Shown here one piece after another: positions 1 to 64,000 of a stretch of DNA of 64,000 bases. Made by a program: the position numbers and the translations under genes. Each line of letters begins with the position of its first letter. Position 1 is the stretch's first letter. The DNA is from Solirubrobacteraceae bacterium. Lineage in GTDB: Bacteria > Actinomycetota > Thermoleophilia > Solirubrobacterales > Solirubrobacteraceae. The stretch lies in the NCBI GenBank assembly GCA_035948945.1, contig DASZIQ010000048.1:14253-78252 (forward strand). The letters run 5' to 3'. The notes under the pieces are model-generated. The model was given only the letters and a program-made list of their open reading frames with translations, did no database searches and had not been told where the DNA came from.

Positions 1-591
1 AGCCCGGCATGGTCGATATCCCGCAGAGAAGCACGCTGGATCGCTGAGCGGCAGGCAAAGCTCCTGCTCACCGAAGCGGGAATCACCGCCCCGCCAGTGC
101 CCGAGCGAGTCGTGACCGAGCTTGCCGGTGTGAACGTCTATCCGCTACCGCAGATGCCCGTAAAGGGACTCTTGGGCGCCAGCAAACCGAACGGCAGAGG
201 CGGCGACATCCTCATCGACAACACCCTGCCGCTCGCCGAGCGGCGCGTGACACTCATGCACGAACTGAAACACATCATCGACGGTGGGCACACCACCAAG
301 CTGCGCCAACTCGGCAGCCAAACCAGCGGCGAGGGACTCTGCACCGACTTCGCCCTGAGTGTACTGATGCCCGCGCCGTGGCTGCGCGCCGACTGGCAGG
401 CAGGACACCGGAACATAGCGGCCCTGGCCGAGCGCTACCAAGTGCCCGCCGAGGCGGTCGCACATCGCCTGCACGCTCTCGGAATCCTGAAACGCACTCG
501 GCGGCGACCAGGCTCGTATTGCCAGTGGCAGCCGCATACAGCATCAAGGAAAGGAGACACCAGTGAAAACGGTAAACCAGACAAACGTTAG
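1..591 (+). CDS. ImmA/IrrE-family (DUF955-like) zinc metallopeptidase, 5' end cut by window edge
   Basis: Frame is open from nt 1 to the stop at 589-591. HExxH motif in LMHELKHIIDG. DNA is visibly lower in GC than the rest of the window. Lies directly upstream of the recombinase genes. Confidence 0.7.
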   Translation, partial: SPAWSISRREARWIAERQAKLLLTEAGITAPPVPERVVTELAGVNVYPLPQMPVKGLLGASKPNGRGGDILIDNTLPLAERRVTLMHELKHIIDGGHTTKLRQLGSQTSGEGLCTDFALSVLMPAPWLRADWQAGHRNIAALAERYQVPAEAVAHRLHALGILKRTRRRPGSYCQWQPHTASRKGDTSENGKPDKR

Positions 592-940
592 AAGCGACGG
601 CCCGAAAGCCGTGACCTATCTGCGGGTCGAGTCCGAGGTCCGGGCCGACTGGCAACATGACCTCGCTATGCAGCGTGAGGCGTGCCGCCGCCACGCCGAG
701 CGGCTCGGTGTGGAGATTGCCGAGGAGTTCATCGACGTCGGCGCGTCCGGTAACGACAAAGGTCATGACGGTCTGCGACGTTTGCTCGCGTTGGTCACGC
801 GACGGCCGATCGAGTACCTCATCGTGTATGACTTCATTTACCTGACCCGCAGCCCAGCTGACGATGCGGCTACGCGACAGCACTTGGCGCGGGCTGGGGT
901 AACGACTGTGTTGGCTGACACAGTGAGGAGGCCGCGATGA
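563..940 (+). CDS. Small resolvase-catalytic-domain-like protein with degenerate active site
   Basis: 125 aa. Aligns by eye to the N-terminal domain of the downstream recombinase (AVTYLRVESE vs AVLYLRVSSR; IEYLIVYDF vs VDYVIVWKV). Has Glu where the nucleophilic Ser is expected and lacks the DRF/LxR arginine motif. Stop TGA 938-940 overlaps ATG 937-939 of the next gene. Confidence 0.55.
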   Translation: MKTVNQTNVRSDGPKAVTYLRVESEVRADWQHDLAMQREACRRHAERLGVEIAEEFIDVGASGNDKGHDGLRRLLALVTRRPIEYLIVYDFIYLTRSPADDAATRQHLARAGVTTVLADTVRRPR

Positions 941-2691
941 CTCTCACGCTTACCAAGGTGGCTGACGCCCCGCCAGCCGATGCCGTCAAACGAGCTGTGC
1001 TCTATCTGCGGGTCAGCTCGCGCGGACAGTTGGAGACCGACTACGACGACGATGGCCTGTCGATCGCTGCGCAGCGCGAGCGCTGCGCGCAGAAGGCAGC
1101 CGAGTACGGCGCTATCGTGGTCGATGAGTACATCGAGCGCGCCGAGTCGGCCAAGACCAACCAGCGCCCCGAATTGAACGTCATGCTCAGGCGCATCAAG
1201 GAGCAGCGCGACGTTGACTACGTCATCGTCTGGAAGGTCGATCGCTTCGCCCGCAACCGACGTGACGACGCCAACATGCTGTTCGAGATCGAGATGGCCG
1301 GCGCCCGACTCATCAGCGCCACCGAGAACATCGACGAGAGCCCCGCCGGCCGGCTGATGCACGGCATGTTGGCCAGCTTTGCCGAGTATTACAGCCGCAA
1401 CCTTGCCAACGAGGTTCTCAAGGGAGCAACCGAGAAGGCCAAGCGTGGCGGCACACCCGGACGCGCTCCGCTTGGCTACCTGAATACACGAGAGCAGCTA
1501 CCCCAGGGCGGCGAGGTCCGCACCATCGTCATCGACCCCGAGCGCGGCCCGATCGTCACGTGGGCATTTGAAACCTATGCCACCGGCCTCTACAGCCTCA
1601 ACGAGATGGTGACGCTTCTCGAGGTTCGCGGCCTGCGCTCGCGGGGGACTCACAGCCGCAGCCCACAGCCCCTGAACCTCTCAAGCGTTCACGACATGCT
1701 CTTAAGCCCCTACTACGCCGGCACCGTCAGCTACCGCGGCAAGCAGTACGAGGGACGCCATCCACGTCTCGTCAGCCAGGATCTCTTTGATCAGGTCCAG
1801 GCCGTCCTCCAGGCACACTGTCTCGCTGGCGAGCGCGACCGCAAGCACCAGCACTATCTCAAGGGCACGATCCGCTGCGGCACCTGCGGCTGCCGCCTCG
1901 TCTACTCCCGCAACAAAGGCAACGGAGGCCACTACGAATACTTCGTCTGCCCACACAACCAGCGCGGCGAATGCCCCCAGGGCTACCAGCCCGTCGACCT
2001 CGTGGAATCAGCCATCGAGGACTACTACGCCAGCGTCCCGTTCAGCGACGCCGAACGCGAGGAAATCCGAAAGGCCATCACCATCGACCTCGGCGAGCGA
2101 GCCGCCACCGCCCAGCAGGAGATCGACCGCTGCCGAGGCGTCCTGCAAGCAATCAAAGAGCAGGAACGAAAGCTCCTGCACATGCACTACGAAGACCGCA
2201 TCACCGGCGAGCTCTTCGATGACGAGCAGACCCGCCTACGCCACCGCCGCCAAGACGCCGAAACGCTCATCGAGCGCCTGAACCTCCGCTTCGGCGACAT
2301 CAACGAAACTCTCGACGTCGCTCTGGAGATCCTCGGTGATGACCTCCAAGACGTCTACCTACGAGCCGAAGACGGCATCCGACGGCTCATCAACCAGGCC
2401 ATCTTCAAGGCCCTCTACGTCTGCGACGAAACGATCACCAAGGCCGACCTCGCCGGGCCGTTCGCTGAGCTACGCACCTTCCACAGCAACCTCCGAGGCA
2501 TCATCAGCGCCACCCCGAACCCCACGCCAGCCACCGCAGTCGCCAGCACGCTGCCCCAAAACGCCAAGGTTCCCGACCCCTGGCGGGACCGGGAACCTTT
2601 GGACGTTGGTTCGATTAGCAACGTTTTGGTGGGCCGTGCAGGAATCGAACCTGCAACCTTGGGCTTAAGAGGCCCCTGCTCTGCCGGTTGA
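937..2691 (+). CDS. Large serine recombinase (integrase)
   Basis: 584 aa. YLRVSSRGQ catalytic motif, VDRFARN, recombinase domain, and Cys-rich zinc-ribbon (CGTCGCRLVYSR...YEYFVCPHNQRGECPQG) followed by a coiled-coil-like region. GAGGAG Shine-Dalgarno at 925-930. The last ~21 codons are antisense to tRNA-Lys. Confidence 0.9.
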   Translation: MTLTLTKVADAPPADAVKRAVLYLRVSSRGQLETDYDDDGLSIAAQRERCAQKAAEYGAIVVDEYIERAESAKTNQRPELNVMLRRIKEQRDVDYVIVWKVDRFARNRRDDANMLFEIEMAGARLISATENIDESPAGRLMHGMLASFAEYYSRNLANEVLKGATEKAKRGGTPGRAPLGYLNTREQLPQGGEVRTIVIDPERGPIVTWAFETYATGLYSLNEMVTLLEVRGLRSRGTHSRSPQPLNLSSVHDMLLSPYYAGTVSYRGKQYEGRHPRLVSQDLFDQVQAVLQAHCLAGERDRKHQHYLKGTIRCGTCGCRLVYSRNKGNGGHYEYFVCPHNQRGECPQGYQPVDLVESAIEDYYASVPFSDAEREEIRKAITIDLGERAATAQQEIDRCRGVLQAIKEQERKLLHMHYEDRITGELFDDEQTRLRHRRQDAETLIERLNLRFGDINETLDVALEILGDDLQDVYLRAEDGIRRLINQAIFKALYVCDETITKADLAGPFAELRTFHSNLRGIISATPNPTPATAVASTLPQNAKVPDPWRDREPLDVGSISNVLVGRAGIEPATLGLRGPCSAG

Positions 2692-2702
2692 GCTAACGGC
2701 CC
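2627..2702 (-). tRNA. tRNA-Lys (anticodon CUU), CCA encoded
   Basis: Manual cloverleaf fold of the reverse complement: acceptor GGGCCGU/ACGGCCC, T-arm GCAGG-UUCGAUU-CCUGC, anticodon loop CUCUUAA, 3' ACCA. 76 nt. Confidence 0.85.
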
Positions 2703-2790
2703 GCGAGGATGCCAGCGGGTGGGGCATCCCTGAGGAGGTGGCATTTTAGCCCAGGTCATCCGCCGGCCGCGTTCCAGGCCGTGCGCGCCG

Positions 2791-3726
2791 TCAGAACACC
2801 ACTGTCCGCGCACCGTCGACGATCACGCGGTCATCGAGGTGCAGCGCTACGGCACGGGCGAGCACCATGCGCTCGATGTCGCGGCCCACGCGTTCGAGGT
2901 CGGCGATTGTCTGGCGGTGGTCGACGCGCTCGACTCCCTGTTCGATGATCGGGCCGGCGTCGAGCTCCTCTACGACGTAGTGCGCGGTGGCGCCGATCAG
3001 CTTGACCCCGTGCTCGCGCGCGCGGCGGTAGGGCTCCGCACCGGGGAAGGCGGGCAGGAAGGAATGATGGATGTTGATCACCGGCGCGCCCAGGCGCCCC
3101 AGGAAGTCGCCGCTGAGGATCTGCATGTAGCGGGCCAGCACCACGAGGTCGGCGCTGCCCGCCAGCAGCTCCAGCAGCTGCCGCTCGGCGGCCGCCTTGC
3201 CGTCGCGCTCGACCGGCACGTGGTGGAAGGGCACCCCGGCGACTCGCGCCTGCGGCTCGAGGTCGGGATGGTTGGAGACCACCGCCACGACCTCCGCGTC
3301 CAGCTCGCCGCGACGCCAGCGCCACAGCAGATCCACCAGGCAGTGGTCGCGGCCGGAGACGAGGATCGCCATGCGCCGGCGCTGGCCCCAGAAACGCAGC
3401 TCCCACTCCATCTGAAAGCGCGCCGCCACCTCGGCGCCGAAACGCTCCCGCAGGCGCTCGCGCGCCTCCTGTGACTCGAGCAGGTGCTCGAGGTAGAACT
3501 CGGTGCGCAGGAAGAACCTGCCACCGGCGGGGTCGGTGGAGTACTGGTGGGAGGAAACTATGTTGGCGCCCTGCTCCAACAGGAAGCCGGAGACGGCCGC
3601 CACGATGCCCGGCCGGTCCGGGCAGGCGACCAGCAGGCGCGCGGAGTAGCGGGGGAGGTCTTCCGGCTCGGTGGCCGGCGCGTCCTGCGGCCGAGCGGCC
3701 ACCTCAGGGTTCGGATCGCCCGCCAC
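2791..3726 (-). CDS. purU: Formyltetrahydrofolate deformylase
   Basis: ACT-like N-terminus ([19 protein letters not shown]) plus formyltransferase core (MAILVSG..., [18 protein letters not shown]). Start set at in-frame GTG 3726 because the longer ORF overlaps the upstream gene; the start is uncertain. Confidence 0.8.
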
Positions 3727-3742
3727 GCGCTTCCTGGCGGGT

Positions 3743-4672
3743 CTACTTCTTCCCGGTGCTCGAGGTATGCCCGGAGGTGCTGGAGGTGAGCCCGGCGGCC
3801 GGCGTGGACGACGTGGCACCAGCCTTCCCCGCAGCACCGCTCGCCGCCGTCGATGTGGGCGTGGGCGTGGGCGTCGCTCCGACCTTCGGAGCAGCGCCGG
3901 CATAGCCGCCTTTGCCGTTCGATTTGACGGTGTAGGTCTTGCCGGCCTGCGTCGCGATCAATTCGCCGTTCGGGCCTTTGCTGATCGTGGCGGGCGTGTG
4001 GCTGAGCGGGTTCTTCCTGATTTCCGCCAGATACTTCTTGACTTCCTTCCGGCTGGCGGCGGGCGCCAGGCTGACGGTCTTGCGGGTCGCCGCGTCGCCC
4101 ACCTTGAGATTGCCGGCCTTGTAGGCGGATTCTGCGAGCGTCCGGTACAGGAGCGAAGAGGGCGGGCCGCTGGCGACTGCGACCTGCAATGCCCGCATCT
4201 CGGCAGCCGGCTGGGCGAGACCCTGTTCGGAGAAGGCGCTCGCCATTTTCCGGGCCAGTTCCGAGCTGGGATGGTGGGTTTCCAGCTTCAGATAGGTGTT
4301 CCACGAGTTGGCGATCTTGGCGAGCAGCACCTTGCCCTTGGCTGTGTATTTTTCGGTTTCGGCTGTCCCGGCGGCGGCCGTCTGGAAGTATTCCGGTTCG
4401 CTCGCCTGATGAAACTGCGCTTCGATGAGGGCCGCCCATGCGGCCGGGTCCGCCGGGTGCTGCTGGGTGTGCTTCTGTGCGGTTTCGACCTTGGCGGCAA
4501 AGTTGGCGCTGTTCGAGCCGCTGTTTTCAGTGAAGGCGTTGAGTATCCCGCCGCCCCCACCGCCGACGCCGACGCCGAGCCCGACGAAGCCCAGCAGAAA
4601 GATCAGGGCAAGCCCCAGATAGACGATCTGCACGGTTTTGCGCCTGCCACGGGCTCGCAGGTCGAACAGCAT
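3743..4672 (-). CDS. Hypothetical N-terminally membrane-anchored protein with Thr/Pro/Ser-rich tail
   Basis: 309 aa. One TM segment after [12 protein letters not shown], a helical soluble region and a low-complexity C-terminus. ATG overlaps the tatC stop (TGATG at 4670-4674). No family recognised. Confidence 0.6.
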
Positions 4673-5829
4673 CAGTCAGTCAACTCCCTATCCATGTGGT
4701 CGATTATGGCGTGTACGCTTGGGTCGGTGTCATTGTCGTCAGTTGTCGCGTTCGACGCCGGCGGCCCGGAGGTCGGCGATCCGCCTCCTCCGGGGCTGAC
4801 CGGACCGCCCTCCCTGGCGTTGCCCCCCGGCGAGGATGGTGGATCCTGCCGCGGGCTCCCGGTCGTCGCCTGCGCTCCACTCCGCGCCGCGTCGCGTCGC
4901 GCAACGAACGATGCCACCAGGATACTCGCCTCGTAGAGAATGTAGAGGGGTATGGTCTCGAGGATCAGTGTGATTGCGTCGCCCGGCAGGAAGGCGGCCA
5001 CCGCCGCGCACGCCACGATCGCATAGCGGCGGCCCTTGCGCAGCTGCTTGGGTGTCACGATCCCCGCGCGTGTGGCCCCCAGGATCACGACCGGGACCTG
5101 GAACACCAGCCCCATCGCCAGTAGCACGGTCGCGGCGAACTGGTAGTAGGGGTTGGCCTGCACGATGATGTTGAACTCGCTGCTGTTGAAGTTCACGAGG
5201 AAGCGCAGCGCGGCGGGCAGCACGACGAAGTAGCCAAACGCCACCCCCGCCGCGAACAGGAACGGGACCGCGGCCAGGAGCGGCCTCACCGCGCGTCTCT
5301 CACTCGGCTGCAGGGCGGGGAGCACGAAGCCGTACAGCTCGAACAGGATCACCGGCAGCGAGATGATCAACGCGAAGAAGAAGACGACCGTGAGCGTCGT
5401 CGTGAATGGCTCGCCGACCCCCAGCGTCGTCAGCTTTTCCGCTGGGGGAGCGGGCGGGATCTGCGCCGTGGCGGCACGCAGGCCGGCGAGCTCGGCAGTC
5501 AACTGTGCGCGAGCCGCCGCCGGCAGGTGGGAGTCGGGCGCGCTGAGGATCTTGACGATGCTCTGCACCTCCGCCGCCACTTTGAGCACCGCCTGCTGCG
5601 CCAACACCGCCTGGCCGGTGGGCCCCTCGCCCTTTGCGACCTGCCCCCGCTTCTCGCGTTCGTACGGGCGGTTGATCACGTGCAGCAGGGCGTGGTTCTG
5701 CCACAGACAGACGCCGAACACGACCGCCAGCACGACGCCGCTGACGATCAGCCGCGTGCGCAGCTCTTCGAGGTGCTCGACGAGGCTGAGGCGGTCTTCG
5801 TGGCCGATCGTGCGGATCGCGGTGGCCAT
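4672..5829 (-). CDS. tatC: Twin-arginine translocase subunit TatC (with extra loop and C-terminal tail)
   Basis: N-terminal LSLVEHLEELRTRLI motif and multi-pass membrane profile. About 100-aa insertion after TM1 and an ~80-aa Gly/Pro/Ser-rich C-terminal tail. Confidence 0.85.
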   Translation of the reverse strand: MATAIRTIGHEDRLSLVEHLEELRTRLIVSGVVLAVVFGVCLWQNHALLHVINRPYEREKRGQVAKGEGPTGQAVLAQQAVLKVAAEVQSIVKILSAPDSHLPAAARAQLTAELAGLRAATAQIPPAPPAEKLTTLGVGEPFTTTLTVVFFFALIISLPVILFELYGFVLPALQPSERRAVRPLLAAVPFLFAAGVAFGYFVVLPAALRFLVNFNSSEFNIIVQANPYYQFAATVLLAMGLVFQVPVVILGATRAGIVTPKQLRKGRRYAIVACAAVAAFLPGDAITLILETIPLYILYEASILVASFVARRDAARSGAQATTGSPRQDPPSSPGGNAREGGPVSPGGGGSPTSGPPASNATTDDNDTDPSVHAIIDHMDRELTD

Positions 5830-5942
5830 ATCTGCCTCTCAACATATATCGACCGCGGCCGTCGAGCGGGTTGTCCGCGCTTGGAGGTGGGCAAACCTCG
5901 GTATTCGTGCGCACACGCTAAAGACAGCCCCAGGGGCCGTCG

Positions 5943-6401
5943 ATGACTCCTCCGAGGAACGAGATGCCCGCCGACAAGAGCCACCAAACCCGTCACCACG
6001 TGCAGCTGCCCAGCGGCAAGCAGATTGAGGTCGTCTACCTGGACAACCCCGCGCCGCCTTCGCTTGGACCCGCTCACGCCACCGGCCAGCGGCAGGCCGA
6101 TCCGGCGTCGGAGCCGCTCCACGTCTGCTTCTACTGCGGCGGGGAGCTCGTCCATCCAGTGGATTGGGCCGAAGCCGGGGAGCGGCAGTGGCGGATCCTG
6201 CTGCGCTGCCCCGAATGCGAGGCCACGCGCGAGGGAGTCTTCGATCAGATCGCAGTGGAAGCGCTCGACGATGAGCTCGACCGGGCCTCGGGTTCGCTGC
6301 TGAGCGACCTGCAGCGCGTCACGCACGCCAACATGGCCGAGGAGATCGACCTCTTCATCCGTGCACTCGACGCCGACCTGATCCAGCCCTGCGATTTTTA
6401 G
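5943..6401 (+). CDS. Hypothetical zinc-ribbon protein
   Basis: 152 aa with CxxG...CPEC cysteine pairs (VCFYCGG...LRCPECE). Third-position GC bias is consistent with coding. The 3' end is duplicated downstream. Confidence 0.5.
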   Translation: MTPPRNEMPADKSHQTRHHVQLPSGKQIEVVYLDNPAPPSLGPAHATGQRQADPASEPLHVCFYCGGELVHPVDWAEAGERQWRILLRCPECEATREGVFDQIAVEALDDELDRASGSLLSDLQRVTHANMAEEIDLFIRALDADLIQPCDF

Positions 6402-6508
6402 GGGGAGGGGGTTTGAAGGCCCACCCACCCGGCCTGCCCTCCCCCAGCCCAGTGATCGACCTCTTCATCCGCGCACTCGACGCCGACCTGATCCAGCCCT
6501 GCGATTTC
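6344..6508. repeat. 55-bp direct repeat (6344-6398 and 6454-6508, 53/55 identical) flanking a 55-bp G/C-tract insert
   Basis: Read directly. Both mismatches are synonymous third-position changes (CGT/CGC, TTT/TTC). Each copy ends with its own stop (TAG 6399-6401, TGA 6509-6511). The insert carries GGGGGAGGGGG and CCCACCCACCC...CCCTCCCCC. Confidence 0.9.
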
Positions 6509-6515
6509 TGACGGG

Positions 6516-7613
6516 TCAGCGGTAGCGCTCTACGACCGCGTCCGCGACCAGGTCCAGTAAAGCCGCGCGGCCGTTGGGGAGGATCGCCGGCAGCATCGCC
6601 TTCGCCTCAGCGACCAGCGCCAGCGCCCGCTCGCGGGCCTCCTCCAGCGCGCCGGTCGCCGCGATCCGATCGCACAACTCGCCCGCCTGCTCGGGCCCCC
6701 CAAGCGAGGCGAGGTCCACCGCCGACAAGCGCTCGTCGCGTTCGCGCGCGAGGATCAACGGCAGCGTGACGGTGCCGTCGAGCAGGTCGGTTCCGCGCGG
6801 CTTGCCGGTGCGCTCCACGGGGCCGGAGACGTCGAGCACGTCGTCGAGCAGCTGAAAGGCCAGGCCGATGCGTCGCGCGAACGCTCCGAGCGCATCCGCC
6901 AGCGCCCCGGCCGGGACGGGCGGGCTCCGATCCCCGCCCTCGCTCGCCACGAGCGCCCCCAAACGGCACGCCGCCTCGAACAGCGCGGCGGTCTTCAGCT
7001 CGCAGCGGCGCAGGTAGCGCTCCACCGCCACGCGCGGAGCATAGGCGTCCTCGCGCTGCAGGAGCTCCCCCTCGGCGAGCGCCGAGCTGGCGTCCGAGAG
7101 CGCGCGCAACTGCGCCAGAGAGCGATTGCGCGCAAGCTCCGCAAAGGCCCGCGAGAAGAGCAGATCTCCGGTCGCGATCGCCACGCGCCTGCCGGCCTGG
7201 GCGACAACCGAGGGGTGCCCGCGGCGCAGCTGCGCACCGTCGATCACATCGTCGTGAACCAACGTCGCCGAGTGCACCAGCTCGACCGCCACCGCTGCCC
7301 GCACGAGTTGCTCGTCCTCCCCGCTGGCCAAGGACGGTTGGAGATCCGATCCACGCGGCTCCCCCGCGGCGGTCGCGGCCAGCACGACCAGCAACGGGCG
7401 CAAGCGCTTGCCGCCGGCAAGTACCGTGGCGGTGGCGTGCGTTGCCAGCGGAGCACCCGCCTCGGCGGCCACCCGCTCGAGATGCTCCTCGGTGCGCACC
7501 ATCCGCTCACGCAGCACCGCCCCGCCGCGGCGCATGATCTCCGCTACGGCCTCTTCGTCCTCCGCCGCCTGCGCCTGTGCCTGTGCGGTGCTGCTGCTCA
7601 CTGTATTCATCAT
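6516..7613 (-). CDS. Long-chain polyprenyl diphosphate synthase (hepta/octaprenyl type)
   Basis: Two Asp-rich motifs (LVHDDVID, FQLLDDVLD), GKRLRP. Start is ATG 7613 overlapping the menG stop (ATGA). The 592-aa track ORF is an over-extension. Confidence 0.85.
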   Translation of the reverse strand: MMNTVSSSTAQAQAQAAEDEEAVAEIMRRGGAVLRERMVRTEEHLERVAAEAGAPLATHATATVLAGGKRLRPLLVVLAATAAGEPRGSDLQPSLASGEDEQLVRAAVAVELVHSATLVHDDVIDGAQLRRGHPSVVAQAGRRVAIATGDLLFSRAFAELARNRSLAQLRALSDASSALAEGELLQREDAYAPRVAVERYLRRCELKTAALFEAACRLGALVASEGGDRSPPVPAGALADALGAFARRIGLAFQLLDDVLDVSGPVERTGKPRGTDLLDGTVTLPLILARERDERLSAVDLASLGGPEQAGELCDRIAATGALEEARERALALVAEAKAMLPAILPNGRAALLDLVADAVVERYR

Positions 7614-8380
7614 GGCCCTTCCGTCGGCACGGTGCCGGCGTGAATGGCGATGATGCCTCCGGCGGTCAGCAGGTAGCCGATTTCGCCGATGCCTGCCCGC
7701 TCCATCTCGGCGGCAAGTATCGCAGGCGCCGGAAAGCGCTTGACCGAGTTGGGCAGGTAGGAGTAGGCGTCGGAGCTCCCGGCCAGCCGCCCCAGCAGCG
7801 GCACCACACGGTCGAACCAGAGCGCGAAGAAGCTCGACAGCGGCGGCCGCGTCGGCGAGGTCATCTCCAGCACCACGACCCTGCCCCCCGGCCGCACCAC
7901 GCGCGCCATCTCCCGCAGGCCGCGGGCCAGATCGGAGAAGTTGCGCGCGCCGAAGCCGACCGTGGCGGCATCGAAGGAGTCGTTCTCGTAGGGCAGCTGC
8001 AGCGCATCGCCCCACTCGAAGCGCACCGACGCCGGTGGCAAGCCCGGGGCGGAGGGCCGATTGCGCTCCCACTTGGTGCGCGCGCGGGTCAGCATCTCCT
8101 CGGAGAAGTCGCTGCCCACCACTTCCCCGCCCGGCGCCACGCGCCGCGCGAGCTCGAACGCCAGATCGCCGGTGCCGGTGGCGAGATCCAGTACGCGGCT
8201 GCCCGGGCCGACGTGCGCAAGATCCACCGCGCGCGCGCGCCAGCGATGGTGCAGCCCCGCGGTCATCACGCCGTTGAGCGCGTCGTACACCCACGCGATG
8301 CGGTCGAACATCGCCTGCACCTGCTCGGCCTGCAGTGCTCCCGCGCCAGCGCCCTGCCGACCCTGGGCCTCCTGAGCCAT
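7610..8380 (-). CDS. menG: Demethylmenaquinone / ubiquinone methyltransferase (UbiE/MenG family)
   Basis: FDRIAWVYDALN start and SAM motif VLDLATGTGD. Overall UbiE-like sequence, next to the polyprenyl synthase. Confidence 0.85.
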   Translation of the reverse strand: MAQEAQGRQGAGAGALQAEQVQAMFDRIAWVYDALNGVMTAGLHHRWRARAVDLAHVGPGSRVLDLATGTGDLAFELARRVAPGGEVVGSDFSEEMLTRARTKWERNRPSAPGLPPASVRFEWGDALQLPYENDSFDAATVGFGARNFSDLARGLREMARVVRPGGRVVVLEMTSPTRPPLSSFFALWFDRVVPLLGRLAGSSDAYSYLPNSVKRFPAPAILAAEMERAGIGEIGYLLTAGGIIAIHAGTVPTEGP

Positions 8381-8389
8381 GTCCCTACG

Positions 8390-9124
8390 CTACTTCAACT
8401 GCGAGAGGAACTCGACGGCCGCTTCGAACTGCTTCGGCGGCAGGTGCTTGAACGAGGGCATCGGCTGCGTCGGGTTGACCAGCGTGCGTGCAAGTCCCTG
8501 GCGCGGGATCCGCGAGCCGATGTGCGTCAGTTCGGGGCCCGGCCCGTTGTTGCCGTTGTCGCCGAGCTTGTGGCACGCCAGGCAGCCGCTGGAGGCGACC
8601 ACATTCCGGCCGTCTTCGAACTGCGCGAGCTCCTGGGCGCCGGCGTGGCGCACCGCCGCCGGCGTGGCGATTTCCACCGAGAACGGCGAGCCCGTGGAGG
8701 CGCCCTGCCAGGTCAGGTAGAACATCGCCCCAATCACGAACAGCGCCGTGATCGTCGCGATCGGCCGGCGCTCGGGCCGGCGCTCAGGGCCGCGATCGTA
8801 GAAGGGCAGCAGGAACAGCAGGATCATGCCGAGCGTCGGCACCCCGATCGTCGCCAGGCCCACCAGGCTCGGCGGCTTGATCACGCGCAGCACCTCGAAC
8901 AGGAAGAAGAAGTACCACTCCGGGCGCGGCACGTAAGTGCTGGTGGTGGGGTTGACCTTGGAGCCGAGCTCGGCGCCGAGCACCAGCGACATCGTGATGA
9001 TGCACGCCATCACCACGCACGCCATGATCGAGTCCTTGGCGACCGCGTAGGGGAAGAACGGTTTCCCTTTGGCCTTCAGCAGCGCATACTCGCGCAGGTA
9101 CTCCTCCTTCTCGCGCTGGTTCAT
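8390..9124 (-). CDS. qcrC: Menaquinol-cytochrome c reductase subunit IV-like domain fused to c-type cytochrome
   Basis: Cytochrome b C-terminal / subunit IV-like TM region (PEWYFFFLFE) plus heme-c motif CLACH. Follows qcrB. Confidence 0.8.
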   Translation of the reverse strand: MNQREKEEYLREYALLKAKGKPFFPYAVAKDSIMACVVMACIITMSLVLGAELGSKVNPTTSTYVPRPEWYFFFLFEVLRVIKPPSLVGLATIGVPTLGMILLFLLPFYDRGPERRPERRPIATITALFVIGAMFYLTWQGASTGSPFSVEIATPAAVRHAGAQELAQFEDGRNVVASSGCLACHKLGDNGNNGPGPELTHIGSRIPRQGLARTLVNPTQPMPSFKHLPPKQFEAAVEFLSQLK

Positions 9125-9131
9125 CGCCGCA

Positions 9132-9935
9132 TCACGCCTCGGACTCGCGCAGCTCGGGGTCTTTCTCCGCTTTCGACCACGGCGGCGCGGTCGTGCCGAG
9201 CTTGGCGACCAGGTAGAGGTGCGCGCCGATCAGCGCGGCGATCAGCCCCGGCACGAGCAGCATGTGGATCGCGTAGAAGCGCGACAGCGTGGTCGCCCCG
9301 ATTTCCGAGCCGCCGCGCAGGAAGTCGCTCAGGTAGGGGCCGATCAGGGGCCCGGTGCCGTTGATGTTGACCCCTACCTGCGTCGCCCAGAAGGCGCGTT
9401 GGTCGAAGGGCAGCAGGTAGCCGGTGAACGACATCACCATCGTCAGGATCAGCAGCACCACGCCGATCACCCAGTTGAGCTCGCGCGGGTACTTGTAGGC
9501 GCCGAAGAAGAAGGTGCGGCCCATGTGCAGGAACACCAGCACCACCATCACGGTCGAGCCCCACTTGTGCATGCCGCGCACGAACTGCCCGAGGAACACC
9601 TCGTTGGTGACGTAGCGGATCGATTCGTACGCCCCGCCCGAGGCATCGGGGCGGTAGTACATCGCCAGGAACACGCCGGTGACCGCCTGGTTGAGGAAGG
9701 CGAACATCGTCGCCGAGCCCAGGGTGTAGAACCAGTTGGTGCCCTTGGGCACCTTGCGGAACATCAGCCAGCGGGCCGCTCCGCTCAGTGAGGTGCGCTC
9801 ATCGACCCAGTCGACGACCGCGGTGCCGGCGTTGGCGGCGTGATCGACCGGCCGGACGGCGCCGTTGCTCTCCTGCGGCCGTGGTGGCGGCGCCTTCAGC
9901 GGCGCGGGGATCGGGGGGGCGGGGAGTTTGGGCAC
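9132..9935 (-). CDS. qcrB: Menaquinol-cytochrome c reductase cytochrome b6-type subunit
   Basis: Cytochrome b N-terminal domain signature (NWFYTLGS, RGMHKWGSTVMV, YLLPFDQRAFWAT). Confidence 0.85.
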   Translation of the reverse strand: MPKLPAPPIPAPLKAPPPRPQESNGAVRPVDHAANAGTAVVDWVDERTSLSGAARWLMFRKVPKGTNWFYTLGSATMFAFLNQAVTGVFLAMYYRPDASGGAYESIRYVTNEVFLGQFVRGMHKWGSTVMVVLVFLHMGRTFFFGAYKYPRELNWVIGVVLLILTMVMSFTGYLLPFDQRAFWATQVGVNINGTGPLIGPYLSDFLRGGSEIGATTLSRFYAIHMLLVPGLIAALIGAHLYLVAKLGTTAPPWSKAEKDPELRESEA

Positions 9936-9938
9936 CGT

Positions 9939-10601
9939 CTAGCGGCGGATCGAGGGACGCGATGGATAGGCGTACTGGCCGAGCCCGTCGATCGGCTCGC
10001 CGGGGTCGCGGGGGGAGAAGCGGCGCAGCTCGCTGTTGACGCTGAAGCGCGAGCCGATCTGCACCATGCCGTCCACGACACGCGTGTAGAAGCGATCGAG
10101 CGGCCGCGGCGGCGGGCCGGCCACGCGGCGGCCGAGCAGGTCATATACGCCGCCGTGGCAGGGGCAGATGAAGCGCTCCGCGGCGGGCACCCAGCGCACC
10201 GGGCAACCAAGGTGGGCGCAGCGCGAGGTGATCGCGATGTAGGGGGTGTTCTTGTCGTAGGGGTCGGTGTCGATCGCCGGGTTTTTCTGGCGCACGTACA
10301 CCAGCCCCTTGCCGGCCTCGCCGATCCCCGGGGTGAGCGTGATCACGGTGGGGATGTAGTTGTTGTCGGGGAACATCTCCGTCGGGCCCACCGTTTCCCA
10401 GACGTGAGGCTTGCTCTTGAAGATCGGGCCGATCGCGAAGCCCAGCGCCGGCAGCGTGAAGGACATCGCCGCGACCGCCCCGGCGGCGTGGGCGGAGCCG
10501 GTCATGAAGCGCCGTCGCGTGACCGTCTCACCCTCGTACGCGCCCGGTATGTTGCGGTCGAGGGTGTACTTGGAGGCGTGCTTGTCGTGCTTGCTGGCCA
10601 A
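9939..10601 (-). CDS. qcrA: Rieske 2Fe-2S subunit with Tat signal
   Basis: TRRRFM twin-arginine motif. Rieske boxes CAHLGC and CPCHG. Confidence 0.85.
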   Translation of the reverse strand: MASKHDKHASKYTLDRNIPGAYEGETVTRRRFMTGSAHAAGAVAAMSFTLPALGFAIGPIFKSKPHVWETVGPTEMFPDNNYIPTVITLTPGIGEAGKGLVYVRQKNPAIDTDPYDKNTPYIAITSRCAHLGCPVRWVPAAERFICPCHGGVYDLLGRRVAGPPPRPLDRFYTRVVDGMVQIGSRFSVNSELRRFSPRDPGEPIDGLGQYAYPSRPSIRR

Positions 10602-10772
10602 GGGTGTCTAAGAATACCGCCTGGGAGCCGGCGCTGGGCGCGCAGCTCATCCTGCGGGATGGTGCTTTTCGTCACAAATACTGGGGATTGGGTGCTCGGC
10701 GTGCTCGCGCCGTGCCCGTCGTCAGCTCAGGGCGGCTTGCGGAGCGCCGTGAGAATGGCAACTCCCAGGCGA

Positions 10773-11357
10773 CTACTGTGGCTCGGCGGCCGCACGCATC
10801 GCCTTCAGCGCACCGGGGTCCCGCGCGTGCACCAGGATCTTGGCGTGACGGTGGGAATCGTTCGAGCCCCAGCCGACCGCGCGCGCGCCCGCGGCCCACA
10901 CCGCTAGCGCGAGGTCCTCACGGTCCTCGCCCTGGGCGAGCGCGGTGAGCGTGATCACATCCGCGAGCTCCGCCACCGCCGCCAGGTCGCCGAGCGCCAC
11001 CAGGCGCGCGAGGCCGAGCGCATAGAGCTGGTCGCCCGCCAGCAGGCCGAGGTCGGCCTCCGGTGGGCGCACGACGCGGGGTGTGCCGTAGTGCAGCAGG
11101 TAGCCCTCGTAGATCGCCTCGACCAGCAGCTCGTACTCCTCAGAGTGCGCTTGCGCGCGCGGGCCCGACGCCGCAATCTGCGCGGGGCCGGTGCCGTTGG
11201 CGACGGGCCCAGCGTCCCGAGGTCGGGAGTCGGGTCGCCGGGTTGGGCTCTCGCCGGCAGGGCGCGAGTCGGGGGGGTCGCGATCGAGCAGGCTCGCCAT
11301 CAGGCCGCCCTGCTCCCGTAGCAGCGCCTCCAGGCGGGTGAGTACCGGCGCGCTCAT
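10773..11357 (-). CDS. Hypothetical protein (helical; LLAGDQLYALG segment resembles polyprenyl-synthase helices but has no DDxxD)
   Basis: Start taken at ATG 11357 (MSAPVLTRLE). No confident family. Lies between hemL and qcrA. Confidence 0.4.
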   Translation of the reverse strand: MSAPVLTRLEALLREQGGLMASLLDRDPPDSRPAGESPTRRPDSRPRDAGPVANGTGPAQIAASGPRAQAHSEEYELLVEAIYEGYLLHYGTPRVVRPPEADLGLLAGDQLYALGLARLVALGDLAAVAELADVITLTALAQGEDREDLALAVWAAGARAVGWGSNDSHRHAKILVHARDPGALKAMRAAAEPQ

Positions 11358-11415
11358 CCGCGCTCCCCACAAGTGGGCCACGATTCCGCCCGCCCAGCCT
11401 GCGCGGAGACAGACA

Positions 11416-12723
11416 TCAGGCGAGCTCCCCAAACGCGGCGGCGGCGGCGGCCACGGTGCGCTCGATCTGCTCGGCGGTGTGGGCGAGCGAGGGAAACCAT
11501 GCCTCGAACTGCGAGGGCGGGGGGTAGACACCGCGCGCGAGCAGCCCCCGGCACCAGGCGGCGTGCGCTTGCAGATCGCACGCCTGCGCTCCCTCCAGGT
11601 CGTGCACGGGGCGCTCGCTGAAGAACACCGTCAGCAGGCCGGGGAGGCTCGCGATTTGGATGGGATGCCCGCCCGCCCGCTCCGGCGCACACACGCTCGC
11701 CGCTTCGCGCAGGCCCGCGGCGAGCTGCTCGGTGATTCCCGCCAGGCGCGCGTACGCCGACTCGTCGAGCAGCTGGAGCGTGGCGATGCCGGCCGCCACC
11801 GCCAGCGGGTTGCCCGACAGCGTGCCCGCCTGGTAGACCTCGCCGGCCGGCGCCAGCAGCTCCATCAGCTCCGTGCGCCCTCCCACCGCCGCCGCCGGCA
11901 GGCCGCCGCCGAGCACCTTGCCCACGACCGTCAGGTCGCCGTGCACGCCGGTCAGCTCCTGCGCGCCGCCCCGCGCCACGCGGAAGCCGCTGATCACCTC
12001 GTCGAGCACCAGCAGCGCGCCGCTCGCGTCGGCCTGCTCGCGCAGCAGCTCCAGGAAGTCCGCGCGGGGGGGGACGAGGCCCATGTTGGCGGGGATCGGC
12101 TCCGCCAGGATCGCCGCCGGCCGATGGCGGCGCACCGCCTCCACGAGTGCCTCGGGGTCGTTCCACGGCACGACCACCGTGGCAGCCGCCACCTCCGCCG
12201 GCACCCCCGCGCTCGCGGGGATCGCCTGCGTGGCCAGGCCCGACCCAGCCTGCGCGAGCAGTCCGTCCACGTGCCCGTGGTAGGCGCCCGCGAACTTCAC
12301 GATCTGCTCGCGACCGGTCGCCGCGCGCGCGAGCCGCAGCGCGGTCATCGTCGCCTCGGTGCCCGAGGAGGTCATGCGCAGCATGTCCACGCCCGGCATC
12401 CGCCGCGTCACCTCTTCCGCCAGCTCGACCTCCCCGGCCGTCGGCGCCCCAAAGCTCGTCCCCCGTTCGGCCGCCGCGCGCACCGCCTCGAGGATCCGCG
12501 GGTGAGCGTGGCCGTGGATCAGCGGCCCCCACGAGCAGACGTAGTCGACGTAGCGGTTGCCATCCACGTCCACCAGCTCGGCACCCGACCCGCGAGCGAC
12601 GAACAGCGGGTCGCGCCCGATCGCGCGCATCGCGCGCACGGGGGAGTTGACGCCGCCGGGGAGCACCCGCAGCGCGCGGCGGTAGAGCTCCGCGGAGCGG
12701 GTGTCGGTGAGCGCCAGGGTCAT
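11416..12723 (-). CDS. hemL: Glutamate-1-semialdehyde 2,1-aminomutase
   Basis: 435 aa. LPGGVNSPVRA, class-III aminotransferase core, and GKVLGGGLP Lys motif. Confidence 0.9.
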   Translation of the reverse strand: MTLALTDTRSAELYRRALRVLPGGVNSPVRAMRAIGRDPLFVARGSGAELVDVDGNRYVDYVCSWGPLIHGHAHPRILEAVRAAAERGTSFGAPTAGEVELAEEVTRRMPGVDMLRMTSSGTEATMTALRLARAATGREQIVKFAGAYHGHVDGLLAQAGSGLATQAIPASAGVPAEVAAATVVVPWNDPEALVEAVRRHRPAAILAEPIPANMGLVPPRADFLELLREQADASGALLVLDEVISGFRVARGGAQELTGVHGDLTVVGKVLGGGLPAAAVGGRTELMELLAPAGEVYQAGTLSGNPLAVAAGIATLQLLDESAYARLAGITEQLAAGLREAASVCAPERAGGHPIQIASLPGLLTVFFSERPVHDLEGAQACDLQAHAAWCRGLLARGVYPPPSQFEAWFPSLAHTAEQIERTVAAAAAAFGELA

Positions 12724-12805
12724 TCAGAACGCCTTGCTCGAAGCGCGTTCGCAAGCGTCCAGCCCGGGGACCCCACGGGTTGGTCGGCGCGACCCCCCGG
12801 CGTGT

Positions 12806-14002
12806 TCAGGCGTGCTGTGCTTCCCACCGCTTGTAGTCGTCGGTGAAGTAGAGCAGGCGGATCTTCTTGAACTCCGTCGATGAGTACAGCGTGGCGCGCT
12901 CCTCGATCCCGGTCTGCTCGGCGATCGCGGTGAGGATCGCGTCGCACTCCTCCTTGGAGCGGCCGTGGGCCATCGTGAAGACCGAGTAGGGCCAATCCTC
13001 GTAGGTGGGGCGCTGGTAGCAGTGGGAGATCCCGCGGTATGACGCCATCCGCGGGCCCAGCTCCATGATCCGCTCCGCCGGCACCTTCCACACGCCCATC
13101 CCGTTCGCGGAGAAGCCGGCGCGGCGGTGGAAGAGGATCGCCGCGACGCGGCGCAGCAGCCCGCGCTCGCGCATCCCCGCCATGTGCTCCAGCAGCGTCT
13201 CGACGTCCATGCCCAGCCGCTGCGCGGCGGGGGCGTAGGGCTCGCCGATCACCGGCATGTCGCCCTGGGTGGCGCGGATCACCGCGATGTCGCGCTCGTC
13301 GTAGGCGACCGACTCGAGCACCGCCTCCTGCTGCGGAGCCCCCTCGCTGGCGAGCGCTTTGGTGTCGCCCTCCATCTCCAGGTCCATCCTGATCTTGAAC
13401 AGCTTCAGCGTCGGCAACTGGCGGATCGACTCCGCCCCGGTGAGCCGCTGCAGCACCTCCAGCGTGCCCTCCAGGCCGAGCGGCGAATCCGGCTCGGTAG
13501 CGAGCGTGAACCACATGTTGAAGTCGTGGTTGCGCAGGTAGTTGTGCGAGACACCGGGGTGGGAGTTGACGATCTTCGCCGCCCGCCACGGGTGCTCGGG
13601 ATCGACCTTGGCCGCCACCAGCATCGAGGAGTAGCCGAGCGCGCGCGTGTCGTAGATCGGGGTGACCTGGCGGATGATCCGCTCCTGCAACAGCCGCTGC
13701 ACACGCTCGAGCACCTGCTCTTCGGGAGTCTCCGCCTTCCTTGCCACCGCGGCGTACGGCCGTGGCTCCAGCGGAAAGCTGCCCTGCATCAGGTTGAGCA
13801 GCCTGCGGTCCAGCTCGTCGAGCGCCACCGCGGCGCCTTCGGTACGGCTGCGGGTCTTGATGCCCGCCCGCCCCGTGGCGGCACTCGCGCGATCGACCCT
13901 GGTCGAGCCGACGGCCGGCGGACGCGAGAAGCTGGCCGCCGGACGGGCTGTCGGGCCGGGGGCGGCCGGGTGTTCCGTCGAGGTCTCTATTGGCTCAGCC
14001 AT
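12806..14002 (-). CDS. Siroheme decarboxylase-like fusion (AhbA/AhbB, NirD/L/G/H family; two Lrp/AsnC-like halves)
   Basis: Two tandem halves, each with an HTH-like start (LDELDRRLLNLMQGSFPLEPRPY; YDERDIAVIRATQGDMPVIGEPY) and a C-terminal NirD-like domain. ATG 14002 overlaps the hemB end by 16 nt. Confidence 0.7.
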   Translation of the reverse strand: MAEPIETSTEHPAAPGPTARPAASFSRPPAVGSTRVDRASAATGRAGIKTRSRTEGAAVALDELDRRLLNLMQGSFPLEPRPYAAVARKAETPEEQVLERVQRLLQERIIRQVTPIYDTRALGYSSMLVAAKVDPEHPWRAAKIVNSHPGVSHNYLRNHDFNMWFTLATEPDSPLGLEGTLEVLQRLTGAESIRQLPTLKLFKIRMDLEMEGDTKALASEGAPQQEAVLESVAYDERDIAVIRATQGDMPVIGEPYAPAAQRLGMDVETLLEHMAGMRERGLLRRVAAILFHRRAGFSANGMGVWKVPAERIMELGPRMASYRGISHCYQRPTYEDWPYSVFTMAHGRSKEECDAILTAIAEQTGIEERATLYSSTEFKKIRLLYFTDDYKRWEAQHA

Positions 14003-14967
14003 CGCGCCGCATCCTTCGCGTGGTAGGTGATGATGACGTCCGCGCTCGCGCGGCGCAGCGAGGTGAGGATCTCGAGCACCGTGGTGCGCTCGTCGATGTG
14101 CCCGGCCGCCGCGGCCGCCTTGACCATCGCGTACTCCCCGCTGACGTTGTATGCGACCACCGGCAGACGCGTCTCGGCCCGCACCGCGGCGATCAGGTCG
14201 CCATAGGCGAGCGCCGGCTTGACCATCACCATGTCCGCCCCCTCCTGCACGTCGAGCAGCGTCTCGCGCAGCGCCTCGCGGCCGTTGGCGGGGTCGAGTT
14301 GGTAGCCGCGGCGGTCGCCGAACGCCGGAGCCGAGCCGGCGGCATCGCGGAATGGGCCGTAGAAGGCGGAGGCGAACTTCGCCGCGTAGGCGAGGATCGG
14401 GGTGTCGGCAAAGCCCTCGTTGTCCAGCTCCGCGCGAATCGCCCCGACGCGACCGTCCATCATGTCCGATGGCGCCACGATGTCCGCGCCGGCGCGCGCG
14501 TGGCTGACGGCGGCGCGCGCCAACAGCTCCACGGAGGCGTCGTTGTCCACGCGCGAGCTCTCGTCCAGCACGCCGCAGTGGCCGTGGTCGGTGTACTCGC
14601 AGAGGCACACGTCTGTGATCACCGGCAACTCGGGCAGCTCCCGCTTGAGCGCTCGCACGCACAGCTGCACCACGCCCTCCTCATCCCACGCCGAGGAGCC
14701 CTGTGCGTCCTTCTCGGCGGGGATCCCGAACAGCAGCACCGCGCCGACTCCGAGCTGCGCCGCCACGCGCGCCTCCTGCACCGCAGCCGAGATCGACAGC
14801 CTGGCAAGCTCCGGCAGCGCCGCCCGCGAGCCACCGGCGCCGTCGGGATGCTCCTCCACGAACAGCGGCAACACCAACTGCCCCGCCCGTAGATCGGTCT
14901 CGCGCACCAGGCCGCGCAGCGCCGAGGAGGCGCGCAGCCTGCGCATGCGCGTCTGGGGGAAAGCCAT
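13987..14967 (-). CDS. hemB: Porphobilinogen synthase (delta-aminolevulinate dehydratase)
   Basis: MAFPQTRMRRLR start, active-site region DVCLCEYTDHGHCG, VMVKPAL Lys motif. Confidence 0.9.
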   Translation of the reverse strand: MAFPQTRMRRLRASSALRGLVRETDLRAGQLVLPLFVEEHPDGAGGSRAALPELARLSISAAVQEARVAAQLGVGAVLLFGIPAEKDAQGSSAWDEEGVVQLCVRALKRELPELPVITDVCLCEYTDHGHCGVLDESSRVDNDASVELLARAAVSHARAGADIVAPSDMMDGRVGAIRAELDNEGFADTPILAYAAKFASAFYGPFRDAAGSAPAFGDRRGYQLDPANGREALRETLLDVQEGADMVMVKPALAYGDLIAAVRAETRLPVVAYNVSGEYAMVKAAAAAGHIDERTTVLEILTSLRRASADVIITYHAKDAARWLSQ

Positions 14968-15051
14968 CACCCGTCGAGGATACCTCTCGCAGGGAGACCG
15001 CTCGGCGCGCCCCACCACCGCGAGGCGGGGTCGAGGCGGTGTCAGGGAGCT

Positions 15052-16509
15052 TCAATCCAGCCGCCGCAGCCCCAGCCGCGCGAGTACCGCGAACAGCGCG
15101 GTCAACCCCAACAGGTGCACGAGCGAGATCGCCAGGCCCGGCGAGGAGCGATTGACGGCCGCGTCGAGCGCCTCCAGCGCGGCCTTGTAGGGGAACACGA
15201 ACGAGATCGCGCGGATCGCGTCGTACAGCCCGCTCGCGACCGCGCCCGCCGGGACGAGCGCGAGGAAGGCGAGCGGCAGCGACAGCAGGAAGGAGAGCAG
15301 CGAGGCCGCGCGCACCTCGCGGGCCAGCGCGCCGATCGCCACGCCCAGCGCCGCGAACGCGAGCCCCCCGAGCGCCAGCGCCACCAGCCACTGGCCGACG
15401 CGGCTCCATTCCAGGCCCACGAACGCTCCGATCCCGGCGAGCATCGCAAACGCCACCACCAGCGCGCAGCCCGCCGCCAGCAGCAGCTTCTGCGCGATCA
15501 GCGACTCGCGTGTGATCAGCGCCCCGCCGTGTCGACCGACTGGGGTCGTAGGAGCGGATGGAGTTGGGATCGTAGGCGTAGATGTGGGGGCGGTGGGGGC
15601 AGCGGCAGACGCAGCCGTGGGGGCAGAGACCGAGGGAATCGGCGAGCCTCTCACCAACCGCGCGAGCGTGTGCTCTTCGCGCTCCAGCGCGATCCCACCG
15701 GCGGCGAGCAGCACGCAGACGAACATCAGCGAGATGCTGACGGCGACGACCACCGCGTACGCATCGAGCGGGGTGCGACCGCCATGCAGGTAGGTGTTGG
15801 TCACCTGGATCGGCTGGCTGACGGTGCTCAGCACCTCGCGGCTGACCCCCAGATTCTGTGCGGCGAATTCGGTGAACTCGGCCAGCCGTTCCAGCTGGGC
15901 GCGATCCGCGTCGTGGGGGTGGCGGGCGACGATGCCGCGCAGGATGTGAGGGATTTCGCTCAGCCCCGGCAGGTTCTGCGGAGCGCCCGACACGCCGAGG
16001 CTGCCGCCCCGCACGAGCGCCCCGATCACCTGCGCCGCCACGCGCCTGATCTGGTTGGAGAGTTCGAGGTTGGCCTGCGCGAGCGCCGATTCGATCGTGG
16101 AGTGCACGAAGCTCTGCTCGAGGGCGTCGCCGTTGTAGATCACCTCCACGTGCGCCTGGCTGGTGACCGAGGAGAGCCGCGCCGCGATGTTCGCCGGAAT
16201 CACGATCGCCGCCAGCGCCTTCCCCGAGCGGACCGCCCGCACGGCCGCGGCGCGGGTCGCGACCGGCACCGGCTGCACCTGGTCGATGAGCTGGCTGTAG
16301 TAGTGGGCCACGTTCAGGCGCGTGCCACCCAGTTCGACGGTCGCGGACGGTGGGGAGAGGTTGGCGATCGCAACCTTGGGCTTCCCGGGTGCGCGGGAGA
16401 TCGCCAGGCCGATCAGCAGCGCCACCGCGACCGGGTAGAGCACCAGCACCGCCACCAGCACACGCGAGCGCGCGAGGATCAACAGGTCCTTCTTCAGCAT
16501 CCACCGCAT
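15052..16509 (-). CDS. ABC-2 type exporter permease with Pro/Thr/Ala-rich in-frame insertion
   Basis: N-terminal TM, large extracytoplasmic domain, C-terminal multi-TM ABC-2 region (EREEHTLARL...). Downstream of the ATPase gene. Confidence 0.75.
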   Translation of the reverse strand: MRWMLKKDLLILARSRVLVAVLVLYPVAVALLIGLAISRAPGKPKVAIANLSPPSATVELGGTRLNVAHYYSQLIDQVQPVPVATRAAAVRAVRSGKALAAIVIPANIAARLSSVTSQAHVEVIYNGDALEQSFVHSTIESALAQANLELSNQIRRVAAQVIGALVRGGSLGVSGAPQNLPGLSEIPHILRGIVARHPHDADRAQLERLAEFTEFAAQNLGVSREVLSTVSQPIQVTNTYLHGGRTPLDAYAVVVAVSISLMFVCVLLAAGGIALEREEHTLARLVRGSPIPSVSAPTAASAAAPTAPTSTPTIPTPSAPTTPVGRHGGALITRESLIAQKLLLAAGCALVVAFAMLAGIGAFVGLEWSRVGQWLVALALGGLAFAALGVAIGALAREVRAASLLSFLLSLPLAFLALVPAGAVASGLYDAIRAISFVFPYKAALEALDAAVNRSSPGLAISLVHLLGLTALFAVLARLGLRRLD

Positions 16510-16577
16510 CAGTGGTGTGCAGCCGATCCAGGCGACGGTGGGCTTGCAGGAAGAGCCACTAGAACGGAATCGATCAT

Positions 16578-17339
16578 TTAGTGACCTCGCGCGCGCAGGA
16601 ACTCCACGAACGCTCCTTCGAAGTCGGCGGGGGCAGGAATTGGGTGGACGGGACTCCCTTCGACGGGGTGGGCTGACAGCTGCTCCCGCGCGAGCTCGTC
16701 CGGGGATCCGTTGAACAGCAGCTCGCCGTCGGCCAGCACCACCACCCGCTGGGCGTAGCGCTCGGCCTCGGCGACGTTATGGGTGGAGAAGACCACGCAC
16801 CGGCCCCGCTGCGAGAGTGCGCAGATGAAGCGCCACAGGCGCTCGCGCTGGCGGGGATCGAGCGAGGAGGAGGGCTCGTCCAGCACCAGCACGGTGGGCT
16901 CGGAGAGCAGGCCGATCGCGATGTTGACACGCTGGCGGTTGCCGCCGGAGAGGCGCTCGACCCGCTCGGATGCCCGCTCCTGCAGGCCGGTCTGTTCGAG
17001 CATCGCCGCGACGGCCGCGCGCGGATCGGAGTTGCGCTCCAGGCGGGCGAACAACTCCAGGTTCTCGGCCACCGAGAGGCGCGAGTAGAGCGCCGGCTGC
17101 TGCGGCACCCACCCAATCCCACCCGGCGGCAGGGTGACATCGCCGGCCGTAGGCGGCTGGACGCCCGCGAGGATCGACAGCAGCGTGGTCTTGCCGGCGC
17201 CGTTGGGCCCAATCACCGCGACCATCTCCCCGGCGCCCGCCTCAAAGCTGACGCCACGCAGCGCCTCGCGCTCGCCGTAGCGCTTGGTGACGCCACGCAC
17301 GGCGAGCAATGCCTCCCCATCCGCGGGTGATGGGGTCAC
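16578..17339 (-). CDS. ABC transporter ATP-binding protein
   Basis: Walker A GPNGAGKTT, signature LSGGNRQR, Walker B LVLDEP. Confidence 0.85.
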   Translation of the reverse strand: MTPSPADGEALLAVRGVTKRYGEREALRGVSFEAGAGEMVAVIGPNGAGKTTLLSILAGVQPPTAGDVTLPPGGIGWVPQQPALYSRLSVAENLELFARLERNSDPRAAVAAMLEQTGLQERASERVERLSGGNRQRVNIAIGLLSEPTVLVLDEPSSSLDPRQRERLWRFICALSQRGRCVVFSTHNVAEAERYAQRVVVLADGELLFNGSPDELAREQLSAHPVEGSPVHPIPAPADFEGAFVEFLRARGH

Positions 17340-17403
17340 GCCGAACCGCCCAGGTTTGGTGCAGCACGACGCATCAGTGGGCGGTCCGGCGCAGGGCTTG
17401 GCC

Positions 17404-18621
17404 TCACAGCATTCGTCCCGGGGAGCGCTCCCAGGACTCGAACGTCAGGTGGCGGCTGAGGTAGACGAAGGTCTCGCGCAAGACAGCGAGGATCGGCAGC
17501 GCGACCAGCGCGCCGACCACGCCGTAGAGCTGCAGGCCGAGCAGCAGCGCGAAGATCACCAACAGCGGGTTGATTCGCAGCGTGTGGCCGAAGATCTGCG
17601 GCGCGACCACGTGGCCCTCGAGCTGCTGCAGGCCGACGAACAGCAGGCCCACCCACAGCGCGGAGATCGGGTCGGTGAGGAGCGCCACCAGCACCGGCGG
17701 CAGCGCGCCGAGGATCGGGCCGATGTAGGGGATCAGCTCCATCACGCCGTAGAACATCGCGAACGCGACCGCATACTTCTGCCCATCGGGGAAGATCCCG
17801 ATCACGCCGAAGATGTACAGCGCGAGGCCGGTCGAGGCGCCCATCACGAAGCTGAACAGCAGCTGCCCACCCACGTAGCGCGAGACGGCGTGCTGAGCCA
17901 GCGTGGGGTAGTCGTCGGCGGGCGTGCCGTCGCCATCGGGCATCGCCCGGCGCACCAGGCGCCCGATGCGTTCGCCGTAGAGCAGCATGTAGACGGAGAG
18001 CACGAAGATCAGCACCAGGTCGAAGATCGCGCTGGCCACTTCCGTTATCAGGCCCCCGCCGAACGAGGCGATCGAGCCGGCGCTCTTGGCGAGTTTCGCC
18101 TGGATCGTCTGCAGCGCCGTTTTGCCCTGCTTTTTGAATTTGACGTGGATGCCGTGCCGGTTCAGCCAACTCTGGATGCTGGCCAGGGTTTCGTTCGCTT
18201 CGTCGACCAACTTGGGCAGGTTGTGGATGAACGACTGCACCTGGTGGAAGATCGGGTTGGCCAGCAGAAAGCCGATGCCGGCCAATGTCAGGAAGAATGC
18301 AACGTACACGGCGAGCACCGCCAGGCCGCGGGGGAGGCGCGAGCGCTGGAGGAAGGCGACAGCCGGGTTGAGGATCAGCGCGATGAGGGCCGCCACGACG
18401 AAGACCACCAACACTTTCCCCGCGGCGCGCGCGAGCGCCCATAGCGCGAGCAGCGCCAGCGGCAGCACCACCAGCTGCACCCAGCGGGGAACCACCACGC
18501 GGGGAGGCGCCAGCGGTGCGGCGGCCACCTCTTCGTCTGCCAGTTCCCGCTCCTGCGCTTGCGGCGGTGCCGCCTCGGTGGCCTGCTCCTCTACGCTCAC
18601 ATTCCTCCCATCGCCACCCAA
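17404..18621 (-). CDS. AI-2E family (PerM/UPF0118) transporter
   Basis: Multi-pass membrane protein with the typical AI-2E C-terminal block (ELIPYIGPILG, LQQLEGHVVAPQI). The true start is probably internal (for example GTG near 18600). Confidence 0.75.
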   Translation of the reverse strand: MGGDGRNVSVEEQATEAAPPQAQERELADEEVAAAPLAPPRVVVPRWVQLVVLPLALLALWALARAAGKVLVVFVVAALIALILNPAVAFLQRSRLPRGLAVLAVYVAFFLTLAGIGFLLANPIFHQVQSFIHNLPKLVDEANETLASIQSWLNRHGIHVKFKKQGKTALQTIQAKLAKSAGSIASFGGGLITEVASAIFDLVLIFVLSVYMLLYGERIGRLVRRAMPDGDGTPADDYPTLAQHAVSRYVGGQLLFSFVMGASTGLALYIFGVIGIFPDGQKYAVAFAMFYGVMELIPYIGPILGALPPVLVALLTDPISALWVGLLFVGLQQLEGHVVAPQIFGHTLRINPLLVIFALLLGLQLYGVVGALVALPILAVLRETFVYLSRHLTFESWERSPGRML

Positions 18622-18623
18622 GT

Positions 18624-19439
18624 ATGGCTGAGGCCGAGGCGACGATCCTGTTCGTCGGCGACCTCGTCGGCAGCCTCGGTAGGCACACGCTGCTCGACTG
18701 CCTGCCGCTCCTGCGCGAGCGCTACGACCCGACGTTCGTGGTCGTCAACGGCGAGAACGTCGCCGGCGGGCTGGGCATCACGCCGAAGGCGGCCAAGCAG
18801 CTGCTGGCGGCGGGCGTCGATGCGATCACGCTCGGCAACCACGCCTACCACCACCGGGAGATCTACGCGTATCTCGACACCGAGCCGCGGATCGTGCGCC
18901 CCGCCAACTATCTGCGCGGGCAGCCGGGACGCGGGGTGTGCGTGGTGGAGAGCGCCGCGGGGATGCGCCTCGGCGTGATCAACCTCAGCGGCAGCCTGTA
19001 CCTGCGCACCGGGCGCTCGGCGTTCGTCGAGATCGACGGGGCGTTGCGAGAGCTGGGCGAGGTGGAGCACATCCTGGTGGACATGCACGCGGAGGCGACC
19101 AGCGAGAAGATCGCGCTCGGCTGGCACCTCGACGGGCGTGTGAGCGCCGTGGTCGGCACCCACACGCACATTCCCACCGCCGACGGCCGCGTGCTGCCGG
19201 GCGGCACCGCGTACATCACCGACGTCGGCATGACCGGCCCGCGCGGGGGCGTGATCGGCGTCAAGCGCGAGCTGGCGCTGGAGGCGATGATCACGCAGAT
19301 GCCGGTGCGCTTTCAGACCTCCGAGGAGGACCCGTGGCTGAACGGAGTGGTGATCCGCTGCTCGAAGCCGTTGCGAGCAGACTCGATCGAGCAGGTTCTG
19401 ATGCCGCGCCCTGCGGCGCCGCCGTCGCCGTCGCCGTAA
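18624..19439 (+). CDS. YmdB-like metallophosphoesterase (2',3'-cyclic-nucleotide phosphodiesterase family)
   Basis: ILFVGDLVG, VVNGENVAGG, GNHAY, DMHAEATSEK, GTHTHIPTAD motifs. Confidence 0.8.
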   Translation: MAEAEATILFVGDLVGSLGRHTLLDCLPLLRERYDPTFVVVNGENVAGGLGITPKAAKQLLAAGVDAITLGNHAYHHREIYAYLDTEPRIVRPANYLRGQPGRGVCVVESAAGMRLGVINLSGSLYLRTGRSAFVEIDGALRELGEVEHILVDMHAEATSEKIALGWHLDGRVSAVVGTHTHIPTADGRVLPGGTAYITDVGMTGPRGGVIGVKRELALEAMITQMPVRFQTSEEDPWLNGVVIRCSKPLRADSIEQVLMPRPAAPPSPSP

Positions 19440-21222
19440 CGCCCGGAGAGTCCTCACACGGGTCGGCAGCGAGGCGGAGGGGATCGGGGTCGGCCGGCGC
19501 CGGGCGCGCGGGAGCCGCCAGCAACGCGACCATCACCAGCGGGAAGAACCACACGATGTAAAGGTAGAACCAGTATTCGAGCCCGAGCTGCAGCGCGATC
19601 AGGACAGCGGCGCAGGCGGCGGCGAGCGCGGGGATGCCACGCGGGCGGGGAAGCACCGCGAGGCCCAACGCCAGCGCGACGGCGGCGATCTGCGCAACCG
19701 TCTGCCACCCCTTCATGCCGCCATACAGCCCCCACACCGAGAAGGGCGCGCCGCGGTTGGACTGGTAGACGATCGTGCGCTCGTAGATCTCGTGCAGCGA
19801 GTCGTGCGCGAGCGCCGGAATCGAGACGAGCGCGGCCGTGAGCGCGAAGGCGAGCACGAACAGCGCCAGCGCCCGTGCGCGGCGATTTGATTGGCCGCCC
19901 GGGCGGGCCGGCAGATCCCGCAGCCCGTGTGTGGCGAGCAGCGGCGCCAGCGCCAGCGGGGCGAGCTTGGTGAGGCCGGCCAGCGCGGCAAACACCCCCC
20001 GCGCCGGCGGCGAGGAGGCGACGAGCAGCACCGCCAGCAGCAGCACCGCCACGAGCGCGTCGTTGGAGTTGCTCTCCAGCACAAACAGCGTGAAGGGATA
20101 GGAGACCCACGCGTAGGCGAGCGCGACCCCGAGCGTGGGGCCGCGGATGCGCAGGCCGAGCAGGAAGATCAATCCGACCGCGAGCAGGTCGAAGGCGATC
20201 GCGGCGGCGTGCGCGGCGGGGAGGTCGTCCCACAGGCCGCTCCACCCGAAGATCCGCTCGAACGGCACGTACGCCTCGTAGTTGACCGGCCCGTAGGTGT
20301 CGCCGTGTTCGTTGTCGGAGGGATAGTGCCCATACAGCGGTTTGCCGTCGGCGATCCGCTGAGCGCCGATCACCCCGGCGTAGCCGACGTCGATCACGTT
20401 CCCGTCGGTGACGTTCAGGCCGATGCGAAAGCCCAGCAGGAACACCACTCCGACCGCCAGCCAGGGCGCGGGGATCAGCAGCTTCAGCGGGCGTGGACGA
20501 GCACCGGATCGCAGCAACAGCAGCATCCGCACCAGCAGGTAAACGAGCGGCGGGTAGGTGAGGGGAACGGATTTGTAGATCTCGCCGTGGTTGAAATAGG
20601 CAAGCGAGACGGAGAACGAGAGCAGCACGAGCAGGTCGAGGTGGCGCAGCGCGAACGGGCGGCGCCATTCGATGAACGGCAGCAGGAACAGCGCGCACAG
20701 CGGCAGCCACACGTAGAGCGCGTTGACGTGGCGCCCAAACGCCCCGGGGTAGCCCCGCGCCATCGTCCACGCCACCTGAAAGCCAGTCCACTGTTCGAGC
20801 ACCCGTCCGCTCGCGTCGGAGATGATCACCTGCCCGATTTCCTTGCCCTTGTGGGAGAACCAGCTGACCTGCCAGCGGCCGGGGCCTTTCAGGTAGGCGC
20901 CGTCGTAGGAGCCGGGGTAGTCGGCCCGTAGCCGGCGCATCCGCGGCAGCCGGCCGGCGATTTCGAGCACTTCGTCGGAGGAGAGCCGCCGGCCCGCGGG
21001 TGGCACGATCGAGGGCGCGGCGGGCACCGGCGTTTCCGAGTTGGTGGCGCTCGTGGCGGTGGTGGCGCCGGTGTGTGTGCGCAGCCCCGCGGTCAGCTGC
21101 CGCGTCGCGATGGTGTGCCCGGCCGCCCCGACCGCCGGGGTGGCCGCCTGAAGCAGGCAGGCGCCGGCGAGAAGGGTCGCAAAGAGGGAACGGCGCACAG
21201 AGCGAGGGTACCTGCCGTGCAC
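19291..21222 (-). CDS. Polytopic membrane protein, DUF2029/GT87-like glycosyltransferase candidate with N-terminal signal and extracytoplasmic domain
   Basis: Signal-like N-terminus, then more than 10 TM segments. The family call is by general resemblance only. The 3' end overlaps the convergent ymdB-like gene by 149 nt. Confidence 0.55.
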   Translation of the reverse strand: MHGRYPRSVRRSLFATLLAGACLLQAATPAVGAAGHTIATRQLTAGLRTHTGATTATSATNSETPVPAAPSIVPPAGRRLSSDEVLEIAGRLPRMRRLRADYPGSYDGAYLKGPGRWQVSWFSHKGKEIGQVIISDASGRVLEQWTGFQVAWTMARGYPGAFGRHVNALYVWLPLCALFLLPFIEWRRPFALRHLDLLVLLSFSVSLAYFNHGEIYKSVPLTYPPLVYLLVRMLLLLRSGARPRPLKLLIPAPWLAVGVVFLLGFRIGLNVTDGNVIDVGYAGVIGAQRIADGKPLYGHYPSDNEHGDTYGPVNYEAYVPFERIFGWSGLWDDLPAAHAAAIAFDLLAVGLIFLLGLRIRGPTLGVALAYAWVSYPFTLFVLESNSNDALVAVLLLAVLLVASSPPARGVFAALAGLTKLAPLALAPLLATHGLRDLPARPGGQSNRRARALALFVLAFALTAALVSIPALAHDSLHEIYERTIVYQSNRGAPFSVWGLYGGMKGWQTVAQIAAVALALGLAVLPRPRGIPALAAACAAVLIALQLGLEYWFYLYIVWFFPLVMVALLAAPARPAPADPDPLRLAADPCEDSPGVTATATAAPQGAASEPARSSLLATASSSGSPLRSATGPPRRSESAPASA

Positions 21223-21344
21223 ACCGATGGGAGCCTCTTGAGGCGCCTTACGCGGTGCCCGGGCACAGCGGTCCGGCCGGGGCCTTCATCTATTTTTTGG
21301 ACCCAGAACACTTCATTTTGTAAAAGGGTTCTGGGTCAATTTTT

Positions 21345-22964
21345 TTACTTACTACCCCCGCCCTCACTCCCCTGGGCGGCCGCCAAGCCGAAGTGCCGGA
21401 GGATCAGCGGCGCGACATCGCGGATCGACCACTGCACGGGCGTCTCCGCTGGAAGATCCACGCCGCACAGTACCAGCGCGCCGAGCGAGTCTTCGCCGCG
21501 CAGCGAGCCGTGGCTGCCGCCGCCCGCGTGCCCCTGGCGGCCCCAGTCGAGGAACTCGTGAAAGGGCTCCGCGGAGAGCAGCACGTCCCCCGAGGTGGGA
21601 CAGCTCAACGCCGACCACGCGCGAGCGAGCGCGTCGGGATGCTCGGGCGTGTGCAACACGCCGTCGCGCACGGCCGCACCCAGCACCAGTAGCTCGCCCT
21701 CCAAGCTCCACTGTCCGCCGCGCGCGTCGCGCACGTCCCCGCCCGGCCGGAAGCGCAGCTCCCCGATCGAGGGCCGCGCGATCACGCCCTCGGCCGGTGC
21801 ACCGTGGGGGTCGCGCTCCAGCCACATCACCAGCTCCACGCCGTCGAGCGCCAGCGCGCGGCGCACGACATCGGAGCGCAGCGCCTCGGCGTGGTGTTCG
21901 GCGAGCACGTAGACCATCGCCGCGCGCTGGGTCGGGCAGACCGCGATGCGCGCCTCGCCCGCTCCCTTGGCGCGCGAGGCCGGCGCGCTTCCCGTCCTCG
22001 ACGTCCCCCCCACGCTCGACACCCCATCCCCCTGCGACGCCCCGGCGACCCGGGCGCGCTCGCCACCCCGCCCACCGCGGCCGGGCTCCAGCACGTCGAA
22101 CTCGGCGAGTGCGTCCTGCAGCGCCACCGTGGCCCGCACGGAGGCCTGCGAGTGGTCGGCCATCACCACGACGGCGTGCGTCTCCAGGAAGCGCTCGACG
22201 CCGCCCGCGGGCGCCATCATGCGCGCGAGCTGCTGGTCGGCGAGCGCCAGCGAGCGCAGCTGCCCCTCGGGGCCGTGCTTGTGGGAATGCCAGTCGTTGT
22301 CGGGCAGCGAGAGCAGCAGGAAGTCGAACAGGTCATGCTCGACCAGGTGGGCGGCGACGCAGCCGGAGTGCTGGTCGCGCACGCCGGGCATCCCCAGCCC
22401 CGAGCGGCAGCCGGTGCGCCGCGAGGCGAAGATGTCGGCGTAGAACAGCTCGCGCGGGCCCATCACCGCGTGGCGCAGCAGCGTGGCGGAGGCGATCCGC
22501 GTCAGCGCCGAGTCGCGCTGGGGCTCGTGGCGGTGGCGGCCGCGGTAGATCAGGTAGGTCGTGCCGGCGGTGCGCACGCCGGCGTCGTCGAGCGCCTCGA
22601 ACACCGTCAGCGGTTCGGGCGCAAGGTGGGCGCGGTTCATGTTGTAGACCGTGTCGGTCAGCTGACGCGCGATCCCAGAGCGCTGCGAGGCGCGGAAGGA
22701 GGAGCCGTACTCGACGTAGCGGGCCTCCTCGCGCATGTACCAGTTCATCGCCGGGATCAGGTGGCGCTCCTGCCCGGCGCCGGTCGTGATCGAGGCGGCG
22801 CACACCGGCGTCACCGACGGGAAGGCGGCGGCGCAGTCGGGAACGTAGAGCCCGCGGCGCATCAGCTCGCCGAGCACCGGCGCGGCCCCCTCGGCGACCG
22901 CCCGCTCGAGCATCTCGGGCGCCATCGCGTCGATCACGCAGAGGACCAGCTTCGGCGCAGCCAT
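21345..22964 (-). CDS. Alkaline-phosphatase-superfamily protein (type I phosphodiesterase / nucleotide pyrophosphatase-like)
   Basis: VLCVIDAM...FPSVTPV metal-ligand region and HSHKHGP, GSHGSL near the C-terminus. Confidence 0.6.
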   Translation of the reverse strand: MAAPKLVLCVIDAMAPEMLERAVAEGAAPVLGELMRRGLYVPDCAAAFPSVTPVCAASITTGAGQERHLIPAMNWYMREEARYVEYGSSFRASQRSGIARQLTDTVYNMNRAHLAPEPLTVFEALDDAGVRTAGTTYLIYRGRHRHEPQRDSALTRIASATLLRHAVMGPRELFYADIFASRRTGCRSGLGMPGVRDQHSGCVAAHLVEHDLFDFLLLSLPDNDWHSHKHGPEGQLRSLALADQQLARMMAPAGGVERFLETHAVVVMADHSQASVRATVALQDALAEFDVLEPGRGGRGGERARVAGASQGDGVSSVGGTSRTGSAPASRAKGAGEARIAVCPTQRAAMVYVLAEHHAEALRSDVVRRALALDGVELVMWLERDPHGAPAEGVIARPSIGELRFRPGGDVRDARGGQWSLEGELLVLGAAVRDGVLHTPEHPDALARAWSALSCPTSGDVLLSAEPFHEFLDWGRQGHAGGGSHGSLRGEDSLGALVLCGVDLPAETPVQWSIRDVAPLILRHFGLAAAQGSEGGGSK

Positions 22965-23065
22965 CCGATCAGCAGCTCGAAACCGTCATTGGGATGCGCA
23001 TGGGCGGGTGCTTCGAACAGCCGTCCCAAAGCCGGCCCTCAAAGTTGTCCGGGTACGGGCCACGC

Positions 23066-23692
23066 TCACCGTCCGAGGATGCGCAGGCCGGCATACTTGC
23101 GCCCGGCACGTCGCCGGTCGGCAAGCAGCAGCCATCCGCACAGCGCCAGCGCGACGTAGCCGAGCGGGTGCAGCAGCGCAACGAGCGCCGCGACCACGAG
23201 CGAGGCCGCGTCGAGGTAGATCGTCAGCGCCTCGCGCGCCGCGCGGTCGGGGAGACGACCCCGCGCGCGGACGATCACCGGCCAGCAGGCGCGCTGGGAG
23301 AGGCCGACCGCGAAGAAGCCGCCCACCAGCCCCGGCCAGGCGGCGTCGCCGTGCGCCGCGAGCGTACCCGCGAACAGCAGCGCCCCCGTCCCGATTCCCA
23401 CCCCGGCGAGCGCGGCGCCGAGCGGATCGGGGCGCTGCGCGCGATCGCTCGGGTCGATGACGGGCGCCAGCCCAAGCAGCATCTGCAGCGCGTAGGCGAG
23501 CACCAGCGCGACGCACACGACGAGCAGCCACCAGTCGTCTTGCAGGAAGTGGAAGGCGCCGTGCGCGAAGCTGACGCCGAGCGCATCGGCGGACGCGAGC
23601 GCCCCGGCGAGCAGCGCCGGCATGAACGGACGCAGCCCGGCGGCGAGCGCGAGTCCGAGTCCGAGTCCGATGTAGAAGACGAGGCCGTTCAT
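23066..23692 (-). CDS. DUF4126-like membrane protein
   Basis: Start at ATG 23692 (MNGLVFYIGLGLGLALAAGLRPFMPALL). Multi-TM, Gly/Ala-rich. Confidence 0.5.
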   Translation of the reverse strand: MNGLVFYIGLGLGLALAAGLRPFMPALLAGALASADALGVSFAHGAFHFLQDDWWLLVVCVALVLAYALQMLLGLAPVIDPSDRAQRPDPLGAALAGVGIGTGALLFAGTLAAHGDAAWPGLVGGFFAVGLSQRACWPVIVRARGRLPDRAAREALTIYLDAASLVVAALVALLHPLGYVALALCGWLLLADRRRAGRKYAGLRILGR

Positions 23693-23744
23693 GTGACGAG
23701 GCTTGCAAACGCGCCCGCGCGCTTGCGCTACGGTCTGAGGCGCC

Positions 23745-25199
23745 ATGACGATAGAGGATGGGGGCCCACCCGCCCGCTCACCCACCCGCGGGGCTCGCCC
23801 CACCGCGCACGAGCTGGCCCGCTACGAGCGGCTGTTCGCCGCGCGCACGCGCGGGATGCGCTCCTCGGCGATGCGCGAGATGATGGCGCTCACCGAACGG
23901 CCCGACGTGATCTCGCTCGCCGGCGGGCTGCCCGACACCTCGACGTTCCCGCCGGAGCTGTACGCGAAGCTAATGGCGCACGTCGCCGCCGACTCGACCG
24001 CGCGGGCGCTGCAGTACGGCCCGACGGAGGGGATGGCGGCGACGATGGAGTGCATCGTGCAGGTGATGGCCGAGGAGGGCACCGCCGTCACGACCGAGGA
24101 GATGATCGTGACGACCGGTGGCCAGCAGGTGATCGACCTCGTCTGCAAGACGCTGATCGACCCGGGCGACGTGATCGTCGCGGAGGCGCCCACCTACCCG
24201 GGCGCGGTGCCCACGTTCGGGGCCTACCAGGCCGATGTGGTGCAGATCGAGATGGACGAGGACGGGATGCCGATTGACGCGTTGGAGGCGACTCTCGACC
24301 GCCTGCAGGCCGAAGGCAGGCGGCCGAAGTTCATCTACACGATCCCCAACTTCCAAAACCCGGGCGGCGTGACGATGTCGCTGGAGCGCCGGCGCCGGCT
24401 CGTGGAGCTCGCCCGCGAACGGGAGCTGCTGGTGCTGGAGGACAACCCCTACGGCCTGCTGCGCTACGAGGGGACGCCGCTGCCGACGCTGTACTCGCTG
24501 GACGCCGCCAACTCCGGTCGGCGAGGCACGTCGGACCTCGTGATCTACCTGGGAACGTTCTCGAAGATCCTCTCCCCCGGCCTGCGGCTCGGCTGGGCGG
24601 TCGCGCCGCGACCGGTGCTGGAGAAGCTCAACCTCGGCAAACAGGGGACCGACCTCTGCTCCTCCCCGGTCACGCAGCTGTTCGTGGCGACGTACTTCCG
24701 CGAGCACGATTGGCGCGGATACCTGGAGGAGCTGAAGGGTCTTTACCGGCGGCGACGCGATGCGATGCTGGAGGCGCTGGAGGAGCACTTCGGCGGGAGG
24801 GCCGCCTGGAACAGACCGCAGGGCGGCCTGTTCGTGTGGGTGACGCTGCCGGGGTACATCGACACCACCGGCCTGCTCGCGCAGTGCGAGGGGGTGGCGT
24901 TCGTCCCGGGCCGCTCCGCGTACATGGATGGGCGTCGTGGCGCCTCGTCGATGCGGCTGAACTTCGCAGGCCTCCCCGAGGACGAGTTTCGCGAGGGCAT
25001 CCGGCGGATCGGCAGGAGCATGGGCGGAGACACCGGCCTCCTCAGCACATTGATGGGCTCCCCAGCCGCGCCCCCGCCCCGCCCGGATTCCGCGAAGGGC
25101 ACAACAGGCGGGGATGGGGTGAGCCCAGTGATCGCGGATGTGCTCGAGTTGCCTCTCTCCGGGAAATCGGGTAAGGGCCGCCGGCGGCAGCAGCGATGA
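23745..25199 (+). CDS. PLP-dependent aminotransferase, class I/II (2-aminoadipate / aromatic aminotransferase-like)
   Basis: ISLAGGLPD, QYGPTEG, IPNFQNPGG, and GTFSKILSPGLRLGW Lys motif. Confidence 0.8.
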   Translation: MTIEDGGPPARSPTRGARPTAHELARYERLFAARTRGMRSSAMREMMALTERPDVISLAGGLPDTSTFPPELYAKLMAHVAADSTARALQYGPTEGMAATMECIVQVMAEEGTAVTTEEMIVTTGGQQVIDLVCKTLIDPGDVIVAEAPTYPGAVPTFGAYQADVVQIEMDEDGMPIDALEATLDRLQAEGRRPKFIYTIPNFQNPGGVTMSLERRRRLVELARERELLVLEDNPYGLLRYEGTPLPTLYSLDAANSGRRGTSDLVIYLGTFSKILSPGLRLGWAVAPRPVLEKLNLGKQGTDLCSSPVTQLFVATYFREHDWRGYLEELKGLYRRRRDAMLEALEEHFGGRAAWNRPQGGLFVWVTLPGYIDTTGLLAQCEGVAFVPGRSAYMDGRRGASSMRLNFAGLPEDEFREGIRRIGRSMGGDTGLLSTLMGSPAAPPPRPDSAKGTTGGDGVSPVIADVLELPLSGKSGKGRRRQQR

Positions 25200-26290
25200 G
25201 TGCCGACACCCCCGCTGGCCGATCTCCGATCGATGGCGGGGATACGAGCGGCAGTACACGCTCCACGCGGGGAGCGCACCTGCGGGTGGCAGGCAAAGGC
25301 GGGGCGAAGGGGGCTGGTAGGCGAGTCGCCGTGCTCAAGGGCGGGGGGTCGCTGGAGCGCACCGTCTCGCTGCGATCCGGAGCGCGTGCCCAGGAGGCCC
25401 TGCTGGCGCTCGGGCACGAGGTGATCTCGATCGACGCCGGGCCCGAGCTCTTGAGCGAGTTGCTGGAAAGCCGGCCCGACGCGGCATTCGTGACGCTGCA
25501 TGGCCGCGACGGCGAGGACGGTACCGTGCAGGGATTGCTCGAGGCGATCGGAGTCCCATACACAGGCTCGGGGCCTGCGGCGTGCATGCGCTGCACCGAC
25601 AAGGGGCTTGCCAAGTACCTGATGCGCGAGGCTGGCATTCCCACGCCGGACTTCCACGCCTTCAAGGAGAGCGCAATCAAGGAGCTCGGCGTGGCGGCGG
25701 CGCTGCCACGTATTGGGCAAGAGCTCGGGTTTCCAATGGTGGCCAAGCCCAACAGCCAGGGCTCGGCGCTGGGCGTGAAGTTTGCGCAATCGAGCGAGGA
25801 GCTGCCAGCCGCAATCGTCGCGGCGCTCTCCTACGATCGCAAGGTGTTGCTGGAGCGCTACGTCAAGGGGCGCGACCTGGCGGTGTCCGTGCTCGACTCG
25901 GAGGATGGGAGCCCGCCCGCCCGGGCTCCCATCCCCGAGCCGTCAGCGATGCCTGTGATCGAGGCGATCCCGCGCGAGCAGGACTTCTACGCCTACGAGT
26001 CGCGCTACGAGATCGGCATGACCACGTTCGTGTGCCCCGCCGAGCTGCCCGCCGAGACGACCGCGCGCGCGCAGGAGCTGGCCTTGCAGGTGTACAGGCT
26101 GCTCGGCTGCCACGGGGTCGCACGCGTCGACCTGATGCTCGACGAGGAGAGCGGGGAGCTGACGGTGCTGGAGATCAACGTCGTGCCCGGCATTACCGAA
26201 ACCAGCCTGCTCCCCCTGGCGGCGGAGGTCGTGGGAATCGATCTCATCGCGCTGGTGGGGCGGATCTTGCAGAGCGCATTCACGCGGTAG
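25196..26290 (+). CDS. ddl: D-alanine--D-alanine ligase
   Basis: VAVLKGGGSLERTVSL, HGRDGEDGTVQGLLE, ATP-grasp core, LEINVVPG. ATG overlaps the upstream stop (ATGA at 25196-25199). The true start may be internal. Confidence 0.85.
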   Translation: MSADTPAGRSPIDGGDTSGSTRSTRGAHLRVAGKGGAKGAGRRVAVLKGGGSLERTVSLRSGARAQEALLALGHEVISIDAGPELLSELLESRPDAAFVTLHGRDGEDGTVQGLLEAIGVPYTGSGPAACMRCTDKGLAKYLMREAGIPTPDFHAFKESAIKELGVAAALPRIGQELGFPMVAKPNSQGSALGVKFAQSSEELPAAIVAALSYDRKVLLERYVKGRDLAVSVLDSEDGSPPARAPIPEPSAMPVIEAIPREQDFYAYESRYEIGMTTFVCPAELPAETTARAQELALQVYRLLGCHGVARVDLMLDEESGELTVLEINVVPGITETSLLPLAAEVVGIDLIALVGRILQSAFTR

Positions 26291-26449
26291 GCAGAGGTCG
26301 ATGCACGCACGCGGCCGATGCGCACGCGGCCGGTGCGCAAGCCCGCGTGCCGGGCCCCAATGCACCTCCGTCGCCGGGCACGGAGGCCCGGCGCCCACCA
26401 CCGCGGCCCGCGCACTGACCCGCGCGGACGATCTCCCCCCTCAACCCCC

Positions 26450-26941
26450 TCACGAATCGCCGGCGGCGAAGTCCTCGGGCGAGACCTGATCCAGGAACTC
26501 CTTGAACTGCTCCACGACGTCCTCGGACTCCTCCTCGTTCTGCTCGAATTCGATCGCGCTCTCCGCGATTACCTCCTCCGCCGCGAAGATCGGCGCGCCG
26601 CTGCGCACCGCCAGCGCGATCGCGTCGCTGGGGCGGGAGTCGATCTCGAGCTCGCGGCCGTTGACCGACAGGGTGATCTGCGCGAAGAACGTGTTCTCGC
26701 GCAGCTCCGTCACCGCGACCTGGGTGCACCGCACCTCCAGCTCGCCCAGCACGTCGCACAGCAGGTCGTGCGTCATCGGCCGCGGCGTGCTCGCGCCCTG
26801 CAGCTTCATCAGGATCGACGCGGCCTCGGGGTGGCCGATCCAGATCGGGAGGAACCTGTTGCCCTCGACCGTCTTGAGCAGCACGATCGGCTGCTTGCCG
26901 ACCATGTCGAAGCTGACGCCGTAGATGACCATCTCCTGCAC
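26450..26941 (-). CDS. Bifunctional nuclease domain (BFN/DUF151) protein
   Basis: PIVLLK...RFLPIWIG..EA..I and RPMTHDLL, DSRPSDAIALA motifs. Acidic tail. Confidence 0.75.
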   Translation of the reverse strand: MQEMVIYGVSFDMVGKQPIVLLKTVEGNRFLPIWIGHPEAASILMKLQGASTPRPMTHDLLCDVLGELEVRCTQVAVTELRENTFFAQITLSVNGRELEIDSRPSDAIALAVRSGAPIFAAEEVIAESAIEFEQNEEESEDVVEQFKEFLDQVSPEDFAAGDS

Positions 26942-27023
26942 TGCTGCCGTTCCTCCGCGGTGTGGGGGGGAATCCAGAGTATAGGTACCCGCTGGGGCTG
27001 CGAACGGCCCTTTCGGCCCGCGC

Positions 27024-27509
27024 TCAGGCCCGCGTGCGGAAGCTCCAGAGCTTGTTGCCGAGGAAGTTCAGCGGCATCACCGCCGCCACGGCCAGCGCCT
27101 GCGCCGCCACCTTCTCGATCCCCGCGCTCTCCACGAAGATCGTCAGCAGCCCCAGGCTGAAGCCCTCCGCCACGAGGCTGACGAGGAAGAAGCGCATCGC
27201 CTGCAGCCGCGCGCTGCCCGCGGCGGCGTCGAAGGTCCAGTGGCGGTTGAGCACGAAGTTGTTCAGCACCGCCACGAGCCACGCGATGACGCTGGACACC
27301 TGGTAATCGATCCCCGCCACGTGCACGCACACCGCGTACACGGCGATGTTGACGACGAACCCGCTGCCCCCGACGATCCCGAAGCGCACCAGCTGCAGCC
27401 AGTTGGCCGGCTTGCGCATCCCGTGCCACAGGCGCGTGTGAGGTCGGATCTCAGGGCCCGTGGGGATGCTCGCGCGCGGCATCTCCACGGCCGTGGCCTC
27501 GTCTTGCAT
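27024..27509 (-). CDS. GtrA-family membrane protein
   Basis: Start at ATG 27509. LVRFGIVGGSGFVVN and LNRHWTF motifs, 4 TM segments. Confidence 0.75.
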   Translation of the reverse strand: MQDEATAVEMPRASIPTGPEIRPHTRLWHGMRKPANWLQLVRFGIVGGSGFVVNIAVYAVCVHVAGIDYQVSSVIAWLVAVLNNFVLNRHWTFDAAAGSARLQAMRFFLVSLVAEGFSLGLLTIFVESAGIEKVAAQALAVAAVMPLNFLGNKLWSFRTRA

Positions 27510-27640
27510 CCGCCCAGCGTAGCGGGAGCTGTCCGGGAGGGGCTGCCGGCGGCCGGCCGCGCAGGCGCTCTCGCCGGATCGGGGCCTCACCCGGTGCACC
27601 CGGCGCCCAGCCGCGGGGGAGCGCGCTAGCCTGTGCGAGG

Positions 27641-28519
27641 GTGAGCGTCCATCAGGGGACAGACAGCGTGCCCACACCGGAGCCTGCCCGCCCGCGGCTG
27701 GGCTTTTCGCGCCGTCGGGTGGCCGGGGCGATGGGAGTCGCCGCGGTGGCGGGCGCGGTGGTCGCGCTGGTCGTCCCCTCCTCCCCCTCCCACCACACCG
27801 GGGCGCATTCCCACACGACGGGCGCGAAGGCCACGAGCAAGGTCAAGGCGCCCCGCAAGGTCGAGCTGGCCTCGGCCAAGCCGGTCGCCGAGGTGCGCGA
27901 CCCCGAAGAAGCCAAGAGCTTCCCGGTGTCGGGGTCGGTGCACCACTCCGCCGCCGCCGCACCCGCCAAAGTCGCCGAAGAATACGTCGCCCCCGGCGCG
28001 CAGTCCAACGCCGAAGTGCGCGCCGAGCTGGGCCACATGCACGCGATCGAAAGCGCCGCGCGCGCGCAGGCGCACGCCACCGTCGCGACGGTCCCCGGCG
28101 GGGACTCCGTGGGCGGCAACGGCACGATCCCGATTCCCGCGGGCATCCCCGAAGTCGTGCAGCGGGTGATCGCCGGCGCCAACGCGATCGCCGACTTCCC
28201 CTACGTGTACGGCGGCGGCCACGCCTCGTTCGTCAGCAACTCCTACGACTGCTCCGGCTCGGTCTCCTACGCGCTCGCCGCGGGCGGCCTGCTGAGCGCG
28301 CCGGAGACCTCGGGGTCGCTCGAGAGCTGGGGCGAACCGGGGCCGGGGAAGTGGATCACGATCTACGCCAACGCCGGGCACGTCTACATGTACGTGAACG
28401 TCGGCGGGCGCTGGATGCGCTTCGACACGGTCGGGCGCTCCGGCCCCTACGCCTCGCGCTGGCAGCCGGAAATCCGCTCCAACGCGGGGTTTGTCGCGCG
28501 GCATCCGCCGGGGTTCTAG
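27641..28519 (+). CDS. Secreted NlpC/P60 (C40) cell-wall hydrolase-like protein
   Basis: C-terminal YVYGGGH...YDCSGSVSYAL...GHVYMYV (Cys/His catalytic pattern), N-terminal TM/signal. The start codon is uncertain (alternative GTG 27669). Confidence 0.7.
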   Translation: MSVHQGTDSVPTPEPARPRLGFSRRRVAGAMGVAAVAGAVVALVVPSSPSHHTGAHSHTTGAKATSKVKAPRKVELASAKPVAEVRDPEEAKSFPVSGSVHHSAAAAPAKVAEEYVAPGAQSNAEVRAELGHMHAIESAARAQAHATVATVPGGDSVGGNGTIPIPAGIPEVVQRVIAGANAIADFPYVYGGGHASFVSNSYDCSGSVSYALAAGGLLSAPETSGSLESWGEPGPGKWITIYANAGHVYMYVNVGGRWMRFDTVGRSGPYASRWQPEIRSNAGFVARHPPGF

Positions 28520-28525
28520 GCCGCC

Positions 28526-30817
28526 TCAGCCGTGCAGTTCCACGGTGCTCATCACCGTGGTGAACAGCGGGTTCAGCGCGGAGGCGTTGCGCGCGGTGAG
28601 GCGCAGCGTGAGCTTCACCCTATGCGCGTGGCGCAGGTGCTTGGCGACGCTCGGGGAGAACTTGATCCTGACCGAGCTCTTGCCGCCCTTGGTCGTGACC
28701 AGCAGCGCGTGGCCGATCACCAGCGACTTCGGCGAGCCGGCCGGCAGGTTGGTCGCGACCGGCCCGGCGATCCCCAGGCGGTGGGCGGCGGCGGCTTCCA
28801 GCAGCACTTCGAAGCGGCCCGCGACCTGCTCGTTGACGGAGTAGTGCACCAGCAGGCCGTTGCGCGCCACCTGCTTGAGCGAGCTCGACATCGCAGCCGC
28901 TGTTGCCACCGGGCGCGGGAGCGAGGAGCCGCCCGGGCCGCCAGGCGGCGTGATAACGCCCGCGCCGACACCCGTACCGGCGCCGCCCGAGCCCGAGCCC
29001 GGCGTCCCTGGCGCCGGCGGGCCCACCACCTTAATCTTCTGCATGGTCGTGGCCGTGTTGCCGCCGGCGTCCGTGACGGTCAGCGTCACTTCATATTCGC
29101 CCCCGTACTTGTAGGAGTGGAACGTGCTGCCCGCGCACGGCGGCAACCACGGCGCTTCGCACAGGGAAGACGGGGGATTCCCCGGGGCCTGGCCGGGCGC
29201 ATACCCGGTGACCGTCGGCGTGCCGTCACCGAAGTTCCAGGTGTACGTCGCGTAGGTGCGCTGTGCTTCGCCCTTGGCGTTGTACGCCGTGCCCGCGTCG
29301 AGCGCGACGTCGGACTCCATCCCGTCGAAGCCCACGATTTCTTCGGAGTTGACGGGATTGGGAGCCGTAAACTGCGGTGCCAGATTCACCCCGCCGAGGC
29401 AGGGAACCCCGGGGTAGGGGAGCTTCAGCGCGGCGAGGTTGAAGGCGTTGTTGAGGTAGTAGCTCTTGGCCCCCACCTTCTGGTTGGACAGCGTCCCCGC
29501 GTCCGTGAATTCGTTCGCCGAGGCGCTGCCGCTCACGCCCCCGCTGGCGAAGAAATTGCGGCACTCGTCGGTGGCCTCGTTGCCCACCGAGTCCTGCCAC
29601 CCGTCGAGCAGCGGATCGGTGACCGTGTCCTGCTGCTCGACCGCAATCTGGTTGATGATCACATCGGACAGACCGTGGTCGTGGGCGCCGTCCGGCCCGA
29701 CTTCGTTGAGCAGCTGATTGGGCTCCTCGACGTGGGGTCCTTCCAGCAGCCGTTCCTTTTCTTTCTGCGCTTTTTCTTCGGGTTTCGCGGTGTTGAATTC
29801 TTCCTGTTCCTTTTCGGTGCGCGTCTTTGGTTTCTCCGGCTGCTCGATCTGCGGCTTGCTGATCGGATTGATCCCGCCGTCCTGGCACGGGTAGCCGGGC
29901 TGCATCGATTCTTCGCCCAGCAGGCCAAGACCGTAGTCGCCGATGCCGCCGGCGGTCCACGGGATCACCGCGTAGAGGATCGTGCTCCCGTCGCCGTTCG
30001 GCGCTTTGTCCGTGTCGATGTCGGAGTGGTAGCTGCAGAAGCTGTTTTCGTAGCTTTCCTTTTCTTCTTCTAGCTTCGCTTCTTCTTCCGCCTTTGTTTC
30101 GCCTTCTTCCAAGGAGGCCTTGTGGTAGTCCGAGCAGTGCCCGGTGGGCCCGCCGGCTTCGTTCAGGCAGACCGTCACCCCAGGGGGGGTCAGCACGTAG
30201 AAGATCGTGCCCATCCCCTTCGGCAGGGAGTGCTGGGCGGTGAACGTTTCGAGCTGAGCGCGAATCTGCTTGTCGGTGAGGCAGGCGATCTCGTTGGGTT
30301 CATGGCCCGGGGAGCTCGTGCCCAGCAGCGGCTGCGGGTCCGTGCAGGTGGCGGCCGGGTATTTTTCGGTGTCGGTCACCGCGCCCATGAAGGTGGAGCG
30401 GTAGGAGGCGTGCTGGTTGGCGGCGTCGGTGTACTGGGAGTCGACCGCGAACACGCTCCCCAACGAGCCGCTTCCGGCGCCCATCGCCTGCATGAAGGTG
30501 TCGATCGAGTTCTGCCATTCGCCGTGGTAGTTGTCGTTGGTTGGATCCCAGTAGATCGGGTACACGCGGCTGGAGGCGAGCACCGGGGCACCGCTGGGAT
30601 TGGCGAACTTTTCGGGGTACGCCGGGTCTTTTGGGTATAGGGGCACGCCGGCTTTCGCGGTCTCCCCCGGGAACAGCAGCGTGCTGCGCGGCTGCAGCCC
30701 CACCTTGGGCCCGCCGGCTTCCGTCACCAGGGCGCCCGCGGGGGCGACCGCCGGGGAGAGCGCCAGCGCGCCCAGGCCGGCAGCGGCGAGCGCCAGCCTG
30801 CGCGCAAGGACGGGCAT
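28526..30817 (-). CDS. Large secreted protein, unknown N-terminal Cys-rich region, two Lys/Glu-rich inserts, PKD domain, C-terminal beta-rich domain
   Basis: Signal peptide from ATG 30817 ([29 protein letters not shown]). PKD signature [10 protein letters not shown]...[13 protein letters not shown]. Confidence 0.7.
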
Positions 30818-30992
30818 CGGGCGAAAGCGGAGACGGAGCGTCACCTGTCCTACATCGGCAGCGCGCCCGGCTCGCATTAGCGCCGTTGGACCAAACTCCG
30901 CCACCAGGACGGCCGCTGAGCAAGCGAGGCGAGAACGCAGGGAGCGTGGCGTGCTTAGCACGCGAGCGACCGAGGACAAGCATCGCGCCTGC

Positions 30993-32186
30993 TCAGCGGT
31001 CGTCCTGGCGCGAGAACAGCGCCGCCTGCCCTTGCCCCACGCCCACGCACAGCGTGGCGAGGCCGAGGTGGGCGTCGCGGCGGCGCAGCTCGTGCGCGAG
31101 GCTGACCACGAGGCGCGCGCCGCTCATGCCGAGCGGATGCCCAATCGCGATCGCGCCGCCGTTGACGTTGACGCGCGCCGGGTCGAGCCCCAGCTCGCGG
31201 ATCACCGCGAGGCTCTGCGAGGCGAACGCCTCGTTGAGCTCCACGAGGTCGATCTGCTCCACGGCGGTGCCGGTGCGCGCCAGCAGCTTGCGCACCGCGG
31301 GGATCGGGCCGACGCCCATCACCCGCGGATCGACCCCCGCCGAGGCCGAGCCGGCGAAGCGCACGAGCGGCTCGGCGCCGAGCCGCTCCGCCATCGCGGC
31401 GCTTGCGACCACGAGGGCGGCAGCGCCGTCGTTGACGCCGCTGGAGTTGCCCGCGGTGACGCTGCCGCCCGCGCGGAACACGGCGCGCAGCTTCGCCAGC
31501 GCCTCGGGGGTGGAGTCCGGGCGAGGGTGCTCGTCGCGCACGCACTCGCCCACCGGCACCAGCTCCTCGGCGAAGTGTCCCGCGGCGTCGGCCGCCGCCC
31601 AGCGGCGCTGGCTCTCCAGCGCGAAGGCGTCCTGGTCGGCGCGGCTCACGCCCCACCGCTCGGCGACGTTCTCGCCGGTCTCGCCCATGCCCTCCAGCGG
31701 AAACAGCTCCGCCATCGCCGGGTTGGGAAAGCGCCAGCCGATCGTCGTGTCGTACACCGTGCGCTCGCCGCGCGCGAACGCCTTTTCGTCCTTGCCCTGC
31801 ACCAGCGGCGCGCGGGTCATCGATTCCACGCCCCCCGCCAGCGCCAGCTCTATCTCACCTGCGCGGATCGCCTGGCAGGCGCACACCACTGCGGCGAGCC
31901 CCGAGGCGCACAGCCGGTTGACGGTGATCCCGGGGATCTCCTGCGGCAGCCCGGCGAGCAGCAGCGCCATGCGCGCGACGTTGCGATTGTCCTCGCCCGC
32001 CTGGTTGGCGCAGCCCATGTACACCTCCTCGATCTCGCCCGGGTCGAGGCTCGGCACGCGCTCCACCGCGGCGCGCAGCGCGATCGCCGCGAGGTCGTCG
32101 GGGCGCACGCGCGCGAGCGCCCCGCCGTAGCGCCCCACGGGGGTGCGCACGGCGGCGAGGATCACTGGTTCGGGGGTCGAAGTCAT
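30993..32186 (-). CDS. Acetyl-CoA C-acetyltransferase (thiolase II)
   Basis: VNRLCASGL active-site Cys, [12 protein letters not shown], and CVGVGQG C-terminal motif. Confidence 0.9.
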
Positions 32187-32291
32187 GGTCGCGGGCCTCG
32201 GAGGGTGGTGTCAGTGGTCGGGGGCTCCCCGGGTGGCGGTGGATGCCGGTTCCAGCCCGGTTCCACGGATCGGGGGCCGCCAGAGTATCGG

Positions 32292-33143
32292 TTAGCCGCC
32301 GCCCGCCTCGCCATACCCGCGCACGCCGAGCATCCGCCGCGCCTCATCGGGGGTGGCCACGGACCGGCCGAACTCCTCCGCCAAGCGCACCACCCGCTCC
32401 ACCAGTTGCGCGTTGCTGCGCGCCAGCTCGCCGCGGCGGTAGTAGACGTTGTCCTCCAACCCCGTGCGCACGTGCCCGCCGTAGAGCAGGCTCAGCACGT
32501 TCACCTCCAGCTGGTGGCGACCAATCCCGAGCATGCTCCAGCGGGCGCCCTCCGGCAGGCGGCTGACGAGATAGCCGATCGTCTGCAGGTCTGGCGCCGC
32601 CCCGGCGGGCACGCCGATGCACAGCTGCCAGAAGCCCGGCGCCCGCAGCAGCCCTTCGCGCATCAGGCGCATCCCGTTGCGGATCATGCCGCTGTCGAAC
32701 GTCTCGATCTCGACGGCGATATCGAGGTCGCGCAGCCGTTCGGCGGCGGGCTTCAGGAAGGCGTTGTACGGGTTGGCAAACACCCAGTCGTCCCCGAGGT
32801 TCACCGAGCCGCAGTCGAGCGTCGCCATCTCCGGCGCGAGCTCGATGCAGCCAAGGCGCTGCTCGATTGTGGCGCGCCCGCCGGCGCTGCCGGTACTGAG
32901 GTTGACGATCGCCCCACACCCCCGCTCCCGCAGAAGCTCCAGCAGCGCGCGGCACCTCGCCGGGTCCTGTGTCGGCGTGCCGTGCTCGTCGCGGGCGTGC
33001 ACGTGCACGATCGCCGCACCGGCGCGCCAGCTCTCCACCGCCGCCTCGGCGATCTGGTCGAGGGTTAGGGGTATGTGGGGGGATTGCTTGCCGGAGGCGA
33101 TGCTGCCGGTGACCGCGGCGGTGATCATCACGGGGTCGGCCAT
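32292..33143 (-). CDS. Beta-keto acid cleavage enzyme (BKACE/DUF849, 3-keto-5-aminohexanoate cleavage-like)
   Basis: ITAAVTG start, VHVHARD, RTGLEDN motif. Confidence 0.8.
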   Translation of the reverse strand: MADPVMITAAVTGSIASGKQSPHIPLTLDQIAEAAVESWRAGAAIVHVHARDEHGTPTQDPARCRALLELLRERGCGAIVNLSTGSAGGRATIEQRLGCIELAPEMATLDCGSVNLGDDWVFANPYNAFLKPAAERLRDLDIAVEIETFDSGMIRNGMRLMREGLLRAPGFWQLCIGVPAGAAPDLQTIGYLVSRLPEGARWSMLGIGRHQLEVNVLSLLYGGHVRTGLEDNVYYRRGELARSNAQLVERVVRLAEEFGRSVATPDEARRMLGVRGYGEAGGG

Positions 33144-33333
33144 CTGCGCAATCTACGTCAACCCCGAGGCGGGCGCCGGGACGTGGCCTGGTATACAGTC
33201 GTTCAGAGGTTGGGAGGGTTCCGGGGCGTGGGCCGCGGGGCACGCGGCGCCACATACCTTCAGCAGTGCATGCGAGAGCAGAGCGTGACCGTCGTGGGGA
33301 GTTTAGGATCGTCGTAGTTCGCTTGGAGAGCAC

Positions 33334-34503
33334 ATGAGCAACAGAGCCTCAGTGGCCATCGTCGGGGCGGGAGCAATCGGGCTGAGCGTCGCGCGGGCGC
33401 TCGTGGAGCTGGGCGTCGAGGACGTGGTGGTGTTGGAGCGCACCCACCCGGCCGCCGGCTCCTCCGGGCGTTCGGTGGGTGCGGTGGAGACGCAGTACGT
33501 GGATCCTTTCGACATCGCCCTGCGGGTGTCGTCCAAGCGCGTCTTCGAGCAGCTGGAGCGCGACCACGGGCTGCGCTTTGAGCGCAACGGCTACCTGCGC
33601 ATCGGCCACACCGCCGAGGACGCCGCGCGCTTCGAGCGCAGCGTGGCGGTGCAACGCGAGCTGGGGATCGACGACGCGGTGGTGCTGGACGCGGCGGGCA
33701 TCGCCGCGCGCTTCCCCGACGTGCGCAGCGACGACCTCAGCGCCGGCCTGTACGGGCCCAGCGACGGGTTCGTCGACGGCCACCTCTACTGCATGCTGCT
33801 GGCCGAGCTGGCGCAGGCCGGTGGCGCGCGGCTGAGGCAGCAAACACACCTCACCGGCCACGAGCCGCTCCCCGACGGGCGTCACCGTCTGCTCACCACC
33901 ACCGGCGAGGTGGTGTGCGAGCACGTCGTCAACGCCGCCGGCGCGTGGGCCCAGGAGGTGGGGGAGCTGCTGGGCGTGGCCACGCCGATCCTGCCGCAGC
34001 GCCACGAGGCGGTGAGCATGCACCTGCCGCGCACGCTCGACTACATGATGCCCGAGGTGATGGACTACGCCCCCGCCGAAGGACGCTCGGGGCTGTACTT
34101 CCGCCACGAGACGTTCGACATGTTCCTCGGCGGGCTGCACACCGAGGAGGCGGTGCACCCGGTGGTCGACCCCGACGAGTGGTACGAAGGCGTCGAGCAG
34201 TCCTACCTGGAGCAGCTGGCCGAGCTGCTGCTGTACCGGCTGCCGTCGCTGGCCGACATTCGCCTCGGCCGGGGCTGGGCGGGGCTGTATCCGGTGAGCC
34301 CCGACGGCCGCCCGCTGGTGGGGCCGTGCCCGGAGGATCGGAGTGTGATCGCCGCTTGCGGCGTAGGTGGTTCCGGGATCCAGGTGTCACCGATCGTCGG
34401 GCGACTGGCGGCGGAGTGGATCGTATTTGGGCAGGCGCGCAGCCTGGCGGGGGCGGAGGAGTTGCTGCCGGGACGTGCCTCGCTGTGTGAGTCACGCCCG
34501 TAG
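33334..34503 (+). CDS. FAD-dependent oxidoreductase (DAO family; sarcosine/glycine/amine oxidase-like)
   Basis: N-terminal VAIVGAGAIGLS dinucleotide fold and DAO-type C-terminus. The 3' end overlaps the convergent gene by 12 nt. Confidence 0.8.
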   Translation: MSNRASVAIVGAGAIGLSVARALVELGVEDVVVLERTHPAAGSSGRSVGAVETQYVDPFDIALRVSSKRVFEQLERDHGLRFERNGYLRIGHTAEDAARFERSVAVQRELGIDDAVVLDAAGIAARFPDVRSDDLSAGLYGPSDGFVDGHLYCMLLAELAQAGGARLRQQTHLTGHEPLPDGRHRLLTTTGEVVCEHVVNAAGAWAQEVGELLGVATPILPQRHEAVSMHLPRTLDYMMPEVMDYAPAEGRSGLYFRHETFDMFLGGLHTEEAVHPVVDPDEWYEGVEQSYLEQLAELLLYRLPSLADIRLGRGWAGLYPVSPDGRPLVGPCPEDRSVIAACGVGGSGIQVSPIVGRLAAEWIVFGQARSLAGAEELLPGRASLCESRP

Positions 34504-36546
34504 GGCGCGCGCGAACGCCGCCAGCACGCGGTCGATCACGGCGTCGTCCATCGGTGTGCACACGCACGCCAGCCCGCTGGTCGCGATCAACACGCCCTCC
34601 CGGTAGAGCCGCCACCACAGCTCGGGCAGGCGCTCTGAGTGGAGCTTCAGCAGCGACCCACGCCCGGTCACCTCGTAGCCCTGCTCGGCGAGGCCGGCGC
34701 GCAACCGCTCGCCGAGCGCGTCGATCCGCGCGATCGCCTCCCCGTCGAGCGCGCGCAGCGCGGCGAGGCCGGCGCGCATCGAGACGGGGTTGGCGGAGAA
34801 GGTGCCCGCGACCTGCACCGCGTCGGGGCGGCGCGGGTCGAACACGTCCATCACCTCCGGGCTCCCGCCGAGCGCGCCGATCGGCAGCCCGCCGCCGATC
34901 ACCTTGCCGAGCGTCACGAGGTCGCCCTCGATCCCCCACACACGCCCCGCGCCGCCGGCGCCCATCCGGAAGGTGATCACCTCGTCGAGGATCAGGACGA
35001 TCCCCCGCCGGGCGGTCTCCGCGCGCACGAGGTGGGCGAAGTCGCGCTCCAGCGGGCGCAGGCCGGCGCGGTAGGGCATCAGGTCGAGCAGCACGCAGGC
35101 CACCTGCCCTTCGCGGCGGTCGAGCGCGGCGACGAGACCCTCGCCGTCCCCCAGGGCAACACTCACCACGGCGCCCTTCGCACCCGCCGGCACGCCGCGC
35201 GCCGGGCGGGCGGGGTCCAAATCAGCCAGCGCGTCCCAGGCGCCGTGGTAACAGCCCGCGAAGCGCACCGCCACCTCGCGCCCGGTGGCGGCCCGTGCCG
35301 CACGCACGGCCGCCATCACCGCCTCGGTGCCCGAGCCGGCGAAGCGCCACCGCGGCGCCCACCCGACGCGCTCGGCAAGGTGCTCGGCCAGCTCCACCTC
35401 CGCCGCCGTGGGCAGCCCGAACGCGCTGCCCTCCGCCAGCGCCCGCGTCGCCGCGGCGAGCACCGGCGCGAACGCATGGCCGTGCACGAGCGCGGAGTAG
35501 TCGCCGTGCAGGTCGACCAGCTCGTGGCCGTCCGTGTCGATCAGCCGCCACCCCTCGCCGCGCCGCGCGTACGGGGTGTGGGGGTCCACGTACAGCGTCG
35601 TGCGCGAGGCGCCGCCGGGAAAGCGCGCGTCGGCGCGCTCGTACAGCCGCTCGCTGCTGGCCGAAACGGGGACTCGCGCCGAAGGCGCGTGTCTACCGGC
35701 TTCGGCCGAGCCGGGGACGCCTCCATGCCCCGGATCGACGGCCTCCGCGGGCAGCGGGTTGGAGCCCGCGAAGAAGCTCGCGACGAACGCGTTCGGCGGG
35801 TTGGCGTACAGCTCGGCGGGCGACCCGACGCCCACGATCGCGCCGTCGTGCATGACCGCGATCGTGTCCGACAGCGCGTACGCCTCCTGCTGGTCGTGCG
35901 TCACGTACACGACGGTCGCGCCGAGCTCGTGTTGCAGCGTGCGGATCTCGCGCTCCATCTCGATGCGCAGCGCGCGGTCGAGCGCCCCGAGCGGCTCGTC
36001 CATGAGGATGATCTCGGGGTCGTACACGAGCGCGCGCCCGAGCGCCACCCGCTGCTGCTGGCCGCCCGAGAGCTGACGGGGGCGGCGCTCGCCGAGGCCC
36101 GAGAGGCGCAGCAGCTCGAGCATCGCCTGCACGCGGCGCTCGCGCTCGGCGCGCGGCACGCCGCGCAGCTTCAGCCCGTAGCCGATGTTCTGGACGACGG
36201 TCATATGGGGAAAGAGCGCGTAGTGCTGAAACACCATGCCGACGCCCCGCCGCGCGGGGGGCAGCCGCGAGATGTCGCGCCCGCGCAGGAGCACCTCCCC
36301 GCCGCTGGGAGCCTCGAAGCCGGCGATCACCTTCAGCAGCGTGGTCTTGCCCGAGCCGGAGGGGCCGAGCAGCGTAAGAAGCTCGCCGCGGTGGACGCTC
36401 AGGTCGACGCCGCCGAGCGCGGGGGTGCTGCCGTAGGACTTGTGCAGCGAGCGGATCTCCAAGACCAGCTCGCGGTCGCCGGGCGCATCACGCGACTGTA
36501 CGGCGGGCTGCTGGAGAGGCGGTCGCCGCTCGCCGCCGGCAGCCAT
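34492..36546 (-). CDS. In-frame fusion: PotA-like ABC importer ATPase (aa ~27-262) + class-III aminotransferase (GSA-aminomutase-like, aa ~300-684)
   Basis: Walker A GPSGSGKTT, LSGGQQQR, ILMDEP, then no stop. Linker contains a REP-like element. Aminotransferase then begins at its usual N-terminus (ERLYERADARFPGG) and carries the Lys motif LGKVIGGGLP. Confidence 0.75.
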   Translation of the reverse strand: MAAGGERRPPLQQPAVQSRDAPGDRELVLEIRSLHKSYGSTPALGGVDLSVHRGELLTLLGPSGSGKTTLLKVIAGFEAPSGGEVLLRGRDISRLPPARRGVGMVFQHYALFPHMTVVQNIGYGLKLRGVPRAERERRVQAMLELLRLSGLGERRPRQLSGGQQQRVALGRALVYDPEIILMDEPLGALDRALRIEMEREIRTLQHELGATVVYVTHDQQEAYALSDTIAVMHDGAIVGVGSPAELYANPPNAFVASFFAGSNPLPAEAVDPGHGGVPGSAEAGRHAPSARVPVSASSERLYERADARFPGGASRTTLYVDPHTPYARRGEGWRLIDTDGHELVDLHGDYSALVHGHAFAPVLAAATRALAEGSAFGLPTAAEVELAEHLAERVGWAPRWRFAGSGTEAVMAAVRAARAATGREVAVRFAGCYHGAWDALADLDPARPARGVPAGAKGAVVSVALGDGEGLVAALDRREGQVACVLLDLMPYRAGLRPLERDFAHLVRAETARRGIVLILDEVITFRMGAGGAGRVWGIEGDLVTLGKVIGGGLPIGALGGSPEVMDVFDPRRPDAVQVAGTFSANPVSMRAGLAALRALDGEAIARIDALGERLRAGLAEQGYEVTGRGSLLKLHSERLPELWWRLYREGVLIATSGLACVCTPMDDAVIDRVLAAFARALRA
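35659..35707. repeat. REP-like palindromic element copy (inside the fusion linker)
   Basis: The reverse complement matches 59128-59176 at 46/49 positions. Central stem CGCGCC-GAA-GGCGCG. Confidence 0.85.
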
Positions 36547-36563
36547 CTCCGTCTGCACCTCGC

Positions 36564-37439
36564 TCACCGCTCGGCCCGGGTGAGTCGCAGGACGAAGACC
36601 ATCACGACGCTGGTGCCAAGGATCAGCAGCGCGGTGATCGCCGCCACCACCGGTTCGAGGCCGAAGCGCACCGTGTCGAAGATCGCGCGCGGCAGCGTTT
36701 CCTGGCCGGCGCCGCCGAGGAACACGACGAACACGGACTCGTCGAAGCTCGTCATGAACGCGAGCACAGCGCCGGCGAGGATCGCGGGAGCGAGCAGCGG
36801 CAAGGTAATGCCGAGCCACGCGCGCACACGGCTGGCGCCGGTGACCATCGCCGCCAGCTCGAGGTCTTCGGGGATGCGGCTAAACGCGGGGCTGCACACC
36901 AGCAGCATCACCGGGATCGCGAGCGTGGAATCGGCGAGCACCAGCCCGAGGTAGGTGCCGAGCAGGCCGACCTGCGCGAACAGGCCGTACATCGCCACCG
37001 CGTACGCCGACACCGGCAGCACGAGGCCCGTCAGCCCGCCGAGTTGCAGCGCGCCCCGGCCCGGCAGGCGGCTGCGGTGAAAGACGAACAGCACCGGCAC
37101 GACCACCGCGCAGGAGAGCAGCGCGACGGGCACGGCGATCTTGACCGACAGCAGCAGCGCCGAACCCCAGCGCGGATCTTCGAACAGCAGGCGGTACTGA
37201 CGCCAGCCCCAGACGCGCGGCGGAAACGCGAAGAAGCGTTCGCCCGAGAACGACAGCGCCACCGTCATAGCCGGCGGGAGCAGCATCACGAACGCAATCA
37301 GCGCCGTGGCGGCGGCCCCGAGGGCGCGCGTGAACGGGTCGCCGGCGACACGCATGGCGGCCCCGGCGCGGCCAAGGGAGGCCCGCCATGGCGCAACGGT
37401 TGCAGGCGCGCCAGGCGGCAGCGGGCGGGCGGGCTGCAT
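36564..37439 (-). CDS. ABC importer permease (PotC-like)
   Basis: 6-TM binding-protein-dependent permease with an EAA-like loop (EDLELAAMVTGASRVRAWLGITLP). ATG overlaps the upstream stop (TGATG). Confidence 0.8.
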   Translation of the reverse strand: MQPARPLPPGAPATVAPWRASLGRAGAAMRVAGDPFTRALGAAATALIAFVMLLPPAMTVALSFSGERFFAFPPRVWGWRQYRLLFEDPRWGSALLLSVKIAVPVALLSCAVVVPVLFVFHRSRLPGRGALQLGGLTGLVLPVSAYAVAMYGLFAQVGLLGTYLGLVLADSTLAIPVMLLVCSPAFSRIPEDLELAAMVTGASRVRAWLGITLPLLAPAILAGAVLAFMTSFDESVFVVFLGGAGQETLPRAIFDTVRFGLEPVVAAITALLILGTSVVMVFVLRLTRAER

Positions 37440-38293
37440 CACGCCACCGCCCGCGCCAGCCGCCCGCGACCGACGAGCGCCAGCGCCCCGGCGAGCACGG
37501 CGAGCGCCGCGACCAGCAGGATCACGGCGGCGGCGCTGGCCACCGGGAAGTCGAAGAAGGTGAAGATGTAGTCGCCGATGAAGCTCGCCATGAACGGCGT
37601 CTGCGCGCCGCCGAGCAGCACCGGCGTGATGTAGAAGCCGAGCGAGATCGCGAACACGAGCGCGGTGGCCGCCACGATCCCCGGCAGCGCCAGCGGCAAA
37701 AGCACGGTGCGCGTCGCGTACAGCCGCGAAGCGCCCATCCCCCGCGCGGCGTCGAGCAGCGTGCGGTCGACCGTGAGGAACACGCCGTAGAGCGTGAGCG
37801 CGGCGTAGGGGAGCATCGTGTACACCATCCCGATCCCGACGGCGGTGGAGGTGTAGAGGATCGACAGCGACCCCAGCCCCAGCGTCTGCGTGAGCTGGTT
37901 GAGCGGCCCTTCGGCAGAGAGCAGCAGGACGATCGAGTAGTTCTTGACGACCGTCCCCATCCAGAAGGGCACGAGCACGGCCAGCCACAGCACCGCCTTC
38001 ACGGCGGAGGAGCGGGCCGTGCGGATGTACCACGCCAACAGCCCGCCGAGCAGCACCGCGGCGAGGCTGACGAGCGCGGCGGCGGCGAACGTGGTGATCA
38101 GCGAGCGCCGGCCGGCGGAGCTTTCGAACACGGCCGCGTAGTTGCCGAGGCCGGAGCCAGTGGTGAGCGATTCGACGATCAGCTTGACCAGCGGGTAGAG
38201 CACCAGCCCACCCAGCACCAGCAGCAGCGGCGCCGCCAGCACGAGCGCCCAGCGGTTGCCGAGCACCGGCCGCCAGACGGCGCCGCTGTTCAC
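37439..38293 (-). CDS. ABC importer permease (PotB-like)
   Basis: EAA-like loop LLDAARGMGASRLYATRTVLLP. 6 TM segments. Confidence 0.8.
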   Translation of the reverse strand: MNSGAVWRPVLGNRWALVLAAPLLLVLGGLVLYPLVKLIVESLTTGSGLGNYAAVFESSAGRRSLITTFAAAALVSLAAVLLGGLLAWYIRTARSSAVKAVLWLAVLVPFWMGTVVKNYSIVLLLSAEGPLNQLTQTLGLGSLSILYTSTAVGIGMVYTMLPYAALTLYGVFLTVDRTLLDAARGMGASRLYATRTVLLPLALPGIVAATALVFAISLGFYITPVLLGGAQTPFMASFIGDYIFTFFDFPVASAAAVILLVAALAVLAGALALVGRGRLARAVA

Positions 38294-38383
38294 CGGCGGG
38301 CGCCCCCGCGCGTGCGGCGCCTACCCGGCCAACCCGCCTGGGCCACGCCGAGCCGGAGGGCGCCGTCAGGCGGCGCGGACGCG

Positions 38384-39475
38384 CTATCCCCGCAGGAAGT
38401 TCTCGTAGGCGGTATTGAGTTCGGTGCCGTGCAGCGCATACCAGGTGAAGTTTGGCACCGCCAGCTGGTTGTAGTTGACGGGGTTGTCGGCGAGCTGGAC
38501 GGCGAACGACTTGGGGATGTACTGGAGCGCCTTGGGGCTGGGCACGGAGACGTGCACTTCCTGCGCCCACTGCGCCTGGTTCTTGGGATGGCTGGCGATC
38601 CAGCTGAGCAGTTTGAACGCGGTCTGCTCATGCGGCGCACCCGCCAAAACCGTCCAGAAGCTGGGTTCGTAGACGCCCTGGGCCCACACGATCTTCACCT
38701 TCACGCCCTCGGCGGCGAGTTCGTAGGCGCGGTTGCTCCACATGATTCCCATGTCCACCTGCCCGGAGCGCATCACCTGCACCTGCTGTTCGCCGGACTG
38801 CCAGAAAACCTTGATGTAGGGCTTGAGGGGTTCGAGCGTTTTGATCACCCGCCCCACATTCACCGGCGCCGTGGCGGTCGCCGAGATCGGCATCCCCGCG
38901 GCCACCTCGGCCTCGGTGGCCTCCTCGATTGGTTCGATCCCCCCAAACATGCGCGACTGAGGGAAGGCCTTTGTGTCGAAGAACTGGGTGGTGTTGGCCG
39001 GGCAGGTGGTCATCTTGGCGGTGAGGCAGACAATCACGTAGCCGAGGTTGGCGTGTGAGAAGCCCCACGTCGTGACGTTCTTGGGGGTCAATTCGCGTTC
39101 CAGTTCGGTTTTGGTGGCTGCCGGCAGCGACGCCAGCTGGTGCTTGGCGGCGAGCGCGTAGGCGGCGCCGCCGCCGACCGAGTCGAGTGCGTCCCATTCG
39201 ATCTTGCCGGCTTTGTTTTGCGCTTCCACGCGCGCCTCCTGCTCGCCCGGCGCGTCGACGAAGGCGAAGCTGGTGTGATTTTCGGCGTCAAACGGCTTCA
39301 GGTAGGACTTTTCGGTGGCTTCATTGATCGGCGCCCCCCAGTCGCCGATCGTGAGCGTGGTTTTGGTGGAGCTGCTGCCGCACGCCGCCACCCCGACCGC
39401 GGCGAGCAGCGCGAGGGTTGCGCAGATCGCGCCGCGCGCCCGCTGGCGGGGAATGGGAATCCCACCCACCCGCAT
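38384..39475 (-). CDS. Extracellular solute-binding lipoprotein (PotD/PotF-like)
   Basis: Start at ATG 39475. Lipobox LAAVGVAAC|GSS. Family-1 SBP-like sequence, upstream of the two permeases. Confidence 0.8.
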   Translation of the reverse strand: MRVGGIPIPRQRARGAICATLALLAAVGVAACGSSSTKTTLTIGDWGAPINEATEKSYLKPFDAENHTSFAFVDAPGEQEARVEAQNKAGKIEWDALDSVGGGAAYALAAKHQLASLPAATKTELERELTPKNVTTWGFSHANLGYVIVCLTAKMTTCPANTTQFFDTKAFPQSRMFGGIEPIEEATEAEVAAGMPISATATAPVNVGRVIKTLEPLKPYIKVFWQSGEQQVQVMRSGQVDMGIMWSNRAYELAAEGVKVKIVWAQGVYEPSFWTVLAGAPHEQTAFKLLSWIASHPKNQAQWAQEVHVSVPSPKALQYIPKSFAVQLADNPVNYNQLAVPNFTWYALHGTELNTAYENFLRG

Positions 39476-39486
39476 CCCACCCACCC
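39461..39486 (-). promoter_or_regulatory. G-quadruplex-prone tract GGGTGGGTGGGATGCGGGTGGGTGGG spanning the start codon of the SBP gene
   Basis: Six G3 runs with 1-4 nt loops on the coding strand. The ATG (39475-39473) lies in the central loop. Made of two tandem copies of GGGTGGGTGGGAT. Confidence 0.5.
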
Positions 39487-39488
39487 TC

Positions 39489-39520
39489 TCGCCGAAGGCG
39501 CGTGTCTCCCGGCTTGGGCC
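39489..39520. repeat. Half copy of the REP-like element
   Basis: TCGCCGAAGGCGCGTGTCTCCCGGCTTGGGCC matches the right half of the 35659-35707 copy. Confidence 0.7.
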
Positions 39521-39630
39521 GCTGGGCACTGCTGGGGGGCGCCCTCGAAGTCTGCAGAAGCTGTTCATCTCCATCCCCTTCCGTTTGATTGGAGGCCCAC
39601 CCGCCCACCTGCCCCGCTTCGGCCGCAGAC

Positions 39631-40692
39631 TCAGCGGAACACCGCGTCCAACGTGTCCCGCTGAAACGCCGGCCGCGAGTCGAGCACCCGATGGCCTATG
39701 ACTGTGAGCACTGCCTGTGCGGCGTAGCGGGCCGTCCGGCCCCCGCCTACGTCGTACTGGGGAATCATCTCACAGACATCGAACGCTCCCACACTGCCGA
39801 ACTGGCCCACGACGGCGAGCGCCTCCAGCACCTCCCCGGAGGTGAGGCCGTCGAGCGCGATCGAGTGGGTGCCGGGCGCGTAGGCGCCGTCGGTGGCGTC
39901 GATGTCAAACGTCACGTATAGGTGGGTGACCCCCTCGGAGGCGAGCTCGAGCGCCTCGCGAATCGTCGCCTGCACGCCGCGGCGGCGGATCGAGGCGACG
40001 GTGTAGGCGGCGAAGCTGCGCTCGCGGCACAGCTCAAGCGCCGCGGGCTCGATCAGGAGAGAGCCGTTGCGAGAGCCGTTGAGGCCCCACCACACCATCC
40101 GGCCGACGGCCTCGTGCTCGGCGATGCGCCGCGCGAACGTGCCGTGGTTGTAGCGGCCCATGTCCTTGAACTCATCCCACAGGTCGAAGTGGGCGTCGAT
40201 GTTGAGGAACCCCACCCGAGCGTCCGGTTCGCGCGCGCGGACGCCGCGCACGAAGCCCACGAATGAGGGGTAGGGCACGAAGTGATCGCCGCCGAGCACC
40301 ACGGGCAGCGCGCCGCGCTCCACGATCTCCGCGACGGGTGCGGCGATCGCCTCGATCTGGGCGCGCACGTCGCCCTGGTGCAGGCGCACGTCCCCCACGT
40401 CGAACAGGCGCGGGTGCTCGGGCACGGTCCACACGCTCCCGTCGCCCACGTCCACGTAGCCGACGGGCTCGAGCTGCTGGCCGAAGTAGCCGGCCAGGAA
40501 CAGAGAGGCCTCGCGGATCGCGCGGGGGGCGTAGCGCTGACCGTTGCGCCCGAGCGTCCAGGAGTCCAGGGGCGCGCCGAGCACCGCGACTGAGCCAGAC
40601 GGGAGCTCCGCGGGCGTGGCCGCGGGCGCACGGTAGAAGGTGGTGGGACCGGCGTACCAGTGCACGGTGTCGAGCTGGGGGGCGACGGACAT
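39631..40692 (-). CDS. Ureohydrolase (agmatinase / guanidino-acid hydrolase / arginase family)
   Basis: Mn-ligand motifs GGDH, NIDAHFD, TFDIDATD. 353 aa. Confidence 0.85.
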   Translation of the reverse strand: MSVAPQLDTVHWYAGPTTFYRAPAATPAELPSGSVAVLGAPLDSWTLGRNGQRYAPRAIREASLFLAGYFGQQLEPVGYVDVGDGSVWTVPEHPRLFDVGDVRLHQGDVRAQIEAIAAPVAEIVERGALPVVLGGDHFVPYPSFVGFVRGVRAREPDARVGFLNIDAHFDLWDEFKDMGRYNHGTFARRIAEHEAVGRMVWWGLNGSRNGSLLIEPAALELCRERSFAAYTVASIRRRGVQATIREALELASEGVTHLYVTFDIDATDGAYAPGTHSIALDGLTSGEVLEALAVVGQFGSVGAFDVCEMIPQYDVGGGRTARYAAQAVLTVIGHRVLDSRPAFQRDTLDAVFR

Positions 40693-40827
40693 ATATGCAA
40701 GGTAGACGACGAAGCGGCGGGTAGAGTTTGGGATCGTCCACGTGAGCGGACGCTTCGGAGCGGGCGCGCGCGCGGCTGGCCTCCATGCCAGCCGGCCACT
40801 GTGCGCGGCTTCGATCTCGGCGCGCCC

Positions 40828-42372
40828 TCAGCGCTGCACGACCGTACGCGACTGCTCGCGCATGAACTGCGGCAGGTAGTAGGGACCGAGCCCGCCCTTG
40901 CCGGTGGTGCCGGAGGACTTCCAGCCGCAGAAGGACTGGGTTCGCGGCCACGCGCCGGTGGTGGCGCCGGCGCGGCGGTTGACGTACAGCACGCCGGCCT
41001 GCATCTCATCCAAGAACCGATCGATCTCGCCCTGATCGGAGCTGAAGATCCCGGCGGTGAGACCGTAGTCGGTGGCGTTGGCCTCAGCGAACGCCTCATC
41101 GAGCGTGGCGACCCGGGTGACGGTCAGGAAGGGCAGGAAGAGCTCCTCGCGTGTGAGGGGGTGCCCGCGCGGGAGGTCGGCGACGACCGTCGGCTCGGCG
41201 AACCACCCCTCTGGGCGGGGCAGGCCGCCGCCGAGCGCGACCTGCCCATCGCGGCGGGCGGCATCGACGCTCTCACGGAAGCGCTGGAAGGCGCGCGCGT
41301 CGACGACGGGCCCGAGAAACGCATCGCGTTCAGACGGGTCGCCGACCGAGAGCGTGGCGGTGAACGCGCAGAGGCGTTCCAGCAGCTCCTCATGGACGCC
41401 GTCGAGCACGATCGCGCGCGAACAGGCGGAGCACTTCTGCCCGGAGAGCCCGAAGGCCGCCCGCGCGAGACCCTCGGCGGCCGCGTCGAGATCGGCCGAG
41501 GCGGTGACGATCGCGGGGTTCTTGCCGCCCATCTCGGTGAGGGCGGGGCGCGCGTAGGGGCCGGTCACGAGCTTGCGCGCGATCTCTCGCCCGACCTCGG
41601 CGGAGCCGGTGAAGGCGATCCCGTCCACGGGGGCGTCCACCAGCGCGCGGCCGGTCGCGGGGCCTCCGTGCAGGAGGTTGAAGACCCCGGGGCCCAACTC
41701 ACCCGCGAGCAGCGCCTCGGCGAGCAGCGCGCCGGTCCAGGGGGCATCCTCGGAGGGCTTGACGACGACGGTGTTGCCGGCGAGCAGCGCGGCGGCCGTC
41801 ATCCCGACGGTGAGCGCGAGCGGGAAGTTGAAGGGCGCGATCACCCCGAAGACGCCGTAGGGCCGGAGGATCTCGGTGCCGCGCTCGGCGGGGGTGAAGC
41901 TGGCCAGCGGCGCGACGAAGCCGTCATGGCGCTCCATCTCCTCGGAGTAGGTCTCGACCAGCTCGATCGCCTCCTGCACCTCGACGATCGCCTCGGTGCG
42001 GCTCTTGCCGGTCTCCGCGCTCATCACCGCGGCGAGCTCGATGTGGCGCTCGGAGATCGCGCGCGCGACGGCGGCGAGGCGCTCCAGGCGCTCGCGGTAG
42101 GGGGTGCGCCGCCACTGTGCGCGAGCCTCACGGGCAGCGTCGACCGCTTGCGCGACGGTCTGCGGGCCTGCGGCGTGGGCGCGGCTGGCGACGCGGTCGA
42201 TATGGGAGGGGTCGGCCCGTTCGAAGACGGGGCCTTCGGCGGAGAGCCGTCCGCCGATCACGTGCGGCCACGGCTCGGGCGGGGCGGCGCGCGCGTCGCG
42301 CAGGCACCGCTCGAACTCCGCATGGGCCGCGGAGTCGAGGCCACCGCTCGTGTATGTGAGTCGCACGGCCAT
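40828..42372 (-). CDS. Aldehyde dehydrogenase, 1-pyrroline-5-carboxylate dehydrogenase-like
   Basis: Start at ATG 42372. EMGGKN, GQKCSACS catalytic Cys, C-terminal WPRTQSFCGWKSSGTTGKGG typical of RocA/PruA-type enzymes. Confidence 0.85.
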   Translation of the reverse strand: MAVRLTYTSGGLDSAAHAEFERCLRDARAAPPEPWPHVIGGRLSAEGPVFERADPSHIDRVASRAHAAGPQTVAQAVDAAREARAQWRRTPYRERLERLAAVARAISERHIELAAVMSAETGKSRTEAIVEVQEAIELVETYSEEMERHDGFVAPLASFTPAERGTEILRPYGVFGVIAPFNFPLALTVGMTAAALLAGNTVVVKPSEDAPWTGALLAEALLAGELGPGVFNLLHGGPATGRALVDAPVDGIAFTGSAEVGREIARKLVTGPYARPALTEMGGKNPAIVTASADLDAAAEGLARAAFGLSGQKCSACSRAIVLDGVHEELLERLCAFTATLSVGDPSERDAFLGPVVDARAFQRFRESVDAARRDGQVALGGGLPRPEGWFAEPTVVADLPRGHPLTREELFLPFLTVTRVATLDEAFAEANATDYGLTAGIFSSDQGEIDRFLDEMQAGVLYVNRRAGATTGAWPRTQSFCGWKSSGTTGKGGLGPYYLPQFMREQSRTVVQR

Positions 42373-42422
42373 CTGACGCTCGATCGTCACGCTAGCGCAG
42401 GGTGCCGCTGGCGGGCGGGCGG

Positions 42423-42564
42423 GCCACATTGCTACGGCAGGCGGGCAAGCCACCACCGCTGCGGCCGGTAGGCGAGCGAGCCACCATTGCTACGGCCGGC
42501 GGGCAAGCCACTGCTGCGGCGGGCGTGCGAGGCGAGCCACCGATGCTGCGGCCGGCGGGCGAGC
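42423..42564. repeat. Five degenerate tandem repeats (26-31 nt, consensus GCCACCNNTGCTRCGGCCGGCGGGCRA)
   Basis: Read directly. Units start at 42423, 42449, 42480, 42507 and 42536. Units 1 and 3 are 25/27 identical. Unit lengths are not multiples of 3. Located in a divergent intergenic region. Confidence 0.8.
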
Positions 42565-42599
42565 TGTCGGCCCCGCAGGTGGTGGCTAGCCAAAATGTT

Positions 42600-42623
42600 A
42601 TACTGAACCATATGGTTCAGTAT
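42600..42623. promoter_or_regulatory. Perfect 24-bp palindrome ATACTGAACCATATGGTTCAGTAT centred on the ArsR-family start codon (candidate operator)
   Basis: Perfect dyad read directly. AT-rich island in GC-rich DNA. The ATG 42612-42614 lies at the dyad centre. Confidence 0.6.
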
Positions 42624-43010
42624 CGTCCCGTCGTTCATCATCGTCCCGAGCTCGACCGGCCCTTGGCGGCCCTCGCGGACTCCAATCGCCGCCTCATCCT
42701 GCAGCAGCTGGGGCAGGGCAGCGCCACCGTCACCGAGTTGGCCGAGCCATTCGGGATGTCGCTGACTGGGCTAAAGAAGCACTTGCAGGTGCTGGAGGAG
42801 GTCGGGCTGGTGAGCACCGAGAAGGTCGGGCGCACACGGATCTGCAGCCTCGGACCACGGCGTCTGGACGACGTCCAGCAGTGGATCGAGGCCTATCGAG
42901 TCATGTTGGACGAGCGCCTCGACCGCCTCGGCGAGCTGATCGAGGGCGCCGCGGATGAAGCGGTGACGTCCGGCGAGATACAGGGACCGGCGAGCAGAGA
43001 GCCGCAGTGA
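42612..43010 (+). CDS. ArsR/SmtB-family transcriptional regulator
   Basis: LAALADSNRRLILQQLGQGSATVTELAEPFGMSLTGLKKHLQVLEEVGLV winged-HTH. Confidence 0.8.
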   Translation: MVQYRPVVHHRPELDRPLAALADSNRRLILQQLGQGSATVTELAEPFGMSLTGLKKHLQVLEEVGLVSTEKVGRTRICSLGPRRLDDVQQWIEAYRVMLDERLDRLGELIEGAADEAVTSGEIQGPASREPQ

Positions 43011-43507
43011 CAGCACCACCGACACAACCAGGAGGAACCATGGCTGGAGCCACGACATTGACGACGCCCACCGATCGCGAGATCGTCACCGAGCGGGTAT
43101 TCGACGCACCTCGGGAGCGCGTGTTCGCTACCTACACCGACCCCGAGCTGATCCCCCAGTGGTGGGGCCCGCGGCGCATGACCACGACCGTCGATCAGAT
43201 GGACGTCAGACCCGGGGGCAGCTGGCGCTTCGTGATGCGCGAGCCCGACGGCCGGGAGATCGGGTTCAAAGGCATCTACCGCGAGGTCACGCCGCCCGAG
43301 CGCATCGTCCAGACCTTCGAATGGGAGGGAATGCCCGGCCACGTGATCGTCGAGACCGCCACCTTCGAGGAGCTCGACGGCCGCACGAAGGTGACGACCA
43401 CCTCGCTGTTCCACACCACAGAGGAACGCGACGGCATGCTCGCGTCCGGCATGGAGGGCGGCCTCACCGAATCACACGAACGGCTGGCGGAACTGCTGGC
43501 TCGGTGA
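43007..43507 (+). CDS. SRPBCC / AHSA1-domain protein
   Basis: ERVFDAPRERVF...W..PE....W, GGSWRF typical of the Aha1-like START fold. GTGA overlap with the arsR-like stop. This is the usual ArsR-AHSA1 gene pair. Confidence 0.8.
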   Translation: MTAPPTQPGGTMAGATTLTTPTDREIVTERVFDAPRERVFATYTDPELIPQWWGPRRMTTTVDQMDVRPGGSWRFVMREPDGREIGFKGIYREVTPPERIVQTFEWEGMPGHVIVETATFEELDGRTKVTTTSLFHTTEERDGMLASGMEGGLTESHERLAELLAR

Positions 43508-43591
43508 GTGTCTGCACGATCTCGCGCATAAGGGTTCGCCGTGTCGCTCCCTCGGGCAGAGCCAGCGCCTGGTTCGACAAGCAAGGTTCTA

Positions 43592-43663
43592 TGCCCCCGC
43601 CAGGAGTCGAACCTGGATCCACCGCTTAGGAGGCGGTTGTCTTATCCGTTGGACTACGAGGGC
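43592..43663 (-). tRNA. tRNA-Arg (anticodon CCU), no encoded CCA
   Basis: Manual fold: acceptor GCCCUCG/CGGGGGC, anticodon arm ACCGC-CUCCUAA-GCGGU, T-arm CCAGG-UUCGACU-CCUGG. Confidence 0.8.
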
Positions 43664-43699
43664 AGAAGCACCCCAGCACCAGGGGGGCCTGCTCGAAGG

Positions 43700-44245
43700 C
43701 TACCGCGGCGGATGCAGGGCGGCGAGGCGGTCGAGGTCCTCGCCGGTGAGGCGGTGGGTGATCCACTCGGGCATCGTTTGGGCCCGCAGGCCGCTGTAGA
43801 AGCGCAGCGCCGGTTCGTTCCAATCGAGCGCGGCCCATTCCAGGCGCTCGCCTCCGCGCTCGCGCAGGCGCGCTGCGACTGCGGCCAGCAGCGCTCGGCC
43901 AACGCCCTCGCGGCGGTGGGCGGGGCGCACGAAGAGATCCTCGAGCCACACGCCGCTGCTGGCGAGGAAGCTCGAGAAGGTGGGGAAGTAGAGCGCGTAG
44001 CCGATCACCACATGCGGGTCTTCCAGCTCGGCGATCAGCGCCTGCGCCGCGGGGCTGGCGCCGAACAGAGCTTCGCTCAGCTGTTTCTCGGTCGCGTGCA
44101 GCTCGTGCAGGAGGTCCTCGTACTCGGCCAGCTCGGCGAACATCTCGAGCAGCTCCGGCACGTCGCCGTCGCACGCATCCCTGATGACCAGCGGCCGGCG
44201 ACGGGCCGGCCGACGGGAGCGGGTGGAACGGCTGCGCCCAGCCAT
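43700..44245 (-). CDS. GNAT-family N-acetyltransferase (diamine/spermidine acetyltransferase-like)
   Basis: Start at ATG 44245, overlapping the pyrE stop (TGATG). Acetyl-CoA motif RREGVGRALL. Confidence 0.8.
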   Translation of the reverse strand: MAGRSRSTRSRRPARRRPLVIRDACDGDVPELLEMFAELAEYEDLLHELHATEKQLSEALFGASPAAQALIAELEDPHVVIGYALYFPTFSSFLASSGVWLEDLFVRPAHRREGVGRALLAAVAARLRERGGERLEWAALDWNEPALRFYSGLRAQTMPEWITHRLTGEDLDRLAALHPPR

Positions 44246-44832
44246 CACCGATCGGGTCGTTGGGGGTAGATCTCGTCGATCGTGGTGAGCGCCACGTACT
44301 CGCCCCGGCCCTCGCCGAGCGCCGCTCGGATCGCCTGCGCTCCGCCGGCGAGGCGGTCGAGCACGCTCACCACGCCCACCACCGTCAGGCCCTCGCTGCG
44401 CGCGCGCTCCAGCGCCTCGATCGTGGAGCCACCGGTCGTGACGACGTCCTCGACGATCACGCAGCGCTCGCCCGGGGCGAGCTCGGGACCCTCGATCCAG
44501 CGCTGCAGGCCGTGCTCCTTGCGCTCCTTGCGCACGATGAACGCCTTCGGGACGCCTGCCGCGAGCGCCGCGCACGCCACTGGGATTGCGCTCACGGGAA
44601 CCCCGCCGACCGCGCTCGCCCTCCACGCGTGGACCCGATCGGCGACCAGTGTGCCGATCGCAGCGAACGTGCCGGGCAGCAGGATCGCGCGCTTGGCGTC
44701 GACGTAGTACTGCGCCCTGCGGCCGCTGGTGAGCGTCACCTCGCCGATCAGGAGCGCCTGCGCGCGCAGATCGGCCAGCAGGCGAGTGCGCGCCGCTTGC
44801 GGGCTGCTCGTAGGTTCGGCCAGCGTGTCCAC
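44245..44832 (-). CDS. pyrE: Orotate phosphoribosyltransferase
   Basis: PRPP-binding motif VIVEDVVTTGGS. F.L.SGR..YYVD-like N-terminal region. Confidence 0.9.
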   Translation of the reverse strand: MDTLAEPTSSPQAARTRLLADLRAQALLIGEVTLTSGRRAQYYVDAKRAILLPGTFAAIGTLVADRVHAWRASAVGGVPVSAIPVACAALAAGVPKAFIVRKERKEHGLQRWIEGPELAPGERCVIVEDVVTTGGSTIEALERARSEGLTVVGVVSVLDRLAGGAQAIRAALGEGRGEYVALTTIDEIYPQRPDR

Positions 44833-44942
44833 CTTGGGATCTAATCTAGCTCGATGCTCTCCCGTCCCGGCAGCTCGTGCGCCTGTTCACCCTCTTGTGG
44901 GTGGCGCCGAGCGGCCGCGCCCGGCCGGTAGGGCCCGGTCGC

Positions 44943-45302
44943 ATGCTCGTCCCGCTCGTCGCGGTGCTGCGGATCGGCTCGCGGATCGCCTGCCTGATTG
45001 TGGCCGTCTCCTTCGGTCTGTTCGCCATCAACCAGACCAGCAGCGCCTCCACCCACCAGCAGGAAGCGCTGAATGGGACGAATGGAGGCCCAACGTCCAC
45101 GCCGGCCGCCCACCCCGCGCAGGAGGGCGAAGTGCGCAAAGCGATCGACGAAGTCGCCGGCAAGCTCACCTCGCCATTCTCCGGGATCACGGCGGGCTCC
45201 ACGAGCCAGTGGGTGATTCGCGGGGTGGGCACCGTGATGGCACTGCTGGTTTATGGCGTTGGCATCGGCTTTCTCGCGCGCTTCCTGCGGCTGCGGGTCT
45301 AA
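44943..45302 (+). CDS. Hypothetical small membrane protein (2 TM)
   Basis: Coding-like third-position GC. TM segments at both ends. No family recognised. Start chosen at ATG 44943. Confidence 0.4.
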   Translation: MLVPLVAVLRIGSRIACLIVAVSFGLFAINQTSSASTHQQEALNGTNGGPTSTPAAHPAQEGEVRKAIDEVAGKLTSPFSGITAGSTSQWVIRGVGTVMALLVYGVGIGFLARFLRLRV

Positions 45303-45405
45303 GCCCGCTGGGCAGCGCGGCCCGCATCCGCGCCTCGCTTGTCCCGTGCATGCACCGGCGGCGCCGGTGAGCCCGATGCAGTCGAGGCGACCGCCGGCGG
45401 GGGTA

Positions 45406-46374
45406 TCAGCTAGTAACGGCCCCTGGCGGCAGGGTGATCACTCCCACCTGGCGCAGCGTCAGCCCGAGCAGCGCGATCGTTCCCAGCGCGGCGACCGTCA
45501 GCACCGGGATCTGCCAGCCCCAGCCCTCGAGTGCCCCGAAGGCGAGGCAGTTGTTGAGGCAGTGCGTGGCGATGCACGGGTACAGCGAGCCGGTGTAGCG
45601 GTACAGCAGGCACAGCCCAAACCCGAGCGACGCCAGCGGGATCAGATCGACGAGCGGCGCCGAGCCGGTGTGCACGCCGCCGAACACGAGGCCCGTGATC
45701 AGCGCCGCCGGCCACAGGCCGCGCCAGTTGTACAGCGCGCGGAAGATGAAGCCGCGGAACAGGAACTCCTCGCAGATCGGCGCCACGACGCACGTCAGCC
45801 ACGCGCTCAGCAGCAGCAGCGCGGTGCCTTCGTTGGCGCCGAGCTGTTCGAGCAGTTTCTCTTTCGTGTTGACGTTCAGGATCTCCGCCCAGATCGCGCT
45901 GAACACCAGGAACGTGAACAGCGTCACGAGGATCATGCCGAGCGCCCACAGCCAGCCGAGGCGCGGGCTCAGCCAGCCGATGCCGGGGCGCTGCAGCCCG
46001 AACTGCCACGCGCGCACCGTGCGCCCGCCGACTTTGGCCAGCAGCACCGCCACCAGCACGAAGGCCGCGTCCTGCACCACGGTGTCGACGATCTCCAGCC
46101 ACCCGGGGAGCGAGGATGAGGTGATGCCGACCCCGAACAGCGCCGCCGGGATGTCCACCACCAGCCCCCCCACCGCCGCCAGCAGCAGCCCCCCGAAGAG
46201 CGCCGCCGGCGCCGTCCACCAAGGCCAGGTGTTGGCCGGCAGTCTTGGGCCGGGAGGGCCGGGAGGCTCGCTCGGCGCGAGAGCGAGATAGGGCTCGAGC
46301 GGGAACAGCACTAGGTCGGTCTCGAGTTGGGGGTGGGATGGGATGTCGGGCTGGAGCTCCATGTGTGCATTCAT
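45406..46374 (-). CDS. CPBP-family intramembrane glutamic endopeptidase (CAAX protease-like)
   Basis: EEFLFRG motif 1, FGGVH motif, HCLNN motif. Multi-TM. Confidence 0.8.
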   Translation of the reverse strand: MNAHMELQPDIPSHPQLETDLVLFPLEPYLALAPSEPPGPPGPRLPANTWPWWTAPAALFGGLLLAAVGGLVVDIPAALFGVGITSSSLPGWLEIVDTVVQDAAFVLVAVLLAKVGGRTVRAWQFGLQRPGIGWLSPRLGWLWALGMILVTLFTFLVFSAIWAEILNVNTKEKLLEQLGANEGTALLLLSAWLTCVVAPICEEFLFRGFIFRALYNWRGLWPAALITGLVFGGVHTGSAPLVDLIPLASLGFGLCLLYRYTGSLYPCIATHCLNNCLAFGALEGWGWQIPVLTVAALGTIALLGLTLRQVGVITLPPGAVTS

Positions 46375-46476
46375 CGTCGTCGGAGTCCAGCCAGCTTACG
46401 TTCAATGTGCGCCATCCACGCCGCTGTCCTCGACACCCAGCATCCACGCCGCTGTCGCTTGCCGCCAACGTGCGGG

Positions 46477-47190
46477 TCATCCAAGCAGCGGTGGCAGCTG
46501 CGCCAACGAGGAGATGCTCGGCACGCCAGGGGGCGGTTTCCCGGGCTCGGCATCGTCGCGGCGCAGCAGCACCGCAGAGATCCCTGCGGCGAGCGCCCCG
46601 TGGATGTCCTGGTCGAGCGAGTCTCCAACGTGCACCGCACGCCCGGAGGCGCACCCGGCCAGCGCCAGCGCGGCCGTGAAGATCTCCGGTGCCGGCTTTG
46701 GGTGCCCCACCTCAGCTGAGGTCACCACCCCGTCAACCATCCCATCGAGGCCCACGTTGCGCAGTACCGCCGGCAGCGAAACATCCCAGTTGCTCACGAC
46801 CACCAGCGTCAGGCCGCGGGCGCGCAGTCGCGCCAGTGCGGCGGGCACGTCGGGGTAGGCGCTGAAGCGCAGAGCGTCGAGCATCGCCGCGGTCAGCTGC
46901 TCGAGCGAGAGCGCCTCCACCGCCTGGGAGGGCAGCTGTGCACGCAGCACCTCTGCGCAGCGCCGGCGCAGATCGTCGAGCGCGTCCGGGTTGCGTCCCT
47001 CATGGTGGTGGGTTCGGTAGTAGGCGATCTCCGCGCGGAAGGCCTGCTCCGCGTCGGTGAGCGAGAGCTCCACGCCGTGAGCGTCGCGCAGTCGCTCCAC
47101 CAACTCCGGCCATGGCGGCTCAAGTGCCACCAACGTGCCCAACCCGTCGAGAAGCGCAGCGTCGATGTCGTCCAAATGCACCCCTACCAC
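46477..47190 (-). CDS. HAD-superfamily hydrolase, subfamily IA
   Basis: LLDGLGTLV (motif I, Asp+2 replaced), VVSNW (motif II), HPKP (Lys), VGDSLDQDIHGA (motif IV). The start codon is uncertain. Confidence 0.7.
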   Translation of the reverse strand: MVGVHLDDIDAALLDGLGTLVALEPPWPELVERLRDAHGVELSLTDAEQAFRAEIAYYRTHHHEGRNPDALDDLRRRCAEVLRAQLPSQAVEALSLEQLTAAMLDALRFSAYPDVPAALARLRARGLTLVVVSNWDVSLPAVLRNVGLDGMVDGVVTSAEVGHPKPAPEIFTAALALAGCASGRAVHVGDSLDQDIHGALAAGISAVLLRRDDAEPGKPPPGVPSISSLAQLPPLLG

Positions 47191-47280
47191 TTCACAAAAT
47201 GAAGTGTTTAGGTCCGCAAATTACATATCCAACCCCCCGCATCTCCGCTCATCCGCTTAGGAACTCCACCTGCGAGCGCA

Positions 47281-48705
47281 CTACGCCACCCAATGCCAGG
47301 TCGCGAACTCGCCCACGAACAGCGCCATCAGCAGCGCCATCGCCACCAGCGCCGGCAGGCGCGCTCGCGGCCGTTCCGCCAGCCATGCCCCCAGCCACAT
47401 CGCCAGCGGGAACAGCACGACCTCGAAGCGCGGCAGCGACATCAGCGGCTGGGGCGCCACCGGGTAGGAGAGCGGCAGCGCGAGCGCGGCCAGCACGTAG
47501 GCGCCGTACGCCAGCGGCAGGCGGCGCAGCACGCCGACCACCATCGGTACTGCCGCCAGCAGGAACGCGAACAGCATCACGTTGTGCCCCGCATCCACGA
47601 ACGGATCCCCCCCCGCCACTTTGAAGTACACGTGCGTGCGCTGGAAGGAGAGCAGTTGGCGCAGCCCGTCGAAGGCGGCGCGCGCGCCGTCCCACATGGC
47701 CACGTATGGGCCGGCGAAGTGCCTGTTCCACGCCTCCTGGGCGTGGAACGGCAGCAGCGCGCCGCCTCCCGCAAGTGCCAGGTAGGCCATGTATGCGCCC
47801 ACCCCCAGCGGCAGCGCCGCCGCCCACAGCGCGTCGCGGCGCACCGCATAGCGTGGTCGCCACCACGCGCGGTCGGGGAAGTCCGGCGGGCGGTCCTCCC
47901 GCGGCCCGTACAGGTAGAGCACCAGCAGCGGCACGACCAGCACCAGCCCGGCGCTGCGCGTGGCGCTCGCCAGCGCCCCAAGCACCCCGGCCCATCCCCA
48001 CCGTCCCTGGCGCGCGCACCAGAAGAGGCCCACCGACAGCGCCAGATACAGCGACTCCGAGTAGACCGCGGAGAGGAAGAACGCCATCGGCGCGAGCGCC
48101 GTCACGAGCACCGCCAGCCGTGCAACGTCATCGCGATGGGCGGTGTGGGCGGCGGCCAGGCGGCCCAGTTCCAGCGTGCTCAGGCGGTGAATCCCATACA
48201 GCGCCGCCGCCAGCGCCACCAGCGAGAGCGCCACTCCCGCGACGATCGGCGGGGCGCCCAGCTCTGAGATCGCGCGTACGCCGAGCGGGTAGAGCGGGAA
48301 GAAGGCCGCCCGCGGGCCGGTGCCGAAGGAAGCGAGGTCGGGACGGTAGCCGTAGTGGGCGATCACCAGGTACCACACCGCGTCCCAGCGCGCGACGGGG
48401 GCCGCCAGCAGGTTGCCCAGCCAGCCGAAGCCGCTCGTCACGCCGGCCGGGTCGAAGGCGCTGCGCGCCCGCCCCACGCCGAACGCCGCGACCGCGCCGA
48501 CGCCCGCCGCGAGCACGATCAGGCGCGAGACCCACAGCGCCCGCCAGCAGTCGCGCACAGCGGCCATCCGCGCCGGATCTGCGCGGAGCCGCGCATACCG
48601 GCCCGGCGCATACGGGACCGGCGAAGTCGGGACGTCGGGGAGCGTCGCGGCTGCAAGCTCGCCCGCGCCTTTCACAACGGTCATCTCGGCGGTGTCGCTG
48701 CTCAT
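47281..48705 (-). CDS. Polytopic membrane glycosyl/mannosyltransferase-like protein (PIG-V/GT-C-like)
   Basis: WDAVWYLVIAHYGY and FFPLYPL motifs near the N-terminus. More than 8 TM segments. Confidence 0.6.
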   Translation of the reverse strand: MSSDTAEMTVVKGAGELAAATLPDVPTSPVPYAPGRYARLRADPARMAAVRDCWRALWVSRLIVLAAGVGAVAAFGVGRARSAFDPAGVTSGFGWLGNLLAAPVARWDAVWYLVIAHYGYRPDLASFGTGPRAAFFPLYPLGVRAISELGAPPIVAGVALSLVALAAALYGIHRLSTLELGRLAAAHTAHRDDVARLAVLVTALAPMAFFLSAVYSESLYLALSVGLFWCARQGRWGWAGVLGALASATRSAGLVLVVPLLVLYLYGPREDRPPDFPDRAWWRPRYAVRRDALWAAALPLGVGAYMAYLALAGGGALLPFHAQEAWNRHFAGPYVAMWDGARAAFDGLRQLLSFQRTHVYFKVAGGDPFVDAGHNVMLFAFLLAAVPMVVGVLRRLPLAYGAYVLAALALPLSYPVAPQPLMSLPRFEVVLFPLAMWLGAWLAERPRARLPALVAMALLMALFVGEFATWHWVA

Positions 48706-48826
48706 CTGTCAGGGCGTCCGCTTCTCGATCTCGCGCTCAACCGTGCGGAGTTCACGGACGTGACTGGCAGGAAATCACAGATTGGAGCGGTACCCTCCCA
48801 CAAGCAGTCCTTCGCGCCCCCCTCGC

Positions 48827-51094
48827 ATGTCACGACAAGCACGCCAGCGCCGCCGCCACCACCGGGGGCCCTCCCGCATCCTGCTCATCGTCCTGATCGT
48901 GCTGGCGAGCGCGCTGTTCCTCGGCAGCGTCGGCGCGGTGGCGTACGTGATCGCGGTCGCCGACTCCACGCAGGGCCTTGCCGGGCGCCACCCGATCGTC
49001 GAAGGCGCATCCTCGCAGGTGTTCGCTGCCGACGGCACGCGCCTGGGGTTCATCCAGTCCAACGAGCTGCGCTCGCCGATCCCCTGGTCGCAGATCCCCG
49101 CCAACCTCTCCAATGCCACGGTCGCGATCGAGGACCAGCGTTTCTACCAAGACGACGGCATCGACCCCACCGGCATCTTCCGCGCCGCCGTCAAGGATCT
49201 CGTGCACGGCGAAGCGATCCAGGGAGCGTCCACGATCACGATGCAGCTGATGCGCAACCTCTACCTCGGCGGCGACGAGCGTACGTTCAAGCAGAAGATC
49301 ACCGAGGCGAAGCTGGCGCTCGAATACAACGAACGCCACAGTAAGCGCGCGATCCTCACCAGCTACCTCAACAGCGTCCCCTACGGCACCGTCGGCGGGC
49401 AGACCGCGATCGGCGTGCAGGCCGCCTCACGGATCTTCTTCGACAAACCGGCCTCCCAGCTCGACCTCGAGCAGGCGGCGCTGCTCGCCGGCCTGCCCCA
49501 GGCGCCCTCGGAATACAACCCCTTCCTCTACCCCGCCGCGGCCCGCCAGCGGCGCAACGAGGTGCTGGGCAAGATGGCCGAGCTGCACTACATCACGCCC
49601 GCGCAGGCGGCCGCCGCCAAGCGCGCGCCGCTGGAGGTCCGCCACGGCGACTTCTACTCGGAAAAAAAAGAAGGCTTCTTCTTCGAATACGTCCGCCAGC
49701 AGTTGATCGACCGCTACGGGCGCAAGACCGTGGAACGGGGCGGCCTGCAGGTCCATACGACGCTGGACCTGCACAAGCAGGAACTCGCGCACAAAGCGAT
49801 CGCCGAAGTGCTCGACGAGCCCGGGGACCCGGCGTCGGCGATCGTCACGATCGATCCCCACAACGGCTACATCGAAACGATGGCCGAGTCCGAAAGCTAC
49901 GAGCAGTCGCAGTTCAACCTCGCCTCCGAAGGCCACCGCCAGCCCGGGTCCACCTTCAAGGCGATCGACCTCGCCGACGCGCTCTCCCGTGGAGTGGATC
50001 CCAACAGCACCTACTACCTCTCCCACACCCTGGTCAAAGGCTGGCTGGCAGCGGAACCGAACTATGAAGTGCACACCTTCGAGGGCACCTCGCTGAACAA
50101 GTCGATCAACCTCGTGCAGGCCACGCTCGCTTCCGACAACACCGTCTACGCGCAGCTGGCCGCCGATCTGGGCGAGGAATCGATTACCGAAATGGCTTAC
50201 AAAATGGGCGTCAAAACCCATCTGCTCGGCAATCCCTCACAGGCGTTGGGCGGCCTCGAATATGGGGTCACGCCGCTGGAAATGGCCGACGTGTACTCCA
50301 CGCTCGCCGACGGCGGCTACCGCAACACGCCGATCGCGATCACCAAGGTCGTGTTCCCCGGCGGCCGCGTCGACTCAAGCTGGGGAACACCCCACCGCGT
50401 GAAGGTGCTCTCCAACGGGGTCACCGCGGAGGAGACCACGATCCTCCACGAGAACGTCCTCAGCGGCACCGCGGTGCGCTCGGCGATCGACTGCCCCACC
50501 GCCGCCAAGACGGGCACGACGACCGAACTGGTGGACGCCTGGCTGGACGGCTACACGCCCGAATACGCGACCGTCGTGTGGATGGGCTACCCCAAGGAAC
50601 GCGTCCCGATGACCGACGTCCACGGCGAAGCCCAGCAAGGAGGGGCACTGCCCGCGGTGATCTGGCACGACTACATGGCGGCGGTGATCGAAGGCAAGCC
50701 CTGCGTGGAATTTCCCCAGCCGACCGAACCGCTGGTGTACCGGCCGTTCTTTGGCAAGTACGAGACCATGGACCAGTCGGCCGTGCCCAGCACCGGGCTG
50801 GAACCGAACCTCGGGCTCGGCACTGGCAAGGGCGCCACTCGCACTGCTCCGGGGAAATCCCATCACGGCAAGGAAACCGCCACCCCCGGCGCGGCCCCCG
50901 AAGCGCCCGGTGCGGGCACCGAACCGCGCGCGGGTGGCGGAGCGCCCACGGAAAAAGCGCCCGCCGAACCGACCGCTCCCAACAAAGCTCAGGCCGAACC
51001 GGGGGCCGGCGGGGCGGGCGGGCCCAACACCAGCACACCCAACGCGGGCGGCGGCCCCGGGGGAGCCGGGAGTGGTGGCACCGCGCCGCCGTGA
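48827..51094 (+). CDS. Class A penicillin-binding protein (transglycosylase + transpeptidase)
   Basis: GT51 motifs EDQRFYQDDGID, GASTITMQL. Transpeptidase SxxK candidate (PGSTFK), plus SDN and KTGTT. Low-complexity Gly/Pro/Ala tail. Start set at ATG 48827. Confidence 0.85.
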   Translation: MSRQARQRRRHHRGPSRILLIVLIVLASALFLGSVGAVAYVIAVADSTQGLAGRHPIVEGASSQVFAADGTRLGFIQSNELRSPIPWSQIPANLSNATVAIEDQRFYQDDGIDPTGIFRAAVKDLVHGEAIQGASTITMQLMRNLYLGGDERTFKQKITEAKLALEYNERHSKRAILTSYLNSVPYGTVGGQTAIGVQAASRIFFDKPASQLDLEQAALLAGLPQAPSEYNPFLYPAAARQRRNEVLGKMAELHYITPAQAAAAKRAPLEVRHGDFYSEKKEGFFFEYVRQQLIDRYGRKTVERGGLQVHTTLDLHKQELAHKAIAEVLDEPGDPASAIVTIDPHNGYIETMAESESYEQSQFNLASEGHRQPGSTFKAIDLADALSRGVDPNSTYYLSHTLVKGWLAAEPNYEVHTFEGTSLNKSINLVQATLASDNTVYAQLAADLGEESITEMAYKMGVKTHLLGNPSQALGGLEYGVTPLEMADVYSTLADGGYRNTPIAITKVVFPGGRVDSSWGTPHRVKVLSNGVTAEETTILHENVLSGTAVRSAIDCPTAAKTGTTTELVDAWLDGYTPEYATVVWMGYPKERVPMTDVHGEAQQGGALPAVIWHDYMAAVIEGKPCVEFPQPTEPLVYRPFFGKYETMDQSAVPSTGLEPNLGLGTGKGATRTAPGKSHHGKETATPGAAPEAPGAGTEPRAGGGAPTEKAPAEPTAPNKAQAEPGAGGAGGPNTSTPNAGGGPGGAGSGGTAPP

Positions 51095-51275
51095 TGCCGT
51101 GAGCGGTGCCACGACCCGCCGCGACGATTTCCACCACCACCATGCTGTGACATGCCGTGCGGTGGCAGAGCGCCACCGCGACGATCTCCACGAGCAGCCC
51201 ACCGCGCCGCCGTGACGATCTCGGTGAGCAGTGCCGCGCCGCCGTGACGAGCTGCGGCATCGCGCCGCCGTGACC
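51079..51275. repeat. Degenerate repeat array carrying four copies of GCGCCGCCGTGA (Ala-Pro-Pro-stop)
   Basis: Copies end with TGA at 51092-51094 (the real PBP stop), 51213-51215, 51245-51247 and 51271-51273. Degenerate units lie in between. Confidence 0.75.
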
Positions 51276-51303
51276 GTCGCCTGGTGCTAGGTTGTGCGCA
51301 CTC

Positions 51304-51522
51304 GTGGCAAAGGAAGATAAGGTCGAATTCGAGGGCGAGGTGATCGAGGCGTTGCCGAACGCGATGTTCCGCGTAAAGCTCGACAACGATCACGTGGTGC
51401 TCGGCCACGTCGCCGGCAAGATGCGCCGCTTCAGGATCCGCATCCTCCCCGGGGACCGGGTCCGCTGCGAGCTCTCCCCCTACGACCTCGACCGCGCGCG
51501 CATCGTCTACCGGCATCGCTGA
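51304..51522 (+). CDS. infA: Translation initiation factor IF-1
   Basis: [24 protein letters not shown]...[26 protein letters not shown] start at 51304. Confidence 0.9.
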
Positions 51523-51525
51523 GCC

Positions 51526-52788
51526 GTGTCCGAGGGCGGGCGGCGCGAGCATGCCGATCCTCGCCAGGCACGTTCGGAGGGCTCGGCGACTGCGCCCGGG
51601 CGCAGCAGCGAGCTCGCGCTGATCGAGGCGATCGCGGCTGAGCTGAACGCAGGCCGCCGCGCCAATCGCGCCGCCGGTCGGGTGCTGCGCGGAATCGGCG
51701 ATGACGCCGCCGTGGTGCGCGCCCGGGCAGTGTGCGTGACCTCAGTGGACGCGATGATCGAGGGGGTGCACTTCCGCCTGGGCGAGGAGTGGATGACGCC
51801 CGCGCAGGTGGGAGGCCGGGCGCTCGCCGCGGCGCTGTCGGACCTCGCCGCGATGGGCGCCGAGCCGGGAGAGGCGTACCTCGTACTGGGCCTGCCGCCG
51901 GGGTTGACCGAGGCGCTGGTGCTCGAGCTGGTGGGTGGTGCTCACGCACTCGCGCGCGCCACCGGGGTCACGATCGCCGGCGGCGACGTGGTGGCGGCAC
52001 CCGCGCTGATGGTGTCGATCACGGCCGTCGGTTGGGCCGACTCCGAGGATCAGCTTGTCGGCCGCGACGGAGCCCGGGCCGGCGACCTGGTGGGGGTGAC
52101 CGGCCGCCTTGGCGGGGCCGGTGCCGGGTTGGCGGTGCTGGAAGGGCGGGTGCGCGCCACGCCCACCACGGCCGCGGCAGTGAGCCTGCACAACCCGGTG
52201 TCCCCCACGTCTCTGGCCGCTGCACTGGCGCGCCTACGCAACCCCGTGCCCCGCCTGGCGGAGGGCCGCGCGCTGGCGGCCGCCGGGGCGCACGCCATGA
52301 TCGACCTCTCCGACGGCTTGGCGACCGACGCGCGCCACATCGCCCGCGCGAGCGGAGTGCGCTTGGAGATCGACCTCGGCGCGCTCCCCTTGGAGGAGGG
52401 GCTGCCCGAGATCGCGGCCGAGCTGGGAGTGCCCGCGTGGCAGATCGCCGCGGGAGCCGGCGAAGACTATGAGCTGTGCGTCTGCGTGGATCCCGCGGAC
52501 CGCGAGCGAGCCGAATCGGCGCTCGCCGAGATTGGAGGCCCCACCCGCCCGGGCATCACGTGGGTGGGACGTGTGAAGCGGGTTGCGGATCGGGCCGCGG
52601 GTCCATGTGGCGCGACCCCGGGCGCGGCTGCCCTGGCAGCAGGTGAGACTGCGAAGGCCGCGGATCGGGCTGCCCTGGCTGCAGGCGGGACTGCGGCGGC
52701 CGCGGATGAGGACGCCCAGGCTGGAGTTGTGCTGCTGGACGCGGAAGGGCGCGTCCAGCAACTGGAGGGGTTCGAGCACCGCTGGTGA
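51526..52788 (+). CDS. thiL: Thiamine-monophosphate kinase with Ala-rich tandem-repeat insertion
   Basis: [35 protein letters not shown]. Canonical C-terminus (VVLLDAEGR...GFEHRW) follows the insertion. Confidence 0.85.
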
Positions 52789-52910
52789 GAGCCGGCCAAC
52801 GGCGGCCCACGGGGCTGGTGGCCGACTGGGGCCGCGTCGATCCGGGATACATAGGACTACCCGAATAAGCCGACGGTCAAGATATATCCACGGCGTCCGA
52901 TATTCGTGCC

Positions 52911-55900
52911 ATGCGCAAGTCACTGCTGCCGCTGGACTCGGCGCTCGGGCCCCGTGAGCGCCGCATTTTGGGCACCGTCACAGCGGTCCTGATCGCGCTG
53001 GTGGTGGCGACCGGCGCGCACGCCATCTTCGGGATCGGCGGGAGTTCCGTCGAAGAACCGATCCGCGACTGGATCACCTCCGCGGTGTACATCCTCGTGG
53101 GGGTGATCGTCTGCTGGCGCGCCGTGCGCACCACGGAGTCGCGGAAATCGTGGATGATCTTCGCGTTCGGCATCTCGATCTATGGCCTCGGCAACGTGCT
53201 GTGGGCAGCCTGGATCGAACACCTCCCCAACCCCCCGATCCCCTCGATCTGCGACGGGATGTGGCTCACGCTGTACCCGTGCTGCTACATCGGGATCGTG
53301 GGCCTCGCACGCCTGCGCGAGCGGCGGGTGCCGGCGCGGATGTGGCTGGATGGCATCGTCGCCGGTCTCGGGATCGCTGCGATCGGAGCGGCGATCGTCG
53401 TGCGCCCGGTGCTGGCGACCGTATCGGGCGGAACGGCGGCGGTCATCACCGAGATGGCCTACCCTCTCTGCGACCTGCTGCTCGCGGCGCTGGTGGTGGG
53501 GGTGCTGGCGCTGCGCGGCTGGCGGCTGGACCGGATGTGGGCGATGCTGGGCGCCGGCTTCATCGCGCTGGCGGCGGCCGACTGCCTGTACGCGCTGCAA
53601 GTGGCGCACGGTGCATCGGCGCCCAGCGCGCTGACGAACATGACCTACGACATCGGCGTGATGCTGCTGGCGCTCGCGGCGTGGCAGCCGGGGGCGACGA
53701 TCGAGGCCGACACCGTTCCGAGCACCGCCGTGCTCGGGATCCCGGCCGCGTTCACCGTGAGCGCGCTCGGGCTGCTCGTCTACGACCACTTCAGCCGTCT
53801 GGACCCGATCGCGCTGACGCTGGCGATGCTGACGATGCTGGCGGCGTTCGCGCGCATCGCGCTCACGTTCCGCGACGTGCGGGCGCTCGCCGAAACGCGA
53901 CGCCAGGCGATGACGGACGACCTCACCTCGATGCCCAACCGCCGCCACTTCCTGCGGCGCGTGCACGACGGGATCATCGCCTCCAGGGCGACCGGCGCCA
54001 GCGTGGCGCTGCTGCTCGTCGACCTCGACCATTTCAAGGAGCTCAACGACACGCTCGGCCACGACGCTGGCGACCAGCTGCTGTGCCAGGTCGGCGAACG
54101 GCTGCGCACGGTGCTGCGCGCCACCGACACCGCCGCTCGGCTGGGGGGAGACGAGTTCGGCGTGCTGCTGGCCGAACCCTGCGATGGAGCCACCGCGGCG
54201 CTCGTGGCGGAGAAGATCCTCAAGGCGATCGCTCAGCCCTTCCCGATCAAGGACGTGGGACTGCGCGTGACGGCGAGCATCGGGATCGCGCTGTTCCCCG
54301 AGAACGCCGAGAACGACGAGCAGCTGATGCAGCACGCCGATGTCGCGATGTACGAGGCCAAGGCTGCGCAATCCGGGTACGCCCGCTATGCGCGCGAGCG
54401 CGACAAGCACTCACTCGAGCGCCTCACGCTCGCCGGCGAACTCTCGCACGCGCTGGAAGCGGGCGAGATCGAAGCCCACTTCCAGCCCAAGGCCGACGCG
54501 GGCAGCCGCCGGATCGTCGGCGTCGAGGCGCTCGTGCGCTGGCAGCATCCCACGCGCGGGCTGATCTCACCAGCGGAGTTCGTGACGGTCGCCGAGCAGG
54601 CCGGGCTGGGGCGGGCGCTGACGCGCAGGATGCTCGACCTGGCGCTCACACAGGTTCGGGTCTGGCGCGACGAAGGCTTCGATCTGCATGTCGCCGTGAA
54701 CACGACGGTCGCCGATCTGCAGGACACGCAGTTCCCGGCGGAGGTCGCCGCAACGCTGCAAGCGCACGGGCTGCCTCCGGAGGCGCTGGTGCTGGAGGTC
54801 ACCGAGAACATGGTGCTCGCCGACCCGGTGCGGGTCGGCGACGTGCTCGCGCAGCTCGGCGAGCTCGGCCTCGGCCTGTCGCTGGATGACTTCGGCACCG
54901 GCTTCTCCTCGCTCACCCACCTCAAGTCGCTGCCGGTGGGGGAGGTGAAGATCGACCGCTCGTTCGTCGGACGGATGACCACCGACCCCGTCGACGCGGC
55001 GATCGTGCAGGCGACGATCCAGCTCGCGCACTCCATTGGCATCCGCGTGGTGGCGGAGGGGATCGAGGATCAGGTGACGTGGAGCTCGCTCGTGGCCAAC
55101 CGCTGCGAGCTGGTCCAGGGCTACGCGCTCTCGCGGCCGTTGCCGGCGATCGACCTCGACACGCTCCTGCGCGCGCAGCCCCAGCCCGTGGGCGCGCTGG
55201 ACCAGATCGCGGACGGGCGGGGACAAATCACCGAGCTCGACGCCACGCCCTTGGCAAATGGGCTGGGTGCGCGGGACCAGACCAACGGCATGGGCGGGCG
55301 GGAGCAGCGCGACGGGGTGGACGGGCAGAGCCAAAACGGCGCCGGCCTCGGCGCGCCCTCGTCCAACGGGCACAACGGCAATGGACACAACGGCCGACCC
55401 GCGAACAGGGACTCATCCGAGGCGCTGCGCGACCTCACGGCGCTGACGCGCTCGCATCCGATGATGGACGCCGTGATCGAGGAGATCGACGGGCGCATGA
55501 TCCGCGTTGGGTCGCAGTGGCTGGCGGATTTCGCCTCCTGCAACTACCTGGGGTTTGACCTCGACCGCGAGATCATCGACGCGGTGCCCGCCTACCTGGA
55601 CACATGGGGCACGCATCCAAGCTGGTCGCGGCTGCTGGGCAGCCCCGTGCTGTACGAGCAGATCGAGCAGCGTCTCACGGCGCTGCTCGGCAGCGCGGAC
55701 TCGCTGGTGCTGCCGACGATCACCCACATCCACCTCTCGACGATCCCCGTGCTCGCGGGGTCGGGCACGATCTTCCTCGACGCACGGGCGCACAAGACCG
55801 TCTACGACGGCTGCCAGATGGCGCGAGCGCGGGGCGCCACGGTGAAGCGTTTCCGCTTCGAAGACCCGCAGCACCTCGACGAGCTGCTGCGCGGCGCGCG

Positions 55901-56705
55901 CGGCGAGCCGCGGCTGGTGTGCATGGACGGGGTCAACTCGATGACCGGCAACCCGCCCGACATCCGCGCCTTTGCAGCGGTGGCGCGCGAACACGGCGCG
56001 CTGTTGTATGTCGACGACGCCCACGGCTTCGGTGTGATCGGCGAGCGCGGCCCCGCAGAGCGCTGCCCGTACGGGATGCGCGGCAACAGCATCGTCCGCT
56101 ACCACGGTGAGAGCTACGAGAGCCTGATCCTGGTGGGGGGCTTCTCCAAGTCGTACTCCTCGCTGCTGGCGTTCATCGCATGCCCCACCGAGATGAAGGA
56201 GGTGTTGAAGGTGGCGGCCCCTCCCTACCTCTACTCGGGGCCCTCCCCGGTCGCCTCGCTGGCCACGACGCTCGCGGGCTTCGACGTCAACGAGCGCCGC
56301 GGGGAGGAGCTGCGCGAGCGCGTGTGGACGCACACCAGCCGCGTGCTCGATCGCCTCGCGGGCCTTGGCGTCTTCACCCCCAACCAAGCCGGCATGCCGA
56401 TCGTCGAGGTGCCGCTGCGCGACCACGCGCGCATCGGGGAGGTGGGGCAGCTGCTGTTCGACCGCGGCGTGTACGTCACGCTTGCGGCCTACCCGCTGGT
56501 GCCCCGCGATGAGGTCGGCTTCCGCGTGCAGCTGACGGCGGCCAACACCGACGCCGAGGTCGACACGCTGATCGCCGCGCTGGAGGAGCTCGCCGGGCTG
56601 GGCGAGCTGCGGGCCGTGGAGCAGGAGAGCCCCCCAACGGTCGAGCGGGCGAGCGCTCCATCCGTCGAGCAGACGAGCGCCCCCCAAGCCGAGTCGGTGG
56701 CGTAA
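52911..56705 (+). CDS. Multidomain protein: polytopic membrane sensor (aa ~20-320) + GGDEF (aa ~333-495) + EAL (aa ~505-748) + Asn/Gly-rich linker + alpha-oxoamine synthase-type PLP domain (aa ~851-1235)
   Basis: One uninterrupted 1264-codon ORF. RATD I-site, GGDEF at nt 54144-54158, EAL at 54525-54533, DDFGTG, KIDRSF, EGIED, QGY. Then NYLGF, VDDAHGFGVIG, GGFSK (Lys codon 56148-56150). Confidence 0.8.
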   Translation: MRKSLLPLDSALGPRERRILGTVTAVLIALVVATGAHAIFGIGGSSVEEPIRDWITSAVYILVGVIVCWRAVRTTESRKSWMIFAFGISIYGLGNVLWAAWIEHLPNPPIPSICDGMWLTLYPCCYIGIVGLARLRERRVPARMWLDGIVAGLGIAAIGAAIVVRPVLATVSGGTAAVITEMAYPLCDLLLAALVVGVLALRGWRLDRMWAMLGAGFIALAAADCLYALQVAHGASAPSALTNMTYDIGVMLLALAAWQPGATIEADTVPSTAVLGIPAAFTVSALGLLVYDHFSRLDPIALTLAMLTMLAAFARIALTFRDVRALAETRRQAMTDDLTSMPNRRHFLRRVHDGIIASRATGASVALLLVDLDHFKELNDTLGHDAGDQLLCQVGERLRTVLRATDTAARLGGDEFGVLLAEPCDGATAALVAEKILKAIAQPFPIKDVGLRVTASIGIALFPENAENDEQLMQHADVAMYEAKAAQSGYARYARERDKHSLERLTLAGELSHALEAGEIEAHFQPKADAGSRRIVGVEALVRWQHPTRGLISPAEFVTVAEQAGLGRALTRRMLDLALTQVRVWRDEGFDLHVAVNTTVADLQDTQFPAEVAATLQAHGLPPEALVLEVTENMVLADPVRVGDVLAQLGELGLGLSLDDFGTGFSSLTHLKSLPVGEVKIDRSFVGRMTTDPVDAAIVQATIQLAHSIGIRVVAEGIEDQVTWSSLVANRCELVQGYALSRPLPAIDLDTLLRAQPQPVGALDQIADGRGQITELDATPLANGLGARDQTNGMGGREQRDGVDGQSQNGAGLGAPSSNGHNGNGHNGRPANRDSSEALRDLTALTRSHPMMDAVIEEIDGRMIRVGSQWLADFASCNYLGFDLDREIIDAVPAYLDTWGTHPSWSRLLGSPVLYEQIEQRLTALLGSADSLVLPTITHIHLSTIPVLAGSGTIFLDARAHKTVYDGCQMARARGATVKRFRFEDPQHLDELLRGARGEPRLVCMDGVNSMTGNPPDIRAFAAVAREHGALLYVDDAHGFGVIGERGPAERCPYGMRGNSIVRYHGESYESLILVGGFSKSYSSLLAFIACPTEMKEVLKVAAPPYLYSGPSPVASLATTLAGFDVNERRGEELRERVWTHTSRVLDRLAGLGVFTPNQAGMPIVEVPLRDHARIGEVGQLLFDRGVYVTLAAYPLVPRDEVGFRVQLTAANTDAEVDTLIAALEELAGLGELRAVEQESPPTVERASAPSVEQTSAPQAESVA

Positions 56706-56812
56706 GGAGCCGCGCCGCGGGCCCGCACGCGCTATGAAAATGCGCCATTCGCGGGAACCCCCCAGCCTCTTTCCCGTCAGACCTTGGTGGGGGACGTGAT
56801 GGTGAGTAAGGC

Positions 56813-58186
56813 ATGATCGCCCGCTACCGCGCACTGTTCTCCGCGCCGGGCGTCGGGCGGCTGCTGGTCAGCTCGGTGGTGGGGCGCCTGCCCTCGGGCA
56901 TGTTCTCGCTGGCGATCCTGTTGTTCGTCCACGGGACGACCGACTCCTTCCTGGCGGCCGGCCTCGCGGTCGGAGGGTTCTCGCTGGCGGGCGCACTGAT
57001 CGGCCCGCTGCTGGGGGCGCAGGTGGATCGGCACGGGCAGACGCGGGTGCTGCTGGGAGCCGCCGTGGCCCAGGCGGGGCTGCTGGTGGCGCTGGTGCTC
57101 GTCACCCGGGCAGGCGCGCCTGTGGCGGCCACTGTCGCGCTCGCGGCACTTGCAGGTGGCGCACTGCCGCCGATCGGGGGCTGCGTGCGCGCGCTGTGGC
57201 CGGAGGTCGCCCACGGCGAGGAGCTGCAGACCGCCTACGCCCTGGACGCGACCACCCAGGAGACGATCTGGACGCTCGGCCCGCTGCTGGTGGGCCTCAC
57301 CGCGGGGTTCGTCTCGCCGGCCGCGGCGGTGCTGCTGTGCGCGGCGCTGGCGGTGCTCGGGACCAGCTACTTCGCGACCTCCAGGATCTCCCGCGGCTGG
57401 CGCGCGGATCGGCGCGAGCGCAGGCGAGGAGGCGCGCTGGGCGGCAGCTCCAGCCTGCGCATGCTGCTTTACACGGTCGTGCTCGCCGGCGTGGTGATCG
57501 GAGCGGTCGAGGTGGGGCTGCCCGCGCTGGCGGTGGGACAGGGCGCGCGCTGGTCCTCCGGCCCGCTGCTGGCCCTGTTCAGCCTCGGCAGCATGGCCGG
57601 CGGCCTGATCTACTCCGCCAGGAGCTGGACGAGCGCGATCGGCCGGCGCTACAGCGCGATCCTGATGGCGATGGCGCTCGCGGTGGCGCCGTTGATCGCG
57701 GTGCACTCGCTCGCCCCGGTGTTCGCCCTCAGCGTGCTCGCCGGGCTCTGCCTGGCGCCGATGATGTCCTGTCAATTCTCGCTCGTCGGCGCGCTCGCGC
57801 CGGAGGGCACCGTCACAGAGGCGTTCACCTGGCATCGCGCCGCCACGGTCGCCGGCATGGCCGGGGGATCGGCGTTGGCGGGGTCGCTGATCGACGCCCG
57901 TGGCGCCGGCGCCGCATTCGCGCTGGGCTGCGTGGGCGTGGCGGCGGCCGGGGTGCTCGCGGTGGCCGGACGCCGGCGCATCGAACCTCAAAAAAGGGCG
58001 ATCACCGAGGGCCCGGTGCCGTTCAGGCTGGCGGCCGAGGCGGTGGCGCTCGCGGCGGAGGCGGTGGCGCTGGCCGCGGAGGCGCCGCTCGCTCCGACCG
58101 CCGAGCAGCCGCGGGTGGGTGGGCCTCTCATCCTTGCAGCCGAGGCAGTGGGGCTTGCAGCGGAGGCGGTGGCGAGCGCCGCGTGA
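56813..58186 (+). CDS. MFS transporter with C-terminal AAEAVAL heptad-repeat tail
   Basis: 12-TM-like profile. 21-nt tandem repeats at 58031-58183. Confidence 0.8.
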   Translation: MIARYRALFSAPGVGRLLVSSVVGRLPSGMFSLAILLFVHGTTDSFLAAGLAVGGFSLAGALIGPLLGAQVDRHGQTRVLLGAAVAQAGLLVALVLVTRAGAPVAATVALAALAGGALPPIGGCVRALWPEVAHGEELQTAYALDATTQETIWTLGPLLVGLTAGFVSPAAAVLLCAALAVLGTSYFATSRISRGWRADRRERRRGGALGGSSSLRMLLYTVVLAGVVIGAVEVGLPALAVGQGARWSSGPLLALFSLGSMAGGLIYSARSWTSAIGRRYSAILMAMALAVAPLIAVHSLAPVFALSVLAGLCLAPMMSCQFSLVGALAPEGTVTEAFTWHRAATVAGMAGGSALAGSLIDARGAGAAFALGCVGVAAAGVLAVAGRRRIEPQKRAITEGPVPFRLAAEAVALAAEAVALAAEAPLAPTAEQPRVGGPLILAAEAVGLAAEAVASAA

Positions 58187-58952
58187 GGCGGTGGGGCGCC
58201 AGCGCCGCCCCCCCTGGCGTGGTCTTGGTGAGGCGCGCATACACCAGCAGCCGTTCGGCGGCGCTGAACAGGGGCGTGCAGGCAGAGAGCACGAGGCGGC
58301 TGTAGCCGGCGTGACGGATTGCCGAGGCCACATCGGAGGGCAGGACGCTGCGGTGCCCGATCACCGTGTAGAGGAAGTGCGCGTAGGGCATGTCCACCAC
58401 GATCCGATCCCCGCGGCGCAGCTCGTCGATGTGGCGGAAGGGCGCCAGGAAGGTGGTGCGGTGGCCGGCGATCGCGGTGGTGCCCCCCAGGCCGGGGAAG
58501 CGCGTGCCCGGGTAGCTGCTCTGCGTGTAGATCCCCGGCCCCCGCTCTAGTTCTTCGGTGCCGGTGCCGTACACCAGCACGAAGTCGGCGCCGATGCGCG
58601 GGATGCGGATGGAGCCCACGGCGCTGCCGAGGGCCGCGTGACGGGCAAGCTCGCTCGCCAGGAAGGCGACGCGGCCGCGCTCGTCCGCGAGCTCCAGCAG
58701 GCGCGCGTTCTCCCGCGCGGTGGGCTTGGCATGTTCGAGCTCGTGCAGCGCGCCCCGCAGGTGGTCCTGCTGCAACGTGGCATACAACGCCGAGAACGGC
58801 TCCTGCCACACCAGCGTGACGCCCACGTCGAGCAGCGCCAGCGCCCCCAGGACGATCAGCGCGCTCGAGAGCGCCCGCAGCGCGCGGCGCCCGCGCGCGG
58901 GGTCCCGGCGGCCGTGCACGGGTGGGCTGAGGAGGGTCTCGGACACGATCAC
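58128..58952 (-). CDS. Class E-like sortase (transpeptidase)
   Basis: N-terminal TM (ALSSALIVLGALALL), TAIAGHRTT His, LVLSACTP Cys (TLxTC-type), downstream Arg. GTG 58952 overlaps the upstream stop (GTGA). The 3' end overlaps the convergent MFS gene by 59 nt. Confidence 0.8.
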   Translation of the reverse strand: MIVSETLLSPPVHGRRDPARGRRALRALSSALIVLGALALLDVGVTLVWQEPFSALYATLQQDHLRGALHELEHAKPTARENARLLELADERGRVAFLASELARHAALGSAVGSIRIPRIGADFVLVYGTGTEELERGPGIYTQSSYPGTRFPGLGGTTAIAGHRTTFLAPFRHIDELRRGDRIVVDMPYAHFLYTVIGHRSVLPSDVASAIRHAGYSRLVLSACTPLFSAAERLLVYARLTKTTPGGAALAPHRLTRRSPPPPLQAPLPRLQG

Positions 58953-61048
58953 CGTCGCAGCGCGGACTGGGTGCCGACCGAAGCTGGGAGACACGCGCCT
59001 TTGGCGCTGGCCGATTTGGGGATGCGAGCGAAGCGAGTGTCTCCCCAATCGGTCCCCATTTCGGCCAGCGACCCGGGTCCAGCATAGGACAGCGGCCCGC
59101 GACCGAAGCCGGGAGACGCGAGCCGGTGACCGAAGCCGGGTGACACGCGCCTTCGGCGCGAGTCCCCGTTTCGGCCAGCATCCCCGTTTCGGCCAACGAT
59201 CGGCTCGCGATCGCCGGGCCACTCATGCGGCTCGCCGGCGTCGTCCTCGTTGGCGACGCGCGGGGCGAGCGCCACCAGCAGCGCCGCCGCGAGACAGCCG
59301 CAGGCGACGGACCACAGCACCGCGCCGGCGAACCCGATGCGCCCGCCGGCGAGCAGCAGCAGCGCGGTGTGCGCCACGCCTCCGGGCCCCAGGTGGAGCT
59401 GGTGAGCGTAGAAGGCCACAAGCAGCGCGAGCGGCGCCACGCCGAGCGCGACCAGCGCGAGCGCCTGGATGCGGCCCCCGCCGGCCCTGCCCCCGCCCGC
59501 GCCGACGCCGCGCCCGCCTGCACCCCACGCGCCGGGCGGCGCGGCGGCGAATATCAGCCACAGGTTCAATGCCGGCAGGAGCAGCAGCGCGGTGAACGGA
59601 TCGGACACCCATACCACCACCGTGAGGCCGCCTAGCACGAGCAGCATCCCGAGCGCCGCGGCGTCGCCCTGCGGACGCACCGGGAGTGCGAGCCGGCGCA
59701 TCAGCGCCGGCCACGCCAGCCAGGCGAGCACCAGCACGAGCGCGCTCGCCAGCACCGCCTCCAGGGCGTGGCCGTCGAACGGGAGCGCCGCTTCGGAGAC
59801 GGGCGGGCGCGGCGCGGGGATCGCGCCGAGCGAGCCCAGCAGGATCGCGAACAGCGCACAGGCGAGGAACGGGAGCGCGCACGCCAGCGCCCACACCACC
59901 CAGCGCCCGGCCGATCGATCGGAGGCGCCGCGGGTCGGCCCGCGGCGCCGGCGCAGGCGCGCGAGGCCGTCCCCGAGCACCGCCAGCGCCGGCAGCAGCA
60001 GCGCCGCGACCAGCAGGCGCAGCGCCCACGCGGGGATCGCCTTCTGCTGGATCGGCAGCCCCGTTTCGAGGCCGCTCTCATTCGCTTCGCCGCCGCCGAT
60101 CGTAGGCCCGCCGTCCAGCGCGTACACGGCGGCGAGCGCCGCGCGCCCGAGCGCTTCCAGGCGTCCCGCGCTCACCGGTTCGCCGGCCGGGGGAGCCTGT
60201 TCGCCGCCGGCTCCCACCAGCACCGCGGGCAGCCCGTGGGCATCGAGCGAGCTCTGTTCGCCGCCGGCGAGCGGGAAGGCGAGGTGCGCGAGCTGCGTGA
60301 GCATCCCGGGGGCGGCGGTCGAGCCCCCCGCCTGCTGCGCGACCGCCGCCGCCACGGTGCTCTGCAACAGCGCCGGCGCCGAGCCCGCAGAGGCCGAGAA
60401 CGACGCCACCTCGGGCCCGGACGCGCGCGTGCCCGCGAGATCGCCGAGCACCAGCGCGGCGTCGAAGCGGCCGCCCAGGATTTCGCTCGCGTGCGCCGCG
60501 AAGTCCGCGGCCCCTCCGTTCCCGCCCGAGCCGCCGCTGGTCGAGACCAGCACGATCGCATGCTGCGTCTCGCCGGCGGCGAGCACCCGCGCGAGTTCGA
60601 GCAGCGCCGCGGTGGCGGACAGCTCCGCCTTTGATGGGAACCCACCCGCCCCGGCGGCGTCGCGGTGGGCGAGGATCACGATCGGCGTCTCCCCCGTGGT
60701 GCCAGGCCGTTGCGCGATCACGGTGGTGAGCGTGCGCTCCCCGTCGATCGTCTGCGCGCGCACGCTGCGCGTGCTCACCGCGAAGCCACCCTTGGCGGCG
60801 CCCCCCAACCCCCGCAGCGTCCCCGCCACGTACGCGGCGAGCCGCTGGTCGCCCGCGCTGCCGGGGCGGCGTTCGGGAAACTGCCGGGCGAGCCCTTGCA
60901 GCGTGGCGAAGGCGCGCGCGCCTTCGAAGGCGTCGGGAGCAAGGTTGGAGCCGAGCGGCGCGGTGCGCCCGGTGAGCGAGAAGCCCGCGATCACCAACGC
61001 GAACAGCAGCGGGGCGAACGCTGCGCGATAGATGCGTCCGTTGAGCAC
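58949..61048 (-). CDS. Polytopic membrane protein with M28-peptidase-like extracytoplasmic domain (metal ligands appear degenerate)
   Basis: PIVILAHRDA and ALLELARVL resemble M28, but the expected Asp and Glu-Glu ligand positions are not conserved by eye. Start set at GTG 61048 because the longer ORF overlaps treT. C-terminal ~85 aa are encoded by REP-like elements. Confidence 0.55.
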   Translation of the reverse strand: MLNGRIYRAAFAPLLFALVIAGFSLTGRTAPLGSNLAPDAFEGARAFATLQGLARQFPERRPGSAGDQRLAAYVAGTLRGLGGAAKGGFAVSTRSVRAQTIDGERTLTTVIAQRPGTTGETPIVILAHRDAAGAGGFPSKAELSATAALLELARVLAAGETQHAIVLVSTSGGSGGNGGAADFAAHASEILGGRFDAALVLGDLAGTRASGPEVASFSASAGSAPALLQSTVAAAVAQQAGGSTAAPGMLTQLAHLAFPLAGGEQSSLDAHGLPAVLVGAGGEQAPPAGEPVSAGRLEALGRAALAAVYALDGGPTIGGGEANESGLETGLPIQQKAIPAWALRLLVAALLLPALAVLGDGLARLRRRRGPTRGASDRSAGRWVVWALACALPFLACALFAILLGSLGAIPAPRPPVSEAALPFDGHALEAVLASALVLVLAWLAWPALMRRLALPVRPQGDAAALGMLLVLGGLTVVVWVSDPFTALLLLPALNLWLIFAAAPPGAWGAGGRGVGAGGGRAGGGRIQALALVALGVAPLALLVAFYAHQLHLGPGGVAHTALLLLAGGRIGFAGAVLWSVACGCLAAALLVALAPRVANEDDAGEPHEWPGDREPIVGRNGDAGRNGDSRRRRVSPGFGHRLASPGFGRGPLSYAGPGSLAEMGTDWGDTRFARIPKSASAKGACLPASVGTQSALRR
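58976..59198. repeat. Cluster of REP-like palindromic elements (at least 3 full or partial units)
   Basis: Best unit is 59128-59176, GACCGAAGCCGGGTGACACGCGCCTTCGGCGCGAGTCCCCGTTTCGGCC. Partial units at 59099-59127 and 59181-59194. Composite unit at 58976-59068 with a nested hairpin, CCGATTTGGGGA...TCCCCAATCGG. Confidence 0.85.
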
Positions 61049-61096
61049 CTCGAAGAGAGTAACCCGGGGCGCCTGGAGTATCGGTATCGTGCGCGC

Positions 61097-62332
61097 GTGC
61101 TCCAGCCCGTCGCCGTCGGAACGAAGACGCTCGCCGATTACACCCACATCTGCGGGCGCGACCTGATCGATGAGATCCGCGAGCTGGCGGAGCCGCTGAA
61201 GGGCAGCCGCGTGGCGCACGTCTCCGCGACGGCGTTCGGTGGAGGGGTGTCGGAGATCCTGTACACGCTGGTGCCGCTGATGCGCGACGTGGGGTTGGAG
61301 TGCGAATGGCAGGTGATCTACGGGCGTGAGGAATTCTTCAACGCGACCAAGCTGATGCACAACGCTCTGCAGGGCGCCCCCGAGGACCTCGACGAGGAGC
61401 AGTGGGAGACTTGGCGGCGCTACAACGAGATGAACGCCCGCGAGCTGTCCGGCGGGTGGGACGTGTGCCTGATCCACGACCCCCAGCCCGCCGCGCTGCA
61501 CAGCCTCGTGCCGGGCAAGGCGAAGGGGTGGGTGTGGCGCTGCCACATCGACCTCTCCACGCCCAACCCGGAGACGATCGCGCACCTGATGCCCTACATC
61601 GAGGACTACCCCCAGTCGCTGTTCCATATGCGCGAGTACGTGCCGCCGGGGATGACCGGCCATGTCAACATCGTGCCGCCCGCGATCGACCCGCTGACGC
61701 CGAAGAACATGGGGCTCTCGCCGGAAGACGCCGCGTACGTGTGCGGCCAGTTCGGGATCGACGTGGACCGGCCGCTGATGTGCCAGGTGTCGCGCTTCGA
61801 CCCGTGGAAGGACCCGTTAGGGGTGATCGACGCGTATCGCATCGTCAAGGAGCGGGTGCCCACGGCGCAGCTGGCGCTGGTGGGGTCGATGGCGAGCGAC
61901 GACCCCGAGGGGTGGGACTTCTTCAACGCGACGATCGCCCACGCCGACGGCGACCCCGACATACACATCCTCAACAACTTCAACAACGTGGGGGCGATCG
62001 AGGTCAACGCGTTCCAGTCGCACGCCGACGTGATGATCCAGAAGTCCACGCGCGAGGGCTTCGGCCTGACCGTCTCGGAGGCGATCTGGAAGGCGCGCCC
62101 GTTCATCGGGGGCGCCGTCGGCGGGATCCCGCTGCAGATCGAGGACGGGGTCACCGGCTTCCTCGTGTCGAGCACCGAGGCGTGCGCCGAGCGCACGCAC
62201 GAGATCCTCGAGGACCCGGCGCTCGGCAAGTCGCTCGGCAAACGCGGCAAGGAGCACGTGCGCGCCAACTTCCTCACGCCGCGCTACCTTCGGGACTACT
62301 TGAAGATCTTCAACGAGCTACGAGAGTCATGA
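61097..62332 (+). CDS. treT: Trehalose glycosyltransferring synthase (TreT, GT4)
   Basis: 412 aa from GTG 61097. Long collinear similarity to archaeal TreT as I recall it (VNSTSFGGGV, FFNVTK.FHNALQG, HDPQPAAL, WRCHIDLS, QVSRFDPWK, DDPEGW, REGFGLTV.EA.WK). Confidence 0.85.
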   Translation: MLQPVAVGTKTLADYTHICGRDLIDEIRELAEPLKGSRVAHVSATAFGGGVSEILYTLVPLMRDVGLECEWQVIYGREEFFNATKLMHNALQGAPEDLDEEQWETWRRYNEMNARELSGGWDVCLIHDPQPAALHSLVPGKAKGWVWRCHIDLSTPNPETIAHLMPYIEDYPQSLFHMREYVPPGMTGHVNIVPPAIDPLTPKNMGLSPEDAAYVCGQFGIDVDRPLMCQVSRFDPWKDPLGVIDAYRIVKERVPTAQLALVGSMASDDPEGWDFFNATIAHADGDPDIHILNNFNNVGAIEVNAFQSHADVMIQKSTREGFGLTVSEAIWKARPFIGGAVGGIPLQIEDGVTGFLVSSTEACAERTHEILEDPALGKSLGKRGKEHVRANFLTPRYLRDYLKIFNELRES

Positions 62333-63795
62333 GCGAGGCACCGGCACAGCGAGCCCCGCTGGTGCTGGTGAGCAACCGGGGGCCGGTGACCTTCCAGGCG
62401 GGCGGCGAGGTGCAGCGCGGCTCGGGCGGCCTGGTAACGGCGCTGACCGGGCTGGCGTCGCACCGCGAGGCGGTGTGGATCGCCTCGGCGATGAGCGAGC
62501 AGGACCTGGAGGTCTCGCGCGGCCATGGCGGCCGCGCGTTCCCCGTGCGCTCGCCCGCGGGCGAAGAGTTCCAGGTGCGCTTGGTGGCGAGCGACCCCGA
62601 GGCGTACGACCGCTTCTACAACGTGTTCGCCAACCCGATGCTGTGGTTCATCCAGCACTACCTGTGGGACCTGTCGAACGCGCCCGACATCCGCCGCCAC
62701 GAGATCGAGGCGTTCGAGTTCGGCTACAACGTCGTCAACGAGGACCTCGCGCGCGCCGTGGTGGAGGAGCTGGAGGGGACGCGCGAGCCGGTGGTGATGG
62801 TGCACGACTACCACCTGTACACGCTCCCCGACCTCGTGCGCCGCGCGCGCCCGGACGTGTTCCTGCACCACTTCATCCACATCCCGTGGACGCAGTCGGA
62901 CGCGTGGCGGGTGCTGCCCTCGCGGATTCGCGAGGAGATCTTCGCGGGCCTGCTCGCGAACGACATCATCGGCTTTCACACCCGCTCTTACCGGCGCAAC
63001 TTTCTGCAGTGCTGCGCCGACCTGATGGACCTCGAGGTGGACTTCGAGCGCGGCAGCGTGCGCTACGGCGAGCGCGAGGTGTGGGTGCGGGCCTACCCGC
63101 TGCCGATCGACCACCGCGCGACCCGGCGGATCGCCGCGGGCGCGCGCGTGCAGACGCTCGAGCGCGAGCTGTTGGCGCGCCGGCGGGACTTCCTGATCCT
63201 GCGCGTGGACCGCGCCGACCTCTCGAAGAACGTGCTGAGGGGCTTCTCCGCGTTCGACCTGTTCCTCGAGCAGCACCCCGAGTTCTCCGAGCGCGTGACG
63301 TTCGTCGCGCAGCTGATGCCCTCGCGTACGGACGTGCCCCAGTACGCCGAGTACCTGGAGCGGATCGAGGCGCTGGTGGCCGTCGTCAACCACCGTCACG
63401 GCACGCCCGACTGGATGCCGATTCAGCTGAAGCTGCGCGACGACCTGGAGGAGGCGATGGCCGCGTACAAGCACTACGACGTGCTGCTCGTCAACGCGAT
63501 GTTCGACGGCATGAACCTCGTCGCCAAGGAGGGCCCGCTGGTCAACGAGCGCGAGGGGGTGTCGATCCTCTCCGAGAACACGGGCGCGCACGAGGAGCTG
63601 GGGGAGTACGCGCTGTCGGTCAACCCGTTCGACATCCAGGAGCTGGCGGACTCGATCTTCGCAGCGCTCACGATGGCGCCCGCCGAGCGCCATCGCCGCG
63701 CGCAGGGGCTGGCGGAGATCGTCACCTCGCGCGATCCCGGCGACTGGATCGACGAGCAGCTGGCGGACATCCGCGCGAAGGGCGCGTCGCGGTAG
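62329..63795 (+). CDS. otsA: Trehalose-6-phosphate synthase (GT20)
   Basis: LVLVSNRGP, ANPMLWF, VHDYHL, GFHT, ILRVDRADLSKN, NAMFDGMNLVAKE. ATG overlaps the treT stop (ATGA). Confidence 0.9.
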   Translation: MSEAPAQRAPLVLVSNRGPVTFQAGGEVQRGSGGLVTALTGLASHREAVWIASAMSEQDLEVSRGHGGRAFPVRSPAGEEFQVRLVASDPEAYDRFYNVFANPMLWFIQHYLWDLSNAPDIRRHEIEAFEFGYNVVNEDLARAVVEELEGTREPVVMVHDYHLYTLPDLVRRARPDVFLHHFIHIPWTQSDAWRVLPSRIREEIFAGLLANDIIGFHTRSYRRNFLQCCADLMDLEVDFERGSVRYGEREVWVRAYPLPIDHRATRRIAAGARVQTLERELLARRRDFLILRVDRADLSKNVLRGFSAFDLFLEQHPEFSERVTFVAQLMPSRTDVPQYAEYLERIEALVAVVNHRHGTPDWMPIQLKLRDDLEEAMAAYKHYDVLLVNAMFDGMNLVAKEGPLVNEREGVSILSENTGAHEELGEYALSVNPFDIQELADSIFAALTMAPAERHRRAQGLAEIVTSRDPGDWIDEQLADIRAKGASR

Positions 63796-63815
63796 GGGTG
63801 GGATGGGATGAGGAC

Positions 63816-63836
63816 CCCGCCCGCCGAGCGGGCGGG
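63816..63836 (+). terminator. GC-rich hairpin (CCCGCCCG-CCGAG-CGGGCGGG) downstream of otsA, no U-tract
   Basis: 8-bp perfect stem, 20 nt after the otsA stop. I-shaped terminator candidate. Confidence 0.45.
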
Positions 63837-63925
63837 TCTGGATGGGTCGCGCAGTTCGGCCCCAGGGCCCATGTCACGGAAACGAAGGCGCCTGGAACGC
63901 CCTGTTATCATCCGCGCCCGTTCGC

Positions 63926-64000
63926 ATGACCCTGCCCGCACCCACATACGATCTCGTGCTGCTGCTCGACGCCGAGGCGGAGGAGCCGGCACGCGCGAAG
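63926..64000 (+). CDS. rpsF: Probable 30S ribosomal protein S6, N-terminal fragment (runs off the window)
   Basis: MTLPAPTYDLVLLLDAEAEE resembles the S6 N-terminus (YE.V.ILDP...EE). Only 25 codons are visible. Confidence 0.4.
   Translation, partial: MTLPAPTYDLVLLLDAEAEEPARAK

Follow-up and report, generated by a model that had tools for sequence, protein, structure and literature searches.

The window analyzed here (the whole 64,000-nt stretch of DNA from a Solirubrobacteraceae bacterium) encodes, in a single minus-strand open reading frame (ORF), both the ATPase of an ABC importer and a class-III aminotransferase. The fusion ORF lies among genes for the remaining importer components and for several catabolic enzymes, and a short REP-like repeat lies within its linker. 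The features are:

33334-34503, plus strand: FAD-dependent oxidoreductase (DAO family), convergent with the fusion ORF and overlapping its 3' end by 12 nt
34492-36546, minus strand: fusion ORF, 684 aa, comprising ABC importer nucleotide-binding domain, linker and class-III aminotransferase (stop codon at 34492-34494)
34495-35655, minus strand: aminotransferase module, aa 298-684, GSA-aminomutase-like, from the usual ERLYERA..FPGG N-terminal helix (Pfam, NCBIfam, structure matches, alignment)
34903-34905, minus strand: codon of the PLP-binding lysine K548 (LGKVIGGG), read from the sequence and invariant in the alignment
35656-35748, minus strand: interdomain linker, aa 267-297, AEAVDPGHGGVPGSAEAGRHAPSARVPVSAS, free of in-frame start codons and highly variable in length from one relative to the next (alignment, start-codon scan)
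35659-35718, no strand assigned: REP-like element, a 49-nt imperfect palindrome at 35659-35707 with arms GGCCGAAACGGGGAC and GTCTACCGGCTTCGGCC and a GCGCC-GAA-GGCGC core, plus an extra arm copy at 35704-35718 (repeat and fold analysis)
35749-36546, minus strand: ATPase module, aa 1-266, with all ABC motifs, ending in FVASFFAGSNPLP and without a C-terminal TOBE-type domain (Pfam, NCBIfam, comparison with unfused ATPases)
36343-36366, minus strand: Walker A motif GPSGSGKT, aa 61-68, read from the translation
36564-37415, minus strand: permease 2 of the importer (BPD_transp_1; Pfam)
37439-38293, minus strand: permease 1 of the importer (BPD_transp_1; Pfam)
38384-39475, minus strand: periplasmic-type solute-binding protein (SBP_bac_8, PotD/PotF type; Pfam, second contig)
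39486-39519, no strand assigned: REP-like element, partial copy, lying in the spacer between the arginase-family and binding-protein genes (repeat search)
39631-40692, minus strand: arginase-family ureohydrolase, agmatinase- or formiminoglutamase-like, below equivalog cut-offs (Pfam, NCBIfam)
40828-42456, minus strand: aldehyde dehydrogenase, encoded at the start of the operon (Pfam, NCBIfam)
58976-59200, no strand assigned: cluster of simple and composite REP-like units (repeat search)

Directly upstream of the fusion ORF, on the same strand, are the two BPD_transp_1 genes and the SBP_bac_8 gene, and no second ATPase was found in the importer operon. The catabolic operon runs in the order aldehyde dehydrogenase, arginase-family hydrolase, binding protein, two permeases, ATPase, aminotransferase, and DAO oxidoreductase; the oxidoreductase gene is co-directional in unfused relatives but convergent in the window. 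BKACE and thiolase genes occur beside the operon only in the fused clade, and were therefore not included in its conserved core. Annotation matches for the operon neighbors all fall below NCBIfam equivalog cut-offs. The probable substrate of the importer is an amine of the polyamine-like or guanidino kind or an amino acid.

Translation of the minus strand gives one stop-free frame from an ATG at 36546 to the stop codon, and an in-frame GTG four codons upstream leaves the N terminus uncertain by a few codons. Pfam places ABC_tran at aa 45-186 (E value 9e-37) and Aminotran_3 at aa 327-664 (E value 2e-40) in this one frame, confirming the original prediction that the ATPase is fused in frame to a class-III aminotransferase. 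A separate 54.6-kb JGI contig is identical to the window over 6055 nt.

The ATPase half has, in order, GPSGSGKT (Walker A), MVFQ (Q-loop), LSGGQQQR (signature), ILMDEP (Walker B), LGALD (D-loop), and VTHDQ (H-loop). Its best NCBIfam matches are PhnT2, PotA, and UgpC, and the equivalog cut-offs for PotA were not reached (NF006987, 307.6 bits versus 482; TIGR01187, 307.8 versus 355.6). Because the scores fall below every equivalog cut-off, the substrate is not assignable from the ATPase family. Type I importer ATPases of the PotA/MalK type usually carry a C-terminal TOBE/OB-fold regulatory domain, and feedback control of uptake acts via such C-terminal domains in MalK, MetN, ModC, and PotA. Here, only the first 215-257 positions of the PotA, MalK, CysA, and UgpC profiles are matched, and some 110-130 C-terminal regulatory positions are not. 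A TOBE domain was detected in the fusion protein neither by Pfam nor as C-terminal coverage in NCBIfam, in agreement with the earlier suggestion that the regulatory domain is missing. The locus resembles those of PotA/PotG/MalK/CysA-type ATPases in its nucleotide-binding-domain motifs and in the presence of a PotD/F-like binding protein and two permeases, but the regulatory domain is wholly absent and a 387-aa PLP enzyme occupies its place.

The second half has the features of a class-III (fold type I) PLP aminotransferase: an Aminotran_3 match, the Schiff-base lysine, the aspartate of the DE(V/I)xT(F)R motif, and the phosphate-binding motifs SGTEA and GTFSANP. An alignment of 46 sequences shows little or no variation at K548, D521/E522, S405-G406-T407, and T582. 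The enzyme had been described as complete, with its normal N terminus and PLP lysine, and both the ERLYERA..FPGG helix and K548 in LGKVIGGG are indeed in place. The nearest solved structures, both with E values of ~1e-78, are 6k8h and ForI (6ssd); GSAM and the beta-transaminases 2yku and 4ao9 come next. The fold family and the PLP lysine motif GK(V/I)IGGG are shared with HemL, 2yku, 4ao9, ForI (6ssd), and GntE. Unlike HemL and GSA-aminomutase-like enzymes, this one has no start codon of its own, is fused at its N terminus to an ATPase, and is encoded in a catabolic transporter operon. Identity as HemL (glutamate-1-semialdehyde 2,1-aminomutase) was ruled out by this operon context and by a score below the equivalog cut-off (TIGR00713, 262 bits versus 527.3). 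The JGI annotation of the whole fusion protein, "glutamate-1-semialdehyde aminomutase," is incorrect on both counts, a practical lesson for annotation.

Between the two modules is a linker of ~35 aa. The REP-like element predicted at the junction was recovered as a 49-nt palindrome inside this linker, translated as approximately aa 280-296. Like REP/MITE-like elements, it is short, imperfectly palindromic, and capable of folding into a stable hairpin; a folding energy of -49 kcal/mol (z = -3.7) was obtained for the 86-nt region around it. Other copies in the window are near-identical (59128-59176), composite (58976-59066), or partial (39486-39519), so that the element occurs at four loci in 64 kb, including the linker, against a chance expectation of ~0.02 matches. 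It is also present in the spacers and linkers of relatives; in L162, the spacer between the arginase-family and binding-protein genes, where the window has its partial copy, holds a composite one. The linker element thus appears to belong to a dispersed repeat family that is also found in intergenic spacers. No Rfam family matched the operon or the second repeat cluster. A TCGGCC motif flanks the repeat unit and may simply be arm sequence. An AlphaFold2 monomer model built from the 46-sequence alignment was poor (mean pLDDT 60, with a poor ATPase half) and was left out of the fold search and geometry; pLDDT is low at residues 262-325 and the linker is probably short and unstructured.

We identified no in-frame ATG, GTG, or TTG in the window ORF at aa 250-319. 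Extending the range to aa 332 adds a single such codon, the GTG of aa 320, which is 11 residues past the conserved FPGG and inside the enzyme core. The internal start initially suggested, an in-frame GTG in VPVSAS, does not exist, as the valine codons there are GTC and GTT. Given the lack of a conventional start before its core, the aminotransferase would be made only as the C-terminal half of the ATPase polypeptide, and any frame-breaking change in the linker would abolish the enzyme. Alternatively, two proteins could be formed from the single ORF via non-canonical internal initiation, mRNA processing at the REP hairpin, or proteolytic cleavage of the linker. The predicted disorder of the linker and the strong folding of the repeat-containing mRNA are compatible with this route (REP hairpins shape mRNA decay in E. 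coli), as are the GTG or ATG codons inside the linkers of some relatives. However, the positions of those codons are not conserved and the window has none, the Shine-Dalgarno-like GGAGG in its linker is followed by no in-frame start, and cleavage of the mRNA within the hairpin would deprive the aminotransferase part of any start codon or ribosome-binding site. Overall, we consider separate products highly unlikely.

Nine further protein clusters (P0001-P0009) that are 79-97% identical to the window protein have the fusion architecture; they derive from JGI, ENA/NCBI, and Logan assemblies, and all fused sequences are from metagenomes or metagenome-assembled genomes (MAGs). Where the loci of fused relatives are long enough to show context, the surrounding operon is the same. 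As far as the searches reached, the architecture is limited to a narrow clade of soil Solirubrobacterales. Comparison of the two fused subclades gives dN/dS values of 0.17-0.20 in the ATPase half and 0.26-0.28 in the aminotransferase half (overall range, 0.17-0.30), and by this measure both halves are under purifying selection. The junction itself is variable: nine alleles of 69, 72, 78, 129, 147, 168, 168, 171, and 210 nt are all in frame and stop-free, and their lengths are patchy on the tree. The full palindromic unit is absent from three fused relatives (L161, which keeps one arm, L162, and L168), whereas the others have one to three units, always in frame. The shortest linkers, of ~20 residues, are those of L161 and L162. 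Judging from these alleles, junction length has changed by gain and loss of repeat units. In-frame conservation of the junction is a weaker argument here because the repeat unit is 45 nt net, itself a multiple of three.

It is extremely improbable that the fusion is an assembly or sequencing artifact, or that it reflects a recent inactivating REP insertion that destroyed a stop codon in one genome. Palindromic repeats can cause misassembly and one relative (P0022/L171) contains frameshifts, but the fusion occurs in ten sequence variants from independent samples and platforms, including the three that lack the full unit, the JGI contig reproduces the window sequence exactly, and both halves are constrained. 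The frameshifts, for their part, sit in a long-read MAG that is full of 1-nt indels and in which neighboring genes are fragmented too. The 402-aa protein P0022 (89% identical), apparently ATPase-only, was consequently rejected as an unfused close relative, as it is the same fusion broken by indels. Locus L170 shows the same breakage problem. As far as can be read from the sequences, the genuine transporter-enzyme fusion that was one of the two explanations first put forward is upheld by the single ORF in ten related sequences from independent assemblies, the selection on both halves, and the lack of an internal start codon.

A search for the combination of ABC_tran and Aminotran_3, which had been proposed as a check, yielded a single cluster (50% identity), that of this clade, among the best 150 matches from 1.84 billion representative proteins. 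The few longer matches among the best 150 are duplicated ATPases with TOBE_2 domains rather than independent fusions; very distant fusions would score below the best 150. Three apparent fusions in GTDB are in fact separate ORFs: in Salinibacterium (L005) and Aeromicrobium (L006) the aminotransferase is followed by a different, GlnQ-type ATPase, and in L001 LivG/LivF-type ATPases precede the aminotransferase. No mention of this domain combination as an architecture was found in the literature searched.

Orthologous operons, which were to show whether there is one gene or two, give a divided answer: the nine clusters at 79-97% identity have a single fused gene, but relatives at 72% identity or less have two, an ATPase with a ~115-aa TOBE-like tail and then an aminotransferase. 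In L169 (72% identical), a 413-aa ATPase and a 399-aa aminotransferase are joined by a GTGA overlap. In L081 and L082 (~65% identical), ATPases of 369 and 356 aa precede the aminotransferase, with a gap of 36 nt in L081. L004 is also unfused and has REP-arm-like repeats at the position of the fusion junction. The tail of the unfused ATPases matches TOBE_2 weakly, and more distant homologs match it strongly. Genes that are separate in some relatives and form one conserved ORF in others, with both parts constrained, are the hallmark of Rosetta-stone operon fusions. As in those, the modules are neighboring genes in relatives; what sets this fusion apart is that the upstream partner lost an entire domain along with it.

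The two-gene state of these relatives suggests that the fusion arose by deletion of the tail, the ATPase stop codon, and the aminotransferase start. The ancestral genes would have been adjacent and translationally coupled, and a deletion of ~125 codons in the ancestor of the narrow Solirubrobacterales clade would have removed the TOBE-like domain, the stop, and the start, so that the nucleotide-binding domain came to run in frame into the aminotransferase. The fusion event is old, judging from its presence in two subclades separated by a dS of ~0.3-0.4. The spacer or leader probably contained REP-like DNA before the fusion took place, since unfused L004 carries related repeats at this position. 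The joint may thus have been built partly of repeats already there, which were later gained or lost in multiples of three bases, and the linker would be, at least in part, recycled spacer DNA. The other initial explanation, REP-mediated loss of a stop codon with an internal GTG start, is not supported as stated: about 125 codons are missing rather than one stop, the event is old, three fused relatives lack the full unit, and the GTG is nonexistent.

Taken as a whole, the data are probably best explained by a real, inherited gene fusion that arose by deletion and encodes a single-chain pump-enzyme. Beneath the two permeases, two fusion chains would make up the ATPase dimer, and the aminotransferase halves would form the obligate PLP-enzyme homodimer, replacing the dimer of the lost C-terminal domains. 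Pump and enzyme would then be present in a fixed 1:1 ratio, and the first enzyme to process the amine would be held where the importer opens into the cytoplasm. By extension, substrate channeling or a regulatory role for the enzyme may be envisaged. In its strongest form, the PLP-enzyme dimer would functionally replace the TOBE domain, the first enzyme of catabolism would, through its catalytic or ligand state, gate ATP hydrolysis and uptake in a self-regulating transport metabolon, and the repeat-derived linker, which differs in length between near-identical strains, would tune the coupling; we regard this version as quite unlikely.

Possibly, although we think this somewhat unlikely, the fusion is real and made as a single chain but is a frozen accident, with no channeling or regulation and with the frame kept only because the aminotransferase lost its start. 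A deletion would join co-expressed genes whose products both dimerize, and the ancestors were already coupled, as in the GTGA overlap of L169. The architecture is limited to one narrow clade, and tolerance in the linker of ~20 to ~65 residues of any repeat-derived sequence argues against precise geometric coupling. On the other hand, loss of the regulatory domain has been tolerated over a dS of ~0.3-0.4 while the ATPase half stayed under strong purifying selection, suggesting that the new partner is at least compatible with transport.

Both the fusion and the translated repeat, as read from these genomes, fall into known kinds, namely, operon gene fusions and translated palindromic repeats. 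Enterobacterial REP/BIME and mycobacterial MIRU-type repeats are short imperfect palindromes or repeats between operon genes, with mosaic clusters and frame-compatible unit lengths. The repeats described here share the position of a short palindrome between genes of one operon, the mosaic clusters, and the frame-compatible length, but show no sequence similarity to them and no Rfam match, and the repeat is inside an ORF. Another parallel is offered by the Rickettsia palindromic elements, palindromic repeats of ~150 bp that are inserted in frame into protein-coding genes and translated (PMC10969869). In both cases, a dispersed palindrome is translated within a functional protein, here in frame in an ORF under purifying selection, close relatives have alleles without the full unit, and the site is one where the fold should tolerate insertion. 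They differ in that the Solirubrobacterales unit is only 45-49 nt, versus roughly 150 bp in Rickettsia (PMC10969869), and occurs in the phylum Actinomycetota (Thermoleophilia). Further, it is in an interdomain linker that was formerly an intergenic spacer, and its arrival may not have been an insertion into an already existing ORF.

The locus appears to represent a natural swap in which the control handle of an importer ATPase was exchanged for an enzyme of the pathway that it feeds. If the two activities are coupled, the protein would provide a compact natural model for transport metabolons and a template for engineered pump-enzyme fusions. More broadly, REP-like repeats in high-GC Actinomycetota can persist and turn over as a linker inside a functional protein, like the palindromic elements of Rickettsia, and intergenic spacers may thus be recycled into interdomain linkers.

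The fusion is encoded by a single reading frame in which the Pfam domains ABC_tran (aa 45-186) and Aminotran_3 (aa 327-664) occur in one protein, and its linker contains a repeat that recurs in the window:

36546 (ATG) to 34492-34494 (stop), (-) strand: fusion ORF, 684 aa, stop-free
35659-35707: type-1 imperfect palindrome, 49 nt, in the linker of the fusion
59128-59176: near-identical copy of the 49-nt palindrome
58976-59066: composite copy of the palindrome, intergenic
39486-39519: partial copy of the palindrome, in the spacer between an arginase-family gene and a binding-protein gene

A longer, GTG-initiated reading of the frame would overlap the upstream permease and is unnecessary. Most relatives start the fusion at M/V-SGGELVLEIRSL, a position at which the window has no start codon; the window and P0007 start it ~21-23 codons farther upstream (window 36471-36560; L161 6001). 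The permease/ATPase boundary therefore differs too, with a 17-nt gap in the window versus a 4-nt overlap in relatives.

The ATPase half, the only ATPase in the operon, has all canonical ABC motifs in its translation. The NCBIfam profiles PotA, PhnT2, UgpC, MalK, and CysA align to it only over their first 215-257 positions, and their C-terminal regulatory domain (110-130 profile positions) has no counterpart, in agreement with the original prediction of a PotA-like ATPase without the TOBE-type domain. This ATPase probably works as PotA or MalK does, but it lacks their regulatory domain and scores below equivalog level. The aminotransferase half starts with the usual N-terminal helix (ERLYERA..FPGG) and keeps the Schiff-base lysine K548 and other family-invariant residues, as expected of the complete GSA-aminomutase-like enzyme proposed. 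Its closest solved structures are 6k8h, the formycin enzyme ForI, GSA aminomutases, and beta-transaminases. It falls in the GSAM-like branch of class-III aminotransferases, yet it is not HemL and scores far under the HemL cut-off.

A search of 5.8 billion proteins identified nine clusters with both domains. Their identity to the protein of the window is 79-97%, and they are 640-690 aa long, except for one 550-aa fragment. They derive from JGI metagenomes, ENA/NCBI MAGs, and one Logan assembly. When 1.84 billion representative proteins were searched, the architecture occurred among the best 150 only in the cluster of this clade, and the literature searched contained no mention of ABC_tran plus Aminotran_3 as an architecture. 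The window protein is on record from two contigs, one of them a 54.6-kb contig of another record that matches the window exactly across 6055 nt. Of the loci that encode these clusters, eight were retrieved; the longer ones, which alone reveal gene order, match the window (aldehyde dehydrogenase, arginase family, binding protein, two permeases, fusion, DAO, BKACE, thiolase). The sole close ATPase-only match, P0022, is the same fusion broken by 1-nt indels in an assembly whose neighboring genes are fragmented as well. In the long-read MAG contigs L170 and L171, the genes for permease, ATPase, and aminotransferase are broken up by many 1-nt indels, and the "split" proteins from these assemblies are artefacts.

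A neighbor-joining tree of the conserved parts of fused and unfused sequences resolves two fused subclades, ~84% identical, with the unfused L169 and L081 branching outside. The first comprises the window, L163, L164, L161, L168, and L165; the second comprises L167, L166, and L162. Between subclades, at dS of ~0.3-0.4, the ATPase half has a dN/dS of 0.17-0.20 and the aminotransferase half one of 0.26-0.28, and by this codon comparison both halves are shown to be constrained. Taken with the shared operon and the second contig, these sequence comparisons show a genuine transporter ATPase-aminotransferase fusion, conserved and restricted to this lineage, so that the first alternative of the original prediction is borne out as far as the existence of the fusion goes.

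Four relatives carry two genes rather than one. L169 (72% identical) encodes an ATPase of 413 aa with a ~115-aa tail after ...FVASFFANANLLPVE; its stop codon and the GTG start codon of the 399-aa aminotransferase behind it overlap in the sequence GTGA. L081 and L082 (~65% identical) encode ATPases of 369 and 356 aa followed by the aminotransferase, after a 36-nt gap in L081; L004 (71% identical) is also unfused. The ATPase tail gives sub-threshold TOBE_2 matches at the expected place, and more distant homologous ATPases give clear ones. Aligned with the unfused forms, members of the fused clade are missing the whole stretch from just past ATPase ...PLPVE to about six residues before aminotransferase ERLYERA, a loss of ~125 codons comprising the TOBE-like domain, a stop, and a start. 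In L004, a Solirubrobacteraceae MAG whose ATPase keeps the TOBE-like tail, both genes share a frame with one TGA between them, and the ~50 intervening codons hold 21-nt REP-arm-like tandem repeats (3317-3500).

The presence of a REP-like element at the junction was confirmed: the 86-nt region holding it folds at -49 kcal/mol (z = -3.7), and ~0.02 such palindrome matches are expected by chance in shuffled sequence. No Rfam family matched the repeat-bearing regions scanned. The alternative that a REP caused loss of a stop codon, with the enzyme also made from an internal GTG in VPVSAS, is unsupported as stated. The loss was of ~125 codons, those valines are encoded by GTC and GTT, and the only in-frame ATG, GTG, or TTG across aa 250-332 is a GTG at aa 320, within the enzyme core. 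The repeat is also dispensable for the fusion, because L161, L162, and L168 lack the full palindromic unit (one arm is left in L161).

The junction, measured from the FVASFF codons to those of ERA..RFPGG, has nine alleles of 69, 72, 78, 129, 147, 168, 168, 171, and 210 nt. They vary by entire repeat units, and all lack stops or frame breaks. These always-in-frame junctions fit selection on the downstream enzyme, although this is weaker evidence than it appears because the length of the repeat units is itself divisible by three. The 49-nt palindrome makes a net contribution of 45 nt. In L165 and L167, as well as in the intergenic copies (58976-59066 in the window and L162 3105-3192), it has a type-2 palindrome of 45 nt nested inside it, and this composite unit occupies one and the same position in the two subclades (L165, L167); L163 and L164 have other related units. 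Repeat presence is patchy: L161 and L164, 99% identical in conserved parts, differ by 96 nt in this region, and the sisters L168 and L165 differ by 93 nt.

At the place equivalent to the linker, unfused L004 has its 21-nt repeats, and the ~45 nt just before its ERLY codons are similar to the 3' half of the element in the window. In unfused homologues the N-terminal leader is, in general, hypervariable and rich in repeats. Among stand-alone aminotransferases (P0087, P0027, P0081, P0028) the leaders span ~5 to 66 residues, several with short tandem peptide repeats. The region before the aminotransferase core is a general hot spot of repeat expansion. Repeat DNA was probably present in this spacer or leader when the deletion occurred and came to form part of the linker, with gains and losses afterwards. 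Rickettsia palindromic elements are likewise translated within proteins (PMC10969869); the window repeat is alike in principle, but it is shorter, in another phylum, and in an interdomain linker. Elsewhere, the last ~85 residues of an M28-peptidase-like membrane protein ORF (58949..~61090, (-) strand) read through a REP-like cluster (58949-59200) to the first stop, which may be a second translated case in the window or a displaced stop codon.

The conserved operon core (aldehyde dehydrogenase, ureohydrolase, PotD-like binding protein, aminotransferase, and DAO oxidoreductase) hints at a pathway that breaks down a polyamine-like or guanidino amine or amino acid, with all assignments scoring under equivalog cut-offs. 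The DAO gene (33334-34503, (+) strand), an FAD-dependent oxidoreductase, is convergent with the fusion (34492-36546, (-) strand), their 3' ends overlapping by 12 nt. It lies downstream on the same strand in unfused L081, L082, and L169 and in fused L162, and thus was locally inverted in most of the fused clade. BKACE and 3-oxoadipyl-CoA-thiolase-like genes (30993-33143) trail the operon in the fused clade only, BKACE being near 3-keto-5-aminohexanoate cleavage enzyme (310 bits versus a cut-off of 382); L169 (8313-13124) has an Lhr helicase instead. An ArsR/HTH_20-type regulator (42402-43010, (+) strand), divergent from the operon's first gene, is a candidate operon regulator.

Importer ATPases work as dimers whose C-terminal domains touch, and class-III aminotransferases function only as homodimers, with active sites located between the two subunits. 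Since both are dimeric, two fusion chains could plausibly pair as an ATPase dimer beneath the permeases and carry an aminotransferase dimer below it on flexible linkers. Such an arrangement would fix the pump:enzyme ratio at 1:1 and put the enzyme where substrate enters, and it might allow channelling or feedback. No canonical start codon precedes the window's aminotransferase core. A serious rival is that the fusion is a neutral "frozen accident," without functional gain such as channelling or feedback. In this lineage a PLP enzyme has taken the place of the importer ATPase's regulatory tail, joined by a repeat-derived, fast-evolving linker.

Follow-up and report, generated by a model that had tools for sequence, protein, structure and literature searches.

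The locus analyzed here raises the question of whether a membrane-bound c-di-GMP enzyme can be physically joined to the synthase of a small molecule, and what such a union might do. c-di-GMP governs actinomycete development and antibiotic production, and the signals controlling membrane-bound GGDEF-EAL proteins, including those of actinomycetes, are mostly unknown. In the window (the whole 64,000-nt stretch of DNA that was analyzed, from a soil actinobacterium of the order Solirubrobacterales), a first-pass annotation described a stop-free frame of 1264 codons that fuses a membrane sensor, GGDEF and EAL domains and an alpha-oxoamine synthase (AOS) domain. We therefore examined whether the fusion is genuine, to which enzyme family its AOS domain belongs and how the parts may work together.

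One frame encodes a membrane domain, GGDEF and EAL domains and an AOS domain

The same frame, encoding a membrane protein of 1264 residues, was recovered on the forward strand. Its parts and the gene that follows it are:

52911..56705, + strand: full fusion gene (membrane sensor-GGDEF-EAL-linker-AOS), 1264 codons plus stop in one ATG-to-TAA frame
52911..53870, + strand: membrane domain, aa 1-320, ~10 helices by hydropathy
53907..54371, + strand: GGDEF domain, aa 333-487, Pfam match with E 5.6e-45
54438..55139, + strand: EAL domain, aa 510-743, Pfam match with E 5.2e-68
55173..55415, + strand: low-complexity linker, aa ~755-835, Gly/Asn/Gln/Asp-rich in the window copy
55416..56630, + strand: AOS domain, aa 836-1240, delimited by Pfam, residue alignment and Foldseek
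56631..56702, + strand: C-terminal tail, aa 1241-1264, Pro/Ser/Ala/Glu-rich, with low pLDDT in the AOS model
56813..58186, + strand: MFS transporter of the H+-antiporter (efflux) type, 107 nt downstream of the fusion gene

Third-position GC content (GC3) is uniformly 0.89-0.94 in each segment of the ORF, including the linker (0.89, as in coding sequence), indicating that the entire frame is coding. Each motif that had been listed for the GGDEF, EAL and AOS domains was found in its place. The GGDEF domain scores 153.4 bits against PF00990 (curated cutoff 23.8) and the EAL domain 229.4 bits against PF00563 (cutoff 31.3), both above threshold. An I-site, RATD (aa 403-406, nt 54117-54128), lies five residues upstream of the GGDEF motif (aa 412-416, nt 54144-54158), and the EAL domain carries EAL (aa 539-541), DDFGTG (659), KIDRSF (680), EGIED (716) and QGY (736). 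The R and D of RATD, the GGDEF residues and all of the EAL-domain motifs are invariant in 40/40 orthologues. The predicted c-di-GMP-making and c-di-GMP-degrading domains are thus both intact by motif, in agreement with the intact RxxD I-site and complete EAL motifs noted earlier.

The N-terminal membrane domain (aa 1-320) matched no family in a Pfam search. Its AF2 model has a pLDDT of 87.9, and a Foldseek search of this model against the PDB returned no solved structural homologue, the best match being no better than E 0.23. Invariant intramembrane residues include D115, D147, D188, D224, W81, W145, W204 and W258.

The linker had originally been placed at nt ~55173-55460. A low-complexity linker does begin at 55173, but its end was moved to 55415, with the AOS domain starting before the MMDAV methionines. 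A conserved N-terminal AOS segment, SEALRDLTALTRSHP (aa ~836-850), precedes these methionines, and stand-alone AOS orthologues begin ~20 residues upstream of MMDAV. Separate translation of the AOS domain from MMDAV found no support; the methionines lack a Shine-Dalgarno sequence and fall within the conserved AOS N-terminus. The stretch from aa 746 to 850 is enriched in Gly, Asn, Gln, Asp and Ala. Orthologue linkers range from 20 to ~110 residues and are hypervariable (mean ~19% identity to the window linker), with the frame always kept, and many contain NGH(S/N) repeats. No tandem DNA repeat was found in the window copy.

The fusion is conserved, and its two parts are neighbors across Actinomycetota

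The full-length fusion was found in 39 of 80 species-representative (GTDB) Solirubrobacterales genomes, short-read MAGs included (n=39, lengths 1196-1294 aa). At type-1 loci, defined as TM-GGDEF-EAL upstream of AOS, the junction is in frame in 42 of 48 cases, Illumina assemblies included, and the fusion is intact in MEGAHIT or SPAdes MAGs (L008, L018, L028, L030, L033, L035, L044, L047 and L056). The architecture is not a rarity but the norm in one Solirubrobacterales clade. In a sister subclade (L042/L050/L052), there are two separate genes whose stop and start codons overlap (ATGA/GTGA).

Unfused neighbors extend much further. In ~30 further species, the order is AOS, 10TM-PAS-GGDEF-EAL, MFS (the type-2 arrangement), and the GGDEF, I-site and EAL motifs of the partner are intact. 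In Kitasatospora, Dactylosporangium and Streptomyces, 10TM-PAS-GGDEF-EAL precedes AOS, and the third gene, after AOS, is a methyltransferase or MFS gene in Kitasatospora/Dactylosporangium. The window-type membrane domain and the N-terminal region of the 10TM-PAS-GGDEF-EAL partner are homologous (E 8e-11). A second, independent fusion (P0121, 1500 aa) nests with streptomycete AOS sequences. Whichever of the two gene orders applies, and in distant actinomycetes too, AOS adjoins a GGDEF-EAL gene with a homologous membrane domain in each locus with enough flank.

That a sequencing or assembly indel in the low-complexity linker removed a stop codon and so merged adjacent TM-GGDEF-EAL and AOS genes is extremely improbable and effectively refuted: the frame changes at or near the junction in four relatives (L005, L017, L019 and L029), many related MAGs are long-read assemblies with obvious frameshifts elsewhere and the two-gene state of the sister subclade is genuine, but the single frame is complete in 39 other species, short-read assemblies among them, linkers vary in length and sequence without ever losing the frame, the linker GC3 is a typical coding value, and P0121 was recovered identically from two JGI contigs of different samples. 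Selection has maintained this ORF as a genuine fusion of two genes found next to each other across Actinomycetota. The genuine fusion claimed in the first-pass annotation is accordingly upheld by the in-frame type-1 junctions and by a hypervariable linker that is never out of frame. That annotation knew of no characterized protein with this architecture, and our literature search likewise found no publication describing a TM-GGDEF-EAL-AOS protein.

No terminator-like site was found between the fusion gene and the MFS gene, and an MFS gene lies downstream in all type-1 loci in which the contig reaches beyond AOS. The MFS genes of both arrangements are of the efflux type, yet not orthologous; the best family matches of their products are to the efflux proteins Tet(V), EntS and Mef, and the type-2 protein also weakly matches the lysophospholipid transporter LplT. 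The called neighbors of AOS loci are PBP, ThiL, MFS and sortase genes, and streptomycete-type loci are flanked by polysaccharide and envelope genes.

The AOS domain constitutes a subfamily of its own

The AOS domain matches Aminotran_1_2 (PF00155) over aa 878-1224 with E 9.7e-26 (91.2 bits, cutoff 19.7) and contains NYLGF (878), DDAHGFG (1035) and FSK, with K1080 at nt 56148-56150. Its key residues N878, H961, D1035, H1038, the PLP-lysine K1080 and R1205 are invariant in 40/40 orthologues, and K1080, H961, D1035/H1038 and R1205 align with K265, H159, D231/H234 and R390 of serine palmitoyltransferase (SPT). The stacking His, the Asp-x-x-His, the PLP-binding Lys and the carboxylate-binding Arg by which we judged AOS family membership are all present. 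In a Foldseek search, the predicted structure of the domain showed the AOS fold, reaching a TM-score of 0.72 to ThAOS, SPT, BioF and ALAS (E 2e-25 for ThAOS/SPT).

The domain fell short of the equivalog threshold of each known AOS type examined. The domain scores 69 bits against CqsA/LqsA (NF005526, cutoff 428); 191, 153 and 143 bits as a domain-only query against the SPT models NF047599, NF047600 and NF047603 (cutoffs 500, 640 and 670); 182-186 bits against BioF (TIGR00858, cutoff 426); 147-151 and 123-127 bits against KBL (PRK06939/TIGR01822, cutoffs 460 and 493); and 106 bits against 5-aminolevulinate synthase (TIGR01821, cutoff 338.55). The AOS domain constitutes a subfamily of its own, with scores below all of these BioF, KBL, SPT, ALAS and CqsA/LqsA equivalog thresholds. 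With a family profile searched against the PDB, SPT and Thermus AOS scored 140-164 bits and CqsA structures 50 bits, and no kinase that could be a cognate sensor of the CqsS/LqsS type, or any other kinase, was found beside AOS in the neighborhoods examined, the partner being GGDEF-EAL in every locus. While the genuine fusion, the catalytic residues kept in GGDEF, EAL and AOS, the undescribed architecture and the functional link of the initial interpretation all stand, its leaning towards CqsA/LqsA does not, as CqsA is the AOS type that the domain resembles least.

We consider it very unlikely that the AOS domain is a housekeeping BioF (biotin) or KBL (threonine catabolism) enzyme and that its linkage to a c-di-GMP enzyme, whether as a fusion or as a neighboring gene, is without signaling meaning. 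Sources annotate AOS homologues as 8-amino-7-oxononanoate synthase, the best PDB profile match is the promiscuous Thermus BioF/KBL enzyme and conservation across classes is very high. Against this, the BioF and KBL scores are far under the curated cutoffs, and no bioA, bioB, bioD or tdh was identified among the called neighbors of AOS loci. The GGDEF-EAL adjacency, kept over two gene orders, two independent fusions and two classes, would also be unexpected for a housekeeping gene.

There is similarly little chance that the domain makes no metabolite and instead binds an amino acid or PLP adduct to control GGDEF/EAL output. The MocR/GabR regulators, in which a PLP fold-type-I aminotransferase-like domain was recruited as a sensor, provide a precedent, and the AOS domain is joined to a signaling protein. 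However, all of its catalytic residues are invariant, most lineages encode the same protein as a gene of its own, and a dedicated efflux pump accompanies it. The domain also lies on the C-terminal side of the output domains, separated from them by a disordered linker of variable length that is ill-suited to conformational signaling.

An SPT-like role is a better candidate, albeit still an unlikely one. In this case, the AOS would supply the cell envelope with a long-chain base or aminolipid precursor, the MFS protein would transport lipid or lysolipid, and c-di-GMP signaling, instead of being linked to a diffusible signal, would be tied to envelope remodeling. Searched as a single sequence, the domain matches bacterial SPTs best (141 bits in the PDB), a hydrophobic acyl substrate would fit membrane tethering, and both the LplT match and the envelope genes adjoining streptomycete-type loci are in keeping with such a role. 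The score of 187-191 bits against the NCBIfam SPT model is nevertheless short of the equivalog cutoff of 500, and the position aligned with Arg378 of Sphingomonas paucimobilis SPT, which we take to be the SPT-specific serine-binding Arg, is Ala in the window protein. In addition, no conserved acyl carrier protein, ceramide synthase or reductase gene was found near AOS, and the MFS proteins match efflux families best.

A proposed module for synthesis and export of a metabolite

Given that the fusion is real and that the unfused genes lie side by side in relatives as distant as Streptomyces, the second-messenger enzyme appears tied to small-molecule synthesis and export. The functional link suggested in the first-pass annotation is strengthened by the constant AOS/GGDEF-EAL adjacency, the two gene orders and the second fusion. 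On balance, we favor a conserved module of sensor/c-di-GMP enzyme, AOS and exporter that would make and export an aminoketone-type metabolite, with the fusion as a membrane tether for the synthase. All AOS enzymes are obligate homodimers, and the same is expected of this AOS domain. Through condensation of an amino acid with either acyl-CoA or acyl-ACP, it would yield an alpha-aminoketone-type metabolite that the MFS protein would export. As the linker is disordered and unconstrained in length, it likely serves as a tether and not an allosteric relay; for the same reason, the I-site is unlikely to exert allosteric control over the AOS. The tether may set a 1:1 stoichiometry of synthase and c-di-GMP enzyme, keep the synthase at the membrane near the exporter and the sensor domain, and supply the c-di-GMP enzyme with a dimerizing module, and could by these means couple metabolite production and c-di-GMP turnover. 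The likeliest form of coupling would be sensing of an amine-bearing lipophilic product or precursor by the Asp/Trp-rich membrane domain, which would set the GGDEF/EAL balance.

Several observations count against this module. A TM-GGDEF paralogue with the same membrane domain was found away from any AOS, so the membrane domain is not dedicated to the module. No acyl carrier protein or acyl-CoA ligase gene is conserved near AOS, a SAM-methyltransferase-like gene takes the place of MFS as the streptomycete third gene, and a divergent AOS (L094) on a 2.7-kb contig is accompanied by an MFS gene and by no GGDEF-EAL gene within that short sequence. AOS identity between classes is very high (60-65%), which is also compatible with a housekeeping enzyme.

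A more far-reaching proposal, which we regard as speculative and rather doubtful, is a new type of actinobacterial cell-cell or autocrine circuit in which a diffusible signal derived from an aminoketone would be made by the AOS and exported through the MFS protein, with the Asp/Trp-rich 10-helix domain as the receptor that converts signal level to c-di-GMP. Signal synthase and receptor would, in such a circuit, be a single polypeptide in the window's clade.

Relation to known systems and significance

Streptomyces venezuelae CdgF is a 10TM-PAS-PAC-GGDEF-EAL protein predicted to be bifunctional, with an unknown signal, and RmdB is a 6TM-GGDEF-EAL protein (PMC6205966). Both share with the window protein a polytopic N-terminal membrane region ahead of intact GGDEF and EAL domains, but no described member of this type has an enzyme domain at its C-terminus or a reported link to an AOS. 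CdgF has a PAS domain, which the window protein lacks, and is matched exactly, by architecture alone, by the unfused partner of Kitasatospora, Dactylosporangium and type-2 Solirubrobacterales.

The CqsA/CqsS (Vibrio) and LqsA/LqsS (Legionella) pairs resemble the locus in their synthase-receptor logic, with an AOS-family synthase gene beside a polytopic membrane sensor. They differ in that the synthase is of the AOS type least similar to ours, the output of CqsS/LqsS is a histidine kinase rather than GGDEF-EAL, and the module described here includes an MFS exporter and can have synthase and sensor in one polypeptide. Bacterial SPT and the promiscuous Thermus thermophilus AOS (ThAOS, PDB 7poa/8s1y) are the best sequence and structure matches (~26-30% identity) and share the catalytic His, Asp-x-x-His, Lys and Arg. 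The window AOS is distinguished from them by an 11-residue insertion at ERGPAERCPYGMRGNSIVRYHGESY, before the lysine strand, a conserved N-terminal segment of its own, the Ala at the R378 equivalent, scores below all equivalog cutoffs and constant pairing with a c-di-GMP enzyme. In the actinomycete alaremycin cluster, the AOS AlmA leads to a small aminoketone acid and AlmE is an MFS exporter (PMC12006855), a similar grouping of AOS and MFS exporter genes. AlmA, however, is ALAS-like, whereas the window AOS matches ALAS weakly (88-106 bits); neither an N-acetyltransferase nor an oxidoreductase accompanies the window module, and a GGDEF-EAL gene is not part of the description of the alaremycin cluster.

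Fusion together with a conserved neighborhood is classic Rosetta-stone evidence of a functional link. Here the link takes three forms, namely adjacency, translational coupling where stop and start codons overlap, and fusion that arose twice independently, and the association spans Thermoleophilia and Actinomycetes, usually with an efflux pump included. A highly conserved, uncharacterized AOS subfamily that is genetically locked to one membrane GGDEF-EAL sensor family thus provides a testable lead on the signals of these sensors, and cultured carriers exist in Kitasatospora cinereorecta, Dactylosporangium fulvum and several Streptomyces species. Should the AOS product be the ligand of the sensor, the module would represent a new small-molecule-to-c-di-GMP signaling route; should c-di-GMP control the synthase instead, the module would represent a new class of c-di-GMP output.

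A single frame joins a membrane domain, GGDEF, EAL and an alpha-oxoamine synthase

The fusion gene at 52911-56705(+) is one ATG-to-TAA ORF of 1264 codons, as the first-pass annotation had described, and every motif that it named was found (in the EAL domain EAL, DDFGTG, KIDRSF, EGIED and QGY). About ten hydrophobic helices make up the N-terminal 320 residues, and the remainder carries the following features.

aa 333-487, + strand: GGDEF domain (Pfam E 5.6e-45)
aa 403-406: RATD (I-site), five residues before GGDEF at aa 412-416
aa 510-743, + strand: EAL domain (Pfam E 5.2e-68)
aa 878-1224, + strand: Aminotran_1_2 domain (Pfam E 9.7e-26)
nt 56148-56150: K1080 of the alpha-oxoamine synthase (AOS), whose motifs are NYLGF, DDAHGFG and FSK

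Third-position GC was 0.89-0.94 in each segment of the ORF, linker included, which marks the entire frame as coding. An Rfam search of 48000-60000, aimed at riboswitches for c-di-GMP or other ligands, gave no match. Scans for promoters, terminators and tandem repeats were uninformative; two terminator-like matches both lie within the ORF, a number expected by chance.

The synthase belongs to a distinct AOS subfamily

The AOS domain, queried alone against equivalog models, reached no curated cutoff.

Equivalog scores of the window AOS domain
SPT model: 191 bits, cutoff 500
BioF model: 186 bits, cutoff 426
KBL model: 151 bits, cutoff 460
ALAS model: 106 bits, cutoff 339
CqsA/LqsA model: 69 bits, cutoff 428

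Against solved structures, the family profile scored highest with the promiscuous AOS of Thermus (164 bits), followed by SPT (143-151), KBL (139), BioF (121), ALAS (102) and CqsA (50). The likeness to CqsA/LqsA raised in the first-pass annotation was thus not borne out, as this is the type that the window AOS resembles least, and membership of that family failed on both features tested. In Foldseek, the AlphaFold2 model of the domain matched ThAOS, SPT, BioF, ALAS and KBL all at a TM-score of ~0.72, which identifies the AOS fold and does not separate the types. Mean pLDDT was 68.8 and confidence dropped near the active-site loops, as it should when a dimeric site is modelled from a monomer.

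The catalytic set of the family is present, with H961, D1035/H1038, K1080 and R1205 aligned with SPT H159, D231/H234, K265 and R390. The SPT-specific R378 position is Ala; we regard an SPT-like role in envelope lipids as unlikely. A housekeeping BioF/KBL role, for which the bit scores of both models fall far below their cutoffs, is less probable still. The domain also has a family-specific insertion of ~11 residues before the lysine strand. The lack of any equivalog assignment, the Ala at R378 and the insertion together indicate a distinct AOS subfamily.

The fusion is conserved in Solirubrobacterales

Among the nearest AOS homologues in the protein collection, most were free-standing, 420-445 aa long and encoded by Solirubrobacteraceae MAGs, and a few had EAL and AOS in one product. 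For three close relatives, EAL, linker and AOS share one frame, in assemblies that are frameshifted elsewhere. A genome scan with one genome per GTDB species found relatives encoded in more than 532 stretches, from which the best 80 loci were analysed. All but one were labelled Solirubrobacterales, another Thermoleophilia family or uncultured Actinomycetes (79 of 80); the exception is L077, a contig of 1.9 kb in a Candidatus Limnocylindria bin.

Arrangements among the best 80 loci
Complete TM-GGDEF-EAL-linker-AOS in a single frame: 39 of 80 (1196-1294 aa, conserved M..LLPL N-terminus)
Junction in frame, with contig-end truncation or a frameshift far upstream: 3 of 80
Frame change at or near the junction: 3 of 80 (L017, L019, L029)
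Two separate genes: 3 of 80 (L042, L050, L052)
Type 2, AOS upstream of the sensor gene: 30 of 80
Contig too short to be informative: 2 of 80

In an alignment of 40 full-length proteins, the catalytic motifs of all three enzymatic domains were invariant; a MocR-like sensory role of the AOS domain we consider improbable. The linker (55173-55415 in the window) ranged from 20 to ~110 residues, always in frame, with a mean identity to the window linker of ~19%. This combination of a variable, in-frame linker with invariant motifs shows that selection keeps the polypeptide unbroken and does not act on linker sequence. His-rich NGH(S/N)GNGH repeats make up many of the orthologous linkers (L010, L011, L019, L023 and L032 among them) and L002 has GNELNGHS tandem repeats, while NGH(S/N)-type repeats are wholly absent from others; a role of the His-rich repeats in metal binding or phase separation is possible.

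The concern that a frameshift or missed stop lay hidden in the linker is effectively removed by the 39 complete loci, in which the junction is in one frame. Since these include short-read MEGAHIT/SPAdes MAGs (L008, L018, L028, L030, L033, L035, L044, L047 and L056), long-read indel error cannot explain the fusion, and an artefact is very improbable despite the frame changes at three loci. Complete chromosomes OY970232.1, OY970219.1, OY970161.1 and OY969817.1 also contain it.

Two-gene arrangements retain the same partners

L042, L050 and L052, where the two genes are separate, make up a small subclade, with L050 on the same contig as the locus L004. The last codons of their GGDEF-EAL gene read '...EPAS*' or '...EPTS*', and in L050 and L042 the AOS start overlaps its stop as ATGA or GTGA. 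The pair is thus genuinely two genes, coupled in translation. The stand-alone AOS starts ~20 residues upstream of MMDAV, the internal methionines near nt 55461, and takes in a conserved (E/D)(A/S)LRDL..L..SHP. The methionines thus fall inside the conserved AOS N-terminus and, as no Shine-Dalgarno sequence precedes them in the window, separate translation of the AOS from MMDAV, an alternative raised earlier, is unsupported.

For all 30 informative type-2 species, the order is AOS, a ~1050-aa 10TM-PAS-GGDEF-EAL gene and an MFS gene. The type-2 partner has intact I-site, GGDEF and EAL motifs, and its membrane domain is homologous to that of the window protein (E 8e-11), with PxPSxxDG, YP and AYPLxD motifs in common. 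The MFS genes of type 1, where TM-GGDEF-EAL lies upstream of the AOS, and type 2 are not orthologous (E 0.007); both fall in H+-antiporter efflux families (TIGR00900 for both), and the type-2 MFS also matches Tet(V), EntS and Mef. Three species have a second TM-GGDEF-EAL paralogue after the MFS gene, directly downstream of the fusion (L044 9782-11869, L046 9680-11803 and L055 9784-11844; ~27% identity in the membrane domain, 40-43% in GGDEF and EAL), so that the module there carries two related sensors.

Fusion and pairing recur in other actinomycetes

A HMMER search with aa 321-1264 against 1.84 billion cluster representatives (50% identity) returned P0121 as the only other fused representative in the top 150, the portion inspected; weaker fusions could rank lower, and such a search is no census. 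P0121 (1500 aa, TM-PAS-GGDEF-EAL-linker-AOS) aligns with the window protein in one stretch of 900 residues, at 48% identity. Other long matches in two stretches proved to be duplicated GGDEF-EAL proteins and were rejected as fusions. The same search gave three further fragments with EAL and AOS (P0271, P0298 and P0375).

The P0121 AOS shares 70-75% identity with free-standing proteins from cultured members of Streptomyces, Kitasatospora, Paractinoplanes and Dactylosporangium and from an Actinospica MAG; stand-alone orthologues include P0282 (Kitasatospora) and P0383 (Dactylosporangium). Kitasatospora cinereorecta has a PAS-GGDEF-EAL gene (1060 aa) whose last base is the first of the AOS gene, with an SCO2525-family SAM-methyltransferase-like gene next. 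The order in Dactylosporangium fulvum is PAS-GGDEF-EAL, AOS and MFS (61% identical to the type-2 MFS), and in Streptomyces roseicoloratus the sensor gene upstream of the AOS is frameshifted. The P0121 locus is syntenic with that of Kitasatospora, with polysaccharide genes upstream (epimerases, UDP-glucose dehydrogenase and a beta-helix protein, preceding the pair in both) and GH15 downstream; a GH15 glycosidase gene is also nearby in Streptomyces. In the Streptomyces and Kitasatospora loci (L090 9266-10018 and L091 9262-10005), the AOS is followed not by an MFS gene but by this SCO2525-family type of gene, which scores 123-129 bits against a cutoff of 240.

A neighbour-joining tree of the AOS domains, drawn without bootstrap values, places P0121 with the streptomycete sequences. 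The window clade and the subclade with separate genes fall together, and type 2 is the sister group of these two. The AOS-sensor fusion therefore has at least two origins, and the window's clade has undergone either a fission or repeated fusion.

The membrane domain

The membrane domain (52911-53870) matched no Pfam family. A search of a 5.8-billion-protein collection gave 55 mostly fragmentary matches with no full-length protein, of no use for counting fusions, which served as the alignment for a confident AlphaFold2 model (pLDDT 87.9, ~ten helices). Foldseek of this model against PDB found no significant neighbour (best E 0.23, TM-scores <0.45); the sub-threshold matches were MFS, rhodopsin and other helical bundles, and neither a sensor nor a transporter fold could be assigned from them. 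Invariant intramembrane residues are D115, D147, D188, D224, W81, W145, W204 and W258, a pattern that might suit binding of a cationic amine. A TM-GGDEF paralogue (~500 aa) with the same membrane domain is not adjacent to an AOS, indicating that the domain family is broader than the module.

Neighbouring genes in the window

51526-52788, + strand: ThiL, thiamine-phosphate kinase, upstream of the fusion (235 bits, cutoff 184)
58128-59222, - strand: sortase gene, downstream of the MFS, syntenic with L001 and L005
60665-62332, + strand: TreT-type trehalose synthase/GT1 gene, downstream of the MFS, syntenic with L001 and L005

The upstream AIRS-family gene was rejected as part of the module, being ThiL and absent from unfused and type-2 loci. 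Gene calls in the ThiL region of L001 and L005 also match an eIF-1a/IF-1-like S1 domain, which suggests that the gap at 51094-51526 may hold a small infA-like gene. A 904-aa ORF at 58949-61663(-), with a marginal Peptidase_M28 match only, is probably partly spurious because it overlaps the sortase and TreT-type genes. Elsewhere, a 774-aa ORF at 34492-36816(-) (GC3 0.88) joins in one frame an ABC-transporter ATPase (aa 135-276) and a class-III aminotransferase (aa 417-754), beside genes at 37439-42453(-) for a solute-binding protein, a permease, an arginase-family enzyme and an aldehyde dehydrogenase. The region 34492-42453 looks like a polyamine or agmatine uptake/catabolism cluster with a second unusual fusion.

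Discussion

Membrane sensor-GGDEF-EAL and AOS form a conserved module, usually with an efflux MFS, and its first two components have been fused repeatedly. Neither the GGDEF half nor the EAL half of the window protein stands out from its family. In architecture, the unfused partner corresponds to Streptomyces CdgF (vnz02140 in S. venezuelae), whose signal and role are unknown (PMC6205966). A synthase beside a membrane sensor is a logic common to CqsA/CqsS and LqsA/LqsS. In the alaremycin cluster, an AOS is paired with an MFS exporter (PMC12006855); that AOS is ALAS-like, another type than the window AOS. In agreement with the first-pass annotation, which knew of no characterised protein of this architecture, we found no literature on a GGDEF-EAL-AOS fusion or gene pair, and searches for AOS with GGDEF or c-di-GMP, SPT with GGDEF/EAL, and c-di-GMP in Solirubrobacterales returned nothing relevant.

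We propose that the AOS makes an alpha-aminoketone-type product, which the MFS would export. The disordered linker, free in length, would act as a tether that sets stoichiometry and places the synthase at the membrane beside exporter and sensor. The tether may also add dimerisation to the c-di-GMP enzyme, given that GGDEF requires it and that AOS enzymes are obligately dimeric. Such a linker is probably not an allosteric conduit, which makes direct control of the AOS by the I-site unlikely. The most attractive form of coupling, in which the membrane domain would sense the product, is a tentative suggestion, conceivable though somewhat doubtful.

Collectively, the domains are known, and their combination is uncharacterised yet widely conserved. 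The comparative evidence for a functional link is unusually strong, and cultured carriers exist.

Follow-up and report, generated by a model that had tools for sequence, protein, structure and literature searches.

A probable mobile hairpin repeat of whole-codon length in genes and intergenic DNA of Solirubrobacterales

Related palindromic repeats in bacteria

Rickettsia palindromic elements (RPEs) are dispersed palindromic repeats that are often inserted, without loss of frame, into functional protein-coding genes where the fold of the host protein can accept them (Ogata et al., 2000, summarised in PMC10969869). They measure approximately 100-150 bp and are found in obligate intracellular alpha-proteobacteria. 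According to the review, every family encodes its own conserved peptide (PMC10969869). The RPE is the closest analogue of the repeat described here, which was studied in a 64,000-nt window (the whole stretch of DNA that was analysed) from Solirubrobacteraceae bacterium, assembly GCA_035948945.1, contig DASZIQ010000048.1, positions 14,253-78,252 of the forward strand. Both are dispersed palindromic selfish repeats, a sizeable fraction of whose copies sits in frame at permissive positions of unrelated functional genes. However, the Solirubrobacterales unit spans 45-52 nt, occurs in all six frames and nests within itself, and its hosts are free-living, high-GC Actinomycetota rather than Rickettsiales. 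The likeness is functional, with no sequence relationship expected. In-frame "selfish DNA in genes" is usually portrayed as an unusually extreme trait of Rickettsia. The Solirubrobacterales repeat is an independent case, seemingly on a larger scale, among abundant Actinomycetota of soil, with a much smaller, codon-quantised unit, self-nesting and readability in any frame.

Similarities also exist with the REP/REPIN-RAYT systems, including a 20-65-nt imperfect palindrome in hundreds of dispersed copies, a short conserved motif at the foot of the hairpin (here GCTGG on the complementary strand), many copies after stop codons, and no target duplication. Insertion beside a short target without target duplication resembles the chemistry of IS200/IS605. 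Unlike REP sequences, the unit has no conserved GT(A/G)G at the hairpin foot, its flanks being (G)A and CCAGC, the latter reading GCTGG on the opposite strand; it is not restricted to extragenic DNA, with 50 of 149 clusters in frame inside open reading frames (ORFs); and it forms nests instead of the inverted doublets of REPINs. No RAYT was found when E. coli RayT was searched by tblastn against approximately 1 Mb of locus DNA (best E 0.26), the weak best match lying in a 423-aa ORF in L021 with no evident HUH motif.

Bacterial MITEs such as Correia/NEMIS, ERIC, RUP, BOX and Nezha show insertion polymorphism and, occasionally, in-frame intragenic copies (PMC10969869; PMC2759123). In common with MITEs, the Solirubrobacterales unit appears non-autonomous, has terminal inverted repeats that form a hairpin and shows insertion polymorphism, but it lies below the usual MITE size, its sizes are codon-quantised and target-site duplications of more than 2 nt were not seen. 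In addition, a parent IS with matching ends was not seen in the same ~1 Mb of locus DNA, in which there was neither a left-arm/right-arm pair 0.3-3 kb apart, as in a longer parent, nor a solitary left arm together with a solitary right arm in one locus. MIRUs are actinobacterial repeats of 40-100 nt that occupy gene junctions in operons, where short ORFs run across them. The present unit is likewise an actinobacterial repeat of similar size, found at gene junctions and read through, whereas MIRUs form head-to-tail intergenic tandem arrays and the Solirubrobacterales units are nested palindromes inside genes. Intrinsic terminators differ in having a U-run after the hairpin, which is absent here, as CCAGC and then variable sequence follow. 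No report on repeats of Solirubrobacterales or Conexibacter was found in the literature searched.

Structure, nesting and distribution of the repeat

The original prediction described a dispersed, REP/MITE-like palindromic family from a 49-nt unit at 59128-59176 (plus strand) that recurs inverted at 35659-35707 (minus strand). The two copies are identical at 46 of 49 positions (3 mismatches), where the chance expectation is 0 and shuffled sequence gave 0 matches. The hairpin core measures 45 nt (15 codons), running from CCGAAGCC to TTTCGG, and pairs over 17 bp with compensatory changes; the full 45-nt imperfect palindrome is CCGAAGCCGGGAGACACGCGCCTTCGGCGCGAATCCCCGTTTCGG. The palindrome usually follows (G)A and precedes CCAGC, giving a 52-nt consensus of GA, the 45-nt hairpin and CCAGC, and the terminal inverted repeats CCGAAGCCGGG and CCCCGTTTCGG pair together. 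The predicted imperfect palindrome is borne out by the 17-bp fold of the unit (DNA MFE -16.6 kcal/mol, z -3.2) and by the alignment of 48 copies, in which pairing is kept in 97% of cells and changes on both sides of a pair occupy 10 cells versus 1.8 in shuffles, the compensatory changes sitting in the core stem. A scan with Rfam 15 of 143 kb including 11 copies returned only tRNAs and a SAM riboswitch, with no match for the unit at the gathering threshold.

A covariance model built from the 48 copies has significant matches in the window at three loci only (scores in Table 1). The pieces noted earlier at 58976-59068, 59099-59127 and 59181-59194 were confirmed and belong to two nests, and a proposed half copy was confirmed on the minus strand through the inverted-repeat arms I3/I19 and a module match. 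The arms of the type-B and type-A units differ by compensatory changes (AAGCC/GTTT versus ATTGG/CAAAT), and the whole 96-nt nest at 59102-59197 folds as a single long hairpin (-26.3 kcal/mol).

Table 1. Features of the window (coordinates in the window) and clean junctions between filled and empty sites; a slash marks the insertion point.
Feature	Position or loci	Strand	Details
Complete inner type-A unit	59128-59179	+	Core 59130-59174; nested in the loop of the outer unit; covariance-model match 82.6 bits, E 4.6e-17
Outer type-A' unit hosting the inner copy, left half (arm, core-left, loop)	59102-59127	+	
Outer type-A' unit, right arm	59180-59197	+	ATCCCCGTTTCGGCCAAC
Long form (93-94 nt)	58976-59069	+	Type-A unit with inverted type-B paralogue in its loop
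Type-B paralogous unit nested in long form	59006-59054	-	GACCGATTGGGGAGACACTCGCTTCGCTCGCATCCCCAAATCGGCCAGC; covariance-model match 33.9 bits, E 1.1e-5; module matches LB-, RB-
Complete type-A unit in linker of ABC-ATPase::class-III aminotransferase ORF	35656-35707	-	76 bits; translated (S)AEAGRHAPSARVPVSAS
Right-arm-like remnant directly upstream of 35.6-kb unit (gene sense)	35704-35718	-	GTCCCCGGCTCGGCC; alignment with L119
Half copy (left arm and core)	39489-39520	-	Inverted-repeat arms, module match
M28-like membrane peptidase gene	58949-61060	-	~703 codons (start approximate); ORF list
Sortase gene	58128-58952	-	Pfam Sortase annotated on orthologous neighbours
ABC-ATPase::aminotransferase fused ORF	34492-36546	-	Host of 35.6-kb copy
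Solute-binding lipoprotein ORF	38384-39574	-	Host of half copy
Clean junction	L083 empty, L048 filled		CGGAG GC/CCAGC
Clean junction	L125 empty, L123 and L124 filled		GGTGCC AC/CCAGC
Clean junction	L119 empty, window filled		CTCGG/CCAGC
Clean junction	L007 empty, L057 filled		CTG CG/CTCGC

A genome scan found copies well beyond the window: no fewer than 118 stretches matched, and they came from 42 or more genomes, all of them Solirubrobacterales MAGs. This supports the predicted dispersed family, and the repeat is a real family distributed across the order. Annotation of modules across loci with blastn-short revealed nests of the types LA LA RA RA and LB LA RA RB as well as triple nests, and the order of the window's long form (LA RB- LB- RA) is shared with 26 further clusters. 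Copies often lie in the loops of existing hairpins, whether of their own family, of type-B paralogues or of separate terminator-like palindromes, leading to Russian-doll nests. Orthologous copies are 98% identical, compared to 87% in their flanks, which could reflect independent insertions of recent date, a function under selection or gene conversion. When the 32-residue peptide of the window's long form was searched against 1.84 billion cluster representatives, 11 short proteins were recovered, with a short query and representatives that often lack the insert.

Several other identities were considered and rejected. The copies lack the even spacing and direct-repeat arrangement of a CRISPR array, and the Tandem Repeats Finder (TRF) rows at 59101-59195 correspond to nested arms in the architecture L L core R R rather than to tandem, MIRU-like units. 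The size is too small for an intein or intron and the junction residues are absent. An assembly artefact was also rejected, as the same states recur in independent assemblies that include closed chromosomes.

Filled and empty sites and residence in coding sequence

Between orthologous filled and empty sites, each layer accounts for exactly 45 nt, or for 42 nt in the case of the inverted paralogue in the loop; the latter value is also the difference between the long and short forms. At no fewer than 10 independent sites in both coding and non-coding DNA, gaps of 60-62 nt stand against gaps of 15-17 nt, again a step of 45 nt. These steps are whole codons, 15 for 45 nt and 14 for 42 nt. The insertion lies immediately 5' of a C(C/T)(A/C)GC pentanucleotide (CYMGC), which is already there in the empty site at clean junctions (Table 1). 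At clean filled/empty pairs, any target-site duplication is limited to 2 nt, with an ambiguous CC as the only candidate. Filled and empty sites often disagree in the 2-7 nt next to the hairpin (e.g., GG CTCGC versus GA CCAGC), and the 5' dinucleotide is ambiguous, so that the exact borders of the moved DNA are themselves ambiguous. As orthologous sites are polymorphic for presence and absence, mobility is indicated, in agreement with the original prediction. Individual polymorphisms could be insertions or losses; between the window and L119, the differing segment has 14-nt direct repeats on either side and may have been lost by slippage.

The tail of the M28-like peptidase illustrates this accretion at two sites. 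Two insertions interrupt a conserved C-terminus of the form RGPLSYAGPGSL/GGTESALRR followed by the stop codon (slash marking the junction). In the window, RGPLSYAGPGSL is specified by 59066-59101, and GTQSALRR with the stop occupies 58949-58975. Some 110 of 120 homologues carry no insertions and terminate in EPIKIRGPLSYAGPGSLGGTESALRR followed by a stop. The ancestral GT(E/Q)SALRR end, its TGA stop at 58949-58951 and the overlap of that stop with the sortase GTG start (58950-58952) as GTGA are all intact. At the 59102-59197 site, L123 has the outer unit only, intact, with the sequence ACCGAAGCCGGGAGACGCGAGCCGGTGGCTCGCATCCCCGTTTCGGCCAAC, while L124 and L125 are empty; the inner unit of the window adds exactly 45 nt relative to L123. 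At the 58976-59069 site, L123 and L124 carry the short form and L125 is empty. Altogether the family has added 59 residues to this tail through four stacked units at the two sites.

Across the family, clusters were called in frame where coding signal was present on both sides, in the same frame and with no stop between. Coding flanks were scored by codon log-odds, using 209 long ORFs for training and shuffles for calibration; a simple GC3 rule was dropped for being too strict and giving many false "non-coding" calls. The 50 in-frame clusters lie within continuous ORFs and occur in both orientations and all six frames, with 18, 17, 9, 7, 1 and 1 module anchors per frame. Orientations relative to transcription are 27 versus 23 for intragenic copies and 10/13 at 3' ends. 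Flanks are in different frames in only 7 of the 149 clusters, all tandem-gene cases in which the upstream ORF crosses the element and stops 5-40 nt past it, and nine intergenic copies lie 3' of an intact stop codon.

Host genes are ordinary and often essential; they include RecG, SMC, Era, GlnA, HemC, NadE and PheA, and the insert splits Pfam domains in PheA, RecG, the SMC hinge, GT87, AddB, Era, GlnA, NadE, Acs and others. In PheA it corresponds to a 15-residue gap against the solved structure 3mwb. Examples of peptides that the element would encode in hosts such as PheA, Era or RecG are DRSRETRAFGANPRFGQ and LAETGIRAEGACLPASV. Pfam searches identified 29 of 30 host ORFs as single ordinary proteins, the only two-gene fusion being that of the window. 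The original prediction had placed copies always at gene junctions. Those of the window do lie near gene ends, albeit inside ORFs and not in intergenic spacers, and a family-wide restriction to junctions was not borne out, given the intragenic copies in many single-protein hosts. Its description of in-frame read-through in both orientations and different frames was accurate: all window copies are read through in frame, and the window ORFs yield the translations AEAGRHAPSARVPVSA and GRNGDSRRRRVSPGFGH given at the time.

The consensus is free of stops in all six frames, as are 60 of 78 short copies (compared to 17% of shuffles). Since there is no stop in any frame and the length is a whole number of codons, a copy landing in coding sequence neither shifts nor stops the frame. 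Six-frame openness is in itself weak evidence, being not improbable for one consensus of such composition (p ~0.17 for the short form and ~0.02 for the long form). Additionally, an orthologous copy is read in different frames in L039 and L110 by way of compensating +1/-1 changes. With six frames and both orientations in use, the repeat acts at the level of DNA and not of the peptide, and frame conservation suggests that the copies are translated.

Mechanism and alternative explanations

We consider it likely that the repeat is a small, non-autonomous, hairpin-forming mobile element of Solirubrobacterales. The mobile quantum is the 45-nt imperfect palindrome, and new copies arise immediately 5' of CYMGC, often in the loops of existing hairpins. 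Copies in genes would persist at permissive places such as tails, linkers and surface loops, where they would be translated as peptide insertions of 14-17 residues. Movement probably depends on an enzyme supplied in trans, similar to those of IS200/IS605 or to RAYT, that works on single-stranded DNA hairpins. A bolder version is possible but doubtful, in which the hairpin is still active, its 15-codon length and six-frame openness were selected for life in coding sequence, and its enzyme targets hairpin loops and CYMGC sites and differs from both classical RAYTs and DDE transposases. If true, the repeat would be an order-wide natural generator of peptide insertions, growing linkers and, via deletions between copies, gene fusions like the ATPase::aminotransferase of the window.

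Fusion is observed once in the window, in the ORF with Pfam domains ABC_tran before the unit and Aminotran_3 after it, where the 35.6-kb copy adds 15 residues to the linker. L119 is shorter by exactly those 45 nt and keeps the remnant at 35704-35718, and the fusion is also present in close relatives without a complete unit (P0005/L119, P0006, P0007/L120). In the unfused L121, a 358-aa ATPase and its stop precede the aminotransferase; relative to such orthologues, the fusion represents the loss of approximately 96 codons, comprising the C-terminal domain of the ATPase along with the stop and start. All fused genes inspected as DNA retain an arm-like remnant or more, placed precisely where the two genes join (ATCCCCGGCTCGGCCAGC for L119; for L120 the more diverged CGGACTCGACCAGC), and an element-mediated deletion could have made the fusion.

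This fusion, with its precisely placed remnants and with genes that are separate in the more distant L121, speaks for the original prediction of a recombinogenic element whose removal of stop codons and intergenic spacers yields fusions and C-terminal extensions, and the tandem-gene cases with their read-through to a nearby stop fit it as well. As an account of the family, the erasing of stop codons and spacers is not supported and seems unlikely to us: the fusion exists in P0005, P0006 and P0007 without a complete unit, the stop and conserved terminus of the M28-like peptidase are intact with the insertions internal to them, nearly all host ORFs are single proteins, and the nine intergenic copies lie downstream of intact stops. 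Somewhat less likely again would be copying templated by homology or microhomology, through gene conversion or template switching at replication hairpins, with no element-specific transposase. It would accommodate the constant net gain of 45 nt despite varying apparent borders, the replacement of 2-7 flanking nucleotides by consensus-like flanks, the greater similarity of orthologous copies than of their flanks, and the failure to find a transposase in ~1 Mb of locus DNA. However, target sites share nothing past a pentanucleotide, and both the steady position 5' of CYMGC and the strong preference for the loops of unrelated palindromes are a better fit to site-specific single-strand transposition.

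A functional structured RNA or DNA signal under selection (a terminator, mRNA stabiliser, processing site or protein-binding site), whose spread is secondary, might be expected to combine a covarying hairpin with high sequence conservation and many intergenic copies after stop codons in terminator-like palindromes, as seen here; yet it is improbable given the absence of an Rfam match, of a U-run and of orientation bias with respect to transcription, the location of a third of the copies within coding sequences of unrelated genes, and the differences in presence and absence among close relatives. The over-use of some frames, together with in-frame translation, could also indicate a shared linker or low-complexity peptide with DNA similarity as a by-product, but this protein-level motif is effectively refuted by the use of both orientations and all six frames, by copies in non-coding DNA, by the orthologous copies read in different frames and by the absence of the insert from orthologues and solved homologues. 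Programmed bypassing, which uses matched take-off and landing codons, is known from T4 gene 60 and the mitochondrial "byps". The hairpin and its size of 45-50 nt resemble such bypass gaps, and the repeats might by analogy be skipped by the ribosome or excised from mRNA, although this is very improbable, as bypass gaps need be neither multiples of three nor stop-free, both of which hold here, and indels within orthologous copies are compensated in frame. The multiple-of-three length and stop-free sequence argue for plain translation.

On the preferred reading of a mobile hairpin repeat, the chemistry of transposition is open to testing, since both target and hairpin are defined. In conserved proteins (PheA, the M28 tail, RecG and Era), series of states with no, one, two or three units at a given residue represent a natural experiment on the tolerance and accretion of insertions and linkers. 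From a practical standpoint, the copies inflate and distort gene calls in Solirubrobacterales MAGs and may be mistaken for fusions or novel domains.

The solute-binding lipoprotein ORF of the window shows a further arrangement. Its 5' part carries an extra in-frame segment of 72 nt, absent from L119, to which the half copy belongs. In L120, a long-form element is found just upstream of the start of the solute-binding protein gene.

A dispersed family of nested hairpin units

The 49-nt unit in the tail of the M28-like peptidase gene has a single further full copy in the window (Table), and none was found in shuffled sequence. The half copy and the pieces around 58976-59198 were recovered by a repeat finder and by module searches, and a covariance model of the family, derived from 48 copies, gives significant window matches at these three loci only; by all of these routes, the inverted recurrence, the half copy and the composite pieces of the original prediction are real.

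Scanning one genome per species for an exact 22-base stretch of type A gave at least 118 matching stretches, all of them, among the matches listed, in Solirubrobacterales or Solirubrobacteraceae MAGs; the first 80 of these come from at least 42 different genomes. Because the loci were chosen by this exact type-A pattern, the scan understates diversity and copy number alike. The number of copies per genome can be given as a rough estimate only, from three loci in the 64 kb of the window and from 35 clusters, in ~1 Mb, that were not themselves ascertained by the pattern.

The 52-nt consensus of the aligned copies, GACCGAAGCCGGGAGACACGCGCCTTCGGCGCGAATCCCCGTTTCGGCCAGC, forms a 17-bp imperfect hairpin over positions 3-47 (DNA MFE -16.6 kcal/mol, z -3.2), with 97% of cells paired. 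Variants of the core stem are compensatory (GCGCC/GGCGC, CGGCC/GGCCG, GGGCC/GGCCC, CTCGCC/GGCGAG), and 10 cells are changed on both sides compared with 1.8 in shuffles, in agreement with the imperfect palindrome originally described. A paralogous unit, type B (GACCGATTGGGGAGACACTCGCTTCGCTCGCATCCCCAAATCGGCCAGC), retains the type-A skeleton with compensating arm changes. Module searches identified 78 plain units and 26 long forms of 93-94 nt, in which the loop of an A unit holds an inverted B. Other nests have A within A or A within B, or are three or four layers deep.

No Rfam family matches the unit, and the literature searched holds no description of the 45-nt hairpin family. In its working, the family is closest to the Rickettsia palindromic elements as outlined in the review PMC10969869 (citing Ogata 2000), but it does not belong to them: it differs in size, host and frame usage, and its units nest. 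It resembles REP sequences in size and hairpin-plus-motif anatomy, yet lacks their GTAG motif and extragenic position, and lacks the target duplication of MITEs; nor is it a MIRU-type tandem repeat.

Repeat features of the window
Feature	Position	Context
Long form	58976-59069	Region 58976-59198, M28-like peptidase gene
A-in-A nest	59102-59197	Region 58976-59198, M28-like peptidase gene
49-nt unit	59128-59176	M28-like peptidase gene
Full copy, opposite strand, 3 mismatches	35659-35707	Between ABC_tran and Aminotran_3 domains of one ORF
Half copy	39489-39520	Binding-protein ORF
Different palindromic repeat, GAGAACGCAGGGAGCGTGGCGTGCTTAGCACGCGAGCGACCGAGGAC	30925-30980	"Empty" counterpart of a site with nested A-in-A in another locus (L101)
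27-nt tandem repeat, 5.6 copies, consensus GGCCGGCGGGCGAGCCACCACTGCTGC	42410-42564	~1 kb from tRNA gene 43592-43663
21-nt tandem repeats encoding (AAEAVAL)n	58027-58084, 58133-58172	C-terminus of MFS-transporter ORF 56813-58186 (+), which converges on the sortase gene, overlapping its 3' end
54-nt direct repeat, 98% identical	6344-6397, 6454-6507	Copies 110 nt apart

Filled and empty sites

The flanks of every cluster were matched to all loci in the set, and many orthologous sites were found in differing states. Short-filled and empty sites differ by 45 nt, the hairpin itself, at no fewer than 10 independent sites in coding and non-coding DNA, long and short forms are 42 nt apart, and for multi-layer nests the excess over empty sites is close to a sum of these two steps. 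Together with the at least 118 dispersed stretches, these steps uphold the reading of a REP/MITE-like mobile family.

At the cleanest junctions, the empty site already has the pentanucleotide that, in the filled site, immediately follows the hairpin on its 3' side (CGGAG GC/CCAGC, filled as GA[45]CCAGC; GGTGCC AC/CCAGC; CTCGG/CCAGC; CTG CG/CTCGC, filled as TA[45]CTCGC; slash, junction). The two bases upstream of the insert are often unlike between filled and empty sites, and no target duplication beyond an ambiguous CC was found in these comparisons. Insertion is often into the loop of a host hairpin, and the 3' half-stem of that host hairpin resembles the target (GGCGAGC, GCTCGC). Single-strand transposition of the IS200/IS605 and REP/RAYT type uses a hairpin substrate and a short one-sided target, and leaves no duplication; the insertion pattern of the family appears to resemble it. 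A search of ~1 Mb turned up no RAYT-like gene.

Copies are also lost, through deletions between arms that are observed or plausible: 14-nt direct repeats flank the difference between the window and L119, the locus of a relative, and some arms stand alone. Furthermore, orthologous copies are 98% conserved compared with 87% for their coding flanks (outside positions fixed by the scan pattern), which fits turnover, conversion or constraint.

The arm sequence GAGCGACYGAGGAC of the different palindromic repeat in the window also flanks type-A copies in L002, L003, L010, L061, L079, L084 and L098, so that type A inserts into the loop of that family as well.

Position of copies relative to genes

Since the window has ~70% G+C and thus long ORFs in many frames, in-frame read-through needed testing against real genes rather than an ORF list. 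For 160 clusters, the 120-nt flanks on both sides were scored by codon log-odds, with 209 long ORFs from these loci as the training set and a threshold above 99% of shuffles; gene calls therefore rest on codon statistics and Pfam, not annotation. In 50 of the 149 evaluable clusters, both flanks are coding on the same strand and in the same frame with no stop between them, so that the position "always at gene junctions" fails family-wide. The remainder comprises 7 clusters with flanks on the same strand in different frames, 23 at 3' ends of genes, 21 at 5' ends, one with convergent coding flanks and 47 with both flanks non-coding. About 26 of the 149 are embedded in other palindromic repeats, 11 of them from the group of 47 whose flanks are both non-coding.

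A Pfam scan of 30 in-frame ORFs identified 29 as single ordinary proteins with the insert within or between their own domains. These hosts include PheA (PDT domain), RecG, SMC (hinge), AddB nuclease, Era (between the GTPase and KH domains), glutamine synthetase, HemC, NadE, TilS, acetyl-CoA synthetase, MMPL, GT87 and PMT glycosyltransferases and a histidine kinase. When PheA is aligned with the solved prephenate dehydratase 3mwb, the insert appears as a clean gap of 15 residues that has conserved segments on either side.

All six frames are used (18, 17, 9, 7, 1 and 1 module anchors, counts that are non-independent because orthologues and nests are included), and orientations in host genes are 27 and 23. 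Peptides from the two least-used frames (PKPGDTRLRRESPFRPA, WPKRGFAPKARVSRLRS) are the most basic and contain proline or tryptophan. In a membrane protein of the GT87 family, the orthologous copy reads DRSRETRAFGANPRFGQ in one locus (L110, 7496-7547) and PKPGDTRLRRESQFRPA in another (L039, 4242-4293), a +1 change ahead of the copy being offset by a -1 change behind it; this compensation shows selection on the flanking frame but not on the inserted peptide. The consensus has no stops in any frame, and 60 of the 78 short copies are fully open, compared with 17% of composition-matched shuffles; however, as copies share descent, six-frame openness amounts to about one observation (p ~0.17 for the short form, 0.02 for the long form).

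A terminator-like palindrome (AGAGGGGCCC GG CTCGC CGGCCTGCGGCCG ACTGCGCCACCCTCT) lies just 3' of stop codons and carries type-A copies in ~17 clusters, as in L028 (2716-2900 and 4735-4930), L018, L032, L034, L047, L066, L069, L073, L078, L087, L092 and L105. In L028, palindrome and type-A composite are tandemly duplicated after csrA; L116 and L067 have the palindrome without the element.

The three host ORFs of the window

Homologues of the M28-like membrane peptidase (window gene 58949-61060) share a strongly conserved end, ...EPIKIRGPLSYAGPGSLGGTESALRR*, which is uninterrupted in ~110 of the 120 best homologues. The window protein ends ...EPIV-[GRNGDAGRNGDSRRRRVSPGFGHRLASPGFG]-RGPLSYAGPGSL-[AEMGTDWGDTRFARIPKSASAKGACLPASV]-GTQSALRR*, with two in-frame insertions (59102-59197 and 58976-59065) that add 59 residues. 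The insertions are internal, and the ancestral terminus, the TGA (58949-58951) and its GTGA overlap with the start of the sortase gene remain in place, contrary to the proposal that stop codons and spacers are erased here. Among relatives, both sites are empty in L125, site 2 alone is filled, with the short form, in L124/P0147 and P0152, and both are filled with single units in L123/P0129. At site 1, homologues P0145, P0154, P0158, P0179 and P0203 carry 5-6 extra residues (e.g., IVGRVPIGRGPLSY compared with IKIRGPLSY), which could be scars of lost elements. Further in-frame copies occupy a third position within this gene in other species (L124, 2823-2874; P0134, near residue 503; P0212, near residue 506).

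Compared with L119, for which the same ATG is called as start, the binding-protein ORF has 72 extra in-frame nt towards its 5' end, and these include the half copy; an internal start is possible, making translation of the segment uncertain. In L120, a long form lies just upstream of the gene start.

The fusion of the ABC ATPase to a class-III aminotransferase (window ORF 34492-36546, minus strand) is present in all nine of the closest relatives and is confined to this narrow clade (79-95% identity); more distant orthologues (≤73%) are stand-alone aminotransferases. L121 encodes a separate 358-aa ATPase with a ~96-residue C-terminal domain, ending 2 nt before the aminotransferase start; the fusion therefore reflects loss of this regulatory domain together with the stop and start. 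A full unit is found in the fused genes of the window and P0001, and a long form in P0003 and P0009/L074. At the junction, the window differs from L119 by exactly the 45-nt hairpin, and fused genes examined at the DNA level retain an arm-like remnant (ATCCCCGGCTCGGCCAGC in L119, the more diverged CGGACTCGACCAGC in L120). For the claim that the elements create fusions, the window offers one real fusion associated with an element; this is an association only, and fusions lacking a complete unit occur in P0005/L119, P0006 and P0007/L120. The fusion gene of a close relative, P0022, is frameshifted just past the junction.
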